DNA from: Candidatus Levyibacteriota bacterium
GTDB lineage: Bacteria > Patescibacteriota > Microgenomatia > Levybacterales > UBA12049
NCBI GenBank assembly: GCA_030651475.1
Contig: JAUSEW010000035.1
Coordinates: 1-54,161 of the forward strand
DNA: 54,161 nt
Reading direction: 5' to 3'
Numbering within the stretch: position 1 is the first letter of the stretch; every line of letters begins with the position of its first letter. Positions 1 through 54,161 of the stretch are shown here, in pieces. Under the pieces are notes generated by a model that saw only the letters and a list, made by a program, of their open reading frames with translations, made no database searches and was not told where the DNA came from. A program made the position numbers and the translations under genes.

Positions 1-26
1 ACTAGAAAAATATTGGCCGCACAATG

Positions 27-55
27 TTGTGATGCATTTACAATTAAGGTAAAAT
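27..55 (+). promoter_or_regulatory. sigma70-type promoter for tRNA-Glu
   Basis: TTGTGA (27-32), 17-nt spacer, TAAAAT (50-55), 10 nt before the tRNA 5' end. Confidence 0.55.
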
Positions 56-65
56 ACAAGGGATC

Positions 66-140
66 GGCGCCTTCGTCTAGTTGGTCTAGGACGTTACCTT
101 CTCAAGGTAAAGATCACGGGTTCGAATCCCGTAGGCGCTA
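66..140 (+). tRNA. tRNA-Glu (anticodon CTC)
   Basis: Acceptor stem GGCGCCT/AGGCGCT, D arm, anticodon arm TTACC-TTCTCAA-GGTAA, T loop GTTCGAATC; CCA not encoded. Confidence 0.95.
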
Positions 141-151
141 CAAAGAAAATT

Positions 152-262
152 GCGGGCTCGCCTGCCCCGTATGACCGCCACCATGCCTGTCCGTCTTTGG
201 CGGAACGTGAAGCTGTAGGTTTCGGGAATGGAAAGGCTCGTATGGGGACTCCCGCTGGCGGT
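152..262 (+). other. GC-rich structured segment downstream of tRNA-Glu (candidate ncRNA or repeat element)
   Basis: Nested stems GCGGG/CCCGC, CCCCGTATG/CGTATGGGG (two G-U pairs), ACCGCCA/TGGCGG(T); family not recognised. Confidence 0.4.
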
Positions 263-295
263 ACACAATATAAAATTATCTGTAGATCTATATAG

Positions 296-1177
296 CTACA
301 ATAATACACCCGCTAACATTCTATATTTCTTTTCGGTATTCCATATTTTTCCCAACTCATCGAAATTATCATCTGGTTTTTGCATTAATTCTGCTAAATG
401 ATCTATTTCCTGTAATTGGTCTTCCGACAATTTTTCAAATTCCCCCAGCATTACAAGTTTTGGATGATGGAGATAAATAATTTCATTATTCATCAGGCAA
501 TGAAAATCGTAAAAAAGTTCCCAAGCTATAACGATAAGTCCGCTAAAATTTGCTGCGTTCCAAAAATGCCTGTCGTTAACTTTTCCTTGCCGTACGTTAA
601 GCCAAGCATCGGCTGAGTAATCAAATTTATCTTCAGGTATGTCATACATATCAAATCCTGTATTATGAAAACTTCCATCAATATCTATTGATACCCATCT
701 ACCTTCTTTTTTATCCCAATATTGATTGATCCAATGATCGCTGCTTACCTTTGTCCATGGCCAATATCCAGCAAAACCAGAACGCACCCTCGCTGGTATC
801 TTCTTTGCCTTTAGAATTGCTGCCATTAAAATTGCAACATAGCGACACGTAAGAACAACTTTATTTTCAACTTTCCTCTCAAAAGTTAAGCCCTTGGGAT
901 CTCGCCTAAATAACTCAGCAATTATTGCCGTTGCTGTTACTAAATTATCGTCTTCCGCTTGCCTGTACCACGGCACTTTCCCCATATCCCCAAACTTAAG
1001 GTCAAGATTAGTTCCAGTATTTCCCTTTTCCAAAGTTGTCCTATGGATGAAGGACCATCTTAAAAGACGACCTATCTTTTCAATATCATCTGGCAATGAA
1101 TTAAAATAATTTTCATACAAACCAGGATAAGTAAATACTCCATATTTAAGATAATGATTTAGTATTTTTTGCTCCAT
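296..1177 (-). CDS. Transglutaminase-like (Cys-His-Asp) domain protein
   Basis: LTCRYVA (Cys), RVRSGF, DHWINQYW (His), WVSID (Asp) pattern of transglutaminase-like superfamily. Confidence 0.8.
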   Translation of the reverse strand: MEQKILNHYLKYGVFTYPGLYENYFNSLPDDIEKIGRLLRWSFIHRTTLEKGNTGTNLDLKFGDMGKVPWYRQAEDDNLVTATAIIAELFRRDPKGLTFERKVENKVVLTCRYVAILMAAILKAKKIPARVRSGFAGYWPWTKVSSDHWINQYWDKKEGRWVSIDIDGSFHNTGFDMYDIPEDKFDYSADAWLNVRQGKVNDRHFWNAANFSGLIVIAWELFYDFHCLMNNEIIYLHHPKLVMLGEFEKLSEDQLQEIDHLAELMQKPDDNFDELGKIWNTEKKYRMLAGVLL

Positions 1178-1184
1178 TGCAGTA

Positions 1185-1212
1185 ATTATAGCTTTTATAT
1201 TGTTATTATCAA
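1185..1212 (-). promoter_or_regulatory. Leaderless-type promoter of transglutaminase gene
   Basis: TTGATA, 16-nt spacer, TATAAT, then 7 nt to ATG. Confidence 0.55.
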
Positions 1213-1225
1213 GAGGTTCTGATAG

Positions 1226-3598
1226 TTAGTCTGCTTGGTGAGGAAGTTGAGCGTGCAAAACTGCGTGATGAGACAATACTTCACTTCCGTTTTTTATTAA
1301 TGGTTTCGTCAGAGCAACTCCCAAAGCTTCATCCATATGGGAAACAAAGACAAATTTTAAATCTCTTAAAACCTCTTTGGGAATGTCTTCCAAGTCTTTT
1401 TTATTTTCTTTTGGCACAATGATTGTCTTAAGTCCTGCTCTATGAGCTGCAATTACTTTCTCTTTAAGTCCGCCAATTTCCAAAACCCTGCCCCTAAGAG
1501 TCATCTCTCCTGTCATTCCGACTTTTCTATTGACCGGGATTTTTGTCAAAGCAGAAATTATAGCTGTCGTTATGGCAACTCCGGCAGACGGTCCATCTTT
1601 GGGAACTGCGCCTTCAGGAACATGGATATGAACATCTATTTTTTGGTAAAACTTTTCCGCAAGTCCTAATTGATTGGCCCTAGCTCTTATATATGACATA
1701 GCAGCCTGACAGGACTCTTTCATCACATCTCCAAGCTGTCCTGTTAGAGTTAATTGACCTTTCCCCGGCATAAGCGCTACTTCAATAAATAAGATGTCCC
1801 CTCCGGCTTCTGTCCAGGCAAGACCAGTAGACATACCAACCTCATCTTTTTTCTCCAAGATGCTAGAACTAAATTTAATTGGTCCCAAAAACCTGGGGAC
1901 TCCTTTTGAATCAACCGTTATTTTCTTTGTTTTTCCTTCGGCTATTTTTTTGGCAACTTTCCTAAAGATAGCTGCTATTTGTCTTTCCAAACTTCTGACT
2001 CCGGCTTCTCTTGTATAATGCTGCGCTAAAAAACGGATTGCGTCATCTGCAACGCTAACCATCTTGTCTGTTAAACCGTGGTTTTGCATTTGTTTTTTGA
2101 GCAAAAAGTCGCGCGCTATTCTAAATTTTTCATCCTGCGTATAACCTGCGAAATGGATTACTTCCAATCTATCTCTTAATGCCGGGGGTATTGTATCTAA
2201 GATGTTAGCCGTTGTTATAAACATTACATCAGAAAGATCAAAGTGAACTTCCAGATAATGATCGGAGAATTGATTGTTCTGTTCAGGATCTAGCGCTTCG
2301 AGCAATGCAGAAGACGGATCTCCTCTGAAATCTGCACCTACCTTATCTATTTCATCCAGCATAAAAACCGGATTTCTTGTCCCTGCATCTTTTATTCCTT
2401 GAATAATTCGTCCTGGCAATGCGCCAACGTAAGTTCGTCTGTGTCCTCTTATTTCCGCCTCATCTCTAATTCCTCCCAAAGACACTCTGACAAATTTTCT
2501 GCCCAAGGCGCGAGCTATAGACTTGCCAATCGATGTCTTGCCAACCCCCGGAGGTCCGACAAAACAAAGTATCGGACCTTTCATTTTGGAAGCTAATTTA
2601 TGAACCGCCAAATATTCAAGAATTCTTTCTTTGATTTTCGTCAGTCCGAAGTGATCCTCATCTAGAATTTTCTCTGCCGATTTAATATTTATATTGTTTT
2701 TACTCTCAATGCTCCATGGAAGATTAACCAGCCAATCCAAATAATTTCTTATATATCCTGCTTCCGGATTATATTGCGTCATTTGGGACAGCTTTTTAAT
2801 TTCTTTTCTTACTTTTTCCTCTATGTCTTCGGGCATTTTGGCTTTCTTCATTTTATCCAGAAGTTCTTTTATTTCGCCGTCCTCATCGTTTTCTCCAAGC
2901 TCCTTCTCTATAGTCTTGAGTCTTTCTCTAAGTATCGCCTCTCTTGCGCCCTTTTCAAATCTTTCTTGAGTTTTGCTGGCGATACGCCTTTCAAGTTCCA
3001 AAATTTTTACCTCTTTTGCCAAAAGTTCTGTGATTTTTTCAAGTCTTGTTCTAGCGTTATTTATTTCCAAAAGTTCCTGTTTCTCGTCAGGTTTTATATC
3101 TAGAACCGATGATATAAGATCTGAAAGTTCAGAAGGAGAACTGTCAGACATAATATTCATAAACACCATGAAGTCAACAGATTTTCCTATGTTCATCGCA
3201 CGCCTGAATTCATTTGTCAGATGATTGCATAAAGCTTTTATTTCAGGGGTGTTTTCTACTATGTCCGGAGTTTCAATAATTTTGGCCAGGAAGAAGGGGT
3301 CGTGTCTTTCAACGGAGAGAATTTTTACCCTGGACATACCTTTAACATGGGCGTTTATTTCTCCTTCTGTTTTTATCATTCTTTGGATGGTGGATAATGT
3401 GCCGACCGAATAAAAATCATCCGGATTAGGATCGTTGAGTTTGGAATTTTTCTGAAGCACAAAACACACAGTTCGTTCGCCTCTAAATGAAGCTTCCAAA
3501 GCAGCTAGGCTTTTTGGTCTCCCAAATGTCAAAACCGAATCCGTATTTGGAAAAATGACGCCGTCTCTAATTGGAATTAAAGGAACTATTTTCTCCAT
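1226..3598 (-). CDS. lon: ATP-dependent Lon protease (LonA)
   Basis: N-terminal LON domain, Walker A GPPGVGKT, Walker B MLDEIDK, catalytic PKDGPSAG Ser and GGLKEK Lys. Confidence 0.97.
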   Translation of the reverse strand: MEKIVPLIPIRDGVIFPNTDSVLTFGRPKSLAALEASFRGERTVCFVLQKNSKLNDPNPDDFYSVGTLSTIQRMIKTEGEINAHVKGMSRVKILSVERHDPFFLAKIIETPDIVENTPEIKALCNHLTNEFRRAMNIGKSVDFMVFMNIMSDSSPSELSDLISSVLDIKPDEKQELLEINNARTRLEKITELLAKEVKILELERRIASKTQERFEKGAREAILRERLKTIEKELGENDEDGEIKELLDKMKKAKMPEDIEEKVRKEIKKLSQMTQYNPEAGYIRNYLDWLVNLPWSIESKNNINIKSAEKILDEDHFGLTKIKERILEYLAVHKLASKMKGPILCFVGPPGVGKTSIGKSIARALGRKFVRVSLGGIRDEAEIRGHRRTYVGALPGRIIQGIKDAGTRNPVFMLDEIDKVGADFRGDPSSALLEALDPEQNNQFSDHYLEVHFDLSDVMFITTANILDTIPPALRDRLEVIHFAGYTQDEKFRIARDFLLKKQMQNHGLTDKMVSVADDAIRFLAQHYTREAGVRSLERQIAAIFRKVAKKIAEGKTKKITVDSKGVPRFLGPIKFSSSILEKKDEVGMSTGLAWTEAGGDILFIEVALMPGKGQLTLTGQLGDVMKESCQAAMSYIRARANQLGLAEKFYQKIDVHIHVPEGAVPKDGPSAGVAITTAIISALTKIPVNRKVGMTGEMTLRGRVLEIGGLKEKVIAAHRAGLKTIIVPKENKKDLEDIPKEVLRDLKFVFVSHMDEALGVALTKPLIKNGSEVLSHHAVLHAQLPHQAD

Positions 3599-3617
3599 AT
3601 TTATTTTACCTTCACTA

Positions 3618-3644
3618 TTGGCAATCTACCATACCATCTGCTAA
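3618..3644. promoter_or_regulatory. CIRCE-like inverted repeat (HrcA operator) over the lon promoter
   Basis: TTGGCAATC-N9-ATCTGCTAA versus consensus TTAGCACTC-N9-GAGTGCTAA (7/9 and 6/9), exact 9-nt spacer. Confidence 0.65.
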
Positions 3645-3651
3645 ATGTCAA
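3623..3651 (-). promoter_or_regulatory. lon promoter
   Basis: TTGACA (3651-3646), 17-nt spacer, TAGATT (3628-3623). Confidence 0.7.
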
Positions 3652-3671
3652 GCCCCGATTAAGATCGGGGC
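3652..3671. repeat. GC-rich palindrome between nuclease stop and lon -35 (terminator or REP-like)
   Basis: GCCCCGAT-TAAG-ATCGGGGC, perfect 8-bp stem, no U-tract. Confidence 0.45.
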
Positions 3672-3681
3672 GCAGACCTTG

Positions 3682-4272
3682 TCAATTTTGGCCGCCATAA
3701 TATTTATTATACAAGCAAGCATTATCTGCCCACAATCCCCTTTTATTTTCTCTTGTCTCTTTTTCTTTCTCTATGAATTCGTTTCTGTATTTATATTGGT
3801 TCTCTTTATAAGTATATTCATGCGCATATCCTTCTTCAATCATAAGTTTATTAAAGTTAGTTCCATCTTCCAGGAAAACATACCGTAAAAGCCTATTATA
3901 TTGATCTAAATTTCCGCTAGCTGCATCCGACTCAAGAATAACCATTCTGCTTTGCAGAACCTCCTTGGCTTTATTGGAAGCTTCAATTCCAAAACACTGA
4001 ACAGGAATTCTAGGATCAACAACTTCCGGTGTATCAATCCCGATAAGCCTTACGGTCTCCTCTTTATTGTTTATTAAAACTTTTATTGTATCTCCATCGA
4101 TAACTTTAGTTACTTTAAGCAAACTTATCTCTTTAGTAACTTGAGTTACTGTTGGCGTGGGTTTTAAAACAATACTAATCTTGCTTGCTTTTCGATTTCC
4201 TGTAAAAAATCCTCCAAAAACAAACAGGACAGCAAAAAGAAGAAAATAAAAATACAAAAATTTCCTACTCAC
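3682..4272 (-). CDS. Membrane-anchored thermonuclease (SNase family)
   Basis: VTKVIDGDTI, VRLIGIDTPE, DQYNRLLRYV, terminal RGLW motifs; start moved to GTG at 4272 because the longer ORF (to 4473) runs through tRNA-Gln. Confidence 0.9.
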   Translation of the reverse strand: MSRKFLYFYFLLFAVLFVFGGFFTGNRKASKISIVLKPTPTVTQVTKEISLLKVTKVIDGDTIKVLINNKEETVRLIGIDTPEVVDPRIPVQCFGIEASNKAKEVLQSRMVILESDAASGNLDQYNRLLRYVFLEDGTNFNKLMIEEGYAHEYTYKENQYKYRNEFIEKEKETRENKRGLWADNACLYNKYYGGQN

Positions 4273-4350
4273 TGCCTTTTTGTACCACAAAAAACTTCTT
4301 TCGACAAGTTGGTAATCAATCAGTATATCTGATAAAATTAAACCGAACTT

Positions 4351-4421
4351 TACGGGATCGTCTAATGGTAGGACCGCAGACTCTGAATCTGCGTATCTAG
4401 GTTCGAATCCTAGTCCCGTAG
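4351..4421 (+). tRNA. tRNA-Gln (anticodon CTG)
   Basis: Acceptor TACGGGA/TCCCGTA (U1-A72), anticodon arm GCAGA-CTCTGAA-TCTGC, T arm CTAGG-TTCGAAT-CCTAG; CCA not encoded. Confidence 0.95.
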
Positions 4422-4464
4422 CAAATATCCTTTTTGTCGAATCGAACAGGGTATTATTGTAGAC

Positions 4465-5403
4465 ATGGAGCAAGATAAAGAAATAATAAATTTGGCTAAG
4501 GAAATCATTGACGATGCGGAATTAAAACGAGGATCGGTAGAGAGCTTAGTGTTTAAAGCAACTAGATTAGCATCTATAGTTAAAGACGAGAACATAAAAA
4601 TATGGTTGGCTTTAGAAAAATTTGGTTATAGCGAAAGAGAACCAGATTTAACCTATATGGCAATGACTGGTAGGAGCTATGATAAAGTAACACATATTGG
4701 ACTTTTTGGGTCTATTTCGACTCAAGAAGCTGCAATTGAAGCTTCTTTGGCCGAAATGGAAGTTGTAAAGAATTTTAAACCTAACGGAACATATTCCTCT
4801 CTTCAGTTTAATAATCAATTGCAACAAATTAAAAATCTAACTGCTGCAAGAGCTATTTATAAAAGGATCTGTTCAGTTGTGGCATCAAGTATACAAGATT
4901 TTGCAACAAAAATTTATTATACCTACAAATTTGGACAAGAAGCAGATTCAATATTGGAAGAGTATAGGAAAACCGTATTGGATGGAATCGCAAAATACTT
5001 TCCGGACTTAAATCAATCTTTTGAGGTAATAAATAAAAATAGTAATAATTCTAACCCGCGCGAGTGGTCGGTTGCAACCTTAGAATCCAGAAATATACTT
5101 ATCTACTTATCGGGAAAATTATGGACATCAAGAGAAGCTAACTATAAATGCAGAGATAAACAGCCAATAAAAGTAGAGAATGAAAAGAACAAACTAATTG
5201 CCTATGTAGACATGAAAATGGGAGCATCCAAGGAAGGTAAAGCTAGGGCAAAGAAACTTTTTGGAATTATCCACGAAATATTTACTTTGGGCGGAAAAGC
5301 AAAAAGAAAAACCGAAAAGAAAGAACTATCAACAGTTATCATCGACACTTTTGTGTTTCTTAATGATTTAATGTCCTATACTGATCTAAAACCCATTGAG
5401 TAA
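4465..5403 (+). CDS. AbiTii-like domain protein (candidate abortive-infection/defence)
   Basis: N-terminus SVESLVFKATRLA...IKIWLALEKFGY resembles the AbiTii pattern from memory; located directly after a tRNA. Confidence 0.55.
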   Translation: MEQDKEIINLAKEIIDDAELKRGSVESLVFKATRLASIVKDENIKIWLALEKFGYSEREPDLTYMAMTGRSYDKVTHIGLFGSISTQEAAIEASLAEMEVVKNFKPNGTYSSLQFNNQLQQIKNLTAARAIYKRICSVVASSIQDFATKIYYTYKFGQEADSILEEYRKTVLDGIAKYFPDLNQSFEVINKNSNNSNPREWSVATLESRNILIYLSGKLWTSREANYKCRDKQPIKVENEKNKLIAYVDMKMGASKEGKARAKKLFGIIHEIFTLGGKAKRKTEKKELSTVIIDTFVFLNDLMSYTDLKPIE

Positions 5404-5423
5404 TTATAGGATTAAATTGGGAT

Positions 5424-5446
5424 TGACCGACACGCTCGGTTTTTTT
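5424..5446 (+). repeat. Direct repeat copy A; also folds as terminator-like hairpin
   Basis: TGACCGACACGCTCGGTTTTTTT; ACCGA/TCGGT stem plus T7; 21/23 identical to 6339-6361. Confidence 0.75.
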
Positions 5447-5477
5447 ACCCTCAAAGTCTTTCTGATATAATCCAGTT

Positions 5478-6311
5478 ATGAAGATTCTTTTAACCGGAGC
5501 TAATAGCTATGTTGGCGCCAGACTTTTCCTCGATTTAAGTAAAAAGTTTGAAGTGGTCGGAACATATCACGAAAATAAACTTTCAGAAAAGCTCATCCAT
5601 CTCAATATTACAGACTCCGAAGAGATTAAGAAGATCATTGACAAACAAAAACCAGAAATCATTATTCATGCAGCTTCAAACGCAAATGCAAGATGGTGCG
5701 AAGCAAATCCCAAATTAGCTATTGCCCTAAATCAAGAACCTACCCTAAATATCGTAGAATCTGCAAATAATATTAACGCTAAAGTAATCTTTATATCCTC
5801 ATATGCAGCAGCTATACCTAATAACGTATATGGAAAAACCAAATATCAAAGTGAGAAATATGTAAAACGAACAAAGAAAGGATTTGTAATTATAAGACCG
5901 TCCCTTCTCATCGGTTTTAGCCCCAACACGATAAACGATAGGCCTTTTAATAGAATATTAAAAAACTTAGACTTAAAAACTGAAGCTATTTATGACACTT
6001 CATGGAAATTCCAGCCCTCCTACTTAGGACACGTTTCGGAAGTTATAGCGCAAGTTATTAAGAATAATATCCTAAACGAGACGATATCTGTGGCAGTTCC
6101 TGAACTTAAAACAAGATACGACATAGCAAAAGATATTCTGGGAACTTTCCATATTGAGGTTAAGCCTATTGATAAAAAAGATACTACCAATGTTATCATT
6201 GATGACCTAAAAGCATTACAAATCTTGAAACTTCCTCAATATAGTTATGGAAAAATAATTAGCAAAATTATTGATGAAATTAAACACAGGGAATTTTTCT
6301 CAACAATTTAG
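5478..6311 (+). CDS. Extended SDR / RmlD-like NAD(P)-dependent oxidoreductase
   Basis: MKILLTGANSYVG Rossmann motif, IIHAA, YGKTK (YxxxK). Confidence 0.85.
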   Translation: MKILLTGANSYVGARLFLDLSKKFEVVGTYHENKLSEKLIHLNITDSEEIKKIIDKQKPEIIIHAASNANARWCEANPKLAIALNQEPTLNIVESANNINAKVIFISSYAAAIPNNVYGKTKYQSEKYVKRTKKGFVIIRPSLLIGFSPNTINDRPFNRILKNLDLKTEAIYDTSWKFQPSYLGHVSEVIAQVIKNNILNETISVAVPELKTRYDIAKDILGTFHIEVKPIDKKDTTNVIIDDLKALQILKLPQYSYGKIISKIIDEIKHREFFSTI

Positions 6312-6338
6312 CTTGAACTATAACGATCAAACAAGTCC

Positions 6339-6361
6339 TGACCGACACGCTCAGCTTTTTT
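6339..6361 (+). repeat. Direct repeat copy B
   Basis: TGACCGACACGCTCAGCTTTTTT, 21/23 identical to 5424-5446. Confidence 0.75.
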
Positions 6362-6430
6362 CCAACTTCAAAAAACTGTATCAAATTGGTCAACCCAAGT
6401 TTGGATTCAAACTTTTGATATACTATCCCT

Positions 6431-7099
6431 GTGAACATAAAACAATTAAGGGGAATCGAGGGCGCTAAGCAAGCAATAGGTCTCACTGTAGTTATTGATA
6501 TTATGCGTGCAGCAACTGTTGCAGCATATGCATTTGGTCGAGGCGCAAAGAGCATTATTCCCGTTTCAACAAAAGAAGAAGCATTTGCTTTAAGAGATAA
6601 AAATCCAGAATTTCTTCTTATGGGAGAAATAAATGGAATTAAGATTGATGGATTTGATTTTGGGAATTCTCCTTCTGAAATATCGAAAGTGGATTTAAAA
6701 AACAAAATACTCGTACAAAGAACTACATCTGGAACACAAGGTTTGATAAATGCAATCTTTGCAGACACAATCATTTTTGGAAGTTTTGTGACTTGCTCGG
6801 CAATTTTTCGCTTTATTCAAAAAAATAATTTTTCTGATATTTCAATCGTGTCCATAGATAGCGAGGACGAAATATTCGGACATGCTCTTGAATCATTAAT
6901 CACGCAGGGACAGTTTGACAAAGAAAAAGTGAGGAAAGAACTTTATAATGATCCCGGCGTAGAATGGTTCGTTGACCCTCTCAAACCAGATTTTCCCAAA
7001 GAAGATATAGATTTTGCACTAGATTTTGATAAGTTTAATTTTGTCTGTTTGGCAAAAAAAATTAACGATCAACTTATTATAAATAAAGTTAAAATATAG
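6431..7099 (+). CDS. comB: 2-phosphosulfolactate phosphatase (ComB) family protein
   Basis: VVIDIMRAAT, LLMGE, FDFGNSP, VQRTTSGT motifs; GTG start. Confidence 0.85.
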   Translation: MNIKQLRGIEGAKQAIGLTVVIDIMRAATVAAYAFGRGAKSIIPVSTKEEAFALRDKNPEFLLMGEINGIKIDGFDFGNSPSEISKVDLKNKILVQRTTSGTQGLINAIFADTIIFGSFVTCSAIFRFIQKNNFSDISIVSIDSEDEIFGHALESLITQGQFDKEKVRKELYNDPGVEWFVDPLKPDFPKEDIDFALDFDKFNFVCLAKKINDQLIINKVKI

Positions 7100-7187
7100 A
7101 AGAGCTCCTAAGCGATAATTACAAACCTCGAAAATTTTCTTTTGTTTTACTTACCATTTTTATTCCAAATAAGACTATAATGTATTT

Positions 7188-7559
7188 ATGGATGATAAAA
7201 TTCTCCGAAGTTTAATCCTCCTAACCTACAAAGGCAAAGTGCTCCTTATGCATAAAAATAATGGTCCGATGGATGAAGAAAAACACCCCTGGACTTTTAT
7301 CGGCGGGGTTAAAGAGAAAAGAGAATCTTTTGAAAACGCGATGACTAGACGGGTAGAGAAAGAAACGGGTATAAAAATTGAAAAAGTTGAATTTGTGTCG
7401 GAATCTTGCTATCACGCCAGACTAACAGACGATAATGTAAATAAAATAGAACGGGCAGAAAATCAGCTGCTTAATTTTTTCTCTCTTAAAGAACTAGGAA
7501 AACTTTTCTTGTCAAACACAACAGCGCAATTTATATCAAAGCACGGCTCCCTTATTTAG
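7188..7559 (+). CDS. Nudix-fold protein with degenerate Nudix box
   Basis: WTFIGGVKEKRESFENAMTRRVEKETG aligns to the Nudix box but with two E to R/K changes. Confidence 0.65.
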   Translation: MDDKILRSLILLTYKGKVLLMHKNNGPMDEEKHPWTFIGGVKEKRESFENAMTRRVEKETGIKIEKVEFVSESCYHARLTDDNVNKIERAENQLLNFFSLKELGKLFLSNTTAQFISKHGSLI

Positions 7560-7800
7560 AAATAACTGTTCCGTCTTTGACAACTTGGTTTACTTTTATC
7601 GCTATCTCGTCTCCTTTTTTGCCCGATGATACTTGCTTGTGTTCAAGCTGCATCGACTCTATCGTTTGCTCAAAAGAAGCATCTTTCTTTTCAAACCTTA
7701 CCTTATCTCCAACCTTCAAACCTTTCTGAAGTTTTATAACCGCCACTCCTATTTTGTCGTAGTAGTGAGTAACTTTACCAATTAAATCCTTTTTATCCAT
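7552..7800 (-). CDS. Small beta-barrel 'translation elongation factor-like' protein (EF-Tu domain 2 / U32 C-terminal-like)
   Basis: IGKVTHYYDKIGVAV...LKVGD...IESMQ...GDEIAIKV pattern. Confidence 0.7.
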   Translation of the reverse strand: MDKKDLIGKVTHYYDKIGVAVIKLQKGLKVGDKVRFEKKDASFEQTIESMQLEHKQVSSGKKGDEIAIKVNQVVKDGTVISK

Positions 7801-7826
7801 TCCTTTTTCACCCCCTTTTCCGAAAA

Positions 7827-8195
7827 TTACCTAAATAACCTTACTACGTATGGGAAGAAGATAAGAAATCCAACCATTACGGAACTAATCGCCGTAAGCA
7901 TAACTGTTCCTGCTGCCACGTCTTTCGCAGTTTTTGCTTCTTTGCTATGCTCAACACTAATAAGATTAACCATTTCTTCTATTGAAGAGTTAACCATTTC
8001 TGCGGAGATTACCAGAAGAATCATAATTCCCAAAATTCCCATCTCGAACGGATTCACATGCAAAATTAAACTTGCGATAATAACGATAATCCCAGTTGCA
8101 AAATGTATTCTAAGATTCTGATTATCTTTTAATGCATGGAATATGCCTTCAAACGCATATCCGAAAGATTGAAGTATTGATCTATGATTAAGCAT
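7827..8195 (-). CDS. dgkA: Diacylglycerol/undecaprenol kinase (DgkA family)
   Basis: FGYAFEGI, NLRIH, EMVNSSIEEMVN, AKDVAAG motifs; three hydrophobic segments. Confidence 0.9.
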   Translation of the reverse strand: MLNHRSILQSFGYAFEGIFHALKDNQNLRIHFATGIIVIIASLILHVNPFEMGILGIMILLVISAEMVNSSIEEMVNLISVEHSKEAKTAKDVAAGTVMLTAISSVMVGFLIFFPYVVRLFR

Positions 8196-8204
8196 AAAAT
8201 AAAT

Positions 8205-8792
8205 TTAAACGACAAATCTCTTACTTATAATATACACTATAATTGTCAATACTACACCTAAAACTCCACCTAATGCTGCCTCCAAAACCGTGTGCCCTTT
8301 CGTTTTAACTCTTGACCAGGCAACTATTGGAATTAACGGCAATAACAGCCAAAACAAATGCGCTCCATAGACAATACCTCCGGATAATACAAAAGCTGAA
8401 AGCGTAGCCAAGTGAAGGCTTGCTTTAATCCACTTATTAAGAGTGTCTATAATTATCAATCCAAAAAATACACCTAGAACTGCGACAACAAGCACTTTCG
8501 GTCCATTAAGAAGCAATAACGATATTAAATAGAAAAACATTACAAGTCCCGCGAAAGAAAAAAATAGCGGTCTTTGCTCTTTCTTGGAAATGTATATATC
8601 GGAAAAAAAGCCTGTCAGAACTCCTGCCAAAACGAAAAGCACCACCAATCCCATAAAAATATATGAAAACATTGTCCATTTTAAAGCGTATAAATCATTG
8701 CTGCTTACTTTATCTACCAAAACATATGGGGCCGCAAGAAGAACGATTATGGGATTTGAGAGAAAGGAGATTATCTTTGCGAAAAGCATCAT
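8205..8792 (-). CDS. PAP2-like integral membrane phosphatase
   Basis: Multi-TM protein with KASLH and WSRVKTKGHT resembling PAP2 motifs 2 and 3. Confidence 0.6.
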   Translation of the reverse strand: MMLFAKIISFLSNPIIVLLAAPYVLVDKVSSNDLYALKWTMFSYIFMGLVVLFVLAGVLTGFFSDIYISKKEQRPLFFSFAGLVMFFYLISLLLLNGPKVLVVAVLGVFFGLIIIDTLNKWIKASLHLATLSAFVLSGGIVYGAHLFWLLLPLIPIVAWSRVKTKGHTVLEAALGGVLGVVLTIIVYIISKRFVV

Positions 8793-10024
8793 ACGTCTAA
8801 TCTTTTTAGCATTTCTATAACTTTTTCTTTACCTACTATTTCCAAAGACTCCGGAAGAGGTAAGCCGCTTTCCTTACCTGTTAAAATTTTGTAAACAATT
8901 GGCATCCGAATATTTTCCTGGCTCATTGCTTTTTTCATAACAGTTAGAATTCCGTCTTTGCGCCAATTACTAATTTTCAAAAATCCATCTAAAAGTTTTT
9001 TACCAATATTTTTTTCTTTTCCATCCAAACCAAAATCCAACTTTTCTATAAATGGCTTGATTAATTCGTAAAATTCATTAAGAGTTTTTATCCTTGATTG
9101 CGCCAAGACTAAAAAACTGTGCAGTATTTCCTCGCTAACATTCTTTAGCTTATCTTTAAATCTTTCTTCAATTTCTTTTTTAAGGTCAATAATTGCCAGT
9201 TTGCGGATATAAACACTATTCATCCATTCCAATTTTTGAATATCAAAAACAGGACTCGAAGTATTTACATCCTTTAAGTCAAATAGCTTTATCATTTCCG
9301 AAATTGAAAAGATTTCGTTGTCTCCGCCAGGATTCCACCCCAAAAGCACCATAAAATTTAGAAGCGCATTTCTTAAATATCCTTCATTTCTATAATCAAG
9401 AACTGATTTCGCTCCGTCTCTTTTTGAAAGTTTTTTCTTGTCCTTTCCCAGAATAACAGGCAGGTGAGCAAAAAAAGGTAGCGCCCAAGAAAAACTTTTA
9501 TATAAAAGCAGATGCTTAGGCGTTGAAGATATCCACTCGTCTCCTCTTATCACGTGAGAAATCTCCATTAAATGATCATCAACTACGCTTGCCAAATGAT
9601 ATGTTGGAAATCCATCCGATTTAATAATTACAAACTCTTCTATGTCTTGGCTTTTGAATGAAATCGATTTGTTTCCGACTAAATCTGTCCAGGAAAATAT
9701 TTGATCTTGAGGAATTTTCATCCACACGGCGCCTTCTTTTTCGTAAGCCAATTTTTTATCAAGCAAGATTTTTGCATATTTTTTATATTCATCTATTCTT
9801 TCCGATTGGGTATAGGTTTCATCGGGAGAAATACCAAGAAAATCTAGAATTTCAACTATGGCTTCTTGCGCGCCCTTCACAATTCTTTTTCTGTCCGTAT
9901 CTTCGATACGAAGAATAAATTTACCCTTATTATGTCTCGCGAAAAGATAGTTAAAAAGAGCTGTTCTCGTATTTCCGATATGCGGAATCCCTGTGGGACT
10001 TGGTGCAATTCTTACTCTAACCAT
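8789..10024 (-). CDS. gltX: Glutamate--tRNA ligase (short form)
   Basis: RIAPSPTG-HIGN, HVIRGDEW, KLSKR. Confidence 0.96.
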   Translation of the reverse strand: MVRVRIAPSPTGIPHIGNTRTALFNYLFARHNKGKFILRIEDTDRKRIVKGAQEAIVEILDFLGISPDETYTQSERIDEYKKYAKILLDKKLAYEKEGAVWMKIPQDQIFSWTDLVGNKSISFKSQDIEEFVIIKSDGFPTYHLASVVDDHLMEISHVIRGDEWISSTPKHLLLYKSFSWALPFFAHLPVILGKDKKKLSKRDGAKSVLDYRNEGYLRNALLNFMVLLGWNPGGDNEIFSISEMIKLFDLKDVNTSSPVFDIQKLEWMNSVYIRKLAIIDLKKEIEERFKDKLKNVSEEILHSFLVLAQSRIKTLNEFYELIKPFIEKLDFGLDGKEKNIGKKLLDGFLKISNWRKDGILTVMKKAMSQENIRMPIVYKILTGKESGLPLPESLEIVGKEKVIEMLKRLDV

Positions 10025-10067
10025 AATATGTATTGATTGTACTTGAATTTTTATCTATACTCAATAT

Positions 10068-11114
10068 GTGTTAACCCTCAATAAAACTGCTTTGGAAATA
10101 AAAGGATTATCTAAACTTTTAGGTATTTTTGTAGGGGTATCTGTTGCAATTTTTTTATTAATAGAGCTGGGACTTTTTATTAAAGAGAAGATTTCACCAA
10201 CTCCTCCTCCTGCGCCAACAGTTGCGTTTGGCAAACTGTCTCCTGTTAACTTTCCCCCAAGCGCAACAGGCAAAAAATTAACATATTCCTTAGATACGGT
10301 AACAGGTTCTTTGCCGACATTTCAAGACAGAGAAAGAGTGTATAAAATGGAGACCGTTAAACCTGATCTTCTTGCATTGGACAAGACCCAAGCTAAGGTT
10401 GCTAAGGTTGGATTTACGTCTAACGGCATTGCTCTTTCCGAAGATACATATCAATGGACTGACCAAAGCCCTCTATCTAAACAGTTAATAATGAATATAT
10501 TTTCTTATAACTTCACTCTATCTTCGTCCTTCCTATCTAGTCCTCTTTCCGACTCCCCAAACAATTTGGGTAATCAAAATGACGCTTTGAATACCGCTCA
10601 AGCTTTCTTGCTGAATATGTCCATACTCCCAAATGATTTAGACCTGATAAAAACAAAAAGTTTTCTCTTTTCAATGAAAGATAATACTCTAATTCCGGCA
10701 ACAAGTATTTCCAATGCTAATGTTTTAAGGGTAGATTTTTTCCAAGCCGACAGAAACAGATTGCCTATTTATTATCCAAAAACTGCAACCTCAACAATGA
10801 CTCTATTTGTTGAAAATATCCAAAACCAATTACAGATTGTTAACGGCCATTTCTTTCACCAAAATATTTCCACTAAATTTTCCACTTATCCTCTTAAAAC
10901 CGCAAGCCAAGCTTTTTCAGAATTAAAAAATCAGAAAGCATACATAGCATCCTATTCCGGCAATAACGATAATGTCTCAATTAAAAATGTTTTCTTGGCT
11001 TACCTTATGGAAGATTCCCCGCAAGATTATCTGATGCCAATAATAATTTTTGAAGGAAGCAATGGGTTCTTCGCCTATGTATCGGCAGTTACGGATGGAT
11101 GGATAAATAAGTAA
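10068..11114 (+). CDS. Membrane-anchored hypothetical protein
   Basis: 348-aa ORF, one N-terminal TM helix then Pro-rich linker; TATACT 6 nt upstream of GTG; no family recognised. Confidence 0.7.
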   Translation: MLTLNKTALEIKGLSKLLGIFVGVSVAIFLLIELGLFIKEKISPTPPPAPTVAFGKLSPVNFPPSATGKKLTYSLDTVTGSLPTFQDRERVYKMETVKPDLLALDKTQAKVAKVGFTSNGIALSEDTYQWTDQSPLSKQLIMNIFSYNFTLSSSFLSSPLSDSPNNLGNQNDALNTAQAFLLNMSILPNDLDLIKTKSFLFSMKDNTLIPATSISNANVLRVDFFQADRNRLPIYYPKTATSTMTLFVENIQNQLQIVNGHFFHQNISTKFSTYPLKTASQAFSELKNQKAYIASYSGNNDNVSIKNVFLAYLMEDSPQDYLMPIIIFEGSNGFFAYVSAVTDGWINK

Positions 11115-12054
11115 AATTTCCTGAAATTAAATCTAAAAGTGTTTTTGTATCCGCGAACCTATCCTCGCTTTTCATAACAACAATAATAAGCCTATGCCCG
11201 TTTTTAATTGTGGATGTAACCAAAACTCCCTGCGCTTCATCCGTAAATCCTGTCTTTATTCCATCAACCCCGCTTATTCCCAAAAGCTTATTTAGATTTT
11301 TAATTGAATAAGTATGCTCGTCCGTAATATCTGCTATGTCTATTTTTTTAGTTGAAACAATTTTGGAAAATTCTTTGTTTTTCAAAGCTATAGATGCAAG
11401 CCTTGCGAGATCCAAAACCGTCGTATAGTCTCCATAGTCATCAAGACCGTTTGTATCGGAAAAATGAGTATTATAAAGCCGAAGCTCTATTGCCTTATCA
11501 TTCATTTTTTTTACAAATTCAGTTTCTCCTCCCGAATAATTGTCTGCAATAGTAAGCGCAGCGTCATTGCCGGAGGGAAGAAGCATGCCGTACAAAAGAT
11601 TCTCAAAAGTCATCTTTTCTCCTTCCATTAGTCCCAATAACGAACCTTCTACGTTTGAAGTCATAACTTCTAAAACATCATCTAATTTATAATAAGAAAG
11701 CCCTATTAATGCTGTCATGATTTTAGTTGTGGAAGCCATTGAAAAACGAAGATGTGGCTTTTGGGCAAAGAGCACAGCCTTAGAATCATCATCCATTACT
11801 ATTGCTGCTTGAGCTGTAATGTCAGGATTTAAAGGAGATTTAAGAATCGGATATAAAGATAAATCCGGTAATTCTATTGGCGCTTCTGCGACTTTATTAT
11901 TTTGTAAATATCTTTGGGTGTTCAGATCGATAAATACAATTAAAAATAGCAATAAAAACAAAACCAAAGGAGAACCGTATAGTAAAATCCTTTTTTTAGA
12001 AAAAAATTTAGGAAGTTTTTTTATCTTTTTTATTGATAACAGAAAGTCTTTCAT
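11089..12054 (-). CDS. dacA: D-alanyl-D-alanine carboxypeptidase (peptidase S11)
   Basis: SxxK (STTK), SGN, KTG motifs, N-terminal TM; start uncertain (12054 or 12099), overlaps aspS 3' end. Confidence 0.88.
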   Translation of the reverse strand: MKDFLLSIKKIKKLPKFFSKKRILLYGSPLVLFLLLFLIVFIDLNTQRYLQNNKVAEAPIELPDLSLYPILKSPLNPDITAQAAIVMDDDSKAVLFAQKPHLRFSMASTTKIMTALIGLSYYKLDDVLEVMTSNVEGSLLGLMEGEKMTFENLLYGMLLPSGNDAALTIADNYSGGETEFVKKMNDKAIELRLYNTHFSDTNGLDDYGDYTTVLDLARLASIALKNKEFSKIVSTKKIDIADITDEHTYSIKNLNKLLGISGVDGIKTGFTDEAQGVLVTSTIKNGHRLIIVVMKSEDRFADTKTLLDLISGNFTYLSIHP

Positions 12055-13393
12055 CAATTCTCTCCATATCTCTTGGGAAAAGACTTGCTTCCCTAACATT
12101 TGCTAATCCCAATATGTCTTTCGTAACTCTTTCCAGTCCTAAAGCAAATCCTCCTTCCGGCGGCATTCCGTATCTAAAGGCTTGAAGATAAATCTCAAAA
12201 TTCTCTTTTTTATTTCCCCACTTTTTAATGTGCGTAAGCAATTGCTCGTAATTATTAATTCTTTGTCCGCCTGTTACCCATTCCTCACTGATCCCCAAGA
12301 GGTCAAAACTTAACGTAGACTCCTGATCGCTCGGATCCGGCATGGTATAAAACGGACGTTTCTTCGTAGGGAAATGTGTAACGAAAACAAATGGAGCGCC
12401 GGTTTCCTCTTTTGCCCAAACGCATAATTCTTTTTCGTCAGACGGATTTAAATCAGGCGCATTTCTATTATCCATACCCGTTCTTTTGAATATAAGTTCC
12501 TGTGCATCTACGAGCTTAACTCTAGGAATAGCTTTTTTTATTTGAGGTATCTCATTTATACCAAGTGTCGAAATCTCATTTTTATTTTCTTCCCGAACGT
12601 TTTTAAGGATTGATGTGATTAATTTCTCCGCGGCATTCATAAGATCTTCCCATGAATTTATAAATCCAAATTCGACGTCAAGACTAACATATTCCGATAG
12701 GTGCCTTGTTGTGATAGATGGCTCCGCGCGATAAGCATGGGCAACAGTAAATACTTTTTCAAAAACTCCTACCATTATTTGTTTATAAAGTTGGGGAGAT
12801 TGGGCAAGATAAGCATTTCTACTATAATAGTTAACGGAAAAAACTTCTGCTCCTCCTTCGGTTGCAGTCGGAACAATACTCGGTACGAAAATTTCAGTAA
12901 ATCCTTCTTCCTTAAGCGCAGAACGAAACGAGGACGCTATAGTTTCCTGAATTTTGAAAATCGCAGCAATTTTTGGATGACGAAGAGTTAGCGCTCTATA
13001 ATCAAGAAGTGTCGGTAATTCTAAATTAAGATTTGGTCCTCCCATGTCAAATGGAAGAACTTCTGCTTTGGAAAGAATTTTAATATCTTTTGCCTCTATT
13101 TCTACTGCGCCGGTTGATGATTCTTTGGCAGCAGCTGTTTTGGGTCTTTCCTTAACAAGACCTATTAATTCTATTGCGAATTCGGGGCGAAGCCCCAATG
13201 ATTCCTTGTATGCTTTTTCCGAGATTTGCTGATTGACAACTACTTGAACTGCTCCTGATCTGTCCCTAAGGTCAAGAAAAACCAATTTTCCGTGCGATCT
13301 TATTACCCTAACGAATCCCTTTAGAACAACTTCTTTGCCAATTTTGTCCGGGCAGTCGCTAATAAGAGTCCTTGTAGAATTTGTTATAGGCAT
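12008..13393 (-). CDS. aspS: Aspartate--tRNA(Asp/Asn) ligase, short non-discriminating type
   Basis: OB-fold anticodon domain, LAQSPQLYKQ, YRAE motif 2, PPEGGFALGLER motif 3, no GAD insertion. Confidence 0.9.
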   Translation of the reverse strand: MPITNSTRTLISDCPDKIGKEVVLKGFVRVIRSHGKLVFLDLRDRSGAVQVVVNQQISEKAYKESLGLRPEFAIELIGLVKERPKTAAAKESSTGAVEIEAKDIKILSKAEVLPFDMGGPNLNLELPTLLDYRALTLRHPKIAAIFKIQETIASSFRSALKEEGFTEIFVPSIVPTATEGGAEVFSVNYYSRNAYLAQSPQLYKQIMVGVFEKVFTVAHAYRAEPSITTRHLSEYVSLDVEFGFINSWEDLMNAAEKLITSILKNVREENKNEISTLGINEIPQIKKAIPRVKLVDAQELIFKRTGMDNRNAPDLNPSDEKELCVWAKEETGAPFVFVTHFPTKKRPFYTMPDPSDQESTLSFDLLGISEEWVTGGQRINNYEQLLTHIKKWGNKKENFEIYLQAFRYGMPPEGGFALGLERVTKDILGLANVREASLFPRDMERIDERLSVINKKDKKTS

Positions 13394-13399
13394 GCTATA

Positions 13400-13428
13400 A
13401 TAATAACTTGTTGTGCTTGTTTAGTCAA
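13400..13428 (-). promoter_or_regulatory. Leaderless-type promoter of aspS
   Basis: TTGACT, 17-nt spacer, TATTAT, 6 nt, ATG. Confidence 0.65.
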
Positions 13429-13490
13429 CGATATTTATTTGTCAGGTTTCTGTCAAGCGCACAACGCAAAAGTTTATTTAATATATTTAT

Positions 13491-13742
13491 ATGAGTATGA
13501 TAGAAGGACATGCGCTTACGGCTTGGGATTTAGCTGAAGTTGGTGCAGCGTTTAGACCCATTACAAGTAACGAAGTTGTAGATCCTAAACATGTATTAGT
13601 AAGGGGCGAAACGAGGCTTGTACCAGCCCGCCTTTATCCTAATCTTCCAGGACCACAACCGTCAATGAAGGAAGGTAATATATTAACTCATGCTGAGACG
13701 AATCCGCCACAATTAACGCCTCCTCCTATTTCAAATCCTTAA
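13491..13742 (+). CDS. Small Pro-rich hypothetical protein
   Basis: 83-aa ORF filling the gap between aspS and recJ; no family recognised. Confidence 0.45.
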   Translation: MSMIEGHALTAWDLAEVGAAFRPITSNEVVDPKHVLVRGETRLVPARLYPNLPGPQPSMKEGNILTHAETNPPQLTPPPISNP

Positions 13743-15354
13743 TCTTTAATTGCAATCGTTTGCTTCCAAGCCACTCATTTTCATCGATTGTGTAGGCAAT
13801 ATCCACTTTATCGCCAATATGTAGTTTTGATGATTCCCCCATTCCAAACCCAATCCCATCCAATGCGATATTTGATTTTTGATCTTTGATCTTTAATTTA
13901 ATATGTTTCCCATCCATACCAACCAATCTTATGTCTTCAATAATCACATTTTTTGACATAAAAGTAGGTTCAGGATTGCCCATTCCGAATGGAGAAAGCT
14001 TCTGAATTGAATCGTACAAGTCGCCTGTAACAGATGATAATGGCAATTCACAGTCTATCTTAAGCGTTCTAATTAAACTATTAATATCTATATCCTTTTC
14101 CCCTAATTCCCTTAATCTTTTTTCAAGAACTATTAATTTAGATGTTTCGACCGTGAAACCTGCTGCCATTGGATGTCCTCCCGCATCAACTAAAAGATCC
14201 GAAGATTTCCTGATAAATTCTATGATATTAAATCCCGATATTGACCTTGCCGATGCTTTGCTAAATTTCTCTCCTTTTGAAATAACAATTGCCGGCTTAT
14301 AAAATTCTTCTACCAATTTTCCGGCAACCAAACCAATTACCCCCTGCTGATATTCCTCATTCGCAACAAATAATAGTTTGCCTTTCCCTCCTTTTCTTAC
14401 GTTTAATATGGCATGCTCTGATGCTTCAATTGTTACCTGCTGACGTTCTTTATTCGTGCTGCCTAATTTCAAAGCAAGAACTTTCGCCTTATCTTTATTT
14501 TTGGTGCAGATAAGTCTTAAACTGTCCATTGCATACTCCAAACGCCCCATCGCATTAATTCGGGGAGCTATAATATGACCTATTGCATAAACATCAATTT
14601 TCAAGGGATCCAATACCGCTTCTTTAAATAGCTCCAAAAGTCCGATTCTTTTCGTTTGCTTAAGTTTTTCTAGACCAAATTTCAAAAGCGTTCTATTTGC
14701 TCCAACCAACGGAACTAAATCCGCAACCGTTGCCAGCGCCACCAATTCCAAATGTTCAAAATTTTCCATTTTCAGCTCTTGAGCCAGCATATAGGCTACT
14801 CCTGTTCCGCAAAGTTTGGTTGTGTGGACAATAGCCAAAGCTTTCGGTAAAACTTTTGATGGAACATGATGATCGGTGACAATAACATCTATACTTTGTT
14901 CGTTTGCAAACTTCACCGCCTCATTGGCAACAATCCCATTATCAACAGTGATAATCAATTCAACATTTTTGAGATTTGATTTTTGATTTTTAATATTTTC
15001 GATTCCGCGAATCGATAGGCCGTATCCCTCGTCAACCCTATGAGGAATATATGGCATAACTTCTGCGCCCAAACTATTTAGGGTTTCCCATAGAATCGCA
15101 GTTCCGCAAATTCCGTCAACATCATAATCGCCGAAAACCACAATCCGCTCTTTATTTTTTATTGCGGTTTTAATTCTATTGATTGCTTTTACAAGTTCTC
15201 TTTTATCGATACCAACGCTTTCAGCTGTTACTTTATTCAGTTTTGGATCTAAGAATTCTTCAATTTCTTCCTTCGTCTTTATCTGACGATTCTCCAATAA
15301 AACCTTCTTAATATCCTTTATTCTTGATTGATTTAAAATTTTCCACTTCTTCAT
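13726..15354 (-). CDS. recJ: Single-stranded DNA exonuclease RecJ
   Basis: GDYDVDG, ITVDNG, TDHH, ATVADLVPL, DHHA1 GGHPMAAG. Confidence 0.96.
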   Translation of the reverse strand: MKKWKILNQSRIKDIKKVLLENRQIKTKEEIEEFLDPKLNKVTAESVGIDKRELVKAINRIKTAIKNKERIVVFGDYDVDGICGTAILWETLNSLGAEVMPYIPHRVDEGYGLSIRGIENIKNQKSNLKNVELIITVDNGIVANEAVKFANEQSIDVIVTDHHVPSKVLPKALAIVHTTKLCGTGVAYMLAQELKMENFEHLELVALATVADLVPLVGANRTLLKFGLEKLKQTKRIGLLELFKEAVLDPLKIDVYAIGHIIAPRINAMGRLEYAMDSLRLICTKNKDKAKVLALKLGSTNKERQQVTIEASEHAILNVRKGGKGKLLFVANEEYQQGVIGLVAGKLVEEFYKPAIVISKGEKFSKASARSISGFNIIEFIRKSSDLLVDAGGHPMAAGFTVETSKLIVLEKRLRELGEKDIDINSLIRTLKIDCELPLSSVTGDLYDSIQKLSPFGMGNPEPTFMSKNVIIEDIRLVGMDGKHIKLKIKDQKSNIALDGIGFGMGESSKLHIGDKVDIAYTIDENEWLGSKRLQLKIKDLK

Positions 15355-15375
15355 AATCTGTTATACTATATCAGG

Positions 15376-16746
15376 ATGATTGAGTATATTCCACAAGAAA
15401 TTTTAGCTATTTACAAAAAAGTTCAGGACAGCGGTTTTGATGTTTATTTTGTCGGAGGCTGTGTTAGAAATTTACTGCTTGAGAAAAAAGTAAAAGACTG
15501 GGATCTAACGACAAATGCCGCACCGGAACAAATTCTTAAACTTTTTGGAAATGGTTTTTATGATAATAAATTCGGGACAGTTGGAGTTCCGATAGGAAAT
15601 ACGAAAGGGGTAGTTGAAATAACTACTTTTCGAACAGAACACGGCTTTTCAGATAAACGCCGTCCGGACAAAGTGTCGTGGGGGAAATCAATCGAAGAAG
15701 ATTTGGCCCGGCGGGACTTTACTGTCAATGCGATCGCTCTAAAACTATCTCGTCCAAAGGACGATCAGCCTTTGGCTGAAACTAATATCGTTGATCCATA
15801 TGAAGGGCAAAAAGATATTAAAGCGAAAATAATCCGTGCAGTTGGCGATCCAAAGAAACGTTTCAAAGAAGACGCATTGAGACTTCTTCGCGCTATCCGC
15901 ATAGCTTCAGAATACGGATTTACAATTGAGGAAAATACCTGGGAAGAAATACAAAAAGACGCTCCTCTTATAAAACATGTTTCCGGAGAAAGAGTACGCG
16001 TGGAATTATTGCGAATTCTTGGGGCAGAATATCCATACGACGGAATTATGCTTCTTAGGAATGCTAATCTATTGGAAAATATTATTCCTGAACTAATCGA
16101 AGGAATTGATGTTTCGCAAGTAAGACCGGGCAGACATCATACAAGCGACGTATTCACTCATAATCTTCTTTCTCTAAAATATTGTCCTTCGAAAGATCCA
16201 ATCGTTAGGTTTTCCGCGCTCCTTCATGATGTTGGCAAGCCAAAAGTCGCAAAAAACGACGAAGAAGGATTAATAATCTTCCACAATCATGAAATTGCAG
16301 GAGCAAGACTGGCTAAAGACATTTGCGACAGACTTAAGTTTTCCAAAAAAGAGAAAGAGAAGGTATATACGCTTATCCGCTGGCACATGTTTACGGTAGA
16401 TGAAAAAATAACCGATAGTGCTGTTCGAAGATTTATACGAAGAATTGGAGTTGAAAACGTAAAAGATATGATGGATTTAAGAATTGGAGATAGACTCGGA
16501 GGCGGAACTCAAACTGCAGAAAGCTGGCGTTTAAAACTTTTCAAAAAAAGAGTGGAAGAACAGCTGAAACCAAAACCATTCTCCATCAATGATCTTGCAG
16601 TTGACGGCAATGATATAATGAAAGAGTTAAATATTAAACCGGGGCCTAAGATTGGAGAAATTTTGCAAAAACTTTTTGAAGAAGTCGACGAAGATTTATC
16701 AAAAAATAATAAAGAATATCTCCTAAAAAGGATGCACGAAATATGA
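15376..16746 (+). CDS. cca: CCA-adding tRNA nucleotidyltransferase / poly(A) polymerase family with HD domain
   Basis: [39 protein letters not shown]. Confidence 0.9.
15754..15779. repeat. In-frame palindromic element inside the CCA enzyme gene
   Basis: CCAAAGG-ACGATCAG-CCTTTGG plus overlapping TCAGCC-TTT-GGCTGA; encodes PKDDQPLAE. Confidence 0.65.
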
Positions 16747-17891
16747 GAAAGTTCTTTACTTCCGAATCCGTAACCGAAGGCCACCCCGATAAAATTTGCG
16801 ACCAAGTCGCGGACGCTGTTCTTGATGAGGTTTTAAAAGATGATCCGGATAGCGCTTGCTGCTGTGAAGTGTTTACAACTACCGGTCTTGTTCTAGTCGG
16901 AGGAGAAATTACTACTAAAACCTATGTTGATGTTCAATCAATCGTTCGTAATGTCCTCAAGGATATCGGATATACAAATGCCGATTACGGAATTGATTAC
17001 AAAAGCTGTGCTGTCGTAAGCGTTATCCACGAACAAAGCAAAGATATCGCTCAAGGAGAAAACCCTAAAAAAGCCTTGCACAAGGCGCAGGGCGCCGGAG
17101 ATCAGGGCATGATGGTGGGTTTTGCATGTCGCGAGACTCCGGAGCTTATGCCGCTTCCTATTATGCTTGCCCACAAAATGGCCAAACGATTAGCGGAAGT
17201 TCGAAAAAAGAAAATAATCCCCTATCTTAGACCGGACGGTAAGACTCAAGTTACGGTTGAGTACGAAAACGACAAGCCTGTTGGCATCGAAACTGTTGTT
17301 ATTGCCGCTCAACACGATGACGGAATTCCATATAAAAAAATCCGCGCCGACATTATTAAGCATGTCATTAAACCTATTTGCGGTTCAATGCTCAATGGAA
17401 AGGCAAAAATTTATATTAATGAGACCGGAAAATTTGTTACCGGCGGACCTCAAGGAGATACGGATGTAACGGGAAGAAAAATAATTGTAGATACCTACGG
17501 CGGAATGGCTCGGCATGGCGGAGGAGCATTCAGTGGCAAAGTTCCCAATAAACAAGACCGAAGCGGTGCCTATATGGCACGCTATATCGCCAAAAACGTA
17601 GTCGCAGCAGGATTGGCGGATAAATGCGAGCTGCAACTTGCTTATGCTATTGGCTATCCTGAACCGGTATCAGTGCACGTTACGACCTTCGGAACAGGAA
17701 AAGTTGACGACCAACGTATTGAAAAAGCAATTCGTTCGGTGTTCGATATGAGCCCTGCAGGCATTATTAAAACCCTCAATCTCAAACGTCCTATCTACCG
17801 CCAAACTGCTTGCTATGGTCATTTTGGCCGACCGGAATTTCCATGGGAAAAAACCGATAAAATTTCAGCCCTACTAAAATTTTCAAAATAA
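16743..17891 (+). CDS. metK: S-adenosylmethionine synthetase (divergent at conserved motifs)
   Basis: [39 protein letters not shown]. Confidence 0.93.
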
Positions 17892-17905
17892 TTCTTTTTT
17901 CTTAA

Positions 17906-18379
17906 CTACGTTAGTTTAATTTCTATCCGTTTGTCGATATACTTACCGTTAATCTTCGCACTGGTATTAATCCATATTTTTTCAGGAACTGCCTTATAAA
18001 CTCTTCTTGGCATTTCGTCTTGGAATTGAAATGTTTTATGATGTCCTAGCTTATTAATTCTTCCATCAAGATATTTAAGAGCATTTTCTATTTCTTTTTC
18101 ATTATTAAGCTCTTGCGCTTTCGCCTTAACATATACGCCTTCTCCTGTGCCCTCTGGAACAGTTGAATCATAAATAACAATAAATATCTTGTTGTTTTCT
18201 TTTATATTTTTTGAATGTTGATTTTCTCGCCATGAAACCCAATAGAAATTATAATTTTCATCAAACGCTGAATACAAAGGAGAATTCCAAGGTTGACCAT
18301 TCCTATCTGAAGTAGCGATAGTTATATAAAGAATTTTAGAAATAATTTCCCTTGCTCTTTTTGTAAGTTCTTGGCCCAT
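17906..18379 (-). CDS. Pyridoxamine 5'-phosphate oxidase-like FMN-binding protein
   Basis: YITIAT...GQPWNSPLY, SRHS-like NQHSKNI motif; start at 18379 or 18388. Confidence 0.75.
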   Translation of the reverse strand: MGQELTKRAREIISKILYITIATSDRNGQPWNSPLYSAFDENYNFYWVSWRENQHSKNIKENNKIFIVIYDSTVPEGTGEGVYVKAKAQELNNEKEIENALKYLDGRINKLGHHKTFQFQDEMPRRVYKAVPEKIWINTSAKINGKYIDKRIEIKLT

Positions 18380-18476
18380 AAGCTTCAAGGTTAACCTCGA
18401 ATTTAATTATACCATTTTAAAATCAAAACGCCATTTCAAATTGGACTCTGAGATTCAAAAAGGATATAATCGAAAT

Positions 18477-18929
18477 ATGTTAAAGCGAAAATTACAAGAG
18501 GAGTTAAAGCAATCAATGCTGGCGAAAGATACGCTTAAAACATCTGTGTTGCGAATGGTGCTTTCGGCAATTAATTATTATGAAATTCAAAAGGGAGGAG
18601 CAGGATACCAAGCAACAGACGAAGATGTTTTAGCTGTAATCCAAAAAGAAGCAAAACAAAGAAAAGATTCTATTGAACAATTTCAAAAAGCAAACCGCCC
18701 CGAACTAGTTGAGAAAGAAACGAAAGAATTGGAAATGTTGCAGGTTTATCTTCCACAGCAAATGAGCGAAGAGGAAATTAGAAATCTTGTTAAAGAAGCT
18801 ATATCTCAAACTCAAAGCACAACGATTGCGGATATGGGAAAAATAATGGGAGCATTAATGCCAAAAGTCAAAGGCAAAGCAGATGGATCTCTTGTAAGCC
18901 AAATCGTTAAGCAAGAACTCTCGACATAG
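18477..18929 (+). CDS. GatB/YqeY domain protein
   Basis: LKQSMLAKD...LRMVLSAI, KQRKDSIEQF, DMGKIMGALM, KGKADG; start moved to ATG 18477 (TATAAT 6 nt upstream). Confidence 0.9.
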   Translation: MLKRKLQEELKQSMLAKDTLKTSVLRMVLSAINYYEIQKGGAGYQATDEDVLAVIQKEAKQRKDSIEQFQKANRPELVEKETKELEMLQVYLPQQMSEEEIRNLVKEAISQTQSTTIADMGKIMGALMPKVKGKADGSLVSQIVKQELST

Positions 18930-18954
18930 CCTACTTTTCTACCAAAATACGATC

Positions 18955-19857
18955 TTATTTTATCTTAATTCTTTCTCTACTCCACTCTTCCCAAATAACA
19001 AGCAATGGAGACGCTATGAATATTGAAGAATAAGTTCCCACAGTAATTCCAATCAATAGTGCTACAACAAACCACCGTATACTTTCTCCGCCAAAAAGAA
19101 GAAGAGCCAGCAAAACCAAAATGACAGTAAGAGATGTGTTTAGCGACCTATCCAATGTTTGAAGAATTGAATCATTAACTATTTTTGCAAATGACATACC
19201 GCCTGTTTTAATCAAATTTTCCCTAATTCTATCGAAGACAACAATAGTGTCATGAACGGAAAATCCGATAATGGTCAGAACCGCTGTTAAGAATAAAGAA
19301 TCTACTTCGACGTTGAAGAAATGCCCTAAGATTGCAAAAATTCCCACAACAACTAAAACATCATGGATCAAAGCTATAATTGCGCAAACTCCAAACTTAA
19401 AACTGCTTGCCGGTTTCGGAACTTTTCTAAAAGCCCACGTTATATATAAAACAATAAGGATGGATGCCACAATAACTGCCTTAATTGCATTAGCTGTTGT
19501 TTCGGCTCCAATTGTCGGACCGATTGTTTCAAACGAGTTCTCTTTTACGACATATTTCTTAGATAATTCTTCCAGAAATTTGTTGTTTTCTTTTTCATCT
19601 ATCGTGCTCGTACGGATAAATACCAAATTATTGGATTTCTCTATTGTTGTAACTTTTACTTTTTGTTCTGTTAGAATTTTCCTTATCGCACTCACATTTT
19701 CCGCGTTAACCGTTTCTTGGAAGGATAAGGCTATTCTTGAACCTCCTGTAAAATCTATGGAAAGATTTAGCCCAAAAAGAAGAATAGATATAAATCCCGG
19801 TATTACCACCAAAAGAGACAGTGCGAAATAAAAATATTTTTTACCTATTATATCCAT
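18955..19857 (-). CDS. secF: Protein translocase subunit SecF
   Basis: IDFTGG, IGPTIG, HDV, GFSVHDTIVVFDRIRE, RSLNTS. Confidence 0.96.
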   Translation of the reverse strand: MDIIGKKYFYFALSLLVVIPGFISILLFGLNLSIDFTGGSRIALSFQETVNAENVSAIRKILTEQKVKVTTIEKSNNLVFIRTSTIDEKENNKFLEELSKKYVVKENSFETIGPTIGAETTANAIKAVIVASILIVLYITWAFRKVPKPASSFKFGVCAIIALIHDVLVVVGIFAILGHFFNVEVDSLFLTAVLTIIGFSVHDTIVVFDRIRENLIKTGGMSFAKIVNDSILQTLDRSLNTSLTVILVLLALLLFGGESIRWFVVALLIGITVGTYSSIFIASPLLVIWEEWSRERIKIK

Positions 19858-21157
19858 ATCTTAAAAAAGTCCTCGTAATTACGATTGCGGAAAACATTGA
19901 TACCAAAACTCCGATTGCCAAAACAAGCGCAAATCCCCTTACTGTTCCTGTACCAAATTGGTACAGAATAGCACTGGTTATAAGAGTCGATATATTAGAA
20001 TCTCTAATCGAAGCCCAAGCTCTTGAAAAACCAAGCTCTATGGCTATATCTTGCGGTTTTTTAAGACGTGTCTCCTCTTTTATTCTTTCGAAAATTAATA
20101 TATTCGCATCAACTGCCATACCGATAGATAAGATAAAACCGGCAACCCCCGATAAAGTTAATGTTATGCCATAGGGAGTTAAAGCACTGATTTTGAAAAT
20201 TGTCAATACGAATAACGCATAAAGAGATAAGGCAACGCTTGCCAATATACCAAGCCTTCCGTAAGAAACACTCATAAATATTACTATAATAATAAATCCC
20301 AAAGCTCCGGCAAAAAGACTCATATTCAAAGACGTTGAGCCCAATGTGGCATCTACAGTATGCTGTTCTAGGGGAATAAGAGGTACGGGCAATGCGCCCG
20401 CATTAAGTTGAGTACTTAAGTCTTTTGCCTGTTCGAAAGTAAATCCTCCTGTAATAACAGCATTACCATTAAGAATCGGGGTATTAACTCTTGGAGCTTC
20501 TATAACCCTATCATCCAACACTATCGCAACTATTTTATTTACATTTTTCGTTGTAATATTGGCAAACTTCTGGCTTCCGGAAGATGTAAAACTTAATTGC
20601 ACCTGCGGTTTACCCGTATTTGAATCAAACGTAACGCTTGTTTCCTGAAGATCTCTGCCGCCAAGATCTGTTTTTATTGCGTTTGGACCTAAGGTTTCCA
20701 AAATTCCAAGAGGATATGCTGAAGAACTAGCTAGTTTTGCGCTCCCGCTTGCACCTTCTTCCCAAAAAGAAAGGCTTGCTGTTGTTCCTATGATTCTTTT
20801 TGCCTGATCTATGTTAACGCTTGGCAGCTCAACTATTATTCTTCCTTCACCGTTCACATTCGCTGTCTGCACTAAGGGTTCCGAAACTCCGAATAAATTA
20901 ATTCTTTTTTCTATTATTGTTTTGGCAGATTCCAAAGCTTGATTTCTTTGGCTGTTGGGAATGCTAGACATATTTGCCTTATAGGTAATGCTGGTTCCTC
21001 CGGCAAGATCCAAGCCTTTTCGGAAATCTAAACCTTTATTTATGGCTAAAAACTTAAATATAGAATTAGAAGTTTTTATTACGGGGAAATTAACTATAAC
21101 TGCAAATATTGTTAAAACTATAATTAGCCAAAGGAGAAATCGCGGTTTTTGTCTCAT
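19841..21157 (-). CDS. secD: Protein translocase subunit SecD
   Basis: GLDLAGG, RINLFGVSEP, LNAGALP, GMAVDANILIFERIKEE. Confidence 0.96.
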   Translation of the reverse strand: MRQKPRFLLWLIIVLTIFAVIVNFPVIKTSNSIFKFLAINKGLDFRKGLDLAGGTSITYKANMSSIPNSQRNQALESAKTIIEKRINLFGVSEPLVQTANVNGEGRIIVELPSVNIDQAKRIIGTTASLSFWEEGASGSAKLASSSAYPLGILETLGPNAIKTDLGGRDLQETSVTFDSNTGKPQVQLSFTSSGSQKFANITTKNVNKIVAIVLDDRVIEAPRVNTPILNGNAVITGGFTFEQAKDLSTQLNAGALPVPLIPLEQHTVDATLGSTSLNMSLFAGALGFIIIVIFMSVSYGRLGILASVALSLYALFVLTIFKISALTPYGITLTLSGVAGFILSIGMAVDANILIFERIKEETRLKKPQDIAIELGFSRAWASIRDSNISTLITSAILYQFGTGTVRGFALVLAIGVLVSMFSAIVITRTFLRYGYNR

Positions 21158-21212
21158 AGATTCGAATTCCTCACTATGACCCTGAGCGAACGAAGTGGGT
21201 CATAGGGGTCAT
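21154..21212. repeat. Palindromic mini-element E1 between duplicated ATGA junction sequences
   Basis: TCAT at 21154-57 and 21209-12; stem CTATGACCC/GGGTCATAG; 15/16 match to 30382-30397. Confidence 0.7.
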
Positions 21213-21784
21213 GCGAGCATACTTTCCTCATCGCCTACAAGCATTACTCTGGATCCGATAAGAATTGATAGAATAAAGGGGTCTCTTTTTTTCTTTCTGA
21301 AAGCAAATTCTTCTTCTGACATAACAGTATAATTTATTTCCGTATTTAATCTTTTCTCTTCATCTCTTACAAGCAGAGCAAGTTCAGGCAAAACTACTGT
21401 TCCGACAATTAGAACATCTACGTCTTCGGGTGCTTTTTTAATTCTCCTGGCGAACTTTCCCGAAAGCATAGCATATTTTATTTTTCCTATTTTTACACGA
21501 TTTTTTAATATTTCGTTTCCGAGCCCGACTGTTTTTGCCCCAAGCTTAAGCAAATCGTAATAGAATGGGTAATTTTTTGATAAGGAGTAGTAAATTCTAT
21601 TCGCTCTTGGTTCTTTTACAAGAATACTTTGCTTTTCTAAAAATGCCAGCTCTCGTCTTACCGCATTTATTTCATCTTTGGTTCTTCTAACTAACTCCCT
21701 GACATGATACATCTCAAAGGGAGATGCCAAAAAAACATTGAGCAACTTCGTTCTTGATTTTGATGTTATTAAATCAGATAACAT
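21209..21784 (-). CDS. Winged-helix (ArsR-like) plus nucleotidyltransferase-like domain protein
   Basis: N-terminal HVRELVR...NAVRRELAFLEK helix-turn-helix; C-terminal LSG...DVDVLIVG. Confidence 0.65.
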   Translation of the reverse strand: MLSDLITSKSRTKLLNVFLASPFEMYHVRELVRRTKDEINAVRRELAFLEKQSILVKEPRANRIYYSLSKNYPFYYDLLKLGAKTVGLGNEILKNRVKIGKIKYAMLSGKFARRIKKAPEDVDVLIVGTVVLPELALLVRDEEKRLNTEINYTVMSEEEFAFRKKKRDPFILSILIGSRVMLVGDEESMLA

Positions 21785-21837
21785 AATCCTGCCCTCTAAG
21801 TCGTTATTCTAGCAACACTGCAAGAATTATGCAAATA

Positions 21838-23010
21838 CTATTTTACGCTTACTACTCCGTCCGTAGGCAGAATTTCGAACCAAATAAGTCCTCTATTGAA
21901 TTTTATCGGATTGCCATTGCTATCAAAAAGAAGGGTTCTCGAAGTTCTGGTATTTTTACTCCATGTGCCTTTAATCTCCATTCCATCTTTAAAGATAATT
22001 GCCCTACCTGTTCCTTTAGTTGTGTATAGAAGATGAACGTTGTCTTCATATCCGTCATTCGCATTAGATTGTTTCATAAACAACACAACAATATTTTTTG
22101 CGTTTAATTGCTTATTATTATCAAGATCTATATGGGCAGCTTTTCCATTACTTCTCTTGTAGGAATTAGACGCCTTGTCATAGCTCCAGTCAACAAAATA
22201 GTCGGAATATGACGCCCAAAATTCAAGATGAATTGTTTGCGCAGTTGGTTTAGCAGAAGCCGCATCATCGGTAAAGCCATAGGGAACGAAATTCTTGTCC
22301 CAAGAGACTCCGTCTTTATCAACATTTGTTAATCCGCGTGAAGCCCCCGCAAATGTCCACAATTTCTCTGTTGCTGAATACATGGTATGTTCGGTCGCGG
22401 TTTCATGACCCAGACGATTATAATCTCTCCAAAATACAGGAAAACCTATAGAAAATTGATTTAAATCATTGTATCCTGTCCAGTCGTATTGCGTGATTTG
22501 CGATAAAGCATCTGCAGGTCCTGGCGTATTGGCTCCGCCTACATGAGCGTACAATGGATTGCTGCCGTATTCCGATATGAAATCCAGGAAATAAGTTCTG
22601 GCAGAACGAACCGGACCTACTTGTCCTGCATCCTGGCAATAAAATACTGCTAAGAATCTTGTAATGCTTCCTTCCGCTACTGCCTCATATATAACATCTG
22701 CTGACGAAAGACCCGATTGGGGACGGGCATTTTGGTGGTTCTCTATCATTACCCCAAGCGGCCTATGCTTATCCCACCAATCTTTTTGTACTTTTGGATA
22801 CAATACACCATTTAGGGGACATGCTTCGGTTTTGGGAAGAGTTGGGCTAAAAACCGTCTTACCATTAACATTGGCAACAGGAGCTCCTGACGAAGAAGTT
22901 GTAATTTTCTGTGTTTGTGCTTTGGTAGATAATAGAAAATAAGAAACACCTGTAAAAAATATATAGACAAAAACCGCCAATAAAATACTTACTATTGTCT
23001 TCTTGTTCAT
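21838..23010 (-). CDS. DUF3048-like (YerB-like) exported protein
   Basis: RPLGVMIEN, ARPQSGLSSADVIYE, EGSITRF, GPVRSAR. Confidence 0.8.
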   Translation of the reverse strand: MNKKTIVSILLAVFVYIFFTGVSYFLLSTKAQTQKITTSSSGAPVANVNGKTVFSPTLPKTEACPLNGVLYPKVQKDWWDKHRPLGVMIENHQNARPQSGLSSADVIYEAVAEGSITRFLAVFYCQDAGQVGPVRSARTYFLDFISEYGSNPLYAHVGGANTPGPADALSQITQYDWTGYNDLNQFSIGFPVFWRDYNRLGHETATEHTMYSATEKLWTFAGASRGLTNVDKDGVSWDKNFVPYGFTDDAASAKPTAQTIHLEFWASYSDYFVDWSYDKASNSYKRSNGKAAHIDLDNNKQLNAKNIVVLFMKQSNANDGYEDNVHLLYTTKGTGRAIIFKDGMEIKGTWSKNTRTSRTLLFDSNGNPIKFNRGLIWFEILPTDGVVSVK

Positions 23011-23014
23011 AACA

Positions 23015-23476
23015 TTATTTCTTGCTTGCCTCTTTAATGGCTTTCTTTTCTTCTTCCGATAATTCGTACTCCAAAGCTTTACCTTTAACTATCCGCTTAG
23101 CATACCACCTTGTTCCGGAACGAGAATATAATCCTGAAATTACTACTCCCGTATCGCTCTCATCAATTAGGGAAAGCGCAAAGCTTTGATCTCCTCCTGT
23201 ATCTTTGAAGGGATTAAAACGGACAAGTCCGACTTTCTGGATGTGCAAACGTCCGTCCTTTTCTATAGTATCACACCAAGATTTTAAATAGTCAATATCC
23301 TTTCGTGAAACATCAACTTGTCTTAATATATTTTCTAAAACAACCTTTAAACTCTTTTCCGTTATTCCTTTTGTCAGCTTATTGTAATGCGATGTTAGCT
23401 GCCATACCAAAACCGCAAGAACTACAATGCAGAGAAAAAGAAAAGCAAAAACCGGGAGTATAAAATCGTAGGGCAT
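23015..23476 (-). CDS. DUF4446-like membrane-anchored protein
   Basis: QKVGLVRFNPF-DTGGDQSFALSLID, YAK, LSEEE. Confidence 0.75.
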   Translation of the reverse strand: MPYDFILPVFAFLFLCIVVLAVLVWQLTSHYNKLTKGITEKSLKVVLENILRQVDVSRKDIDYLKSWCDTIEKDGRLHIQKVGLVRFNPFKDTGGDQSFALSLIDESDTGVVISGLYSRSGTRWYAKRIVKGKALEYELSEEEKKAIKEASKK

Positions 23477-23482
23477 AGAATT

Positions 23483-23522
23483 ATATTAGCCTCTTGACAG
23501 CTTCGTGTCAATAGTGTAATCT
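23483..23522. promoter_or_regulatory. Interlocked divergent sigma70 promoters
   Basis: Minus: TTGACA-17-TAATAT-6-ATG; plus: TTGACA-17-TAATCT; the two -35 boxes form TTGACA-N6-TGTCAA. Confidence 0.7.
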
Positions 23523-23533
23523 TTGCCTATTGC

Positions 23534-23806
23534 ATGGCTAAGCATAGAAAAACTCTTAAACAAAAATTGGCAGCAGAATTACGTCACGAGACTTACAGTT
23601 TAAAAAGTCAGAATATTATTCTATCCAATACTCCGGTCAATAAAACAGCAACTGCTCTTCCCGTTAACTCAAGTAATCTTTATCTTTTTCTCATTTCGGA
23701 TCTTAGAAAAACCGCAATCCTAACCCTCTCAATAGTTGCTTTCCAAATTATTCTTTTCTTTCTTTTGAAACATCGTGTAATTATGTTTCCCGGAATAAGT
23801 TATTAA
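23534..23806 (+). CDS. Hypothetical protein, basic N-terminus and C-terminal TM helix
   Basis: 90-aa ORF with own promoter. Confidence 0.65.
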   Translation: MAKHRKTLKQKLAAELRHETYSLKSQNIILSNTPVNKTATALPVNSSNLYLFLISDLRKTAILTLSIVAFQIILFFLLKHRVIMFPGISY

Positions 23807-23829
23807 GGCGAAGGGAGGTGAAATATAAT

Positions 23830-23973
23830 ATGGCATCAATGTATTGTGTAAAGTGCAGAGCGAAAAGAGAAGACGCAAACGCTCAAGCAGTTACAATGAA
23901 AAATGGCAAACCAGCAATGAAAGGCAAATGTCCAGTCTGCGGAACAGGAATGTACAGAATTGGAAAAGCCTAG
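23830..23973 (+). CDS. 47-aa zinc-ribbon protein, DUF5679-like (below ORF-track cutoff)
   Basis: MASMYCVKCRAKREDANAQAVTMKNGKPAMKGKCPVCGTGMYRIGKA; two CxxC pairs; strong SD GGGAGGTG upstream. Confidence 0.85.
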   Translation: MASMYCVKCRAKREDANAQAVTMKNGKPAMKGKCPVCGTGMYRIGKA

Positions 23974-23987
23974 ATTGTTAAGGCGAA

Positions 23988-24024
23988 TTCTTGAAGAGTT
24001 TTAGGATATCCTATTCTTCAAGAA
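23988..24024. repeat. Compound palindrome in 3' region of the zinc-ribbon gene
   Basis: TTCTTGAAGA/TCTTCAAGAA outer arms around perfect TAGGATATCCTA. Confidence 0.5.
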
Positions 24025-24032
24025 ACAAAAAG

Positions 24033-24060
24033 AAAAACCCCGCATTCTATGCGGGTTTTT
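24033..24060 (+). terminator. Intrinsic terminator (potentially bidirectional)
   Basis: AAAAACCCCGCAT-TCT-ATGCGGGTTTTT. Confidence 0.75.
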
Positions 24061-24089
24061 CTTGGTACCCCATCTGATATAATCAATTT

Positions 24090-24752
24090 ATGAAACTTCT
24101 TCTTACTTCTAACGGGATAAAGCCTGGATTTAAAAATGATTTTCTTTCCCTTCTTCCAAACAAACCATTAAACCAAATTTCCGTCTCATATATTATTACC
24201 GCAGCATTTGGGGAAAATGGAGCTAAATCATGGGTAAATATAGCAAAAGAAGATGTACGAAAACTTGGAATTTCCAACATAGAGGATTTAGATATCCGAG
24301 GTAAAACGGAAAATGAACTTTATTCAATTCTTTCTGAAAAAGATGTTGTTTTGGTAAATGGAGGAAATACTTTTTACTTATTAAAATATGCAAGGGAAAG
24401 CGGATTCGACCAAGTGGTTAAACAATTAATCAACAAAGGAAAAATTTACATCGGAGTTTCTGCGGGCAGCTACCTTGCTTGTCCTACTATTGAACAAGCT
24501 CATTGGAAACATCAGGACAGAAAAGATTTTGGAGTAAAAGATTTAAAAGGACTTAATCTTGTTCCATTTTTAATAACCGCCCATTTCAACGACAATTTCC
24601 GAGAAATGGTTAAAGAAGAAATAAAGGTTACTCGCTATCCTATTGTTTGTCTTTATGATAGCCAAGCCGTATTAGTTAATGACTATTTAACAAAAGTTGT
24701 TGGCGAAGGAAAACGAGAATTTTTTAATGGTTTTAAAGAAAACACAAAATAA
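24090..24752 (+). CDS. pepE: Peptidase E / S51 family dipeptidase
   Basis: MKLLLTSNG, VNGGNTFYL, YIGVSAG nucleophile elbow. Confidence 0.85.
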   Translation: MKLLLTSNGIKPGFKNDFLSLLPNKPLNQISVSYIITAAFGENGAKSWVNIAKEDVRKLGISNIEDLDIRGKTENELYSILSEKDVVLVNGGNTFYLLKYARESGFDQVVKQLINKGKIYIGVSAGSYLACPTIEQAHWKHQDRKDFGVKDLKGLNLVPFLITAHFNDNFREMVKEEIKVTRYPIVCLYDSQAVLVNDYLTKVVGEGKREFFNGFKENTK

Positions 24753-24754
24753 AA

Positions 24755-26281
24755 CTACTTCTCCCTCCAGTGTTCTAGCTTGAGGACTTTGACAACGGAT
24801 ACATCCCACTGTCCGACAATTTCCGCTCTTCCGAAGCCTGCGATTTCCCAAAGAGAATTGCCTAACGGATGACATTCTATGGTCTCGCAAACAACCAATA
24901 GCTGATCCGTAACCGTTGTTCGCCTCGGATCATTTACTGCATTTTCTATTATTACCGGCGGCTTATTACTAAGAGTAAAAAAGTAGCGATAGGCATGATC
25001 GGAATTTCCTCCGGTAATTAGAGCAAAATTGAATGGTTTTTCATCTGTTTTAGACAAAACAAATTGCGAAATTCCCTCGACTTGTTTTAATTGTTGATTG
25101 GGAGCGGATCTAAATGGTACTCCTTGAATATTAATAAGAACAATTCCCATAAACGCTAAGCCTGCTAACGTCTTGCCTGCAACATTCTTACTCCAGAAAT
25201 ATGAGATACTGTTTCCAGCTAACAAAAAAGGCAATGGGAACATAAATCCGAAGTAGTAATCATAAATAGACTTTTTATAAAAACCGAAAAGCGAAATTCC
25301 GACAACGAACCAAATAAATAAAAGGCTTAATTTAGGCAGGTCTTTTGCTTGTTGTTTAAATCCGACATAACAACTTTTGAGAAAAATGTATGCACTGGTT
25401 ATGGCCAAAATAACCGTTAATAGATACCATATATCTATATTCTTGTGCACGCCTATTGATACTTGTTCAGGAGGAGGAAAATTAGTTACAAGTCTTGCGA
25501 ATAGTCTAAAAAATACATTGTATATCGTCTCGAAAAATTTATTGCCTCCGCCCGTATCGCCTGAATGAAAAACGAAATTGAATATACTAATTATATTTGG
25601 AAAACCATGACGAATCTCAAATGCCAAAAAAGGCGACCATCCTATTACGAATCCTAATAGTAAAAATAAAAAATCTTTAATCGCTTTCTGATCACGTCTT
25701 GTGAATAAAACATATAAAACTATAATTACTCCCACAAAAATGGCCAGATAATGAAGCTGCATTAAAATACCAAGAAGTATTCCCGATAAAATAAATAACC
25801 AATAATTATTCTTGCTTAATGCTTTATATAATACGTATAGGGTAAGAAGCGAAAAAAACGGCACAAGATTAGGATTCCATGACGAACGGGAATAAGCGAT
25901 TACCAACGGAGAAATACTATACATAAAGGCCGCTATAATTCCAACCTCTTTTCCCAAAAATTCAGATCCAACTTTATATACAAACCAGACAGTTGCTACT
26001 CCAAATAGAGCAACCATGACGGCAGGACCGACAGGATTATAATTAAATAACCAAAGAAACGGAGCCATAAAATAGTAATATATGGGCCCTAAGAAAAACC
26101 CGCCAACCGAAGCCGTAGGACCAAGAAGCGTTAAGTGCCCATGCAAAATATTGTAGACAATCAAAACATCTCTTCCTTCATCTCCTAGAAAAGTCATGTA
26201 GTCGACAATTCTATAAAGTCTAAGAAAGGCGGCAATTAGCAATATTATTGGTATTATTAAAAATTGAAAAATTCGTTTCAT
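24755..26281 (-). CDS. ArnT/PMT-like GT-C membrane glycosyltransferase
   Basis: FLRLY, FLGDEG, GPIYYY, many TM helices. Confidence 0.8.
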   Translation of the reverse strand: MKRIFQFLIIPIILLIAAFLRLYRIVDYMTFLGDEGRDVLIVYNILHGHLTLLGPTASVGGFFLGPIYYYFMAPFLWLFNYNPVGPAVMVALFGVATVWFVYKVGSEFLGKEVGIIAAFMYSISPLVIAYSRSSWNPNLVPFFSLLTLYVLYKALSKNNYWLFILSGILLGILMQLHYLAIFVGVIIVLYVLFTRRDQKAIKDFLFLLLGFVIGWSPFLAFEIRHGFPNIISIFNFVFHSGDTGGGNKFFETIYNVFFRLFARLVTNFPPPEQVSIGVHKNIDIWYLLTVILAITSAYIFLKSCYVGFKQQAKDLPKLSLLFIWFVVGISLFGFYKKSIYDYYFGFMFPLPFLLAGNSISYFWSKNVAGKTLAGLAFMGIVLINIQGVPFRSAPNQQLKQVEGISQFVLSKTDEKPFNFALITGGNSDHAYRYFFTLSNKPPVIIENAVNDPRRTTVTDQLLVVCETIECHPLGNSLWEIAGFGRAEIVGQWDVSVVKVLKLEHWREK

Positions 26282-27411
26282 TTTTTGGGGTGTTTTTTCC
26301 AGATAACGCGACTATACATTGTAAAGTTCCAAATCAACAATAATCCTGTACCTATGATAAAGTAAATATAGGGATATTTCCTTCCATAAATTAATTCTCC
26401 GACTTTGATTGTTCCGGACTGAATCAGCCAAACGCCAATATTCGAAGTAATGAAGAATTGTAGCATTTTCCATAAATAAGAACTTAGATTAACACCTTTT
26501 CTTTCTTTAAATGTCCAAAGGTTGTTTAGATTGTAATTAGAAAAAATTGCAAACTGGGCGGCTATTATATTAGAAAAAAATAAGCTTAATTTTGTATTAT
26601 TTATAAAAAACGCGTAGAGAAGAATATTTATAACAAAACCTGTGCTTCCGACTACCAAAAATTTTCCGAATGAACCGTATATTAATTCTTTTATTCGGGA
26701 ACTTATAACGTATTTCAAAAGATCAGCGATATATTCTCTCGGCGCAATTTTAGATCTACCCAAAGTCCTGTCTGTAAAATTAATTGGCACTTCTGCAATT
26801 TTGAAACCGTCACGAACTGCTTTGTGCAAAAATGAAACTTGAAATGTGTATCCTAAAAAAGATGTAAGTTCATTTTTTTCTTTAAGAAAAACTTCTTTCT
26901 TAAGACACCTAAACCCTCCTGTCCAATCATGAATTGAGAATCGCATAAGAATTGCTCTAACTAATAGATTCCCAAAGATAGAAAAAAGTTTTCTTTGAAA
27001 TCCCCAATTGGAAGGAATTGATCCTCCCTGACTATACCGAGTTCCAACAACCATATCTGCTCCTTCGTCAATCTTTTTAAGAAACTCCGGAATCTTCTTG
27101 GGGTCGTGAGATAAGTCTGCATCCATCTCAAACATTAGCTCTGCATTCATCTTCTCAATCGCATACGTCATACCTCTTATATAAGCTGCTCCTAATCCTT
27201 TTTTTTCTCCTGCGCAAAGAGCCAAATTTTTCCATTTACTCATCAGCTTTCTTACTTCCTGCGATGTTCCATCGGGTGAGTTATCATCGGCAACCAAAAT
27301 ATTCATATTGTGATTTTTCATACCGGGGAAAATTTGAGTTTCCAGAATATCAATCAAGCGTTCTATGTTTCCTTTTTCGTTGTAGGTGGGAATAATTATA
27401 ACTACTTTCAT
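26278..27411 (-). CDS. GT2 polyprenol-phosphate glycosyltransferase fused to GtrA-like flippase domain
   Basis: IIIPTYNE, DDNSPDG, MDADLSH, FTDRTLGRSK; C-terminal KFLVVG...FSNYNLNNLWTF. Confidence 0.88.
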   Translation of the reverse strand: MKVVIIIPTYNEKGNIERLIDILETQIFPGMKNHNMNILVADDNSPDGTSQEVRKLMSKWKNLALCAGEKKGLGAAYIRGMTYAIEKMNAELMFEMDADLSHDPKKIPEFLKKIDEGADMVVGTRYSQGGSIPSNWGFQRKLFSIFGNLLVRAILMRFSIHDWTGGFRCLKKEVFLKEKNELTSFLGYTFQVSFLHKAVRDGFKIAEVPINFTDRTLGRSKIAPREYIADLLKYVISSRIKELIYGSFGKFLVVGSTGFVINILLYAFFINNTKLSLFFSNIIAAQFAIFSNYNLNNLWTFKERKGVNLSSYLWKMLQFFITSNIGVWLIQSGTIKVGELIYGRKYPYIYFIIGTGLLLIWNFTMYSRVIWKKHPKK

Positions 27412-27416
27412 ATTAT

Positions 27417-28376
27417 TTATAGGTTTTTGAAATATGCTATTGTTTGGCCTAGTCCTTTTTCAAGCGGAATTTTAGGCTGCCAATCCAGTAATTTATTAGC
27501 TTTGTTTATATCCGGATTTCTGCTTTTGGGATCATCTTGCGGAAGATCCTCAAAAACTATTTTAGAAGAAGAATTCGTAATCTTTTTTATGATTCTTGCT
27601 ATTTCTAATATTGTCTTTTCGTCGGGATTTCCTAAATTAATCACCTCTCCTTTCGTATTATCAAGAAACATCGCTTTTCTTAAGCCCTCAACCATATCGT
27701 CTATATAACAAAAGCTTCTTGTTTGTTTTCCGCTGCCGTATACCGTTAATGGACTATTGCTAATGGCTTGATTTACGAAATTGGACACCACTCTGCCATC
27801 ATCTATCTGCATATACGGACCGTATGTGTTAAAAATCCTGATAATTCTTGTGTCTAAATTATGCTTTCTAATATATGCCATTGTTATCGCTTCGCCAAAT
27901 CTCTTTCCCTCATCGTATGAAGAGCGTACGCCGTTTGGATTGACATTGCCAAAATAATTTTCTTTTTGCGGGGATACATTCGGATCGCCATAAATTTCAG
28001 ACGATGAGGCATAAAGAAATTTAGCATTATTTTTTTGAGCTAGTTCCAACAAATTATATGTTCCCACGGAGTTAACAAGCAGAGTTTCTATTGGATGATT
28101 TATATAGCTTCTTGGGCTTTTTTTGTTAGGGGATGCAGGAGATGCAAGATGAAAAATAAAATCTATATGCGGTAATTCCAAGCCAATTTTTAGATCTTTG
28201 GAGATATCATAAGATATGAAGCTAAAATTTTTATTTCTCAAAAGGACGTCTATATTTTTTCTATCTCCGGTTATTAAATTGTCTATTGCTATAACTTGGT
28301 ATTTATCATTGAGGAGTTTTTTGCATAGATGCGAACCTATAAATCCTGCGCCTCCGGCAACCAAAACTGTTTGCAT
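27417..28376 (-). CDS. UDP-glucuronate decarboxylase-like NAD-dependent epimerase/dehydratase
   Basis: GGAGFIGSH, HLASPASP, SSSEIYGDP, YDEGKR, RIFNTYGP, QTRSFCY. Confidence 0.85.
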   Translation of the reverse strand: MQTVLVAGGAGFIGSHLCKKLLNDKYQVIAIDNLITGDRKNIDVLLRNKNFSFISYDISKDLKIGLELPHIDFIFHLASPASPNKKSPRSYINHPIETLLVNSVGTYNLLELAQKNNAKFLYASSSEIYGDPNVSPQKENYFGNVNPNGVRSSYDEGKRFGEAITMAYIRKHNLDTRIIRIFNTYGPYMQIDDGRVVSNFVNQAISNSPLTVYGSGKQTRSFCYIDDMVEGLRKAMFLDNTKGEVINLGNPDEKTILEIARIIKKITNSSSKIVFEDLPQDDPKSRNPDINKANKLLDWQPKIPLEKGLGQTIAYFKNL

Positions 28377-28387
28377 ATATTACTTCT

Positions 28388-29362
<975 letters not shown>

Positions 29363-30322
29363 TTAAATTATCTTTCTCCAATAGTCCAGAGTATCTTTTA
29401 AAGTAGTTTCCAATGCGATTTTGGGTTCCCATCCGGTCTTATCTGTAAACTTTTTTCTATCACATATCAATTCTTGTTCATCGGAGGGACGGAAACGTGA
29501 TTTATCAACTTTTATCTCTATATTTTTTTTTGATAACAATAGGAGTTTATCTAGAATTTCAGATATCCTGTAAGATGAACCGCTGCCTATGTTATATACA
29601 TCCCCAACCGCACCTTTTTCTAGGGCAAGAAGATATGCTTTAACCATATCTCGAACATCCGTAAAATCCCTTTTCGCAGAAAGGTTGCCTACGAAAATAG
29701 TTGGCTCTGTTTTACCATTTTCTATCTCTGCAATTTGCTTGGCAAATGACGCAACTACAAATTTAGGAGATTGTCTTGGTCCTATATGATTGAATGGCCT
29801 AACTCTAATTATTTTAAGTCCATATGATAAAAAATATTGGAAACCTAAAAAATCTTGGGCTATTTTGGAAACGGAATATGTATTTGTCGGTCTAAAACTT
29901 GTTTCTTCATCTATAGGCAGGTCTTTTTTGTCAACGATACCGTATACATCCGCTGATGAAATTATAAGTATTTTCGTATCTAAAAGTTTGGACTTACGAA
30001 TTGCTTCCAAAAGATTTATTTGGGCTGTTACATTATTCGTTATGGTTGCTGCGGGATTTGCAAAACTATCAGCAGGAGAGGTTAACGCAGCCAAATGAAA
30101 AACTATGTCCGGCTTATACTCATCTATTAAAAGGTTTACTTTTTTATCATCAAGCAAATTAAGCTTTATGGGTTCAATTTTTTCTTTTATGCCGGCTATC
30201 AAACTTAGACTTTCATCTGTTAAATATGTACCCTTAATAGCAAAGTTACCTAATGATAATAAATATTCTGCTAAAAAACTTCCGGCGAAACCGGTAATTC
30301 CTGTTATAAAAACTTTCTTCAT
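29363..30322 (-). CDS. GDP-4-keto-6-deoxy-D-mannose reductase-like (Rmd) SDR
   Basis: TGITGFAGS, YSVSK, RPFNHIGPRQS, GNLSAKRDFTDVRD; adjacent to gmd. Confidence 0.75.
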   Translation of the reverse strand: MKKVFITGITGFAGSFLAEYLLSLGNFAIKGTYLTDESLSLIAGIKEKIEPIKLNLLDDKKVNLLIDEYKPDIVFHLAALTSPADSFANPAATITNNVTAQINLLEAIRKSKLLDTKILIISSADVYGIVDKKDLPIDEETSFRPTNTYSVSKIAQDFLGFQYFLSYGLKIIRVRPFNHIGPRQSPKFVVASFAKQIAEIENGKTEPTIFVGNLSAKRDFTDVRDMVKAYLLALEKGAVGDVYNIGSGSSYRISEILDKLLLLSKKNIEIKVDKSRFRPSDEQELICDRKKFTDKTGWEPKIALETTLKDTLDYWRKII

Positions 30323-30412
30323 ACGTTCGATACGTTCGGTAAACTCAGTATCGCACTGAGCATTGCCGAATGTGCGACAAGCTCAGTATGACCCTGACGA
30401 AGAATGGGTCAT
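30319..30412. repeat. Compound palindromic mini-element E2 between duplicated ATGA junction sequences
   Basis: TCAT at 30319-22 and 30409-12; stems ATGACCC/GGGTCAT and TTCGGTAA-CTCAGT/ACTGAG-TTGCCGAA. Confidence 0.7.
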
Positions 30413-31701
30413 CTTCCGACACCAACATACGTAAAGCCCATTTGTCTCATTTCAGCTGGATCGTAAATATTTCTTCCGTCCAGTAGGATTGGATTTTCCA
30501 TAATGTTTTTCATTTTCTTTAAATCCAGTTGTCTAAATTCATTCCATTCCGTAACTAAAATCAAAAGATCGGAATCTTTAGCTGCAGCATAGGCATTTTG
30601 GACAAATTCTACATCTTTAAGGAGTTTTCTTGCATTAGTAATTGCAATAGGATCGTAGGCTTTTATTTTCGCCCCCATACTTTGAAGTTTATTAATAATA
30701 GTAATCGAAGGAGCATATCTCATATCATCCGTATCGGGTTTAAACGCTAATCCCAATATTCCAATTGTTTTATTTTCGACTTTACCTCCTAAAAGTTTCC
30801 TTGCTTTTTCAACTATTCTAATCCGGGCTTCTTCATTTATGCTTTCTACGTCCTTAAGAAGGGTGAAGTCGTATCCGTTTTCTCTTGCAATTACTATTAA
30901 GGCTTTTACATCCTTGGGAAAACAGCTGCCGCCAAATCCTGCTCCGCAATCCAGAAACGCCTGCCCAACTCTTTTATCTAATCCTACTGCTTTCAAAACA
31001 TCCGGACCATTTGCCCCGGTTGCCTCTGAAAGGAAAGCGATCGCGTTAGCAAAAGAGATTTTCGTTGCAAGGAAAGCGTTGGAGGCGTACTTTATCATCT
31101 CGGCAGTTTCAATATTTGTCTTAACGACATTTCCGTCAATCGGCCTATGAAGCTCAATTAATAAATCTTGGGCTTTTTTAGACTCTGCTCCTATGATAAT
31201 TCTGTCCGGATGAAGTGTGTCGGAAATTGCCTGTCCTTCACGGAGAAACTCCGGAGATGAAGCTATATCAAAGTTAACTTTTTTAGATTTTACCTTGCTT
31301 ATTATGTCTTTTACTTTTTTATTTGTCCCAACGGGAACAGTACTTTTCGTTATAACTACCGTATAATGAGTGAGGTTTTCTCCTATTTTTTTCGCTACTT
31401 CAAAAACGGTTGATAAATCCGCTTCGCCGCTTGAAGCTGAAGGAGTTCCAACGGCGATAAACACTACGCTTGACCCCTCTATTGGTTTTTTATAATCAAG
31501 AGTAAATAACAAACGCTTAGCTTTAACATTACGTTTGACTATTTCTTCTAATCCCGGCTCGTAAATAGGCAGTATTCCTTTTTTCAGATTTTCTATCTTT
31601 TCCTTTGTATGACCTATCACCCACACGATATTTCCTAAGTCTGCGAAAACCGAAGCTGTTACTAAACCTACATAGCCATGACCCACGAATGTAATTGTCA
31701 T
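30409..31701 (-). CDS. ugd: UDP-glucose/GDP-mannose 6-dehydrogenase
   Basis: VGHGYVG, IAVGTP, KSTVPVG, PEFLREG, KYASNAF, GGSCFPKD, LAFKP. Confidence 0.93.
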   Translation of the reverse strand: MTITFVGHGYVGLVTASVFADLGNIVWVIGHTKEKIENLKKGILPIYEPGLEEIVKRNVKAKRLLFTLDYKKPIEGSSVVFIAVGTPSASSGEADLSTVFEVAKKIGENLTHYTVVITKSTVPVGTNKKVKDIISKVKSKKVNFDIASSPEFLREGQAISDTLHPDRIIIGAESKKAQDLLIELHRPIDGNVVKTNIETAEMIKYASNAFLATKISFANAIAFLSEATGANGPDVLKAVGLDKRVGQAFLDCGAGFGGSCFPKDVKALIVIARENGYDFTLLKDVESINEEARIRIVEKARKLLGGKVENKTIGILGLAFKPDTDDMRYAPSITIINKLQSMGAKIKAYDPIAITNARKLLKDVEFVQNAYAAAKDSDLLILVTEWNEFRQLDLKKMKNIMENPILLDGRNIYDPAEMRQMGFTYVGVGR

Positions 31702-32558
31702 AATAAAGCTATTTGATCTTTTATTTTCCTTAGTCCTTCTTCAAATGTTTTCATCTTAATGCCCAGTTTCTGTATTTTATCATTTTTAATAGCCAGACGA
31801 AAGGGTCTTGGAGCGCGATACTTAAAAAAATCTTTTCTTGTTGTAGTTTCTATAAGTACCTTATCAAAATTAAAAACTTCTGCGATTTTCATAGCTGCTT
31901 CATAAGGACTTATGAAACTATTCCCAACTATATGAAATATTCCTTTCTCATCATTCTTAAGTAATTTATCAAAAGCAAAAGCTATATCGTCAATAAAAGT
32001 TGGAGTCATAATATGATCAGTTACCATACTTAGGGACTCCTTGTTTTTGAAAAAATGGATTAAGTTCCTAACAAAATCTTTCCTTTGAAAGTTTGCTCTA
32101 TAAGGATATGCCAGTCTTGCTATAATCCAATTTAGATTTGAGCTCTGCACAATTTTTTCTCCTTCATATTTAGTTTTTGCGTACCAGTTAACAGGATTGG
32201 GCTTATCTTCTTCCGAATATTCCGATTCCTTCTCCCCATCGAAAACAAAATCCGTTGAAATATAAATTAATTTTTTATTGCTCTTTTCGCAGGCTTCAGC
32301 AACATTCTTAGTCCCCTCAACGTTTATTCTCCAGGCATCACCATTTACTCCTAAAGCTGTATCTTTCTCGCATCCGTCTACATCTGTTTTTGCAGCTAAA
32401 TGGAGAACAACCGAGGCATTGGAATTATTTATTTTTTCACCGATTGCTTCTTTGTCTGTAATATCCGTATCGGAAAATTCAAATTCGTAAGCACCATTAA
32501 GCAATTCAACAATCCTTGACCCAATAAGCCCTGTTAAACCCGTCCCCAAAATCTTCAT
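31698..32558 (-). CDS. rmlD: dTDP-4-dehydrorhamnose reductase
   Basis: ISTDFVFDG, PVNWYAKTK, TPTF, APRP; start moved to ATG 32558. Confidence 0.88.
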   Translation of the reverse strand: MKILGTGLTGLIGSRIVELLNGAYEFEFSDTDITDKEAIGEKINNSNASVVLHLAAKTDVDGCEKDTALGVNGDAWRINVEGTKNVAEACEKSNKKLIYISTDFVFDGEKESEYSEEDKPNPVNWYAKTKYEGEKIVQSSNLNWIIARLAYPYRANFQRKDFVRNLIHFFKNKESLSMVTDHIMTPTFIDDIAFAFDKLLKNDEKGIFHIVGNSFISPYEAAMKIAEVFNFDKVLIETTTRKDFFKYRAPRPFRLAIKNDKIQKLGIKMKTFEEGLRKIKDQIALL

Positions 32559-32608
32559 TGAGAACAATTATATCATCTCTGCTGGGGAATTTTCTTAAAT
32601 GGGATCAA

Positions 32609-33511
32609 TTACGCTTGGGAGGAATTTCTCAGATGCTTGACGTCTATAATGCCGTATGCTGCTGATCTAGCAACCGCGCTTAAAAAGAAACTGTCATTAT
32701 TTATTGTTGTAGTCTTTCCGAGCTGCGATATTGGAATAATAACAACTCCTGCTCGTAATTCATATTTATCAAGATTTAATGGGCTCCCTGAAACTCTTTG
32801 AGCCTCATCTGCATTAATTACAGCAGCAAAAATTCGTGGCTTATTATTTGTCATACCGGCATCAGGCAAAACTTCTCCAAGATCATAAACAGCCTTTATT
32901 TTTAAATCAGACACACCAAGCTCTTCTTTTATTTCCCTATCTATTCTCTGTAATACAGTTTTAATTCCATCAACGTTTAAATCTATGAATCCTCCAACGC
33001 TATCCGATTCTTTTTGTCCAGTTGCAAATTTTTCTCCCCTTAATACCACAAAATGACTTATTTTTCCTCCATTCTCAATAAACACTATACCTTTTGCTCC
33101 GGAATTTGGCCCATATCTCCAACTTACATACTCATAAGTGTACTCATCGCCTTTTTCATTTTTCACCTTAAATGTGGGAATTAAAGCAAAATTTCCTCGA
33201 GGCAACTTAGCAAGTTCCAAAACCTCAATCCCACCCATTTTATCAGGTCTTCCGGCTAAATCAGCCAAAAAACCATCATGATTTTCCCTTCCTTGTTGAG
33301 GTAACTGAGCTAGTTCAAGTTGTAATTCCTTTGATGTTCTTTGAAACCAAGGTCTTGTCATCAAGCTTTCTACAATTAACTTTCTCTTTGGGGTAAGGCC
33401 AACAGAAATCTCGATTAGATGAGCCCACCTATTTTGATCTTTGTACGCTTCAATAGCAGGATTTTCCGGCAGTCTTAAGGTAGGTTTTGGTGAGGAACTA
33501 GATTCTGGCAT
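32609..33511 (-). CDS. Hypothetical protein with C-terminal Nudix-like domain
   Basis: VGGFIDL...REIKEELG resembles an expanded Nudix box; unknown N-terminal half. Confidence 0.55.
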   Translation of the reverse strand: MPESSSSPKPTLRLPENPAIEAYKDQNRWAHLIEISVGLTPKRKLIVESLMTRPWFQRTSKELQLELAQLPQQGRENHDGFLADLAGRPDKMGGIEVLELAKLPRGNFALIPTFKVKNEKGDEYTYEYVSWRYGPNSGAKGIVFIENGGKISHFVVLRGEKFATGQKESDSVGGFIDLNVDGIKTVLQRIDREIKEELGVSDLKIKAVYDLGEVLPDAGMTNNKPRIFAAVINADEAQRVSGSPLNLDKYELRAGVVIIPISQLGKTTTINNDSFFLSAVARSAAYGIIDVKHLRNSSQA

Positions 33512-33518
33512 GCTTCAT

Positions 33519-33547
33519 ATTATAGGATAATAATACAACCATGTCAA
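33519..33547 (-). promoter_or_regulatory. Perfect consensus leaderless-type promoter
   Basis: TTGACA, 17-nt spacer, TATAAT, 7 nt, ATG. Confidence 0.8.
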
Positions 33548-33569
33548 CGTATATGGGATATCTCTAGTC

Positions 33570-34583
33570 TCATTCTTCTCCATATTGCTCTTTGTAATAT
33601 TTTTGATATTCTCCTGTCTTAACTCTTCTCCACCACTCTTCGTTATTTTTATACCAAAAGATTGTTTTTTCCAGCCAATCATCAAATTTGTGGAGAGGAT
33701 TCCAACCTAACTCATTTTTGATTTTACTCCAATCAACCGCATATTTCCTATCATGACCGGGCCTATCTTTAACAAATTCTATAAAACTATCATCTTTTTT
33801 TAAGAAACTTAAGATCTTTTTTGCTACTGTTAAATTATTAATATCTTCCGTAGAACCTCCAATGCAATAAGTTTCTCCAACTTTTCCTTTTTTCAAAACA
33901 GCGTCAATTGCCCTACAATGATCTTCTACATAAAGCCAGTCTCTTACATAAAACCCGTCTCCATATACAGGTATTTTCTTTCCTTCTAAAACATTAGTTA
34001 TTGCAAGAGGTATCATTTTTTCAGGGAATTGATACTGACCGTAATTATTCGAACAATTTGTTATGGTAATGGGTAAATCGTATGTTGCAAAATAAGCCCT
34101 TACCAAATGATCCGATCCGGCTTTACTGGCTGAATAAGGACTTCTGGGATTATAATTTGTTCGTTCATTAAATTTATTCTTATCTTCTAGATTGAGGCTT
34201 CCGTACACCTCATCCGTTGATACGTGGTGAAATCTTTTAATTTTATTCTTTACAGCAGCGTCTAATAAAATCTGTGTTCCGACAATATTTGCCATAATAA
34301 AATCCGCAGGTCTTTTAATTGACCTATCAACATGGCTCTCCGCCGCAAAATGCACCACAACATCTATGCCTTCCATTGCTTTATTAACATCGTTCAAATT
34401 TAAAATATCTCCGTGTATAAAAAAATAATTGGGATTATCTTTAACACTTTTAAGGTTTTCTAAATTGCCGGCATAAGTTAGCTTATCAAGATTAATAATC
34501 TTATCGCTGGGATAATTTCTCATCCAATACAAAATAAAGTTTGATCCTATAAATCCCGCTCCTCCGGTTACAAGAATTTTCAT
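33570..34583 (-). CDS. rmlB: dTDP-glucose 4,6-dehydratase
   Basis: TGGAGFIGSN, HFAAESHVDRS, VSTDEVYG, SPYSASK, NCSNNYG, DRPGHD. Confidence 0.96.
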   Translation of the reverse strand: MKILVTGGAGFIGSNFILYWMRNYPSDKIINLDKLTYAGNLENLKSVKDNPNYFFIHGDILNLNDVNKAMEGIDVVVHFAAESHVDRSIKRPADFIMANIVGTQILLDAAVKNKIKRFHHVSTDEVYGSLNLEDKNKFNERTNYNPRSPYSASKAGSDHLVRAYFATYDLPITITNCSNNYGQYQFPEKMIPLAITNVLEGKKIPVYGDGFYVRDWLYVEDHCRAIDAVLKKGKVGETYCIGGSTEDINNLTVAKKILSFLKKDDSFIEFVKDRPGHDRKYAVDWSKIKNELGWNPLHKFDDWLEKTIFWYKNNEEWWRRVKTGEYQKYYKEQYGEE

Positions 34584-34587
34584 ATTT

Positions 34588-35124
34588 TTATATTTTCTTC
34601 TCTTTTCTTAGTTTATCTAATAATAAAATTCCTATCACGCTGGACGAAACATTGATTTCTCCGGACATAACTTTACCAACAGCATCTTCAAGCGACATCT
34701 TAATAACCTTTATTTCTTCATCATCTTGGAGATTCTGTAAAGTTTTCTCCAATCCTTTCGCTAGAAAAAGATGATTTATCCCTTTAAAAACACTTGAGGC
34801 TATTTCAATTCTTGCCAGTTCTTCCCATTGCGCTGCCGATATTCCAGCCTCCTCCTTAAGCTCTCTTTTGGCAGCAGCAAGAGTAGTTTCATTGCCATCT
34901 ATGAATCCTGCTACAGCTTCCAATGCAATTTTGCCTAAAGTATCTCTATATTGAGAAACCAGATATATATCATATGCTTCGGTTAAGGGAAAAACGGAAA
35001 CTGTGGAATTACGCTTAGCAATGTTATGAATTTTCTTTTTGCCTGTTGATGATAAAAATTTTATTTCCTTAACGCTAAAAAGATCTGCTTTAAAAATTGT
35101 TTTTTGAGAACTCGTATTTTTCAT
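34588..35124 (-). CDS. Nudix hydrolase (ADP-ribose/nucleotide-sugar pyrophosphatase-like)
   Basis: SQYR, EAVAGFID...AKRELKEEAG intact Nudix box. Confidence 0.85.
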   Translation of the reverse strand: MKNTSSQKTIFKADLFSVKEIKFLSSTGKKKIHNIAKRNSTVSVFPLTEAYDIYLVSQYRDTLGKIALEAVAGFIDGNETTLAAAKRELKEEAGISAAQWEELARIEIASSVFKGINHLFLAKGLEKTLQNLQDDEEIKVIKMSLEDAVGKVMSGEINVSSSVIGILLLDKLRKEKKI

Positions 35125-35154
35125 AATAATTAAATTAGGGATGGAGGATTAATT

Positions 35155-35892
35155 TTATAGCTCCCCGTTTTTTACTTTTTGAGCAACCAGATTATTTGCT
35201 TTAAGCAGCTCGTCGTAAGATGTTCCCGCGTCTATCCACCAATCAATAATTCTACATGTCATTGTTCCGTCTTTGAGATAGAAATTATTTAGATCTGTCA
35301 CCTCCAATTCGTTTCGCGCGGACGGAGTAAGGCTTTCTACAAAACTAAACACGCGGCTATCATACATATATATTCCTGTTTGAGCTATGTCCGATTTCGG
35401 GTGCTCCGGCTTTTCTTCGATTGAAATTACTTTTCCTTTATTATCAAGCTCTATAACCCCATATTGCCTAGACTGCGTATCCATTCTGACGCCAAAGACC
35501 ATCGCGCCTTTTTCTTTTTTTTCGAAATCTTTAACAGCGTCCTGCAAATTGAAATTAAAAATATTATCTCCAAGAATTACCAAAATCTTTTCTCCTTTTA
35601 CGAATTCTTTAGCTAAGCTAATTGCATCTGCAATTCCGCCTTTGGGATTTTTTTGAACAGCGTAATACAATTTCATATCAAATTCTTCTCCTGCTCCAAG
35701 TAAGTTCGCGAAATGTCCGGCATGATCCGGAGAACTTGTTAACAACACCTCCTTAATCCCTGCTTTTTTCATTGTCTCAAGAGGATAATAAACCATCGGC
35801 TTATTATAAATAGGCAACAAATGTTTGTTGGTAACCCACGTAAGAGGTCTTAAACGTGTTGCTAATCCTCCTGCTAAAATTACACCTTTCAT
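35155..35892 (-). CDS. rmlA: Glucose-1-phosphate thymidylyltransferase, short form
   Basis: ILAGGLATRLRPLT, NKHLLP, LGDN, EKP, ARNELE, WIDAG. Confidence 0.85.
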   Translation of the reverse strand: MKGVILAGGLATRLRPLTWVTNKHLLPIYNKPMVYYPLETMKKAGIKEVLLTSSPDHAGHFANLLGAGEEFDMKLYYAVQKNPKGGIADAISLAKEFVKGEKILVILGDNIFNFNLQDAVKDFEKKEKGAMVFGVRMDTQSRQYGVIELDNKGKVISIEEKPEHPKSDIAQTGIYMYDSRVFSFVESLTPSARNELEVTDLNNFYLKDGTMTCRIIDWWIDAGTSYDELLKANNLVAQKVKNGEL

Positions 35893-35899
35893 AATTCGA

Positions 35900-36172
35900 T
35901 TACAGTCCGAAACCTCCCTTTAGAATGAACAAAACCATTGATAATCCGATACAACCAACCAAGATATATTCTATCACAATTTTCACATTTAAATCATGAT
36001 TTACCAAATGGTGCAATATTCCCCAGAATATATAAAAAATAGTTACTATAGTAACTTCTATCATCTGAAGCGGTCTGTTTGGGGACGACAAAGAAACAAG
36101 AATTAAGCCAAACGCCAGTATCAGAAACAGGGAGATACCATAACCAATATGGCTATGAAGTTTTTTATACAT
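35900..36172 (-). CDS. Small three-TM hypothetical protein
   Basis: 90 aa, hydrophobic, FWGILHH...EY motif. Confidence 0.65.
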   Translation of the reverse strand: MYKKLHSHIGYGISLFLILAFGLILVSLSSPNRPLQMIEVTIVTIFYIFWGILHHLVNHDLNVKIVIEYILVGCIGLSMVLFILKGGFGL

Positions 36173-37020
36173 CAGACTATTACCCCCTTATTAAGTATGC
36201 CAATCAGAATAATTAACATTACGAAAAATGAAATATGATCCGTATTGTGTCCGACAAAACGTACAATTTTTTTTCTTTCTACAACGATCATGTCTAAAAT
36301 AAAAACTGCGATAAATATATACAATATCGTCTTGTTGATAAGAGAAGACAAAGATAAAGGACTTATGAGACTGCCTTTGACTGCATAATTATTGTTAGAA
36401 ACCGCGGAAGCAACATTTTTAACAGGATTTTTAGGAGGATTATAGACAACTGGCTCCAAACTCTGCCCTCCTAGCTCCTGGACCACCAAAACCGTATCTT
36501 CACCGCTAAGCTTGCCTTCCTCTATAGCAAATCCAACATCTTTATAATTTTGGGAAAGTAAATTTGCTCTATGTAGGGGACTTTCCATCCATGCATTGAC
36601 AACGCTATCCGTATTATCAAATCCACGAGCTAGATTTTCTCCTGCGTATACATAATTATAACCTGCTCCCTTTATAAAAACCCACCATAATGTTTTTCCA
36701 TCAGGAGAATTATGCGCCCAATAGTTTTTTGCGAACATATCTTTGGCTTTATTTACTGCTGCCAAAGAAAGCTTTTCATTCAAAATCAAAGGCGGTAATC
36801 TATTAGCTTCTCTTTTCTGATTAACAATAAGCAGAAGTTTTTGAGAAGAAATGTCTGCAGATATTCCCAAAACAGATGGAAAATTAAATCTTAATGCGGG
36901 AATTAAAAAGCTGGCGCAAAAAATAATGATTAAAACAAATAGAAGGCTTTTGTGATGCAGAAGTTTGGCTCGGTAATTGTTGTTTTCGTGAGGTAAAAAA
37001 TATGAAAGAATACTATGCAT
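36172..37020 (-). CDS. CAP/SCP-domain membrane protein
   Basis: NYWAH, AGENLA, WMESPLHRANLL; start moved to ATG 37020. Confidence 0.85.
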   Translation of the reverse strand: MHSILSYFLPHENNNYRAKLLHHKSLLFVLIIIFCASFLIPALRFNFPSVLGISADISSQKLLLIVNQKREANRLPPLILNEKLSLAAVNKAKDMFAKNYWAHNSPDGKTLWWVFIKGAGYNYVYAGENLARGFDNTDSVVNAWMESPLHRANLLSQNYKDVGFAIEEGKLSGEDTVLVVQELGGQSLEPVVYNPPKNPVKNVASAVSNNNYAVKGSLISPLSLSSLINKTILYIFIAVFILDMIVVERKKIVRFVGHNTDHISFFVMLIILIGILNKGVIV

Positions 37021-37056
37021 GCTTTTAGTATAACACTCCATATAAACGTCAACAAA

Positions 37057-37923
37057 TTAATTCATTTTTCCGAAAACCGGAATTTTCAGAAGAAATGAAA
37101 AAATATTGGCTATAGCCATTCCCACCCTAATCCCTGTCAATGATCCTTTTTCTTTTTGCACTTCTATGGCATTTAAATCTTCTAAGGATATCTTATTTTT
37201 ATTCAAAATGTTATCTATTGCCGATAGAATTAGTTGAGTCTGATTATGGTCGATTTTTTGATGCGCGGCATATTCCTGACCGTTGATTCTTAACCCAATA
37301 ATGATTTTTTCATTGCTTGATGTATCTATCAACAATATCGAATTTGAAATTTTCGTCGCTCCCTTTCTTAAAATTTTCCATGGCTTTATTGAACAATCAA
37401 TGATAGTCGAAACCTTTTCTCCAGATTTACTTTGGTTCGTAATTACGTAATCAACTAGCTTGACTAATCTAGAATTTAAATCTTTAAGCTCGTAAGGTGT
37501 TTTTTCTCCATGAAAATTAGCAGATGGGCCTAAAATCGGAACCCCAACGCCTCTTATCAGAGATAAAACAATCTCGCTATTGGGCATCCTAACACCCAGA
37601 GTATCTCCTCCCCCTCGAACCAGTTTTGGAATTTTATCTGTTTTACATGGAAGTATTATCGTTAACGCTCCCGGCCAATATTTTTCAATTAATTTTTGTT
37701 TAACCTCTTCAGGTATTGGCAATAAATAATCCTGCGTCATCTCAATGCCATCAACCAAAACTGGTGTTGCTTTACCTTCTGGTCTTTTACGGATTTTAAA
37801 TAATTTTTCTATAGCTTGCTTGTTATCAATTCTGCATCCTATACCAAAAGCCGTATCTGTTGGAAATATTACTATTCCTCCGCTTTTTAAAATCTCTACA
37901 GCTTTTTGAATATCATTTTTCAT
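37057..37923 (-). CDS. tsaC: TsaC (Sua5/YrdC) fused to N-terminal half of TsaB
   Basis: PTDTAFG, KRPEGK, WPGALT, GVRMP, SAN then IDTS...GSLTGIRVG. Confidence 0.88.
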   Translation of the reverse strand: MKNDIQKAVEILKSGGIVIFPTDTAFGIGCRIDNKQAIEKLFKIRKRPEGKATPVLVDGIEMTQDYLLPIPEEVKQKLIEKYWPGALTIILPCKTDKIPKLVRGGGDTLGVRMPNSEIVLSLIRGVGVPILGPSANFHGEKTPYELKDLNSRLVKLVDYVITNQSKSGEKVSTIIDCSIKPWKILRKGATKISNSILLIDTSSNEKIIIGLRINGQEYAAHQKIDHNQTQLILSAIDNILNKNKISLEDLNAIEVQKEKGSLTGIRVGMAIANIFSFLLKIPVFGKMN

Positions 37924-38395
37924 AATTAATTATGGTTATTTTCCTTCTACCCTCATCTAAATATTCAAATTTTATATCCCATCTTTTTTTAGGCAATAAC
38001 TTTCCCATTTTTTCCGCCCACTCAATCGCAACAATATTCTTCGGATCATTAATGATCTCCTCAATCCCCAACCCCTCAACATCTCTTTGACTATCGATTC
38101 TATATAAATCTATATGGTAAAAAACTTTTGAATTTTGAATTGTAGCTTTGATTTTTGAGCTTTGACTTTTGAGTTTTGTTGCATAACTCCTAACTATTAT
38201 AAACGTTGGCGAAATAATTCGCCTCTTAATACCCAATCCTTTTGCTAAGCCTTGTACGAATGTAGTTTTCCCGTCACCAAGATTTCCATAAAGAGCCAAA
38301 ATTCCTCCACCCTTTAAATTTTTAGCAACTTTTTCGCCTAAAGCTTGCGTTTCTTCAAAACTGTTGGTAATAAAAACGTCTTTTTTATTTTTCAT
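37913..38395 (-). CDS. tsaE: tRNA threonylcarbamoyladenosine biosynthesis ATPase TsaE
   Basis: GNLGDGKT, SPTF, HIDLYR, IEWAE; start at 38395 or 38422. Confidence 0.93.
   Translation of the reverse strand: MKNKKDVFITNSFEETQALGEKVAKNLKGGGILALYGNLGDGKTTFVQGLAKGLGIKRRIISPTFIIVRSYATKLKSQSSKIKATIQNSKVFYHIDLYRIDSQRDVEGLGIEEIINDPKNIVAIEWAEKMGKLLPKKRWDIKFEYLDEGRRKITIINYEK
38125..38179. repeat. Degenerate 7-nt tandem repeat in-frame in tsaE
   Basis: Minus-strand units TCAAAAG TCAAAGC TCAAAAA TCAAAGC TACAAT TCAAAAT TCAAAAG. Confidence 0.75.
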
Positions 38396-38431
38396 ATTAT
38401 CCACTCTAATGATACGTATCATTAAAGTATT

Positions 38432-39256
38432 TCAAGACTTCTGTTGTTTCTTATTTTTAATATAAAACCGAAAAAACAGTATACCACAGCTGGCAAGAAA
38501 AAGGATTCCTAATCCAATCAATATTTTGGGGGTATTGTTTGTTTGCTCGCCTAAAACCTCTGTTTTCTTTTTCGATGCTCCCGTTGTCTTAACCTCTAAT
38601 TGCGTATTTGTAACAATCGCGCTTTTAGTACTTTCACCCAAAACTTCAGTCGGCAAAACTGGCGTAGGAGTTAACGAGGGAGTTGGCGTAAGGGTTGGGG
38701 TTGGTTTTGGAGTTGGAGTATTGGTTGGTACAGGCGTAGAAGTCGGCGCCGGAGTAGGAGTTGGAGTAGGAGTTAAAGTTGGTGTTGGAGTAGAAGTAGG
38801 CAAAGCTATCGTAACCACTACGGCGCTATTGTTTGCTTCTGTAGCCGTAGAACCTCCTCCACTCGTATAGCGTCGCAACCGTATCTTATACGTTCCGTTG
38901 CCGTCATAATCCGTAGCGTTTGGGTTTCCTATTCTTCCTTGAATAGACCCCCCCCAAACGGTTCCGCTTTGAATAGCAACTGGCAAATACTGTGAATAAG
39001 TAGAACCACCATACCAATCAGATCCGTTAAAAGTTTCGCCAAAATAATTTGTGGTTTGATCTTTAAATATATCTATTCTTAAATAGTTCGTTCCTGCTGT
39101 TGCTCCAGATATAGAAGCAGTAACGGTAAAAGGTTCATCAGTAATTGTACTTGGATAATTATTAATAGTTACCGTTACTGCAAAAACTGGCCGAGGATAT
39201 AAAGAGAAAATTAAAGCGCATAAAAATAAATCCAGTAAGAAAGTCGATAATTTCAT
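38432..39256 (-). CDS. Surface protein: signal peptide, beta-rich domain, Pro/Thr repeat stalk, C-terminal TM anchor
   Basis: (PT)n tract about 38670-38800, hydrophobic C-terminus followed by KNKK. Confidence 0.75.
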   Translation of the reverse strand: MKLSTFLLDLFLCALIFSLYPRPVFAVTVTINNYPSTITDEPFTVTASISGATAGTNYLRIDIFKDQTTNYFGETFNGSDWYGGSTYSQYLPVAIQSGTVWGGSIQGRIGNPNATDYDGNGTYKIRLRRYTSGGGSTATEANNSAVVVTIALPTSTPTPTLTPTPTPTPAPTSTPVPTNTPTPKPTPTLTPTPSLTPTPVLPTEVLGESTKSAIVTNTQLEVKTTGASKKKTEVLGEQTNNTPKILIGLGILFLASCGILFFRFYIKNKKQQKS

Positions 39257-39283
39257 TTTTTAGAGAATTTTAAGATTCTCCAA

Positions 39284-40450
39284 TTATTGCCCTATATGTA
39301 AATAGTAAGTTTGAATACCATCAGTTTGATCGACCCGACTAAAAGGTAACTGTCCCCCCCCACAAGCTATACTGCCTCGGAAGAGTTCGCCGTCTTTAAC
39401 TGCACGAACTGCAAGAGAGGAATTGGAGTATAAATCAATTCCCGTATGCGGACCACCTGCATACCAACCAATCCTTGCCCAATAAGTCATACCAAATCCT
39501 TGCTCAATAAATATAGTGTCTGAAAGTGGCCAGCTCCAAGAACCGCCAAAGGAAAAAGATCCATCAGGAGAATTTTCAAAAGTAACCGACTTACTAGATA
39601 AATATTGACTGGGATCTTGTATTCCTCCATCCTTACGAACTTCAAGATGCAAATGAGTACCAGAAGAACATACCGACTTACCGCTTATCATATATCCAAT
39701 AATATCTCCTTCTTTAATTCTTCCAACCGAAACCGCATTTCCTCCGCCTGCAGCAATTTGCTGGATGGCTCTCTGCTCTGCTAAAGCAGATTGAAGCATC
39801 TGTTGATAAGTAGCCTCATTATTTTTTGTTACTTCTAAAAGCGCTTGCTTATCTCTTTTTTCTTGTGTAAGTTGGGCTGTGTAATTCTCAAGCTGCCTTT
39901 TTAGAGATTCTACTTTTTTCTTTTTTGTCTCAAAAATATCTTTCTGATTTGAATAATCATTTTTCGCCTGTTGAGTATTATATATGAGTGTCTTATCGTG
40001 AGATTGGGCAATTTTTAGATAATTAAGCCTTGAAAAGAAATTAGAAATACTATCCGATGTTAAAAGAATCTGCAAGGGTTGTATTCTTCCGACCTCATAA
40101 GTAGCAACAATCCTATTTGCCAAAACTCCAGCAAGAGTGTCTAGAGTTTTTTCAAGACCGGTTATTTTTTTCGTAGCAGTATCTATATCCAGAACTAAAT
40201 CTGAAATTTGCTGTTTGGTGGACTCAATTCTATACTCTGTCAGTCTTATCTGGTTATCAAAAACTGCAATTTGAGATGAAAGAGTTTTTTCCTGACCTTG
40301 AAGGTCTTTAGTTTTGCTTTCTAGACAATTTATTCTTTCTTTTAAATCAGATATTTCCTGACAATCTAAGGATTGAGCAGATATTCCCTTATTTCCAAAA
40401 ATAAATAAATATAAAAGAAGGAAAAATAGAAGCAATATTTTTTTTGTCAT
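39284..40450 (-). CDS. Coiled-coil plus M23-like murein hydrolase/activator (FtsEX partner)
   Basis: Signal peptide, long coiled coil, GTHLHLEV and HTGID motifs; start moved to ATG 40450. Confidence 0.8.
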   Translation of the reverse strand: MTKKILLLFFLLLYLFIFGNKGISAQSLDCQEISDLKERINCLESKTKDLQGQEKTLSSQIAVFDNQIRLTEYRIESTKQQISDLVLDIDTATKKITGLEKTLDTLAGVLANRIVATYEVGRIQPLQILLTSDSISNFFSRLNYLKIAQSHDKTLIYNTQQAKNDYSNQKDIFETKKKKVESLKRQLENYTAQLTQEKRDKQALLEVTKNNEATYQQMLQSALAEQRAIQQIAAGGGNAVSVGRIKEGDIIGYMISGKSVCSSGTHLHLEVRKDGGIQDPSQYLSSKSVTFENSPDGSFSFGGSWSWPLSDTIFIEQGFGMTYWARIGWYAGGPHTGIDLYSNSSLAVRAVKDGELFRGSIACGGGQLPFSRVDQTDGIQTYYLHIGQ

Positions 40451-40461
40451 AGAAAAACATA

Positions 40462-41328
40462 CTATTTCAGATACCTTAATACTGCCAGGAAACTGGAAAA
40501 TGCTCCCAGTATGCCTGCAAGGATAAACTCCGCCAAAAGAAGTTCCGCAAAAAACAGCAAGGGAACAGGAAAAATCGGGATTCCCTTTAGGAAAGATGAA
40601 AGAAATGGTACGGAATACAAAAGAGCTACTGTTGCCACAGCCCAACCGAGAAAAGCGCCGATAAATCCATAGAATATTCCTTCAAGTATAAAAGGCCAGC
40701 GAATGTACCAATTCGTAGCGCCAATAAGTCTCATTATTTCTATATCTTCTTTTTTCTGAGAAACCTTAACTCCAACTACAGTTACTATAATGAAAATAGA
40801 AACAAGAGAAAGCACAATAACCAAAACTAATCCAACCCTTCTTAGCGCACTTGTCCAAGATGTTAAAGTTGATACTACATCTTTTTGGAAAATGACTTCC
40901 TGAATTAAGGGTGAGCTCTTTAAAGTTTGGTAAACATTTTCTAAGTCTGATATTTTAACCGTTGAGATTTCCAACGATGCAGGCAAGATATCTGCAGTAA
41001 CAAGATCCAAAAGCAGCGGATCATTTTTGTTTTGCTCTTGATAAATTTTAAGAGCGTCTTCTTTGGATACGAATTTAACGCTTGCAATACTTTCCGTATC
41101 CCTAAGTTTTGTCTCCAACTCGTTTATGTCGCTTTGCTTAGTATCGTTTCTGAAAAATGCAGTAACTTGGGGTTTTGATTCAAAATAGCTAATCGCTTTT
41201 GCAGATCCAAAAATAAGAAAGGTTAAAAAAGAAACTGCAAGAAAGGTTAGCATCATAACCATGATTGCAGCCAATGCTTGATACGGAGATCGTCTGATAT
41301 TATGCCATACTGTCTTTAAAGTTTTCAT
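40462..41328 (-). CDS. ftsX: Cell division permease FtsX
   Basis: FVSKEDAL, EIMRLIGATNWYIRWPFILEG. Confidence 0.93.
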   Translation of the reverse strand: MKTLKTVWHNIRRSPYQALAAIMVMMLTFLAVSFLTFLIFGSAKAISYFESKPQVTAFFRNDTKQSDINELETKLRDTESIASVKFVSKEDALKIYQEQNKNDPLLLDLVTADILPASLEISTVKISDLENVYQTLKSSPLIQEVIFQKDVVSTLTSWTSALRRVGLVLVIVLSLVSIFIIVTVVGVKVSQKKEDIEIMRLIGATNWYIRWPFILEGIFYGFIGAFLGWAVATVALLYSVPFLSSFLKGIPIFPVPLLFFAELLLAEFILAGILGAFSSFLAVLRYLK

Positions 41329-42017
41329 AGATTCTTTTCTTTTGTCTTTTTCTTTTTCTTCTCATCGCTAATCAAACGCCCTTTATCAAGACTTACTACT
41401 CTTTTTGCAAGGCCATTTATAAATTCCGCGTTATGAGTAGCCATAATTACGGTTGTACCTTTTTGGTTTATAAGGGATAAAAGTTTTACTATTTCCCAAG
41501 AAGTATTCGTATCTAAATTGCCTGTAGGCTCATCTGCAAGAATTATATCCGGAGACAACGCCAGCGCTCTGGCAATTGCTACTCTTTGCAACTCCCCTCC
41601 GGATAATTGTATGGGAAATTTTTCCTTATGCTCTGCAATGCCAACTTGTTCAAGCACTTCCTCTATTCTATTTTTTGCCTCTAGAATATTTACACCCGCT
41701 ATTTCCATGGGCAAGGCAATATTTTCAAAAATTGTTCTATCCAGTAAAAGCTTTAGGTCCTGAAAAACAACACCTATTCTTTTTCTAAGATGCGGGATCT
41801 TATGTTTGGGTAGTTTTGCCACATCCCAATCATTAACTATAATTGTTCCCTCCGTTGGCAAAAGTTCTCTTGTTATCAATCTAAAAATAGTAGTTTTACC
41901 CGAACCTGAAGGTCCAACTAGAAAGACGAACTCCCCATTTTCAATGGTTAAGTCTATTGAAGAAAGAGCCAGAGTTCCGGTGCCGAATTTTTTTGAAACC
42001 TTATCAAGTTTTATCAT
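41325..42017 (-). CDS. ftsE: Cell division ATP-binding protein FtsE
   Basis: GPSGSGKT, GVVFQD, LSGGELQRVAIARA, ADEPTGNLD. Confidence 0.93.
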   Translation of the reverse strand: MIKLDKVSKKFGTGTLALSSIDLTIENGEFVFLVGPSGSGKTTIFRLITRELLPTEGTIIVNDWDVAKLPKHKIPHLRKRIGVVFQDLKLLLDRTIFENIALPMEIAGVNILEAKNRIEEVLEQVGIAEHKEKFPIQLSGGELQRVAIARALALSPDIILADEPTGNLDTNTSWEIVKLLSLINQKGTTVIMATHNAEFINGLAKRVVSLDKGRLISDEKKKKKTKEKNL

Positions 42018-42029
42018 CTGTCGAATGGA

Positions 42030-42500
42030 TTATTGAAGAATTTCTACCCTGCCTACATCCATAAGCCAACCCGCATATCTGGCAGTTTGAGTCTGTCCCC
42101 AAATTTTAACTTTCTTCCCTACGACTAAAGACAGATCCACTATGGAAGAAGTCAGGTAAACATTCTGACTGTCTCCTCCCGGTCTGACTAAATGATACGC
42201 TCCTTCTCCGTTTATCCCTCCGCCCTTAAGCACACCCTCTGCCACATCTTTAAATGTTTTCGTATCATTGGATCCCACGATGCTTCCCGCTGTTGATTCT
42301 TTTGTAAGGTTTGCAGTTCCTCCTCCAACATTAGCTACTCCCTTTTTGCTGATAAGATATCCTGTGCCAATTCCCAAAACTGCAACGACCAACAAAATAA
42401 TAATTAATTTCGTAGAGAAAACAGAAGATTCTTTTTGTTCCATATTATTCATTACCGGCGTCTCCGTAGTATTTAATGTTTGTGTATTTTCATTATCCAT
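42030..42500 (-). CDS. Membrane-anchored hypothetical protein
   Basis: One TM helix; SD-like AGGGGTGA upstream. Confidence 0.7.
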   Translation of the reverse strand: MDNENTQTLNTTETPVMNNMEQKESSVFSTKLIIILLVVAVLGIGTGYLISKKGVANVGGGTANLTKESTAGSIVGSNDTKTFKDVAEGVLKGGGINGEGAYHLVRPGGDSQNVYLTSSIVDLSLVVGKKVKIWGQTQTARYAGWLMDVGRVEILQ

Positions 42501-42563
42501 TTCGATATCACCCCTCTATTAGTAAAGCACAATCCCTGTATTTTTACAATCCCCGAAAGCCTG

Positions 42564-43568
42564 CTAAATTAATTTCCTTAGTTCTTCGTCTATAAACCCT
42601 TCTATTTCTCCATTCAAAACTGCTTCCGTGTTCGTTGTTTCAAAACCCGTACGTAAATCTTTCACCATATGGTAAGGATGCACCACATAAGATCTTATTT
42701 GATTGCCCCATCCGGGCACTTTGTATCCTCCTTTTAAATGCTCCTCTTCTTTTTTGCGCTTTTCTTCTTCCAAAACCCAAAGTTTTGCCCTCAAAATCTT
42801 CAATGCGTTTTCACGATTTTGACCCTGGTAACGCTCCGCGTGTGCAGTAACGACTATACCTGTTGGTTTGTGTTTCAAACGGACTGCAGTAGAAACCTTA
42901 TTGACGTTTTGTCCGCCGTGCCCTCCGGCTCTAAAAAATTCCCATTCCAAATCTTCATCTGTTATCCTTAGCTCCTCCTCCTTAACATCCGGCAATACTT
43001 CAACTAATGCAAAAGATGTTTGTCTTAAATGATCCGCATTAAAAGGAGATTGTCTAACTAAACGATGAACTCCTGCTTCGCCTTTTAAATATCCATAAGT
43101 ATATTTTCCGCTGACAGTCAAAATAACATTTTTTAAACCTGCTTCCTCTCCTAAGGTTTCTTCAATAACTTCGTATTTCCAACTTTTTCTATCAAAAAAA
43201 CGGGAATACATTCTATAAAGCATTTGTGTCCAATCCATTGCATCTACCCCCCCTTGTCCTGCATGAATTGAAAGAATTGCGCAACCTTGATCATATGGAC
43301 CGGATAAATAAAATACGATTTCCAAATCCTTAAGTAATTTACCTGCTTCTTCGTAGTCACCATTATCTGTCAGATCTTTAAGCTTCTCTGCCTTTTGAAT
43401 TTCCTCCTGCAAAACTGATAATTCCTTCATTTTATCCGAAGCTTCTTTGTGATTTTGCCAAAATGAAGGAGAAGAGCTTTGGACCTCGATTTCTCTTATC
43501 TTTTTTCTTTTATCATCTATCTTTAATTCCTCTAAAACTTTATTAATCTGCTCTCTTACGTTATCCAT
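42564..43568 (-). CDS. prfB: Peptide chain release factor 2 (single frame)
   Basis: SPF anticodon mimic (RQSPF), GGQ, QIRSYV; start moved to ATG 43568. Confidence 0.94.
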
Positions 43569-43575
43569 ATTTATT

Positions 43576-43995
43576 TTATAAACCGCTGCATATTTTTGTG
43601 CATACGTCTTTTGCTTGATTTCTCGGATAATCCTGCAAAGACTGCAAATCCTCAATTATTTTCTTGACCTGTGGGGAAGAGGATGTGATATCAGCGACAT
43701 TAAGATTTTTTACTTCCTGCTGTATGACTTCAAGCTGATCTTGAACAATTTTCTGAACAGGTAAATTAGCTGCGGGCGGATTAATTTTTGTAGCTTGAGC
43801 GTTTAATTCTTCTTGCGTTACAGCGCCTTTAACAGATTGAAGAGCACTAATGATAGGAGATTCTTTAGGCAAGGTATTGTTGCCTAAAACAAAATTCTTT
43901 ATCCCGAACGCTCCTGTTAATAGTGCTATTATTACTAAAAGGGTAAGGAAAATTCTCTTTTTATTCCACGACTCTCCCTGTTCTAGTTTCTCCAT
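43576..43995 (-). CDS. Membrane-anchored hypothetical protein
   Basis: N-terminal TM helix, C-terminal CxxxC. Confidence 0.65.
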
Positions 43996-43999
43996 GAGG

Positions 44000-44905
44000 T
44001 TATTTTAACATATATCTTATGCCTCTTTTTGCGTATGGATAAGTTGTAGCATAAAAAACCCCAAAAATAACAAGAACTCCTGAAATAATTAAACCTCCAG
44101 TTAATTTTTCTCCCAAAAAAGGAATCGCGGTAATTGCTGCAGAAAGAGGCCCAAGATACTGAAAGAAAGAAGCCGTAAAAGCAGATGTTCTTTTTATTGC
44201 GAATTGAATAAGAAAAAACATAAGAGCAGATGATATGATTCCTATCGTAAAAAGACTCAAAACTCCAAGCGGAGTGACATGAGATAGAATAAGTGGTCGA
44301 ACCGACTGCTCAATGGGAACCAAAATCAACAGAATAAAAGCTGTTATCGCATAACTTACAAAACTTGTTGTAACCGGTGAATAAACTCTTGTAAGTTTCT
44401 TCGAAAGAACCATATAGACAGCCCAAGATAATACAGCAAGAAGCGTAAGAAAATTTCCCAACGGCGTTCCAAGGGATAATATATCCATTTTAGAAGCTGA
44501 CTGCTGTATTAAAAAGATGATTCCTCCCATTGCAATAATAAGTCCAATAATTTTATGTCTTGTAAATTTTTCATTTAAAATAAAATAGCTTAATACGCTA
44601 ACAACTAAAGGAACTATTGTATAAAGAATTTGGGACATGATTGCACCCGTGTGCTGAGATGCTATGCTAAAAATCCCAACGTTTCCTGCAAAGAAAATTG
44701 ATTGTAGGGACAATTGTTTAATATCCGGTCGTTTTAATTTCTCTTTTTGCAGTATAAAGAAGGGCAACAATACCGTTGTTGCTATTATAAATCGAAGGCA
44801 GGTAAACAACAAAGGAGGAAAGTCCTTTATTCCAATTTTAAGAAGCAGCGTGCTTTGTCCCCCAATAAAACCAGCAACAAAAAGTGCTAATAATCCCATC
44901 CACAT
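44000..44905 (-). CDS. DMT/EamA family transporter
   Basis: Ten TM helices in two EamA-like repeats (LRF, LNEK, LGEKL). Confidence 0.88.
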   Translation of the reverse strand: MWMGLLALFVAGFIGGQSTLLLKIGIKDFPPLLFTCLRFIIATTVLLPFFILQKEKLKRPDIKQLSLQSIFFAGNVGIFSIASQHTGAIMSQILYTIVPLVVSVLSYFILNEKFTRHKIIGLIIAMGGIIFLIQQSASKMDILSLGTPLGNFLTLLAVLSWAVYMVLSKKLTRVYSPVTTSFVSYAITAFILLILVPIEQSVRPLILSHVTPLGVLSLFTIGIISSALMFFLIQFAIKRTSAFTASFFQYLGPLSAAITAIPFLGEKLTGGLIISGVLVIFGVFYATTYPYAKRGIRYMLK

Positions 44906-44937
44906 ATAATTAATTTAAAACGTGGTACAATAATAAC

Positions 44938-45273
44938 ATGAACTTAAAAACCCTTCAAGAAAAAATAAAACTCCTAAATGAGAAAATAAGACCACAATAC
45001 AAGCTTTATTCTCAAAAAGAGAAAGAAATTTTAACCAAAACAGTAAAGCTCAATGAAGAAGTAGGAGAATTATGCAACGATATTCTTTCTATTCTTAAGC
45101 TACAAAGGCGGGCGAAATTGGAAAAATTCGACAAAAGAAATGTCTATCAGGAATTTGCAGATGTTGTTATTACCACCATTCAATTAGCTGTTGCTGCAGG
45201 AGTAGATGTGGAAAGAGCTGTTAACGATAAGCTTAAAAAGATAGAAGAAAAATATTTGAAAAATTCAAATTAA
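44938..45273 (+). CDS. MazG-like nucleotide pyrophosphohydrolase
   Basis: KLNEEVGEL...EFADV motif. Confidence 0.85.
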   Translation: MNLKTLQEKIKLLNEKIRPQYKLYSQKEKEILTKTVKLNEEVGELCNDILSILKLQRRAKLEKFDKRNVYQEFADVVITTIQLAVAAGVDVERAVNDKLKKIEEKYLKNSN

Positions 45274-45605
45274 ATTTTTTGCTTACCTTTTGCTTCTTTA
45301 ATATCTTTATACAGCTCATCTTTTAGCTGATTCGCTGCTTTTTTAATTTTTTCCTCTATGTTATCTATTTTCTTCTTTAAATGCTCCCAAATTTTGTCAT
45401 GATTATTGGCAGATAAATGCGTTAAGAAAATCTTCTTATCTTCCTCCGAAAGTTCCGATAAGATTACATCCAAAATCACATTATGCATGGTTGCTTCCGT
45501 AAGAGATATCAGATGAATTCTTTCTTCTTTGGATAAATCCATATCTCCCAACTCAAGACTAATAGACGATGTCTCAATTATGTGACTGTAAAAATGTTTG
45601 TTCAT
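45270..45605 (-). CDS. Hypothetical helical protein
   Basis: About 111 aa; start at 45605 or 45626. Confidence 0.6.
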   Translation of the reverse strand: MNKHFYSHIIETSSISLELGDMDLSKEERIHLISLTEATMHNVILDVILSELSEEDKKIFLTHLSANNHDKIWEHLKKKIDNIEEKIKKAANQLKDELYKDIKEAKGKQKI

Positions 45606-45615
45606 ATTTAATCTA

Positions 45616-46497
45616 TTATAACGCAATTGGGCCTAAGGCAACTTTATCTTGCGGATCATCAATAAAAAAATAAAGCACAGGACCTCTTTTTGATCCGTCT
45701 TCTCTTTCTAGATAATTCATTACTTCCGGCGATCCGCCTAGATGTTTTCCTGTCCATTGCGACGGACCTGCATCTGCTATATCCGCCACAACTGACTTTC
45801 CGTTTTGGGGATTTACAACCAGCATTTTTCGATATTTAAAAAAATCCCTATATTCTGCAAATCTTTGATTAAAATCAGGGATTAAAAATGTCTGTACTGC
45901 TATATAATATTTTTCTCTCAATTTATCCTTTTGCGTTAATTGGTTTTGTGAAGGCGAGAAATAACCCCACGCCCCAAGTCCCGGCGCCATACCATAAGAC
46001 CAATATTTCGTAGCATCTTCGTTGTTATCGAAATGTGACGACATCGTATCTCCCGGATAAAGCGCCAAGTGCTGTTCCTGACCTATTACTCCATAATTTC
46101 TGTTAAGTTTTTTTCCATCCAGTTCTGCCAAAACTTTAAATCCAAAAATCCTGGATAAAATTTCAGAAACATTTTGTTCTTGATCAAATGTTAAAGGAAT
46201 AACCTCCGAAGGCAGAACATGCGAAAGATCAGACACCAAAAAAACATTTTTATTTATTTCCTTGGGGGACTGCGCATTTGCTACGGGAAAAGAGTCAGTA
46301 GCTATTTTTGGTAAAGACTGCGAACCTAAAAGAAATAATCCCGCAAGAGAACTTAAAGCAAATCGTTTTGTATTATCAACTAAGAAGCTTAACGCATTTC
46401 CATGTTTAGCCCAAAGCTTTTCCTGTAAACTTTTGTGTCTGGCTATCCATTTATCTTTTAAGTGTTCGTAGTGCGGTTTTGTATTTTGAGCAAACAT
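45616..46497 (-). CDS. Conserved-looking hypothetical protein, possible C-terminal double-psi beta-barrel
   Basis: KSVVADIADAGP resembles the RlpA/DPBB V-x-D-x-GP motif; weak. Confidence 0.5.
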   Translation of the reverse strand: MFAQNTKPHYEHLKDKWIARHKSLQEKLWAKHGNALSFLVDNTKRFALSSLAGLFLLGSQSLPKIATDSFPVANAQSPKEINKNVFLVSDLSHVLPSEVIPLTFDQEQNVSEILSRIFGFKVLAELDGKKLNRNYGVIGQEQHLALYPGDTMSSHFDNNEDATKYWSYGMAPGLGAWGYFSPSQNQLTQKDKLREKYYIAVQTFLIPDFNQRFAEYRDFFKYRKMLVVNPQNGKSVVADIADAGPSQWTGKHLGGSPEVMNYLEREDGSKRGPVLYFFIDDPQDKVALGPIAL

Positions 46498-46536
46498 ACC
46501 CTATCTAATAGTAAATAAACGTAAGAGCTAAATCAA

Positions 46537-48945
46537 TTAAATATGTTTTCTATAAACAAAAATTAGTATTCCCGATAAGAGCAGAACAACAATTGCTATT
46601 TTTAAACCCAATAAGAATGACGCGTTGTCATAAACCATTACTATGACATGTTCTCCTTTCGGAATAGGGATAGCTCTGAATGTGTAATTTGCTCTTAAAA
46701 TTTTACCCTCTTTTCCGTCAATAAAAACTTTAAACATTTTTGAATAATTATCGGAAAGATAAAATAGCGATGGATTGTTTGCCTTAACTTTTACCGATAT
46801 TGTATTTGGAGAATATTGAATAATCTCTGCGCTTCCTGTATTTTCTTTTGGCTTAAAACCTGGATTTTCCTCTAAGACTATTTTGTCTGGATGAAAATTT
46901 TCGCTGAATAATGATTTTAAAATTTCCTTATCATTTTCAATAATCTGAAAATTGCTAGTAACAAAAAATCTTGGCATTGATTTTTTATATTGATAAATTT
47001 GCCATTTATCATTTTGCCAAAGCAAAGAAAAATCATTCTTATTGGGAACTGCACCTGTTAATTCCATTGATTTTTTATCAGTAACTATATATTTCACACT
47101 TATTAATTCATAAAACCTATGCAGTCTATTGTTGTTAGGATAAAATACATCTTTTGGATAAACTTCTAAATCAAAAGCTATTTTGCCGGGAATTTTAATA
47201 TCTCCATATTCCATATAGCTTATAAACTCTCCATATCTTCCTATATACATTGACCCTATTCCTTCAGGGGAATACAAATTAAATTGCAAGGGAATGCTTG
47301 GGACTATGTGTCCATAACCTATACTCATAAATCTATCCAATCCTTGATTTTCTTTAAGATATGAAAAAACAGGATGCTGTGGATAAAGAAATTCACGATT
47401 GGAAAAAGGGATATATTTCTGGCCAAAAAGAAAACTTTGCGTAAATAAAACCGCTATGACCAAAAAGAAAAAGATATTTTTTGAATACCTGTTTCTAAAT
47501 ATAAAAAATGTAATTGTAGTTGCCAAAAGAAAAACCATTGGAATTATAAAATTTTTAAACTGAATTGCCTCAACGCTAATATTAATTCCTGCCTTATCAA
47601 CTTTATTTAACAAACTGAGATCTTTTAGAATTCTGTATGCCAAAAATGATCCTAAAATAACCATGATAAGCCATAGGAAAATAAAAGACTTTTTAATTAT
47701 TTTGCGCACAAAATCTTTCTTCTCGTTAATAAGAAGATCAAAACCGTATGCGGCAAGAACACAAAAAGAAAACGTAGTAATTAAAAATATCCTATTGGGA
47801 AGAAATGATGTAAGGATGGGTATGTTTGAAGAAATTACTCCTCTTGATATAAAATTATCTACTGCAAGTATTAAAGTTATAAGTATTGAAATAATGAAAA
47901 AAATTATTTTTTTATTATTTCTTGTAAGTATTGCAAATAAAGAAAATATAAAAGGAATTATTCCTATAAACATTACTGACTCTTTGTAGTCGCTTTTGCC
48001 AAAATAATTGTAAGCCGCAGGATTTCCCCAAAAGTCCGGAATAATTAGAGTAAAAATGTGAGATATTGGCATTAAATGCTGGAAGGAAAATACTCTTCCC
48101 GACAGACCAACTCTTGGTGAATCCAAAAGCGCATGGAATGACGGTATTATATGAAATAAAGTTACAAAGGGTAATATTACAAAAGGAATTAATGCTAAAT
48201 AATAAAATTTTGATTTATTTTTATTTTCAAGATAAATTTTAAAGAGTAAATAGATTAAGGAAAAACCAAATATGTAAAATGTGTATTGCAGCCATCCTGC
48301 AAGAAGAGAAAACATCAAGGAAAAAAGGATTATACAGAGATATCTTATTTTTTTCGTTTGGAAAAATGACTCTATGCCCCAAAAAACGTATGGCATCCAA
48401 ATTAACGTATGGCCAACACTCAAGCCCTCTACGGATCTCACAATTAAAATTCCCGAGAAAGCCAAAGCAAAAGCTCCGAAAATTGCTGATTTTTTGGAAA
48501 CAACAATTTTGCCTAAAAATAAGAACATTCCTGCTCCGGCAATAACTGGCTCTATCAAAATTAGGAAAACCCAAACGTTAATTTGAGGAAAAATTAGAAA
48601 CAGAAAATTAAGAGGATAAAAAACTGCTGTTTCCGAAAGCCCTAAATGATAATTTCCCGAAAAAGAATACGGATTCCAAAATGGTATTTCTCTTTTCTTA
48701 AGAAGGCCATCTGTAAACGTTCTCTGGGGATAAAAAATCCAAAGATCATCTTTTCCTGTCGGTCGATTGGGAATTCCTGTTTCCCATCCGCTAAATTTTT
48801 CCTGCGCCCAAGGATTAAAAAAAGAAGTAAGAAGATTTGCGGAAAATGGAATCTTATTTTGGAGAAACACTTGCCAAAACAAAATAAAAGTGGACAGGGA
48901 AAGGATAATTAAAAAAAATAGAAAATTAAACTTAATTTTTCCCAT
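46537..48945 (-). CDS. YfhO-like GT-C membrane protein
   Basis: PFWNPYSFSG, many TM helices, C-terminal NYTFRAIPIPKGEH-V-M-Y plus TM. Confidence 0.8.
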   Translation of the reverse strand: MGKIKFNFLFFLIILSLSTFILFWQVFLQNKIPFSANLLTSFFNPWAQEKFSGWETGIPNRPTGKDDLWIFYPQRTFTDGLLKKREIPFWNPYSFSGNYHLGLSETAVFYPLNFLFLIFPQINVWVFLILIEPVIAGAGMFLFLGKIVVSKKSAIFGAFALAFSGILIVRSVEGLSVGHTLIWMPYVFWGIESFFQTKKIRYLCIILFSLMFSLLAGWLQYTFYIFGFSLIYLLFKIYLENKNKSKFYYLALIPFVILPFVTLFHIIPSFHALLDSPRVGLSGRVFSFQHLMPISHIFTLIIPDFWGNPAAYNYFGKSDYKESVMFIGIIPFIFSLFAILTRNNKKIIFFIISILITLILAVDNFISRGVISSNIPILTSFLPNRIFLITTFSFCVLAAYGFDLLINEKKDFVRKIIKKSFIFLWLIMVILGSFLAYRILKDLSLLNKVDKAGINISVEAIQFKNFIIPMVFLLATTITFFIFRNRYSKNIFFFLVIAVLFTQSFLFGQKYIPFSNREFLYPQHPVFSYLKENQGLDRFMSIGYGHIVPSIPLQFNLYSPEGIGSMYIGRYGEFISYMEYGDIKIPGKIAFDLEVYPKDVFYPNNNRLHRFYELISVKYIVTDKKSMELTGAVPNKNDFSLLWQNDKWQIYQYKKSMPRFFVTSNFQIIENDKEILKSLFSENFHPDKIVLEENPGFKPKENTGSAEIIQYSPNTISVKVKANNPSLFYLSDNYSKMFKVFIDGKEGKILRANYTFRAIPIPKGEHVIVMVYDNASFLLGLKIAIVVLLLSGILIFVYRKHI

Positions 48946-48964
48946 TAATATAATTTATGAAAAT

Positions 48965-51727
48965 TTAATTCGGATAGTGGCATTTTTTATATTTTTTCCC
49001 GCTTCCGCAAAAACAGGGGTCGTTGCGGCCGATTTTTATTGCACCCTCACCCTGGCCCTCTCCCCTCGAGGGAGAGGGAACGTTTTCCCCACCCTCCTCC
49101 TTCACCGCTCCGGAGCCTGCGCTTGCTCGGCCCGTCAGGGACCCCTGCATAATAAGTCCTTCTTGTTCCAAAAGTGATGGCGCAACAACCGCGGCAGTAC
49201 CCACTTTAAATACGGTATGCGCAACATCATGCTGAACCGCTGACAACAAATTCTGATACAAATAATACGTTTCCTTTTTATACGCGACGAGCGGATCCTG
49301 CTGTGCATATCCGCGAAGGCCAATGCCGGCACGCAAACGATCAATCGCTACCAAGTGATCAATCCACAGCACATCAAGCGTGCGCACCAAAAGCGCTTTT
49401 TCCATTTCATGCAGAAAATCAGCATTTTCAACGTGCTTTTCCATGTCCGCGTATATCGCGCGCGCGCCGTCTGCCAAAAGTTCTATCGCCTGCCCCGCGG
49501 CATCCTCGGATTGTGTTGTCCCAAATTCACGAAGTTTTTCCAAATGTTCTTTTGAGATTGGATATATTTTCTGAACCGCCGCGGTAATTGCATCAATATC
49601 CCAGTCCGCATCAGGAGTAGCGTGCGCATTCACAATCTCCGCAATTTCGCCACGCACCATGTCTAAAATAATATCTTTCAGTGACGAAAATCCCTCGCTC
49701 GTCACTTCCAATTTATTTTCTGCAAGTTCCAGCATCTCGCGACGACGGCGATAAATAGTCTCGCGATGTTTATTCAAAACATCATCATAATCAAGGAGGT
49801 GTTTGCGGATATCAAAGTTATGGCCTTCCACTTTTTTCTGCGCGGTTTCAATGGCTTTACTCACCATTTTTGCCTCAATAGGCACATCTTCTGGTACACG
49901 GAGGCGCGTCATCATGGATTTAATACGATCACCGGCAAAAATGCGCATAAGATCATCCTCAACCGAAACATAAAATTGCGTAGCACCCGGATCACCCTGA
50001 CGTCCCGCGCGTCCGCGGAGCTGGTTATCAATACGCCGTGATTCATGACGTTCTGTACCCAGCACAAATAATCCGCCGAGTTCCCGGACGCGTGCGGCTT
50101 CATCTTTATCCTGCGGATTGCCGCCGAGCACAATGTCCACGCCGCGGCCTGCCATGTTGGTAGCAAGCGTTACGGCACCCGCGCGTCCTGCTTGCGCAAT
50201 CACTTCAGCTTCACGTTCGTGATTTTTTGCGTTCAACATTTGAAACGGAATACCCTCGCGTTCCAACAGAAGCCCGAGTTCCTCATTTTTTTCAATAGAA
50301 ATAGTACCGAGTAGTACCGGCTGACCGCGCTCGTGCAATTCTTTAATATGACGCACCACGGCCGCAAATTTTGCAGATTCACTGCTATAAATCCTATCCG
50401 GATGATCAATACGCTGATCAATTCTATTGGTGGGCATCACCACTACTTCCAGCTTATAAATTTTTCCAAACTCTTCCGCTTCTGTCACGGCCGTTCCGGT
50501 CATACCGCCGAGTTTTTTATACATGCGGAAATAATTTTGGAACGTGACCGTGGCGAGCGTTTGGCTTTCGCGCTGAATTTTTACATTTTCTTTTGCTTCG
50601 ATGGCTTGATGCAATCCTTCTGAATAGCGGCGGCCGGGCATTTTGCGTCCGGTAAATTCGTCAACAATAATAACCTCATCGCTTTCAACTACATACTGCT
50701 TATCTTTTTGGTACAGCGTTTCTGCACGGAGCGCCTCATCAATATGATGCACCGTGCGGATGCCGGCATCGGTGTAAATGTTGCCCACGCCGAGCCATTG
50801 CTCCATTTTTTTGATACCAGCATCGGTCAAAATAGCACTGCGAAGTTTTTCATCCACCTGATAATCCTCTTCTTTTTTGAGCTGACGCGTGAGACGCGCA
50901 AACTGGTAATACAATTCTGCCGCTTCTGCCGCGGCTCCGGAAATAATGAGCGGCGTGCGCGCTTCATCAACTAAAATGGAGTCCACCTCATCAACAATGG
51001 CGTACAGATGACCGCGCTGAACCATCTCGCCGAGGCGCCCCACCATGTTATCGCGGAGATAATCAAAACCGAATTCATTGTTGGTGCCATAGGTGATGTC
51101 GCACGCGTACGCGGCGGCGCGTTCTGCGGGACGGAGGTAGGTTTTCTCTACTTTAAACGAGCCCGTGGTGTCACGGCTTTCATCACGCGGCGTGCCTTCA
51201 TCTTCCGGCGCGGCGTGTCCGCCGTATTCGGGGTCATAGATAAAAGTGGTGCCTTGATGCTGAATGATACCAACGGAAAGTCCGAGCGCATGGTAAATCT
51301 GTCCCATCCACACCGCGTCGCGTTCGGCAAGATAATCGTTCACGGTCACGAGGTGTACACCAAGACCTGCGAGCGCGTTGAGATACAGCGGCAGAGTTGA
51401 GGTGAGTGTTTTTCCTTCACCGGTGCGCATTTCCGCTATTTGGCCGCGATGGAGCGTGATGCCGCCGGCAAGCTGAACGTCATAATGACGTTGACCGAGG
51501 GTGCGTTTGGAAGCTTCGCGGACTGCAGCGAATGCTTCAGGGAGGAGGTTATCTAGCGTCTCGCCTTTTTCTAAACGCGCGCGGAATTCTTCTGTTTTTG
51601 CGCGGAGCTCGCCCGTGGTGAGACGCACAAAATCCGGCTCAAGTGAGTTTATTTTTTGTACCAGCGGATCCATCTCTTTTACTGCTTTAGCGTTAGGATC
51701 CCCGAAAATTTTGGTGAGGAATGACAT
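48965..51727 (-). CDS. secA: Protein translocase subunit SecA
   Basis: MRTGEGKT, TNNEFGFDYLRDNM, VDEVD, TNMAGRG, QLRGRAGRQGDPG, SEC-C GRNDPCFCGSGKKYKKC. Confidence 0.97.
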   Translation of the reverse strand: MSFLTKIFGDPNAKAVKEMDPLVQKINSLEPDFVRLTTGELRAKTEEFRARLEKGETLDNLLPEAFAAVREASKRTLGQRHYDVQLAGGITLHRGQIAEMRTGEGKTLTSTLPLYLNALAGLGVHLVTVNDYLAERDAVWMGQIYHALGLSVGIIQHQGTTFIYDPEYGGHAAPEDEGTPRDESRDTTGSFKVEKTYLRPAERAAAYACDITYGTNNEFGFDYLRDNMVGRLGEMVQRGHLYAIVDEVDSILVDEARTPLIISGAAAEAAELYYQFARLTRQLKKEEDYQVDEKLRSAILTDAGIKKMEQWLGVGNIYTDAGIRTVHHIDEALRAETLYQKDKQYVVESDEVIIVDEFTGRKMPGRRYSEGLHQAIEAKENVKIQRESQTLATVTFQNYFRMYKKLGGMTGTAVTEAEEFGKIYKLEVVVMPTNRIDQRIDHPDRIYSSESAKFAAVVRHIKELHERGQPVLLGTISIEKNEELGLLLEREGIPFQMLNAKNHEREAEVIAQAGRAGAVTLATNMAGRGVDIVLGGNPQDKDEAARVRELGGLFVLGTERHESRRIDNQLRGRAGRQGDPGATQFYVSVEDDLMRIFAGDRIKSMMTRLRVPEDVPIEAKMVSKAIETAQKKVEGHNFDIRKHLLDYDDVLNKHRETIYRRRREMLELAENKLEVTSEGFSSLKDIILDMVRGEIAEIVNAHATPDADWDIDAITAAVQKIYPISKEHLEKLREFGTTQSEDAAGQAIELLADGARAIYADMEKHVENADFLHEMEKALLVRTLDVLWIDHLVAIDRLRAGIGLRGYAQQDPLVAYKKETYYLYQNLLSAVQHDVAHTVFKVGTAAVVAPSLLEQEGLIMQGSLTGRASAGSGAVKEEGGENVPSPSRGEGQGEGAIKIGRNDPCFCGSGKKYKKCHYPN
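49044..49080. repeat. In-frame REP-like palindrome in secA C-terminal linker
   Basis: CCCTCACCCTGG-CCCTCTCCC-CTCGA-GGGAGAGGG; encodes PSPSRGEGQGEG. Confidence 0.75.
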
Positions 51728-51775
51728 ACGATAAGACCCCTATAACCTATCATCTCCTCACGAAATGGTCAAGCA

Positions 51776-52108
51776 TTACCCTTGCTGTCTCTTGTCAATC
51801 ATTTTTTCTTTTAAATCCACCAGCTGACGCTGAAGTTCTTTCCGCACCACGTCAATCGCGGCATAGAGATCCTCATGCACCTCGCGTGAGCGCACCGGAC
51901 CCTCGTCCGGAATAATCATGTGCACCTCGCAAAAAAAGATGGGGCCTTTGTTGTGATGTTCTGATTCTTTTCCTACTTCTACTTCAACCGTGACGGCCTC
52001 GGGGTTTTTGGTGTGCACGAATTTTTCAAGCGCCTGCATTCTTTCCTCTGCGTGCTGTTTTATTGCCTCCGTGAGTTCTATCCCGAGTCCCTGGATGGTG
52101 ATGTTCAT
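51776..52108 (-). CDS. hpf: Ribosome hibernation factor, short HPF/RaiA type
   Basis: MNITIQG-GIELTEAI, EDLYAAID; no long-HPF C-terminal domain. Confidence 0.88.
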   Translation of the reverse strand: MNITIQGLGIELTEAIKQHAEERMQALEKFVHTKNPEAVTVEVEVGKESEHHNKGPIFFCEVHMIIPDEGPVRSREVHEDLYAAIDVVRKELQRQLVDLKEKMIDKRQQG

Positions 52109-52124
52109 ATGTAAGTGTGATACC

Positions 52125-53078
52125 TTAACCTATATATTGAATTTCCTCTTCAAGCCCTATCCCATAAGAATCATATACCTTTTGCTTAATTTTTTCCACC
52201 AGCGCCTTTACTTCTGCCGCGGTGGCACCGCCGGTATTCACCACAAAATTACCATGCGTTTCTGAGACCATTGCCGCGCCTTCTTTCTCTCCTTTCATGC
52301 CGGAGTGTTCAATAAGCCAGCCAGCAGATATTCTTTTTTTATCCAAAAATTCTTGCGGAATATTTTTGTTTGCCCACGCGGGGTCTATTTCCGTAAATTC
52401 AAAATTTTTAAAGATACATCCGGTGGAGGCGAATCCTTTTGGTTGCGTTTTATTGCGCTTCTCTAAAAACTCCATCATTTTTTTGAGGCCGCCGCGCTCT
52501 TCATCAAATTTCAATTTCAATGTTGCGCCGAGTACAATGCCACTGTTGTGTTTGAAAATGCTGTCGCGATAATGAAATGCACATTCGGCATTGGTAAAGG
52601 TGCGCACTTCTCCATCAACCAGCGCCTGCACGCTTTCAATAACATCTTTTATTTCACTACCGAACGCACCCGCGTTGCCCCGCACCGCGCCGCCAATAGT
52701 TCCGGGCACGCCAATTCCCCATTCAAATCCTGCAAGACCCGCGTCAATGCTGGCGCGCGTGAGTGCGGCCGTAACCACTCCCGCGTCTGCAATAACGGTG
52801 TCATCGGCAACACTGTACGCGTTCATTTCTATTTTTATGGCGACGCCCGCGAATCCTTCATCTGAAACCAGCATGTTGCTACTGCCGCCAAAAACAAAAT
52901 ACGGAAGATCGTGTGCGCTTGCGATGGCGAGCGCTTGTTGTAACTCTTCCGTGTTTTTGACGGGGATGAGGTATTGCGCTGGTCCGCCGATTTTAAAGGT
53001 AGTGTATCGCGCGAGCGGTACACTTTGTTTGGCATTTGGAAATGCTTCCTGAATTTTTTCCCAGAGTTTATCGGACAT
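52125..53078 (-). CDS. murB: UDP-N-acetylenolpyruvoylglucosamine reductase
   Basis: TTFKIGGPA, GGSSN, GIPGT-like GVPGTIGGA, NAGAFG, GCIFKN, HGNFVVN. Confidence 0.95.
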   Translation of the reverse strand: MSDKLWEKIQEAFPNAKQSVPLARYTTFKIGGPAQYLIPVKNTEELQQALAIASAHDLPYFVFGGSSNMLVSDEGFAGVAIKIEMNAYSVADDTVIADAGVVTAALTRASIDAGLAGFEWGIGVPGTIGGAVRGNAGAFGSEIKDVIESVQALVDGEVRTFTNAECAFHYRDSIFKHNSGIVLGATLKLKFDEERGGLKKMMEFLEKRNKTQPKGFASTGCIFKNFEFTEIDPAWANKNIPQEFLDKKRISAGWLIEHSGMKGEKEGAAMVSETHGNFVVNTGGATAAEVKALVEKIKQKVYDSYGIGLEEEIQYIG

Positions 53079-53082
53079 GTTT

Positions 53083-54161
53083 TTATTCTACTAAATTCCG
53101 CGCGACCGAATCAATATCCCCTGCTCCCATGATAACTACTATATCATTCTTTTTGATGTTGGCGCGGAGCCAGCCTTCTGTTTGGTCAAGGGTGGCGGTG
53201 TAGTGCACCGGGAATTGCGCCCTCGCCCCTACTTTTTCCGCGAGCACTTTTGACGTGACATCCTGATCTTTGTCCTCCTCGCGCCCGGCAACATCATAAA
53301 TCTCATTCAACACTAAAACATCTACGGGCGCAACCGTGAGCGCGTCAACAAAATCATTGAACAAGTTTTTTGTTCGGTTGTGCTGATGGGGCTGAAACAC
53401 TAAAATTACGCGCCGATCCGGATATAACTCGCGCACCATAGCCGAAGTTTCCCGAATCGCCGTAGGATGATGGCCGTAATCTGAATACACGAGCGCGCCT
53501 TTATACTCCCCTACTTTTTCAAAACGCCGCCAGATGCCGCGAAAATTTTCCGCAACATGTCCTTGTACCGCAGGCGGCACACCAGCCAAACCCGCGGCAC
53601 TTCCCGCGGCTAACACGTTACGTACATTAAATTCGCCCGGCACGCCCACTTTTATTTCCTGCGTAAAACCTTGCGTGTGCATGTGCGCAACACCCGCGCC
53701 ATCTACACTTTTGTAACCGGAATAATACACGGAGGCAATCGCGGTTTTACCAAACGTGTACGTTTTTCCTTTCCACGTTAATTCTTTGCAGCCGGCGTCA
53801 TCGGCGGATTTTATGAGAATCCCCTCTTCCGGAAGTTCGTTTACAAATTCCTGATACACTTTTATTTCATGTTTCAAATCTTTATAAAAATCCAAATGAT
53901 CCGGTTCAATATACGTCACCACCGCGATGTTTGGTTTGATATGGCGCATGTTGCCCTGATGCTCGCACGCTTCAACCACCAAAAAATTTGAATGACCCAC
54001 GCGCACATTGCCGTGTTCAAATTGCGGCACGAGCGAGCCGACAAAAATGGTGGGATCAAATCCCGCTTCCTGCATCATAAGGCCGATGAGCGCCGTGGTA
54101 GTTGATTTTCCATGCGTGCCCGTGACCGCGATGGTGAATTTCTTTTCTGAAAGCGCGCCCA
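53083..54161 (-). CDS. murC: UDP-N-acetylmuramate--L-alanine ligase, 5'-truncated by window edge
   Basis: Frame continues upstream of 54078 with AVTGTHGKSTTT; VEACE, EPDHLD, RRFE, DYGHHP, FQPH, GAGD. Confidence 0.93.
   Translation of the reverse strand, partial: GALSEKKFTIAVTGTHGKSTTTALIGLMMQEAGFDPTIFVGSLVPQFEHGNVRVGHSNFLVVEACEHQGNMRHIKPNIAVVTYIEPDHLDFYKDLKHEIKVYQEFVNELPEEGILIKSADDAGCKELTWKGKTYTFGKTAIASVYYSGYKSVDGAGVAHMHTQGFTQEIKVGVPGEFNVRNVLAAGSAAGLAGVPPAVQGHVAENFRGIWRRFEKVGEYKGALVYSDYGHHPTAIRETSAMVRELYPDRRVILVFQPHQHNRTKNLFNDFVDALTVAPVDVLVLNEIYDVAGREEDKDQDVTSKVLAEKVGARAQFPVHYTATLDQTEGWLRANIKKNDIVVIMGAGDIDSVARNLVE

Follow-up and report, generated by a model that had tools for sequence, protein, structure and literature searches.

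An element lying between a 191-aa gene (p191) and secD, here called E1, probably represents one copy of a small mobile DNA repeat that is non-autonomous and consists of two hairpins. The repeat is inserted at a sequence that matches its own end and is complementary to its centre, and it is cleanly absent from this position in other genomes. More than 100 related copies are present elsewhere, and we found the family in at least nine bacterial phyla (by record title).

Two junctions occupied by hairpin elements

The window, by which we mean the whole 54,161-nt stretch of DNA that was analysed, belongs to a groundwater Patescibacteria genome that is Levybacteria-like. On its minus strand, positions 21212..21154 read gcATGA CCCCT ATGA CCC ACTTCGTTCGCTCA GGG TCAT AG TGAGGAATTCGAAT CT ATGA ga (Table 1), and both this sequence and its interval are as reported in the first-pass annotation. 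That annotation had taken the first ATGA to hold the upstream stop codon and the second to hold the secD start; the end of the 191-aa ORF and the start of SecD agree with these assignments. In two other genomes (L001 and L200) this ORF is equally long and ends at the same point, and the secD start codon is the last ATG of the 46-nt canonical element (21157-21155).

A 9-bp hairpin had been proposed in front of this start codon, and folding predicts such a hairpin in E1 (CTATGACCC/GGGTCATAG). The whole 86-nt stretch at E1 folds no better than shuffles (z = -0.5). The secD start codon lies inside the 3' arm of the second hairpin, whose loop contains a GAGGA located 10 nt before the ATG. TCATAG is common to both hairpins, and the direct repeat at E1 is 6 nt long (CTATGA). 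The pattern ATGACCC-N5-30-GGGTCAT has two matches in the window, against 0.00 expected. The 9 nt left over beside the canonical element are identical to the first 3 nt of an E1-type element followed by its last 6, which suggests that they may be the footprint of an earlier copy.

The first-pass annotation had also described a related element at 30319-30412. This second site, E2, is the same kind of junction and shares a 16-nt core with E1; it holds two nested elements rather than a single one. Element B sits in the second loop of element A, directly after a TCG to which its centre, CGA, is complementary. The ATGA that opens element A (30409-30412) is the stop of UDP-glucose dehydrogenase. Two events are recorded at each of E1 and E2. 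Metagenome depth spikes at both sites are limited to the elements; at E1 loose ends begin exactly at 21154, and the element B stretch is the most repeated (depth 674 vs 160). E1 and E2 are the only sites in the window, both have degenerate loops, and both copies lie on the same strand as nearly all genes.

Table 1. Features at the E1 and E2 junctions and at a possible remnant (coordinates are those of the window)
Feature	Coordinates	Strand	Description
E1	21154-21212	minus	Between the 191-aa gene and secD; 46-nt canonical element plus 9-nt leftover
E1 canonical element, 46 nt	21154..21199	minus	CCC-ACTTCGTTCGCTCA-GGG-TCAT-AG-TGAGGAATTCGAAT-CT-ATGA
Nine-nt leftover	21200..21208	minus	CCCCT+ATGA; holds the CTATGA against which the E1 element is inserted
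Upstream ATGA	21209..21212	minus	TGA (21211-21209) is the stop of the 191-aa ORF
191-aa ORF	21209-21784		Upstream neighbour of E1; ends at the first TGA
SecD	19841-21157		Downstream neighbour of E1; Pfam SecD domains
E1 hairpin 1, 9 bp	21174..21205	minus	CTATGACCC / GGGTCATAG; 14-nt loop of degenerate TTCGA..CTCA type
E1 hairpin 2, 6 bp	21154..21179	minus	TCATAG / CTATGA; loop TGAGGAATTCGAAT; found with the unit finder
E2	30319-30412	minus	UDP-glucose dehydrogenase/epimerase junction; 43-nt element A with 47-nt element B in its loop
E2 element A, 5' part	30375..30412	minus	ATGA, then CCC-ATTCTTCGTCA-GGG-TCAT-AC-TGAGCTTG-TCG
E2 element B, 47 nt	30328..30374	minus	CAC-ATTCGGCAATGCTCA-GTG-CGA-TAC-TGAGTTTACCGAAC-GTA-TCG
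E2 element A, 3' part	30319..30327	minus	AAC-GT-ATGA; ATG (30322-30320) is the epimerase start
Possible remnant	35890..35902	minus	TAATCGAATTATGA; start of an RmlA-like gene; weak evidence

Filled, empty and nested alleles

Removing 51 nt plus one ATGA from E1 had been predicted to restore a 4-nt ATGA overlap like five intact ones in the window (8789, 16743, 26278, 31698 and 41325), all of which exist. Relatives contain exactly this empty allele. In runs X3, X5 and X7 the canonical element at E1 and its 9-nt leftover are missing together, a single skip of exactly 55 nt with 4 ambiguous bases, and the junction is empty in the closest genome relative (L001), where the ATGA overlap reads ctggtATGAgtaaa. 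Runs X2, X8 and X9 carry a similar spacer without the element (gcaTAAACTCCTATGAgaca). At the p191-secD junction the element is found in L200, an independent assembly, as it is in the window. The presence of the element does not track relatedness, since L200 is filled and L001 is empty although its relationship to the window is no more distant.

Empty alleles were likewise found at E2, where elements A and B are missing together as an exact 90-nt skip with 4 ambiguous bases (runs X2, X7, X8 and X9) and where the site is empty in L203. Runs X4 and X5 have element A without element B: the joint from 30327 to 30375 skips exactly 47 nt, with 3 ambiguous bases, and leaves element A as one uninterrupted canonical element. 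The parse of B as nested in A was made from the sequence first, and the 47-nt skip was found afterwards. Internally deleted remnants are present at E2 in X3 and X4. Reverse cases also occur, in which L200 and L203 have elements at places that are empty in the window.

Only for element B, which lies inside element A, is it certain whether the change was a gain or a loss. Empty sites have one ATGA or TCG and filled sites have two, a pattern in which duplication of the target and a copy borne by the element are indistinguishable. At the junction in L203 that is orthologous to the possible remnant listed in Table 1, there is a full element ending TTTATCGAACTATGA. A short pattern tried as a remnant marker, TCGAANNATG, shows no enrichment in the window.

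Conserved loops and covarying stems

E1 has the architecture of the 43-47-nt copies found in L200, in L203 and at about 100 further loci. The family consensus is stem1-TTCGA-N-CTCA-stem1'/stem2-TGAG-N-TCGAA-stem2', with conserved loops of 13-15 nt, stems of 6-7 bp that covary, and two loop motifs on opposite strands. Nearly every copy pairs a forward (F) with a reverse (R) unit. On the coding strand the 43-47-nt unit reads CCC-aTTCGA-N4-CTCA-GGG-TCAT-NN-TGAG-N4-5-TCGAA-N'N'-ATGA and directly adjoins the 3' side of an ATGA.

For structure counts we used 107 elements collected without any stem constraint. Perfect stems of at least 5 bp are present in 77 (stem 1) and 74 (stem 2) of these, compared with 1.5% in controls, and the stems take 49 and 48 distinct sequences, respectively. 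The variable base pairs of stem 2 include GG/CC, AG/CT, CC/GG and GC/GC across copies. The central TCAT pairs in stem 1 with the flanking ATGA and in stem 2 with the terminal ATGA of the element itself. Because the two stems share 3-4 central bases (56 of 76 copies), the centre is complementary to both flanks. Flank and centre match through ATGA or CTATGA for E1, ATGA for element A and TCG for element B, so that the repeat is of variable length (3-6 nt). In the GC-rich branches of the family, CGA or GCGA stands in place of ATGA. Element ends can be summarised as RYGA (ATGA, ACGA, GCGA) and centres as GGGTCRY. The ATGA on both sides of E1, to which the first-pass annotation had drawn attention, is therefore present, but probably not as a simple target duplication: these ATGAs belong to the two stems of the element.

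Several other readings of the loops were tried and rejected. The two loops are unlikely partners for each other, their middles being only 34% complementary, and the helices required for hammerhead-like or tRNA T-arm-like structures are absent. We saw no asymmetry between G.T and A.C among family elements that would mark a functional strand, and no promoter or terminator was found in the elements. An Rfam scan at gathering thresholds of the window and 18 element-bearing loci returned tRNAs only, and a permissive scan of E1 gave nothing at E <= 10 beyond noise. A full-text literature search by typical loop sequences and keywords found no description of the family.

Distribution and gene context

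Metagenome-assembled genomes can contain multiple copies of the family (3 loci in JACPXJ01, 4 in DAIRFP01 and 3 in CAWBPA01), and some copies are nested inside other repeats. A phage origin was considered and rejected: only 3 true copies were found among 2.9 million viral contigs.

Other copies have the same ATGA flanks as E1 and a strong link to the starts and stops of genes. Among Patescibacteria copies of the TCAT-centred subtype, the TGA stop comes from the left ATGA and the ATG start from the right one. We scored this subtype using ORFs of at least 60 codons and, for starts, all ATGAs of the same loci as the null. The 3' ATGA opens such an ORF in 23 of 31 copies (74%, null 26%), and the 5' TGA closes one in 9 of 20 (45%, null 9%). 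The distance from GGGTCAT to the start is exactly 17-18 nt for 17 of the 26 starts in a first set. Purines often predominate in the second loop ahead of the ATG, and Omnitrophota and Binatia copies read TGAGGAGGATCGAAGG-ATG, which is canonical ribosome-binding spacing. Since the ATGA ends supply a stop and a start, insertion at a stop/start overlap or at an ATGA start codon keeps both reading frames intact.

The first-pass annotation had proposed a non-autonomous element that targets or regenerates translational-coupling junctions. The empty alleles and the ATGA flanks of other copies bear out such an element; its preference is broader, as true stop/start overlaps host only about half of the copies and the association with ATGA starts in general is stronger.

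Candidate mobilising enzymes

A Y1_Tnp profile search of the window, which covers only the Y1 type, had no match, in line with the earlier remark that no cognate transposase lies there. A RAYT or IS200-like TnpA flanked by the same hairpin, as had been suggested, did not emerge from 80 Patescibacteria-rich Y1_Tnp loci: in none do family units flank the gene. A family-type unit is present in 3 of the 80, one of them probably a chance match, and the two Y1_Tnp loci that were looked at closely (L126 and L361) are each bracketed by a different, unrelated hairpin of their own. With a motif scan, a custom profile and these 80 loci giving no flanking association, we rejected a RAYT/Y1 transposase as the mobiliser. 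No protein family recurs near 118 element-bearing loci, which have only housekeeping clusters, and no parent insertion sequence with the family's ends was seen among element-bearing loci.

Proposed mechanism and alternative explanations

How a mobile two-hairpin repeat might move is suggested by analogy with IS200/IS605, in which case the target would be chosen by base pairing with the central 'guide'. The reaction would occur in trans on single-stranded DNA, through a putative enzyme that recognises the conserved loops. The clean losses and internal deletions would come from slippage during replication, from one flanking direct repeat to the other across the hairpins, and selection would purge insertions elsewhere in genes. 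The junction bias would then arise from this selective filter together with the stop, start and purine run that the element itself brings. A 4-nt target and purifying selection may not explain all of this bias (74% at starts).

A further-reaching proposal, which we put forward tentatively as one possibility, is that these ~45-nt elements form a previously unrecognised class of mobile DNA. The central 3-6 nt would be a programmable guide, and a putative, possibly housekeeping, single-stranded DNA enzyme would read the TTCGA/CTCA loops. The class would span at least nine phyla, and one lineage within the tiny Patescibacteria genomes would have its guide tuned to ATGA, thereby occupying stop/start junctions and recreating a stop, a ribosome-binding site and a start.

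The same mobile element might instead spread with no dedicated enzyme, by template switching at microhomology. A nascent ATGA end would slip onto the TCAT of another copy, copy the hairpins and return via the terminal ATGA; losses would be the reverse slippage. Hairpins between direct repeats are classic substrates for slippage. The short, variable direct repeats (3-6 nt) resemble microhomology, no transposase was found near copies, and the predominance of dimers would be explained, since only a dimer brings the nascent end back to the tetranucleotide from which it started. We nevertheless consider this route unlikely, because jumps between distant loci on 4-nt homology should be very rare and because it offers no reason why TTCGA/CTCA should remain constant across at least nine phyla when the stems are variable.

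Alternatively, the repeat may act in cis, in operon mRNA or DNA, and be under selection, with its spread and retention driven by benefit rather than selfish transposition. Candidate roles include uncoupling or tuning downstream translation, stabilising the upstream message or binding a host protein. Conservation of the loops across phyla could reflect such a host function instead of selfish spread. The strong link to start codons, the run in the second loop that resembles a ribosome-binding site, the position of the start codon within stem 2 and the occupied p191-secD junction in both the window and L200 would also fit, as would two mutually exclusive folds in which the central TCAT pairs with either the stop-side or the start-side ATGA. 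Close relatives nonetheless lack the element at the same junctions, the GC-rich branches lack ATGA ends, and the remnants and nested copies resemble decay and parasitism. Loop motifs on opposite strands fit recognition at the DNA level, and no G.U tolerance pattern, promoter, terminator or Rfam family was found. A cis-acting element would also still require a means of moving. We judge this explanation distinctly improbable.

An ordinary MITE, moved by cut-and-paste by a DDE transposase and flanked by ATGA as a 4-bp target-site duplication, would account for the inverted pair formed by the two loops and for the short direct repeats around copies. Staggered cutting does not predict a flank that is complementary to the centre and part of both stems (56/76), the repeat is 3-6 nt rather than of fixed length, and element-bearing loci showed no parent insertion sequence with such ends; a DDE origin is thus very doubtful. 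Finally, the source run's Logan contigs are interrupted within E1, as a repeat would be expected to cause, but an artefact of assembly, or independent evolution of the hairpins in situ, is already refuted by two contigs of that run that overlap by 25 nt inside E1 and jointly reproduce the window, a single 3910-nt source-run contig that spans E2 with no difference, the element at the same junction in the independent assembly L200, and the more than 100 related copies elsewhere.

If the repeat is mobile, as we favour, mobile DNA can last in genomes with almost no non-coding space by imitating gene-boundary signals. Replacing a 4-nt overlap with a structured spacer of 43-90 nt should weaken termination-reinitiation coupling, and operon expression in Patescibacteria may therefore change as overlapping, translationally coupled pairs become separated. 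Empty, single, nested and decayed alleles form a natural series for a very small element, which makes its mechanism directly testable. The family also joins under one architecture repeats of many uncultured phyla that often yield spurious annotated ORFs. Complementarity of the centre to both flanks, as a rule, points to insertion that may be programmable by sequence. The family also bears on the question of how REP-like repeats spread without a dedicated transposase.

Comparison with known systems

The family resembles the REP/BIME/REPIN repeats that are associated with RAYT (TnpA-REP) in E. coli, Pseudomonas and Stenotrophomonas, which are likewise short, multicopy, non-autonomous palindromes, occur as inverted pairs and lie between operon genes. 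REP ends are known to provide stop codons for neighbouring ORFs (PMC3733652). Unlike REPs, family elements have no GTAG or CGTC tag (as defined in PMC3733652), combine long (13-15 nt) conserved loops with variable stems, and are located at gene starts in many phyla. Their stems overlap by 3-4 nt, whereas REP pairs are separated by a spacer, and RAYT-like genes in family-bearing genomes are flanked by other hairpins. CGTC-tagged REPs are a palindromic superfamily for which no dedicated transposase was found (Di Nocera et al. 2013; PMC3733652), a further point of likeness. The GC-rich stems of the family start with CGTC; we rejected identity with these REPs on the dimensions of loops and stems, since CGTC REPs have stems of 8-9 bp, loops of 4-5 nt and a CCA tail and the family has stems of 6-7 bp and conserved loops of 13-15 nt.

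IS200/IS605 elements (IS608, ISDra2) also insert directly 3' of a short sequence and have hairpins near both ends. Their cleavage and target sites are set by pairing with an internal 'guide' tetranucleotide, and IS200/IS605 and REP work provides a precedent for guide-based targeting (PMC8266576). The family centres (TCAT, CGA, TCATAG) relate to their flanks (ATGA, TCG, CTATGA) in a similar way, a likeness of form only. Family elements differ in measuring ~45 nt in total, with no TnpA gene or full-length parent found, and in that a single centre would act at both ends, through ordinary Watson-Crick pairs that lengthen the stems.

Rickettsia palindromic elements (RPEs) are selfish palindromes that persist in gene-dense genomes and whose insertion keeps reading frames usable (PMC10969869). 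Together with other gene-compatible MITEs (ERIC, Correia), they share with the family a palindromic, gene-compatible and selfish character. The family is much smaller, and no common sequence is apparent. RPEs insert in frame inside genes and join the protein, whereas the family sits between genes and recreates their stop and start.

Structure of E1 and E2

E1 lies at 21154-21212 between secD and p191, a 191-aa ORF that has no Pfam domain. Read on the minus strand (21212..21154), it is gcATGA-CCCCT-ATGA-CCC-ACTTCGTTCGCTCA-GGG-TCAT-AG-TGAGGAATTCGAAT-CT-ATGA-ga, in agreement with the sequence and coordinates of the first-pass annotation. That annotation placed the upstream stop codon and the secD start on either side of the insert; the p191 stop is indeed the TGA of the first ATGA and the SecD start the ATG of the last, with a GAGGA within E1 10 nt before it. 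The nine nucleotides ahead of the E1 unit equal the first 3 plus the last 6 nt of an E1-type unit, and the true E1 direct repeat is thus CTATGA...CTATGA. This repeat is complementary to the E1 centre, TCATAG.

ATGACCC...GGGTCAT occurs twice in the window versus not at all in 100 shuffles. The related element claimed at a second site, E2 (30319-30412, minus strand), shares a 16-nt core with E1 at 30382-30397. E2 lies between genes for UDP-glucose dehydrogenase and an NAD-dependent epimerase. From its sequence, we parsed E2 as two nested elements, B within A. B directly follows the TCG of the second loop of A, and its centre is CGA.

Coordinates and forms of the elements, their alleles and other hairpins (L, loci from other genomes; X, public metagenome runs)
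Feature	Position	Strand	Form	Source
E1 canonical unit	21154-21199	minus	46 nt	window
Nine nt ahead of E1 unit	21200-21208	minus	CCCCT+ATGA	window
E2 element A, as parsed			ATGA/CCC-ATTCTTCGTCA-GGG-TCAT-AC-TGAGCTTGTCGAAC-GT-ATGA; inserted part 43 nt	window
E2 element B, as parsed			CAC-ATTCGGCAATGCTCA-GTG-CGA-TAC-TGAGTTTACCGAAC-GTA-TCG; 47 nt	window
E1 absent, plain ATGA overlap			skip of exactly 55 nt, 4 ambiguous bases	X3, X5, X7
E1 absent, short spacer holding CTATGA			junction gcaTAAACTCCTATGAgaca	X2, X8, X9
E1 present, variant form				X4
E2 absent			skip of exactly 90 nt, 4 ambiguous bases	X2, X7, X8, X9
E2 with A only	30328-30374		skip of exactly 47 nt, 3 ambiguous bases	X4, X5
E2 remnant			ATGACCCATCGAACGTATGA; 74-nt internal deletion	X3, X4
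Full element between two glycosylation-cluster genes	6571-6620		ATGACCCATTCGGCAATTGCTAAGGGTCATGGTGAGCTTATCGAACCATGA	L200
Same junction in the window	27411-27417		only TAAATAATATGA	window
RmlA-like gene start	35890-35902	minus	TAATCGAATTATGA	window
Orthologous RmlA-like junction	1210-1264		full family element	L203
Hairpins bracketing Y1_Tnp gene	5830-5853 and 6469-6492		direct copies, own short-loop hairpin GATGTCAAAGAGACACTTTGACA	L126
Hairpins bracketing Y1_Tnp gene	2418-2447 and 3146-3175		direct copies, own short-loop hairpin GATTACACCCCAAGGGTGTAATCGGAGGTT	L361
Third hairpin type	~3860-3890		directly upstream of Y1_Tnp gene cut by contig end	L204

Empty and filled alleles in relatives

In L001, the closest relative in genome collections (identity 70% for SecD, 69% for the DUF3048 protein and 77% for p191), p191 and secD overlap by ATGA without an insert. 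We also compared the window with contigs of public groundwater runs, whose populations are ~86-93% identical over the flanking genes; X1 contigs cover the entire window. These are assembler contigs rather than reads, which show which alleles exist and not their frequency. The annotation proposed that removing 51 nt plus one ATGA restores an ATGA overlap, and that relatives should have an empty junction. Three runs and L001 bear this out, the runs by natural skips of that exact length, and all five ATGA overlaps cited for comparison are present in the window.

The A-only allele at E2 is an uninterrupted element A, which the nested parse had predicted before it was observed. At the E2 junction the syntenic relative L203 has ggaagATGAaaaaag. 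Converse alleles also exist: L200 and L203 have elements at junctions that are empty in the window. L200, a Levyibacteriota MAG no closer than L001 (DUF3048 protein 60%), carries a canonical element at the p191-secD junction. Depth is 4- to 40-fold higher on the elements only, and the match of foreign contigs to the window starts exactly at 21154. Empty and filled alleles, the depth rise and the sharp contig boundary are typical of mobile DNA. One event at least, the entry of B into A, was necessarily an insertion.

The short motif at the RmlA-like gene start is similar to the 3′ terminus of family elements; alone, it showed no enrichment within the window.

Distribution and structure of the family

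Many copies in other genomes define the canonical unit ATGA / CCC-aTTCGA-N4-CTCA-GGG-TCAT-NN-TGAG-N4-5-TCGAA-N'N'-ATGA. It has two hairpins, stem 1 (ATGACCC/GGGTCAT) and stem 2 (TCATNN/N'N'ATGA), which have the central TCAT in common, and both loops hold the same motif on opposite strands. Stem 2 covaries across copies (GG/CC, AG/CT, CC/GG, GC/GC).

A first scan, for ATGACCCTGA-N-GGGTCAT with each species represented by one genome, turned up many chance matches; its matches in Patescibacteria, Omnitrophota and Acidobacteriota have a ~50 nt consensus in common. A second scan fixed the loop motifs alone (TTCGA-N3-6-CTCA-N9-TGAG-N3-7-TCGAA). Among the matches listed, its new loci contain at least 107 elements, and the majority are true members. 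The first loop is enclosed by a perfect stem of 5 bp or more in 77/107 and the second in 74/107 of these listed elements, versus 1.5% at random positions, with 49 and 48 distinct stem sequences, respectively. In 56 of 76 listed elements, the two stems have 3-4 nt in common; complementarity between the two loop middles was not found in second-scan elements. Across all viral contigs, the same loop pattern identified only 3 true members and 15 chance matches.

The family centre is GGGTCAT in AT-rich genomes and GGGTCGT or GGGTCGC in GC-rich genomes, where ACGA or GCGA replaces ATGA in the flanks. By record title, some automated labels being clearly wrong, the matches listed span Patescibacteria (many lineages), Acidobacteriota, Omnitrophota, Binatia, Thermodesulfobacteriota, Brocadiia, Opitutia/Verrucomicrobiota, Nitrospirota and Elusimicrobia. 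Taxon labels of such automated assemblies are unreliable: several MAGs, L001, L002 and L203 among them, are clearly Patescibacteria by gene content and synteny, yet their titles read ‘uncultured Gammaproteobacteria’, ‘Bifidobacterium’ or ‘Rhizobium’. Rfam holds no family matching the elements, and we found no description of the family in open-access literature text. Spurious MAG-annotation peptides such as FDKLRMT or VTLSLSKG presumably correspond to it.

Family copies also occur within other repeats. In L214, L216, L233 and L261 (Binatia, Thermodesulfobacteriota), elements lie beside or within a second hairpin repeat, GTCATTCCCGC-atgctttta-GCGGGAATCC, whose loop is occupied by the element in L233. 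The flanks ACCCCC and TTAAAA are also kept from copy to copy, a hint of a larger composite repeat.

Association with gene stops and starts

In 17 of a first set of 26 ATGACCC-type copies, an ORF of 60 codons or more starts with an ATGA that follows GGGTCAT by exactly 17-18 nt; in 5 more, longer variants, the distance is 26-40 nt. The 5′ TGA closes such an ORF in 13 of the 26. The annotation called for flanks to be tabulated over other copies, and an unbiased set shows the same association. The 3′ ATGA opens an ORF in 23/31 TCAT-centred copies (versus 26% when every ATGA of these loci is counted), and the 5′ TGA closes one in 9/20 (versus 9%). The second loop of Omnitrophota and Binatia copies is TGAGGAGGATCGAA, which reads as a canonical ribosome-binding site 8 nt before ATG. 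Neither promoter-like nor terminator-like sites were found in the elements.

Search for a mobilizing enzyme

The annotation saw no cognate transposase in the window, and our search there for Y1 transposases likewise found none. Y1_Tnp genes (Pfam accession PF01797) are frequent in Patescibacteria. The suggested RAYT/IS200-like TnpA flanked by the same hairpin did not emerge: in 80 Y1_Tnp loci, no gene was flanked by family units, and those inspected lie between direct copies of other hairpins with short loops. When all ORFs from 118 element-bearing loci were clustered for a recurrent neighbour, only housekeeping families resulted.

Many Patescibacteria Y1_Tnp genes are single and RAYT-like. 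Two were inspected on both sides (L126, L361) and have their own hairpins there; together with the L204 gene, they look like REPtron-type units in ultra-small genomes.

Proposed mechanism

Units of 43-47 nt are gained or lost with base precision. The 3-6 nt next to them match the end of the element and are the complement of its centre; within the TCAT subtype, these bases supply the stop and start codons. We infer that the target would be chosen by pairing with the centre, and that a trans-acting enzyme may recognize the conserved loops while the DNA is single-stranded and folded. Slippage between direct repeats across hairpins would produce losses and internal deletions, and gene-breaking insertions would be purged by selection. 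Guide pairing sets the target in IS200/IS605 elements and is proposed to do so in REPs, and changing the guide retargets the element (PMC8266576).

Enzyme-free spread by template switching would account for the failure to find a transposase, but it leaves the conserved loops unexplained and we consider it unlikely. Slightly less probable still is a selected regulatory role, in which the central UCAU has two possible pairing partners, the AUGA on the stop side and that on the start side; the fold around the start could thus change when the upstream gene is translated. A DDE-type MITE was rejected, since the sequence of the flanking repeat depends on that of the element.

Other features of the window

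The window has a G+C content of ~36%. Relatives of its SecD belong to Patescibacteria, and the nearest loci are Levybacteria-like. The 191-aa gene also lies between the DUF3048 protein gene and secD in L001, L200, L002 and L004. Within p191, 21278-21345 is matched by many unrelated metagenome contigs, at 2-4x baseline depth in the source run and up to ~50x in others; it probably encodes a highly conserved motif in a protein that occurs throughout Patescibacteria and has no assigned function. The secD and secF ORFs, with first start codons as listed, overlap by 17 nt (19841-19857) and not by ATGA; secF may actually begin further downstream. In the final 4 kb (50001-54000), G+C climbs from ~0.35 to 0.48-0.51. 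This stretch covers the end of a 920-aa ORF together with three shorter ones (110, 317 and 331 aa), and no rRNA was detected in it.

Comparison with known systems

By analogy, E1-type elements would behave as a REPIN does, or a small derivative of IS200/IS605, but they differ from both in the defining features: they have no GTAG or CGTC tag, and neither a flanking RAYT nor a TnpA parent was found. We rate them as belonging among palindromic non-autonomous repeats, a known kind. GTAG REPs, whose repeat ends supply stop codons (PMC3733652), and Rickettsia palindromic elements, which insert compatibly with genes (PMC10969869), are precedents. What appears to be new, the window itself contributing two sites only, is an element that restores the stop, ribosome-binding site and start at ATGA junctions, the complementarity rule between centre and flank, and the multi-phylum spread.

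Follow-up and report, generated by a model that had tools for sequence, protein, structure and literature searches.

Two probable generations of a gene-less hairpin repeat at a ugd/rmd junction in a Levyibacteriota genome

We have identified, at a gene junction of a Levyibacteriota bacterium, a 94-nt element (E2) that probably represents two generations of one small, gene-less mobile DNA hairpin repeat, abundant in a Levybacteria-like (CPR) clade. Our analysis supports the insertion of a second element into a first element of the same kind. The repeat is apparently an undescribed family of ultra-small (CPR) bacteria. The literature search returned no paper in which its loop sequences are reported as a repeat, and no relevant paper linking CPR/Patescibacteria with REP- or MITE-like repeats. 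Mobilization of the family is inferred; no mobilizing enzyme was identified, and neither an intermediate nor a new insertion was observed.

E2 lies between a ugd-like and an rmd-like gene in the window, by which we mean the whole stretch of 54,161 nt that was analyzed. Its parts, the neighboring genes and an un-nested sister copy (E1) are as follows:

30409-31701: UDP-glucose/GDP-mannose dehydrogenase gene (ugd-like); its stop is the TGA of the left ATGA of E2
29363-30322: GDP-mannose-dehydratase/epimerase-family gene (rmd-like); its start is the last ATG of E2
30319..30412, minus strand: whole of E2, from the ugd-like stop to the rmd-like start; a 90-nt insertion plus the pre-existing ATGA
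30409..30412, minus strand: left ATGA; TGA is the ugd-like stop, ATG a relic copy of the original overlapping start
30388..30412, minus strand: outer hairpin 1 with a reverse-type loop; stem ATGACCC/GGGTCAT, loop ATTCTTCGTCA
30375..30390, minus strand: 5' half of outer hairpin 2; stem CATAC and the first 11 nt of the forward loop, TGAGCTTGTCG
30328..30374, minus strand: nested inner unit; 47 nt including one copy of the duplicated TCG
30319..30327, minus strand: 3' half of outer hairpin 2; loop remainder AAC, stem GTATG and the A of the right ATGA
30383..30412, minus strand: mini-ORF of 9 codons, ATG ACC CAT TCT TCG TCA GGG TCA TAC TGA (MTHSSSGSY*)
21154..21212, minus strand: E1, between an unnamed 191-aa ORF and secD

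Read on the minus strand (30412..30319), E2 is ATGACCCATTCTTCGTCAGGGTCATACTGAGCTTGTCGCACATTCGGCAATGCTCAGTGCGATACTGAGTTTACCGAACGTATCGAACGTATGA. The ATGA-flanked element with 86 nt between its ATGAs, which an earlier note had proposed for this junction, can thus be read directly. The loop of outer hairpin 1 is a shortened version of the family's ATTCGAC..GCTCA, and the stem and order of this hairpin are also found in E1 and in further copies. The rmd start codon sits within the GTATG stem of outer hairpin 2. The inner unit consists of a reverse-loop hairpin (TCGCAC / a-TTCGGCAATGCTCA / GTGCGA) and a forward-loop hairpin (CGATAC / TGAGTTTACCGAAC / GTATCG); its middle CGA mirrors the flanking TCG, and covariance-model matches fall in its region at 30328-30353(-) and 30351-30377(+). 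The predicted RNA fold of E2 has an energy of -35.3 kcal/mol (z = -2.8), and in it ACTGAGCTTGTCG pairs with CGGCAATGCTCAGT. The extra hairpin that the note had pointed out is therefore real; it forms where the interrupted outer loop pairs with the inserted unit's loop, which has the opposite orientation, and is no separate module. A second ATACTGAG..CGAACGT module, likewise reported before, is indeed present, and the 3' end carries a tandem pair of CGAACGTAT. No T-run terminator was found in E2. Rfam 15 matched two tRNAs in the window and nothing at E2, where the best sub-threshold match for 30250-30480 scored 18.9 bits against a threshold of 52.

Each hairpin of the family combines a conserved 13-14-base loop (TGAGCTTGTCGAA or its complement) with a locus-specific stem. 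Strict hairpins with the loop TGAG-N4-6-CGAA number 65 in the genome, compared with 1-12 (mean ~4) in 20 shuffles, and 38 of the 65 lie outside ORFs in a genome that is ~91% coding. The covariance model gave 42 matches in this 0.91 Mb genome and 0-63 per genome in 61 relatives; in an even sample across the phylum, matches were found in 11 of 150 genomes (1-3 each). Family modules occur at dozens of unrelated genes, at tRNAs and inside ORFs, and tandem 48-nt arrays of the repeat exist (L202). E1 and E2 share the order ATGACCC..TCAGGGTCATA-n-TGAG..TCGAA..ATGA, as had been suggested, with an E value of 0.006 in a within-genome BLAST comparison. Chance resemblance between the two was ruled out by the shuffles and the family census: both are family members, far above the genome background that would have undone the comparison.

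The arrays, together with modules that alternate in orientation as in BIMEs and REPINs, leave room for E2 being a REP/BIME- or REPIN-type cluster of inverted short repeats, moved in trans by RAYT-like Y1 (HUH) transposases. Two Y1_Tnp proteins with HUH and Y motifs are in fact encoded in the genome:

C6:104077-104676: Y1_Tnp gene; Pfam 54 bits, NCBIfam REP_Tyr_transpos 53 bits (cut-off 80)
C6:86673-87368: Y1_Tnp gene; Pfam 42 bits, NCBIfam REP_Tyr_transpos 49 bits (cut-off 80)

We nevertheless consider such an origin unlikely, since it is the loop that is conserved and not the stem, and no GTAG-type foot is present. RAYT-like genes correlate weakly with the hairpins, the counts of hairpins and Y1 genes over the 61 relatives giving a Spearman coefficient of 0.42 (p = 0.0009) and a Fisher p of 0.0014, without correction for phylogeny. 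Against this stand three genomes with many hairpins and zero Y1 genes (G017, 97% complete, with 28 hairpins; G035 with 34; G031 with 33) and one with 5 Y1 genes and zero hairpins (G014). By the same uncorrected counts, four genomes have at least 10 hairpins but no Y1 gene, and 15 have Y1 genes but fewer than 10 hairpins. Up to 9 Y1 genes occur per genome, unlike single-copy RAYTs. The idea that TGAG..CGAA hairpins flank the RAYT genes also had to be abandoned: the RAYT-like gene of the source genome (G000) is flanked by another palindrome family, ACCCCWGGGGT (~7 copies), and among the matches listed, the hairpins of G010 and G021 are not adjacent to Y1 genes.

The stems follow a rule of their own. 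A target word X of 3-8 nt stands as a direct repeat on either side of the unit, with its reverse complement X' between the two hairpins, so that the middle is paired with one flank in each hairpin. Conservation of the 13-14-nt loops is equal in both orientations; a reading of the loop as a k-turn/tandem-GA RNA motif was set aside because the complementary orientation is equally conserved. Among 54 metagenomic contexts in which both loops are identical (27 fixed nt), there are 36 different middles and at least 18 different sequences of X. Two stems of at least 6 bp form with the copy's own flanks in 30 of the 54 contexts; when middles were reassigned to other loci, two stems of even 5 bp or more formed in just 3.6%. 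Filled and empty sites within the genus define X at several further loci: C9:22367 (ATGA to ATGA[45]ATGA), C6:144269 (repeat GTATGA), C17:197365 (X = GGTTGA, X' = TCAACC) and C9:83363 (X = TTAT, X' = ATAA). At C18:46497, three states are found within the genus, namely empty, canonical unit, and hairpin plus nested unit. An orthologous copy at C11:7319 carries a compensatory change (CATAG/CTATG to CATGG/CCATG), which speaks for selection on the stem. At least one copy, that at C4:32279, stands at a non-ATGA site to which it brought its own ATGA, and the copy at C18:34081 carries 5-9 nt from the left flank of its paralogue; together, these two fit microhomology copying and not one clean mechanism.

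Complementarity of X' to the flanking word, which holds in every filled/empty pair, is also what would be seen if X' were an inherited guide as in IS200/IS605, choosing ATGA, TTGA or TCG, with E2 the product of two guide-directed insertions. X' is constant in sub-lineages (e.g. the ATGA class in G000), the nested class carries CGA and CAC/GTG in 17/17 cases, and the ATGA taken along by the C4:32279 copy fits as well. With 27/27 loop nucleotides identical, however, the variety of X and of middles means that every change of a guide would need a matching change at the element's own end. The length of the direct repeat varies, and the target word stands on both sides here, whereas IS200/IS605 give no duplication. 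A guide is therefore doubtful.

For the expansion inside E2, the earlier note had left modular growth and element-into-element insertion side by side; insertion is borne out by a natural shorter allele and by 17 nested contexts, and modular growth by slippage remains as the less likely option. If the 47 nt at 30328-30374, which have a TCG repeat of 3 nt at their borders, are taken out, what remains is a canonical two-hairpin unit whose loop TGAGCTTGTCGAAC is intact. An E2 allele shorter by 47 nt was found in contigs from two groundwater runs independent of each other (X8 and X9), where 3 letters, TCG, fit both sides of the gap; exactly the bases predicted from sequence to form the nested block are missing there. 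The evidence for this allele comes from assembled contigs aligned to the window only. The inner unit occupies the identical loop position (..TCG-unit-AA..) in 17 distinct outer hairpins of other genera, among which the outer loop has 15 variants and the outer stem 12. L151 provides a further nested case, there within a reverse loop and again at the palindromic TCGA. The pattern scan for the inner unit across 596 Gb of contigs gave 53 matches against ~52 expected by chance and was used only after filtering; family context was present in ~20 of the 53, almost all of them CPR.

Hairpins promote replication slippage, and an expansion made in place, by slippage or tandem duplication of the ATACTGAG..CGAACGT module, has in its favor that the module does occur twice, next to the tandem CGAACGTAT at the 3' end. 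The two modules differ at 3/15 aligned positions and the inner unit recurs alone elsewhere, which makes tandem duplication less likely. The 47-nt block also has a reverse-oriented loop that copies nothing else in E2, recurs in 16 other, unrelated outer hairpins, always at the same point of the loop, and matches a copy on a second contig of the genome (C18:46495-46558) at 89% identity. We regard expansion in place as very improbable. For the favored second insertion, the polarity from the short allele to the nested E2 is inferred, and the reverse, a deletion between the TCG repeats, is also possible.

Comparison of the junction among relatives extends this series. Equally long, non-palindromic junctions in relatives would have refuted the nested-insertion proposal, but the relatives have a bare 4-nt overlap ATGA (ggaagATGAagaaag), seen in four genus-level (G002, L141, L143 and L148) and six family-level relatives. 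Full E2 is present in G000, G001 and L145, the two lineages besides the source genome matching it at 94/94 bases, and a 12-nt remnant, ATGAcccatcga(a/g)cgtATGA, stands alone in L142, L144, L146 and L147. Assembly artefact was rejected as a cause, full E2 being present in three assemblies independent of one another and the shorter allele in contigs of two runs. These states are discordant with the tree of the flanks and require at least four state changes among 11 sequences. G001 has among the most diverged flanks (13.5%) but a nested E2 that is 100% identical, and a simple two-step vertical history is thus insufficient. The island of identity between G000 and G001 comprises E2 plus 5 and 11 nt only (110 nt) within flanks that are ~13% diverged; transfer by homologous recombination is accordingly unlikely, although not excluded. 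A cis-regulatory RNA dedicated to rmd (leader, attenuator or thermometer) in place of a mobile repeat is barely credible, for all the strong fold, the start codon within a stem and the full conservation between these two lineages, given that the junction of closer relatives lacks E2, that the same modules stand at dozens of unrelated genes, at tRNAs and inside ORFs, and that E2 has neither an Rfam match nor a T-run terminator.

The mini-ORF of E2 begins at the ATG overlapping the ugd stop, terminates in frame at the TGA of the outer forward loop, and ends 61 nt before the rmd ATG. Similar mini-ORFs are found in other copies of the ATGA class: that at C18:34055 starts at the left ATGA and stops at the right ATGA, and six others end 12-19 nt upstream. 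Translation of the mini-ORF is inferred and has not been shown. The insertion may be tolerated because translational coupling is relayed through these 9 codons, a suggestion made without RNA data, since the search for transcripts turned up no RNA run containing the locus. The UGA would directly follow CAUAC, the 5' strand of the outer hairpin whose 3' strand GUAUG holds the rmd start, and a terminating ribosome would melt the stem beside the rmd start codon, whatever the loop contains.

We propose that E2 arose in two steps. In the first, evident from the filled/empty sites, a canonical two-hairpin unit, ATGA-ccc-(reverse loop)-ggg-TCAT-ac-(forward loop TGAGCTTGTCGAAC)-gt-ATGA, entered the ATGA of the ugd/rmd stop/start overlap; with ATGA on both sides, ugd keeps its TGA and rmd its ATG. 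In the second, supported by the natural 47-nt-shorter allele and 16 parallel cases, another unit of the family entered the TCG(A) of the first unit's forward loop, duplicating TCG. From the equal conservation of both loop orientations we infer that the element acts at the DNA level. X' may be written or rewritten to mirror the target rather than inherited as a fixed guide, either at insertion by fold-back/template-switch copying or afterwards by quasipalindrome template switching. Secondary spread is envisaged via microhomology among sites sharing X, chiefly start codons followed by A, and loss may proceed through precise deletion between X repeats.

It is possible, and we put this forward only tentatively, that the family represents a previously unrecognized class of mobile DNA in prokaryotes, a 'mirror' element that is protein-less or served by an unknown enzyme. 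Its heritable parts would be two 13-14-nt words only, with one direct and one inverted copy of the target written per insertion. Its preferred sites would be start codons, -35-like TTGAC words and the TCGA of the family's loops, and it could convert empty alleles of diverged relatives without co-converting their flanks. If this were true, every copy would be base-paired to its own site, the preference for TCGA in its own loops would explain nesting, and flank-free conversion would explain the 110-nt island of identity.

Of all bacterial mobile DNA, small repeats are understood least, and dozens of copies are unexpected in CPR genomes of ~1 Mb. At the ugd/rmd junction, bare ATGA, simple unit, nested unit and remnant form a natural series of a kind rarely available for a single site, and this series defines the insert to the base. 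Identical loops with target-mirroring stems constitute a rule that no described transposition mechanism predicts and that is directly testable. Placement at overlaps and start codons is a natural experiment on translational coupling and on the tolerance of operons to insertions. In practical terms, such repeats break assemblies, mislead gene callers and give spurious 'structured RNA' candidates in CPR genomes.

Among known systems, IS200/IS605 elements enter on the 3' side of an invariant tetra- or pentanucleotide and do not duplicate their target, and transposon-directed target choice by base pairing was reportedly described for IS608 by Barabas et al. in 2008. The family is like these elements in its hairpins at both ends, a short word inside that is complementary to the one at the insertion site, and its precise loss, and differs in having no transposase gene, no parent IS that could be found and a word that varies in length and sequence among identical cores. 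The family keeps to no such fixed target, with the target on both sides and ATGA, GTATGA, GGTTGA, TTAT and TCG all seen in filled/empty pairs. Nesting is known for MITEs such as the Correia/CREE elements of Neisseria and the Rickettsia palindromic elements. E2 shares with MITEs small non-autonomous insertions that are polymorphic between close relatives, tolerated in operons and genes, and nested element in element. Its inserted DNA (CCC...GTATGA) has no terminal inverted repeats, however, its direct repeat of 3-8 nt has no fixed length, and nested copies enter the family's own loop at one specific position. A search of the genome, which was not systematic, found no parent IS with ends of the E2 type. 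Quasipalindrome template switching, an error of replication by which an imperfect hairpin has one of its arms corrected to fit the other, is said to have been treated by Ripley in 1982 and by the Lovett laboratory. It could make the middle word mirror new flanks, but it is a mutational process and not an element, and to our knowledge no repeat family has been described in which it operates systematically.

REP copies share an imperfect-palindrome stem and a conserved foot tetranucleotide such as GTAG, and RAYT genes, usually one per genome, have their own REPs/REPINs on either side (PMC3116915, PMC3337134, PMC8266576). The present family resembles REPs, BIMEs and REPINs as short, gene-less, mostly intergenic hairpin repeats in inverted pairs and arrays, with patchy copy number between relatives and Y1/HUH transposase-like genes in the genome. 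Inverted doublets able to form one long hairpin, as in REPINs, also occur here, the outer forward loop of E2 pairing with the inner reverse loop. A shared stem and foot are absent, since stems here vary by copy and the 13-14-nt TGAG..CGAA loop is invariant. The target word, direct on both sides and inverted in the middle, is a further difference, as are RAYT-like genes that are not flanked by the repeats and are missing from some copy-rich genomes. MIRUs are mycobacterial direct tandem units of 46-101 bp that insert at start codons and stop/start overlaps, where an internal small ORF can relay translational coupling (PMC12548453). They lack the two-hairpin, conserved-loop architecture, have no sequence relation to the family and belong to an unrelated phylum, and the mini-ORF of E2, for its part, stops short of the rmd start. 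The E2 family is nonetheless like MIRUs in its placement at start codons and overlaps, and in the C18:34055 mini-ORF that spans the unit from its left to its right ATGA.

The element E2 occupies the junction between two minus-strand ORFs, and its minus-strand sequence (window positions 30412..30319) is ATGACCCATTCTTCGTCAGGGTCATACTGAGCTTGTCGCACATTCGGCAATGCTCAGTGCGATACTGAGTTTACCGAACGTATCGAACGTATGA. The features concerned are:

30409-31701, minus strand: UDP-glucose/GDP-mannose dehydrogenase-family ORF (ugd), 430 aa, its stop being the first TGA of E2
30319-30412, minus strand: E2
29363-30322, minus strand: GDP-mannose-dehydratase/epimerase-family ORF (rmd), 319 aa, its start being the last ATG of E2
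21154-21212: E1, an un-nested sister copy

The order of parts is common to E1 and E2, and the RNA fold of E2 (-35.3 kcal/mol, z = -2.8) is stronger than those of 200/200 shuffles; the description in the earlier note thus holds at its coordinates. The left end of E1 is partly duplicated (gcATGAcccctATGACCC), so that the gene upstream terminates in the first of two ATGAs, 9 nt ahead of the one belonging to the hairpin.

The window corresponds to contig C20 of a genome of 0.91 Mb (G000; 37% GC, 96% complete). A strict scan for hairpins with a TGAG-N4-6-CGAA loop and 4 bp or more of stem returned 65 in this genome versus 1-12 (mean ~4) in 20 shuffled genomes, a census by which the likeness of E2 to E1 is repeat-family membership rather than chance. 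Of the 65, 38 fell outside crude ORF calls, even though ~91% of the genome is coding. With 19 of the hairpins as its basis, a covariance model matched 42 times here and 0-63 times across 61 relatives of the same order; in an even, phylum-wide sample of 150 genomes, 11 had matches, only 1-3 each. Oriented with the downstream gene, the typical unit is ATGA-ccc-[TTCGACTTCGCTCA]-ggg-TCAT-ac-[TGAGTTTATCGAA]-tgt-ATGA, which folds as two hairpins whose conserved loops are mutually reverse-complementary in type (a forward TGAG..CGAA loop and its complement, the reverse loop).

Several further occurrences were recorded. Approximately 27 hairpins lie within ORF calls (e.g. C6:40810, C9:11313, C17:216504, C18:30344), including a sub-family within long ORFs, again by crude calls, with the stem (T)GCCC/GGGT(G), often with CTT just before it; these copies could represent in-frame insertions, or pieces of a longer GC-rich repeat. 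At C18:58560-58760 (L007, L009) a tRNA gene is directly followed by three family hairpins with stems GACTC/GAGTC and GCCC/GGGC, the first abutting the tRNA 3' end. Four metagenome contigs (L202, L212, L233, L250) carry 2-3 exact tandem repeats of a 48-nt unit, GGATTGTCCCG-[reverse loop]-GGGTTAATCC-[forward loop], so the family also grows as BIME-like arrays. Outside CPR, the same two-hairpin architecture occurs in Omnitrophota and Planctomycetales MAGs (L091, L133) with a 7-nt mirrored word (CAGGCGC ... GCGCCTG ... CAGGCGC). CPR-type elements are also found in MAG records labeled 'uncultured Gammaproteobacteria' (L094, CAYPUE010000020.1; L100, L102, L116, L119, L130, L135, L140). These labels look wrong; L094 and C20 of G001, a same-genus relative of G000, are one and the same contig of 13,563 nt.

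E2 interrupts the ATGA stop/start overlap as an insertion. The ugd-rmd junction of G002, of the same genus, is empty (ggaagATGAagaaag), and the bare ATGA overlap is also present in six family-level relatives; others have short, unrelated spacers. The earlier note had called for this comparison, and the junction in relatives is not equally long. Eight more genus-level contigs, obtained via close rmd homologues, comprised three empty junctions (L141, L143, L148), one full E2 (L145) and four (L142, L144, L146, L147) reading ATGAcccatcga(a/g)cgtATGA, a 12-nt remnant in which 5 nt from the element's start and 7 nt from its end survive.

E2 is itself composite. Without 47 nt (30328-30374, between TCG...TCG) it is a canonical unit with the second loop TGAGCTTGTCGAAC. 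This nested form was deduced from sequence, and the un-nested allele was afterwards seen when Logan contigs from other groundwater runs were compared with the window: contigs of runs X8 and X9 lack exactly 30328-30374 (3 letters fit either side), and another X8 contig, lacking 30330-30403, has the remnant form. The 47-nt-shorter contig has 0 differences from E2 in its retained 47 nt, with flanks 8.7% different. The inner unit also has two hairpins, TCG-cac-a-[TTCGGCAATGCTCA]-gtg-CGA-tac-[TGAGTTTACCGAA]-c-gta-TCG; a C18 copy 89% identical to it is likewise nested, in a different outer stem. In 17 distinct contexts, at loci from other genera, the inner unit sits at one forward-loop position, ..[T/C]CG|unit|AA.., among 15 outer-loop variants and 12 outer stems; in 11 of these stems the pairing spans 4 bp or more. 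In L151 a unit lies within the same TCGA, but of a reverse loop. A second kind of nesting interrupts the C17:189029 copy (C17:189000-189120), as compared with its paralogue C4:32279 (C4:32230-32360), by a GC-rich palindromic insert of ~31 nt (CCTTCGGCTCTGAGGCTCAGGCTCGAAGAGG) within the reverse-hairpin stem. Element-into-element insertion, one of the two readings offered in the earlier note, is borne out by the shorter allele and the 17 contexts; it is both recurrent and position-specific. The GC-rich motif of that insert also occurs near C6:5594.

In all filled/empty pairs a short target word, X, occurs a single time at the empty site; the filled site has it on both sides, with its reverse complement, X', between the hairpins.

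Target words and their mirrored copies
E2 outer unit: X ATGA, X' TCAT
E2 inner unit: X TCG, X' CGA
C9:22367: X ATGA, X' TCAT
C6:144269: X GTATGA, X' TCATAC
C17:197365 (-35-like word before a tRNA): X GGTTGA, X' TCAACC
C9:83363: X TTAT, X' ATAA

Inheritance of X' was tested by scanning a metagenome collection for the exact loop pair TTCGACTTCGCTCA-N8-12-TGAGTTTATCGAA (27 fixed bases). This returned 69 loci in 54 distinct contexts with 36 different middles. In 30 of these contexts the middle paired with its own flanks as two stems of 6 bp or longer; when middles were dealt to other loci, two stems of even 5 bp or more formed in only 3.6%. The portion common to both stems was 3-8 nt long and comprised at least 18 sequences, including TTGA, TCAT, CGAA, TTAG, TCCTA and ACGAGC. 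Since identical loop pairs have many middles that match their own flanks, the mirrored letters are locus-specific on identical cores. Judged from sequence alone, this is hard to reconcile with X' as an inherited guide and points to the mirrored letters having been copied from the target, at insertion or later. As an exception, C4:32279 is at a non-ATGA site and brought its own ATGA along, and the C18:34081 copy includes 5-9 nt that belong to the left flank of a paralogue, C6:130693; the latter suggests spread among X-sharing sites via microhomology or template switching.

Copies turn over between close relatives. C18:46497 is an empty site, a canonical unit or a hairpin with a nested unit in the three genus genomes, and at C18:34081 G000 and G001 have different units and G002 none. 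At ugd-rmd, E2 states are discordant with the maximum-likelihood flank tree, on which one group holds G000 (full), L148 (empty) and G001 with L145 (full), and a second has L143 (empty) nested among remnant-bearing lineages; at least 4 state changes are required.

Flank divergence from G000 over the common 576 flank bases
X8 contig, 47-nt-shorter allele: 8.7%
G002, empty: 9.5%
L148, empty: 10.2%
L142, L144, L146, L147, remnant: 10.8-15%
G001, full E2: 13.5%

E2 is identical in G000 and G001 (94/94 bases), against 13.4% mismatch over 3,094 aligned columns. Windows of 94 nt have a median of 12 mismatches and a minimum outside E2 of 4, and the longest stretch without a mismatch, 110 nt, consists of E2 plus 5 and 11 nt (next longest, 39). 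Other orthologous copies in this genome pair are 8-16% diverged, one with a compensatory stem change. Three explanations seem possible, and we cannot choose between them: recurrent exact loss under near-absolute constraint on E2, a renewed insertion of this composite at this site, or allele conversion between lineages with hardly any flank co-converted.

A 9-codon ORF (MTHSSSGSY) runs from the left ATGA of E2 to the UGA that opens the outer forward loop, directly 3' of CAUAC, which pairs with the GUAUG holding the rmd start. In the absence of RNA data, we infer that the left ATGA would keep the original re-initiation site, and that a ribosome terminating at the UGA would open the stem beside the rmd start codon. 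Insertion into the loop would not disturb the CAUAC/GUAUG geometry, a possible reason for nesting being tolerated (or preferred) in loops. In other ATGA-class copies the right ATG starts a real ORF in 7/8; six of their mini-ORFs end 12-19 nt upstream and one in the right ATGA itself. As an inference on expression, the arrangement is similar to that reported for MIRUs (PMC12548453).

G000 encodes two Y1/HUH transposase-like proteins with the RAYT-like motifs HFHFLL and YIHRNP:

C6:104077-104676 (L063): RAYT-like Y1/HUH gene
C6:86673-87368: RAYT-like Y1/HUH gene

Across 61 relatives, genomes with more Y1 genes tend to have more hairpins (Spearman 0.42, uncorrected for phylogeny). However, no hairpins lie beside Y1 genes among the matches listed in other genomes, one genome that is 97% complete lacks Y1 genes despite its 28 hairpins, and the C6:104077-104676 gene is bracketed by another small palindrome family, ACCCCWGGGGT (~7 genome copies), which may be its cognate REP. 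The mobilizing enzyme is therefore not assigned despite the correlation.

The repeat family matches nothing in Rfam, and we found no publication that describes it. Like REP/BIME/REPIN sequences and MITEs, the family is small, gene-less, hairpin-forming, polymorphic between relatives, arranged in inverted pairs and arrays, and nestable. It differs from REPs in its unconserved stem and in RAYT-like genes that lack flanking copies of the repeat, from IS200/IS605 derivatives in having a duplicated target word that varies, and from MITEs in having neither terminal inverted repeats nor a fixed-length duplication. On these defining features it departs from all three groups. The family belongs to a known kind, the small non-autonomous hairpin repeats, and the chance is substantial that the way it inserts, mirroring its target, represents a new mechanism.

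What the first reader, a model, noticed from the sequence alone, without database searches (positions are those of the whole stretch)
48945..48967. Abrupt compositional and probable taxonomic break inside a 19-bp intergenic gap
Hand counts of G+C per 60-nt line: left 22 (lon), 23 (prfB), 21 and 8 (yfhO-like); right 30, 40, 24, 35 (secA) and 35 (murC), with CGCG words becoming frequent. The right side holds core genes (secA, hpf, murB, murC), not island genes, and its SecA has an NBD1 insertion I associate with Parcubacteria, while the left looks Microgenomates-like. Both flanking genes are intact and co-oriented, and hpf-secA upstream of prfB-ftsEX echoes a familiar gene order, which is unexpected for a random contig join. 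Most likely a chimeric assembly or concatenation; a real inter-lineage replacement of core genes would be remarkable.
Basis: partly seen in the sequence, partly recalled or inferred. Interest (0 to 1): 0.62.

Follow-up and report, generated by a model that had tools for sequence, protein, structure and literature searches.

The report
Chimeric contig joined inside secA
The sharp change in base composition is real, but it is an assembly error: DNA of a rare second bacterium was stitched onto the abundant bacterium's contig at a 29-letter word that both share at the end of their secA genes, so it is a curation matter and not biology.

Summary
The compositional and taxonomic break is real and is the largest in this 0.91-Mb genome bin. 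G+C rises from about 0.33 to 0.49 (a step of 0.171, against at most 0.077 anywhere else).

The break does not lie in the 19-bp gap. It lies 16-64 nt further right, inside the 3' end of secA, within window 48981-49009. This 29-nt word codes the SecA zinc-finger residues C-G-S-G-K-K-Y-K-K-C and is identical in both organisms.

In the one public run that holds this DNA:
- Everything left of the word has depth about 150-197x. This is organism A, a Levybacteria of the Microgenomates group.
- Everything right of the word has depth 5.7-9x. This is organism B, which is Uhrbacteria/Parcubacteria-like.
- An independent assembly of that run joins the yfhO-like gene to A's native secA at 167x. That native secA lies at the end of another contig of the bin, C18.
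- B's own contig ends its secA differently (KKCHGV*).

A close relative of A has the same secA tail (KKCHYPN*), the same 19-nt spacer and the same yfhO-like gene downstream.

The bin therefore holds duplicate secA, murB and murC genes. The last ~790 nt of C18 are a second mis-join at the same word.

Verdict: inter-genome assembly chimera.

The parts
46537..48945 (-). yfhO-like membrane protein gene of organism A (Levybacteria), the last fully native gene of the contig
   Evidence: Pfam YfhO match. Depth is about 167x in run X1. A 90%-identical homologue lies directly downstream of secA in the relative L084.
48946..48964 (.). 19-nt intergenic spacer, native to organism A and not the breakpoint
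   Evidence: The identical spacer ATTTTCATAAATTATATTA (minus strand) lies between secA and the yfhO-like gene in the relative L084. It is covered by the 167x contig.
48965..48980 (-). A-specific end of secA: the third base of the Cys codon, codons H-Y-P-N and the stop
   Evidence: The 167x Logan contig reads AAATGCCACTATCCGAATTAAATTTTCATA after C18:89459. The CHYPN* tail is shared by Microgenomates SecA proteins L084, L085, L086, L155 and L017. B's own contig departs from the window left of 48981 and ends KKCHGV*.
48981..49009 (-). 29-nt word identical in organisms A and B (minus strand TGCGGAAGCGGGAAAAAATATAAAAAATG; codes C-G-S-G-K-K-Y-K-K-C of the SEC-C zinc finger). The mis-join lies somewhere within it.
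   Evidence: The boundaries come from exact matches of B's 5.69x contig (48981-49071) and of A's 166.7x contig (exact to C18:89459, with 8 mismatches to the window between 49010 and 49037). The ML composition change point is after 48997. The first 24 nt occur as an exact word in at least 117 genomes of many phyla.
49010..51727 (-). body of the secA gene of organism B (low-depth, Uhrbacteria/Parcubacteria-like)
   Evidence: Depth is 5.7-9x. G+C is 0.50 and GC3 0.49. In the tree it groups with L004-L007, which include an Uhrbacteria, and lies outside the Microgenomates clade. Pfam finds the SecA domains.
49042..49078 (.). GC-rich palindromic word inside the SecA C-terminal linker of B (codes PSPSRGEGQGEG); it is a branch point of the assembly graph
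   Evidence: Three X1 contigs share 49042-49071. Contigs at 80-86x in another groundwater run carry the word, in both orientations within one contig. It occurs once in the bin.
51776..52108 (-). hpf (ribosome hibernation factor) of organism B
   Evidence: Pfam Ribosomal_S30AE. Depth about 8-14x. The order murB-hpf-secA is the same in Uhrbacteria L007.
52125..53078 (-). murB of organism B, a duplicate of the bin's native murB at C18:79911-80852 (32% identity)
   Evidence: Depth about 8x.
53083..54161 (-). murC of organism B, cut by the contig end; a duplicate of the native murC at C17:124315-125286 (31% identity)
   Evidence: Depth 6-8.5x.

Best explanation
Contig C20, which is the whole window, is an inter-genome assembly chimera.

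Window 1-48980 is DNA of the abundant organism A, a Levybacteria at about 160x. Window 49010-54161 is DNA of a rare organism B from the same groundwater sample, which is Uhrbacteria/Parcubacteria-like at about 7x.

Both organisms have a secA gene whose 3' end codes the conserved SEC-C zinc finger. Over 29 nt (48981-49009) the two genes are letter-for-letter identical and in the same frame. The assembler crossed from one genome to the other within this word. I infer that this happened at a k-mer size of 29 or less, or during repeat resolution.

Because the crossing is in frame, it leaves an open hybrid ORF: the SecA body of B with the last residues (HYPN) of A. That is why both flanking genes look intact.

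In the true genome of A, the native secA (now at the end of contig C18, up to C18:89459) continues directly into window 48985 and downwards on the minus strand: AAA TGC CAC TAT CCG AAT TAA, then the 19-nt spacer, then the yfhO-like gene.

The last ~790 nt of C18 (89460-90247) are a second mis-join at the same word, to a third organism at 4-5x.

Shown: the depths, the alternative join, the shared word, the duplicate genes, the lineage placements and the relative's synteny. Inferred: the exact step of the assembler at which the error arose.
For: 1. Depth. In run X1 (a groundwater metagenome holding 99% of the junction's sampled words), Logan contigs cover window 26001-49009 at 149-197x and 49010-54156 only at 5.7-9x.

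2. Alternative join.
- One 7366-nt contig at 166.7x runs from window 43070 to about 49009 and then into C18 secA.
- Its loose end after 49037 (TTATTAACCGCTTGCCCGCTTGTCTTAGGT) is the reverse complement of C18:89378-89407.
- It matches C18:88010-89459 with no mismatch. After C18:89459 it reads AAATGCCACTATCCGAATTAAATTTTCATA, which is the window's minus strand.

3. B's own path. A 734-nt contig at 5.69x matches window 48981-49071 exactly. Left of 48981 it reads other DNA, which gives B a secA tail of KKCHGV*.

4. Duplicate single-copy genes. The bin has a second full secA (C18:86826-89468, 49.6% identity), a second murB and a second murC, all in low-GC context.

5. Independent relative. L084, whose SecA is 94% identical to the C18 SecA, has secA ending KKCHYPN*, then the identical 19-nt spacer, then a yfhO homologue (90%). 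The window's next genes follow in the same order.

6. Lineage.
- C18 SecA sits inside Levyibacteriota (support 100).
- The window's SecA sits with L004-L007, including an Uhrbacteria (support 92), outside the Microgenomates clade (support 100).
- Uhrbacteria L007 has the order murC-murB-hpf-secA.

7. Composition. This is the largest GC step in the genome, with the change point after 48997 (48991-49015) and a tetranucleotide z of 8.7.

8. Second chimera. C18:89506-90247 has depth 4-5x next to 167x. The C18 secA tail KRCHGA* is not the Levybacteria type.

9. The word is a cross-phylum exact repeat. The 24-mer is found in at least 117 genomes, and 32 of 80 fetched loci hold the full 29-mer.

10. 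Conserved regions are a recognised cause of interspecies chimeric contigs, which are common in near-complete MAGs (bioRxiv 10.64898/2026.10.15.759294).
Against: - Only Logan's contigs of the run were available, not raw reads, and contigs show presence, not absence. I therefore could not count reads or read pairs across 48980-49010.
- Run X1 is probably the sample the bin came from. The depth and join evidence is thus an independent assembly of the same data, not independent data.
- A shared word of 29 nt is short for the final k of most assemblers, so the step at which the error arose is inferred.
- B's contigs on either side of 49042-49071 meet at a branch point. The link between B's secA body and B's tail therefore rests on similar depth and on the reading frame.
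Confidence: 0.95

Rival explanations
1. A minor subpopulation of the Levybacteria (about 4% of cells) really carries Uhrbacteria-type secA-hpf-murB-murC next to its yfhO-like gene. It would have acquired them by homologous recombination at the SEC-C word, and the assembler happened to report that variant.
For: The join is in frame at a shared word, as recombination would also give. The right side's depth (about 7x) could in principle be a rare strain. Contigs cannot prove that the junction 31-mer is absent.
Against: - The low-depth contig that carries 48981-49071 continues leftwards into non-Levybacteria DNA with its own stop (KKCHGV*), not into the yfhO-like gene.
- No exact Logan contig covers 48980-49010.
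- C18 shows a second mis-join at the same word, to yet another low-depth organism, which points to the assembler.
- The 5.2 kb keeps a fully foreign composition (GC3 0.46-0.57 against 0.25-0.31).
- It carries four core genes whose native copies are present elsewhere in the bin.
Confidence: 0.03
2. There was a genuine horizontal replacement of core genes, fixed in the dominant Levybacteria population.
For: Both flanking ORFs are open and co-oriented, and the gene order looks natural.
Against: - Depth is 20-fold lower on the right.
- The 167x contig joins the yfhO-like gene to the native secA.
- Native secA, murB and murC are present.
- A close relative has the native arrangement.
- There is no tRNA gene in 44000-54161, and no Pfam match among the genes scanned from 40462 onward is an integrase or transposase.
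Confidence: 0.01
3. Two unrelated contigs were concatenated or scaffolded end to end after assembly, by a binning, scaffolding or file-handling artefact, with the joint in the intergenic gap.
Against: - There are no Ns.
- The switch is inside a 29-nt word shared by both genomes and keeps the reading frame. That is the signature of a graph mis-join, not of blunt concatenation.
- The gap itself is native to organism A.
Confidence: 0.01

Closest known systems
Interspecies chimeric contigs in metagenome-assembled genomes (misassembly at repeats and conserved regions; the target of tools such as metaMIC, DeepMAsED, ResMiCo, ALE and GUNC)
   Same: - Two genomes from one sample are joined in one contig at a shared conserved sequence.
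- Coverage, composition and taxonomy all change at the joint.
- The foreign part is carried into the bin because binners treat a contig as a unit.
- Marker-based contamination stays low (2.4%).
A 2026 preprint reports at least one such contig in 69% of near-complete MEGAHIT MAGs of the CAMI sets, and names repeats and conserved regions as the cause (10.64898/2026.10.15.759294).
   Different: - The shared sequence is not an rRNA, tRNA or mobile element. It is a 29-nt protein-coding word, the SEC-C zinc-finger codons at the secA 3' end.
- The crossing is in frame and yields an open hybrid SecA ORF, so gene-level checks see nothing wrong.
- The same word produced two mis-joins in one bin, in C20 and at the C18 end.
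Genomic island or horizontal gene transfer with a compositional step
   Same: There is an abrupt GC and tetranucleotide change, and the genes' nearest relatives lie in another lineage.
   Different: - Depth is about 20-fold lower than in the flank.
- The cargo is core single-copy genes whose native copies exist elsewhere in the bin.
- There is no tRNA gene, and no integrase or transposase family among the genes scanned.
- An independent assembly and a close relative both give another, native join.
SEC-C motif (Pfam PF02810), the zinc-binding C-terminal tail of SecA and of YecA-like proteins
   Same: The junction word codes the motif's core CxCGSGKKYKxC. Both SecA proteins match PF02810.
   Different: This concerns the motif's DNA, not its function. 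With AT-rich codon choice the motif is conserved at the nucleotide level across phyla, so it acts as an inter-genome repeat.

Membership tests
Inter-genome chimeric contig (assembly artefact) | Read depth changes abruptly at the joint | tested here: met
   Depth is 149-197x left of 49009 and 5.7-9x right of it, in Logan contigs of run X1.
Inter-genome chimeric contig (assembly artefact) | Composition changes abruptly at the same place | tested here: met
   GC step 0.171, the largest of 7368 positions tested. Change point after 48997 (48991-49015). Tetranucleotide z = 8.7.
Inter-genome chimeric contig (assembly artefact) | The two sides belong to different organisms | tested here: met
   SecA tree. 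Left-side genes are 87-92% identical to Levybacteria relatives. Right-side genes are best matched, and colinear, with Uhrbacteria L007.
Inter-genome chimeric contig (assembly artefact) | A sequence shared by both genomes lies at the joint | tested here: met
   A 29-nt identical word at 48981-49009.
Inter-genome chimeric contig (assembly artefact) | Another assembly of the same reads resolves each side into its own continuation | tested here: met
   The 166.7x contig joins the yfhO-like gene to C18 secA. The 5.69x contig gives B its own tail and downstream DNA.
Inter-genome chimeric contig (assembly artefact) | Single-copy genes on the foreign part are duplicated in the bin | tested here: met
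   A second secA, murB and murC on C18 and C17.
Inter-genome chimeric contig (assembly artefact) | No reads or read pairs span the joint | not testable with these tools
   Only contigs of run X1 are held, not raw reads. No exact contig covers 48980-49010, but contigs do not prove absence.
Horizontally acquired island or gene replacement | Same depth as the flanking chromosome | tested here: not met
   About 7x against about 165x.
Horizontally acquired island or gene replacement | The junction is reproduced in independent assemblies or relatives | tested here: not met
   The Logan assembly and the relative L084 both give native secA, then the spacer, then the yfhO-like gene.
Horizontally acquired island or gene replacement | Mobility or integration signatures (tRNA, integrase, direct repeats) | tested here: not met
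   No tRNA gene in 44000-54161. The Pfam matches are housekeeping families; one gene, 45616-46497, has no match. Repeats were not searched specifically.

The most novel reading that the evidence does not exclude
A rare strain of the Levybacteria (a few percent of the population) has truly recombined with a Parcubacteria-like neighbour at the nucleotide-conserved SEC-C word. It would have taken up a foreign secA-hpf-murB-murC block next to its yfhO-like gene. Ultra-conserved coding words would then serve as recombination anchors between distant CPR (candidate phyla radiation) lineages.
Probability: 0.02. Interest if true: 0.7.

Novelty: not a real feature. Interest (0 to 1): 0.1.

Why it matters
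It matters for data quality, not for biology.

This public genome bin scores 96% complete and 2.4% contaminated. It nevertheless carries 5.2 kb of another phylum-level lineage inside a 54-kb contig, a hybrid SecA protein that exists in no organism, and a second chimeric contig end.

Anyone using this bin for SecA, MurB or MurC phylogeny, for gene-order analysis or for claims of gene transfer would be misled.

Suggested repair:
- Cut C20 within 48981-49009.
- Remove C18:89460-90247.
- Join C18:1-89459 to the reverse complement of C20:1-48985.

More generally, the SEC-C zinc-finger codons form an exact 24-29-nt word shared by genomes of many phyla. They are therefore a predictable place for in-frame mis-joins that gene-level checks cannot see.

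Tried and rejected
- Join in the 19-bp gap: rejected. The gap and the last secA codons are native to organism A; the spacer is identical in the relative L084.
- The 61-nt match between window 48977-49037 and C18 (82% identity) as the overlap behind the join: it is not an exact overlap. Only 24 nt (C18 as deposited) or 29 nt (true A) are identical.
- Laying contigs at 100% likeness to get exact boundaries of the 167x contig: this dropped the contig, because its aligned piece runs 8 mismatches into the B part. The boundaries were obtained by laying the same run on the C18 end instead.
- Looking for other public runs that hold organism A or B, to get independent samples: only run X1 holds either. 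The other runs share only conserved words or the palindrome.
- The GC-rich palindrome at 49042-49078 as the join point: rejected. B's own contig runs through it to 48981. It is only a secondary branch point of the graph.
- Integration signatures: no tRNA gene near the junction.
- The classic RF2 frameshift site CTTTGA near 43540-43700: not found. This is a side question and was left open.
Full report
**Setting.** The window is the whole of contig C20 (54,161 nt) of a 910,733-nt, 36-contig genome bin rated 96% complete and 2.4% contaminated. The flagged place is 5.2 kb from the contig's right end.

**The observation.**
- G+C in 1-kb windows is 0.28-0.43 from 1 to 49000 and 0.48-0.53 from 49001 to the end. 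In 100-nt windows it goes from 0.17 at 48900-48999 to 0.61-0.70 at 49000-49149.
- I compared adjacent 5-kb blocks at 7368 positions across all long contigs. The step at C20:49000 is 0.171. The largest step anywhere else is 0.077, with mean 0.014 and sd 0.012.
- GC3 is 0.25-0.31 in the four genes on the left and 0.46-0.57 in the four on the right. The bin's other secA has GC3 0.26.
- The tetranucleotide profile of the right 5.2 kb lies 8.7 sd from the genome's profile, beyond all 325 control windows. CGCG rises from 0.86 to 15.2 per kb.
  - yfhO-like, 46537-48945
  - a 19-nt gap, 48946-48964
  - secA, 48965-51727
  - hpf, 51776-52108
  - murB, 52125-53078
  - murC, 53083 to the contig end
- Pfam confirms the names, and also RF2, FtsE and FtsX further left.

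The compositional break is therefore real and far beyond chance.

**Where the break is.**
- A maximum-likelihood change point for G+C falls after 48997, with support interval 48991-49015. That is inside the secA 3' end, not in the gap.
- One public run, X1 (a groundwater metagenome), holds 99% of the sampled words of the junction region. It is the only run that holds either side.
- A single 7366-nt contig of Logan's independent assembly of X1, at depth 166.7, covers window 43070 to about 49009. Its continuation beyond the window match, TTATTAACCGCTTGCCCGCTTGTCTTAGGT, is the reverse complement of C18:89378-89407. That lies inside a second secA gene at the end of contig C18.
- Laid on the C18 end, the same contig matches C18:88010-89459 without a mismatch. 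It then reads AAATGCCACTATCCGAATTAAATTTTCATA, which is the window's minus strand from 48985 downwards: the last secA codons, the stop and the start of the 19-nt spacer.
- The window right of 49009 is covered only by contigs of depth 5.7-9.
- One of these, 734 nt at 5.69x, matches 48981-49071 exactly. Left of 48981 it reads different DNA (...TAACTTTTATAACACCGTTAAACCCCATGA). This gives that organism a SecA ending KKCHGV* in place of the window's KKCHYPN*.
- The two genomes are therefore identical only over 48981-49009. On the minus strand this word is TGCGGAAGCGGGAAAAAATATAAAAAATG, 29 nt, coding C-G-S-G-K-K-Y-K-K-C of the SEC-C zinc finger. The contig switches genomes within this word.
- The 8 mismatches of the 167x contig to the window are exactly the 8 differences between C18 and the window in 49010-49037.

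**Depth.** The left part is uniform at 149-197x over 26001-49009, and native secA on C18 is at 140-290x. The right part is at 5.7-9x apart from short spikes at conserved words. That is a 20-fold drop at the joint.

**Who the two organisms are.**
- The C18 SecA is 94% identical to SecA of two MAGs (L084, L085) and 65-75% identical to many Levybacteria. In a maximum-likelihood tree of 58 SecA proteins it sits inside Levyibacteriota (support 100), within a Microgenomates clade that includes Roizmanbacteria and Collierbacteria (support 100).
- The window's SecA is at most 62% identical to anything held. It groups with four Patescibacteria-type sequences that include an Uhrbacteria (support 92), outside the Microgenomates clade.
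- It carries the NBD1 insertion (RDTTGSFKV...YLRP) found in Uhrbacteria, Paceibacteria and Kaiserbacteria-type SecA proteins and absent from the Microgenomates ones.
- Uhrbacteria L007 has murC-murB-hpf-secA in the same order, with the best MurB and MurC matches (43% and 39%). The bin's own MurB and MurC are only 32% and 31% identical.
- The left-side genes are 87-92% identical to their homologues in L084 and L085. Earlier notes on other parts of this genome also call it a Levybacteria.

**Independent check of the native arrangement.** L084 is a different organism, with a SecA 94% identical to the C18 SecA. Its secA ends ...CWCGSGKKYKKCHYPN*. It is followed by the identical 19-nt spacer ATTTTCATAAATTATATTA and by a yfhO homologue (90% identity). 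The homologues of window genes 45616-46497 and RF2 then follow in the same order. The CHYPN tail is shared by Levybacteria, Roizmanbacteria and Collierbacteria SecA, whereas relatives of B end CHGK, CHGA or CCGR. The gap and the last five codons plus stop of the window's secA are thus native Levybacteria sequence, and a native secA belongs exactly here.

**Consequences inside the bin.**
- The bin has two secA, two murB and two murC genes.
- The 920-aa SecA ORF of the window is a hybrid: about 911 residues of B, then the shared motif, then the last residues of A.
- C18 is also wrong at its end. After C18:89459 the deposited contig reads CGT TGC CAC GGT GCT TAA (KRCHGA*) plus about 770 nt that hold an ABM-domain ORF. 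This stretch has depth 4-5x against 167x just before it.
- The same conserved word thus caused two mis-joins, among three organisms.

**Why this word.** They span Bacillus, Lachnospiraceae, Bacteroidota, Nitrospirota, Planctomycetota, Spirochaetes, Uhrbacteria and others. Of 80 loci fetched, 32 hold the full 29-mer, and 40 have the word at the end of a secA gene. The other 40 show no long SecA match beside the word and were not looked at further. With AT-rich codon choice the motif is conserved at the DNA level, so it acts as a short inter-genome repeat. Conserved regions are a recognised cause of interspecies chimeric contigs, which a recent benchmark found in 69% of near-complete MEGAHIT MAGs (10.64898/2026.10.15.759294). 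I infer, but cannot show, that the error arose at a small k (29 or less) or during repeat resolution.

**Rivals.**
- A fixed horizontal replacement is contradicted by the depth, by the alternative 167x join, by the native copies and by the relative.
- A rare recombinant strain is not strictly excluded, because only contigs were available. It is unlikely because the low-depth path carries its own secA tail and non-Levybacteria downstream DNA, no exact contig covers 48980-49010, and a second mis-join sits at the same word.
- Blunt concatenation is contradicted by the in-frame switch within a shared word and by the absence of Ns.
- There is no tRNA gene nearby, and no integrase or transposase family among the genes scanned.

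**Verdict.** It is not a biological feature. Its only wider use is as a curation note and as an example of an in-frame mis-join at a nucleotide-conserved protein motif.

Noticed in passing
G000 contig C18:89460-90247 (locus L003:5461-6248): The last ~790 nt of contig C18 are a second chimeric appendage. Depth is 4-5x against about 167x just before. The secA tail KRCHGA* is not the Levybacteria type. An ABM-domain ORF and a 73-aa ORF follow where the relative L084 has the yfhO-like gene.
   Followed up: yes
window 49042-49078: A GC-rich palindromic word (CACCCTCACCCTGGCCCTCTCCCCTCGAGGGAGAGGG) lies in frame in the SecA C-terminal linker of organism B and codes PSPSRGEGQGEG. It is a branch point in the X1 assembly graph. 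It occurs at 80-86x in contigs of another groundwater run, in both orientations within one 1351-nt contig. Similar CCCTCTCCC...GGGAGAGGG palindromes lie in loci L046 and L058. It may be a REP-like mobile palindrome translated inside a housekeeping gene.
   Followed up: partly
G000 contigs C1, C16, C22, C30, C31, C32, C34 (1.2-1.9 kb, G+C 0.59-0.67) and C24, C26, C29 (G+C 0.47-0.49): Ten short contigs of the bin have G+C far above the 0.37 of the genome. They are probably binning contaminants. Depth and taxonomy were not checked.
   Followed up: no
G000 C10:1-5500 and C17:160001-167500: After the C20 junction, these are the most deviant places of the bin in G+C step (C10, 0.077 near 5500) and in tetranucleotide profile (C17:160001, C10:1). 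They could be islands or further mis-joins.
   Followed up: no
window 42564-43995, minus strand: The RF2 gene appears as two overlapping ORFs (43576-43995 and 42564-43655). The PCRF match in the longer ORF starts only at profile position 82, as expected for the programmed frameshift of prfB. The classic CTTTGA shift site was not found in 43540-43700.
   Followed up: partly
Genome-contig loci L164-L243: The 24-nt SEC-C word TGCGGAAGCGGGAAAAAATATAAA is an exact match in at least 117 species' genomes across many phyla. In half of the fetched cases it lies at the end of a secA gene.
   Followed up: partly
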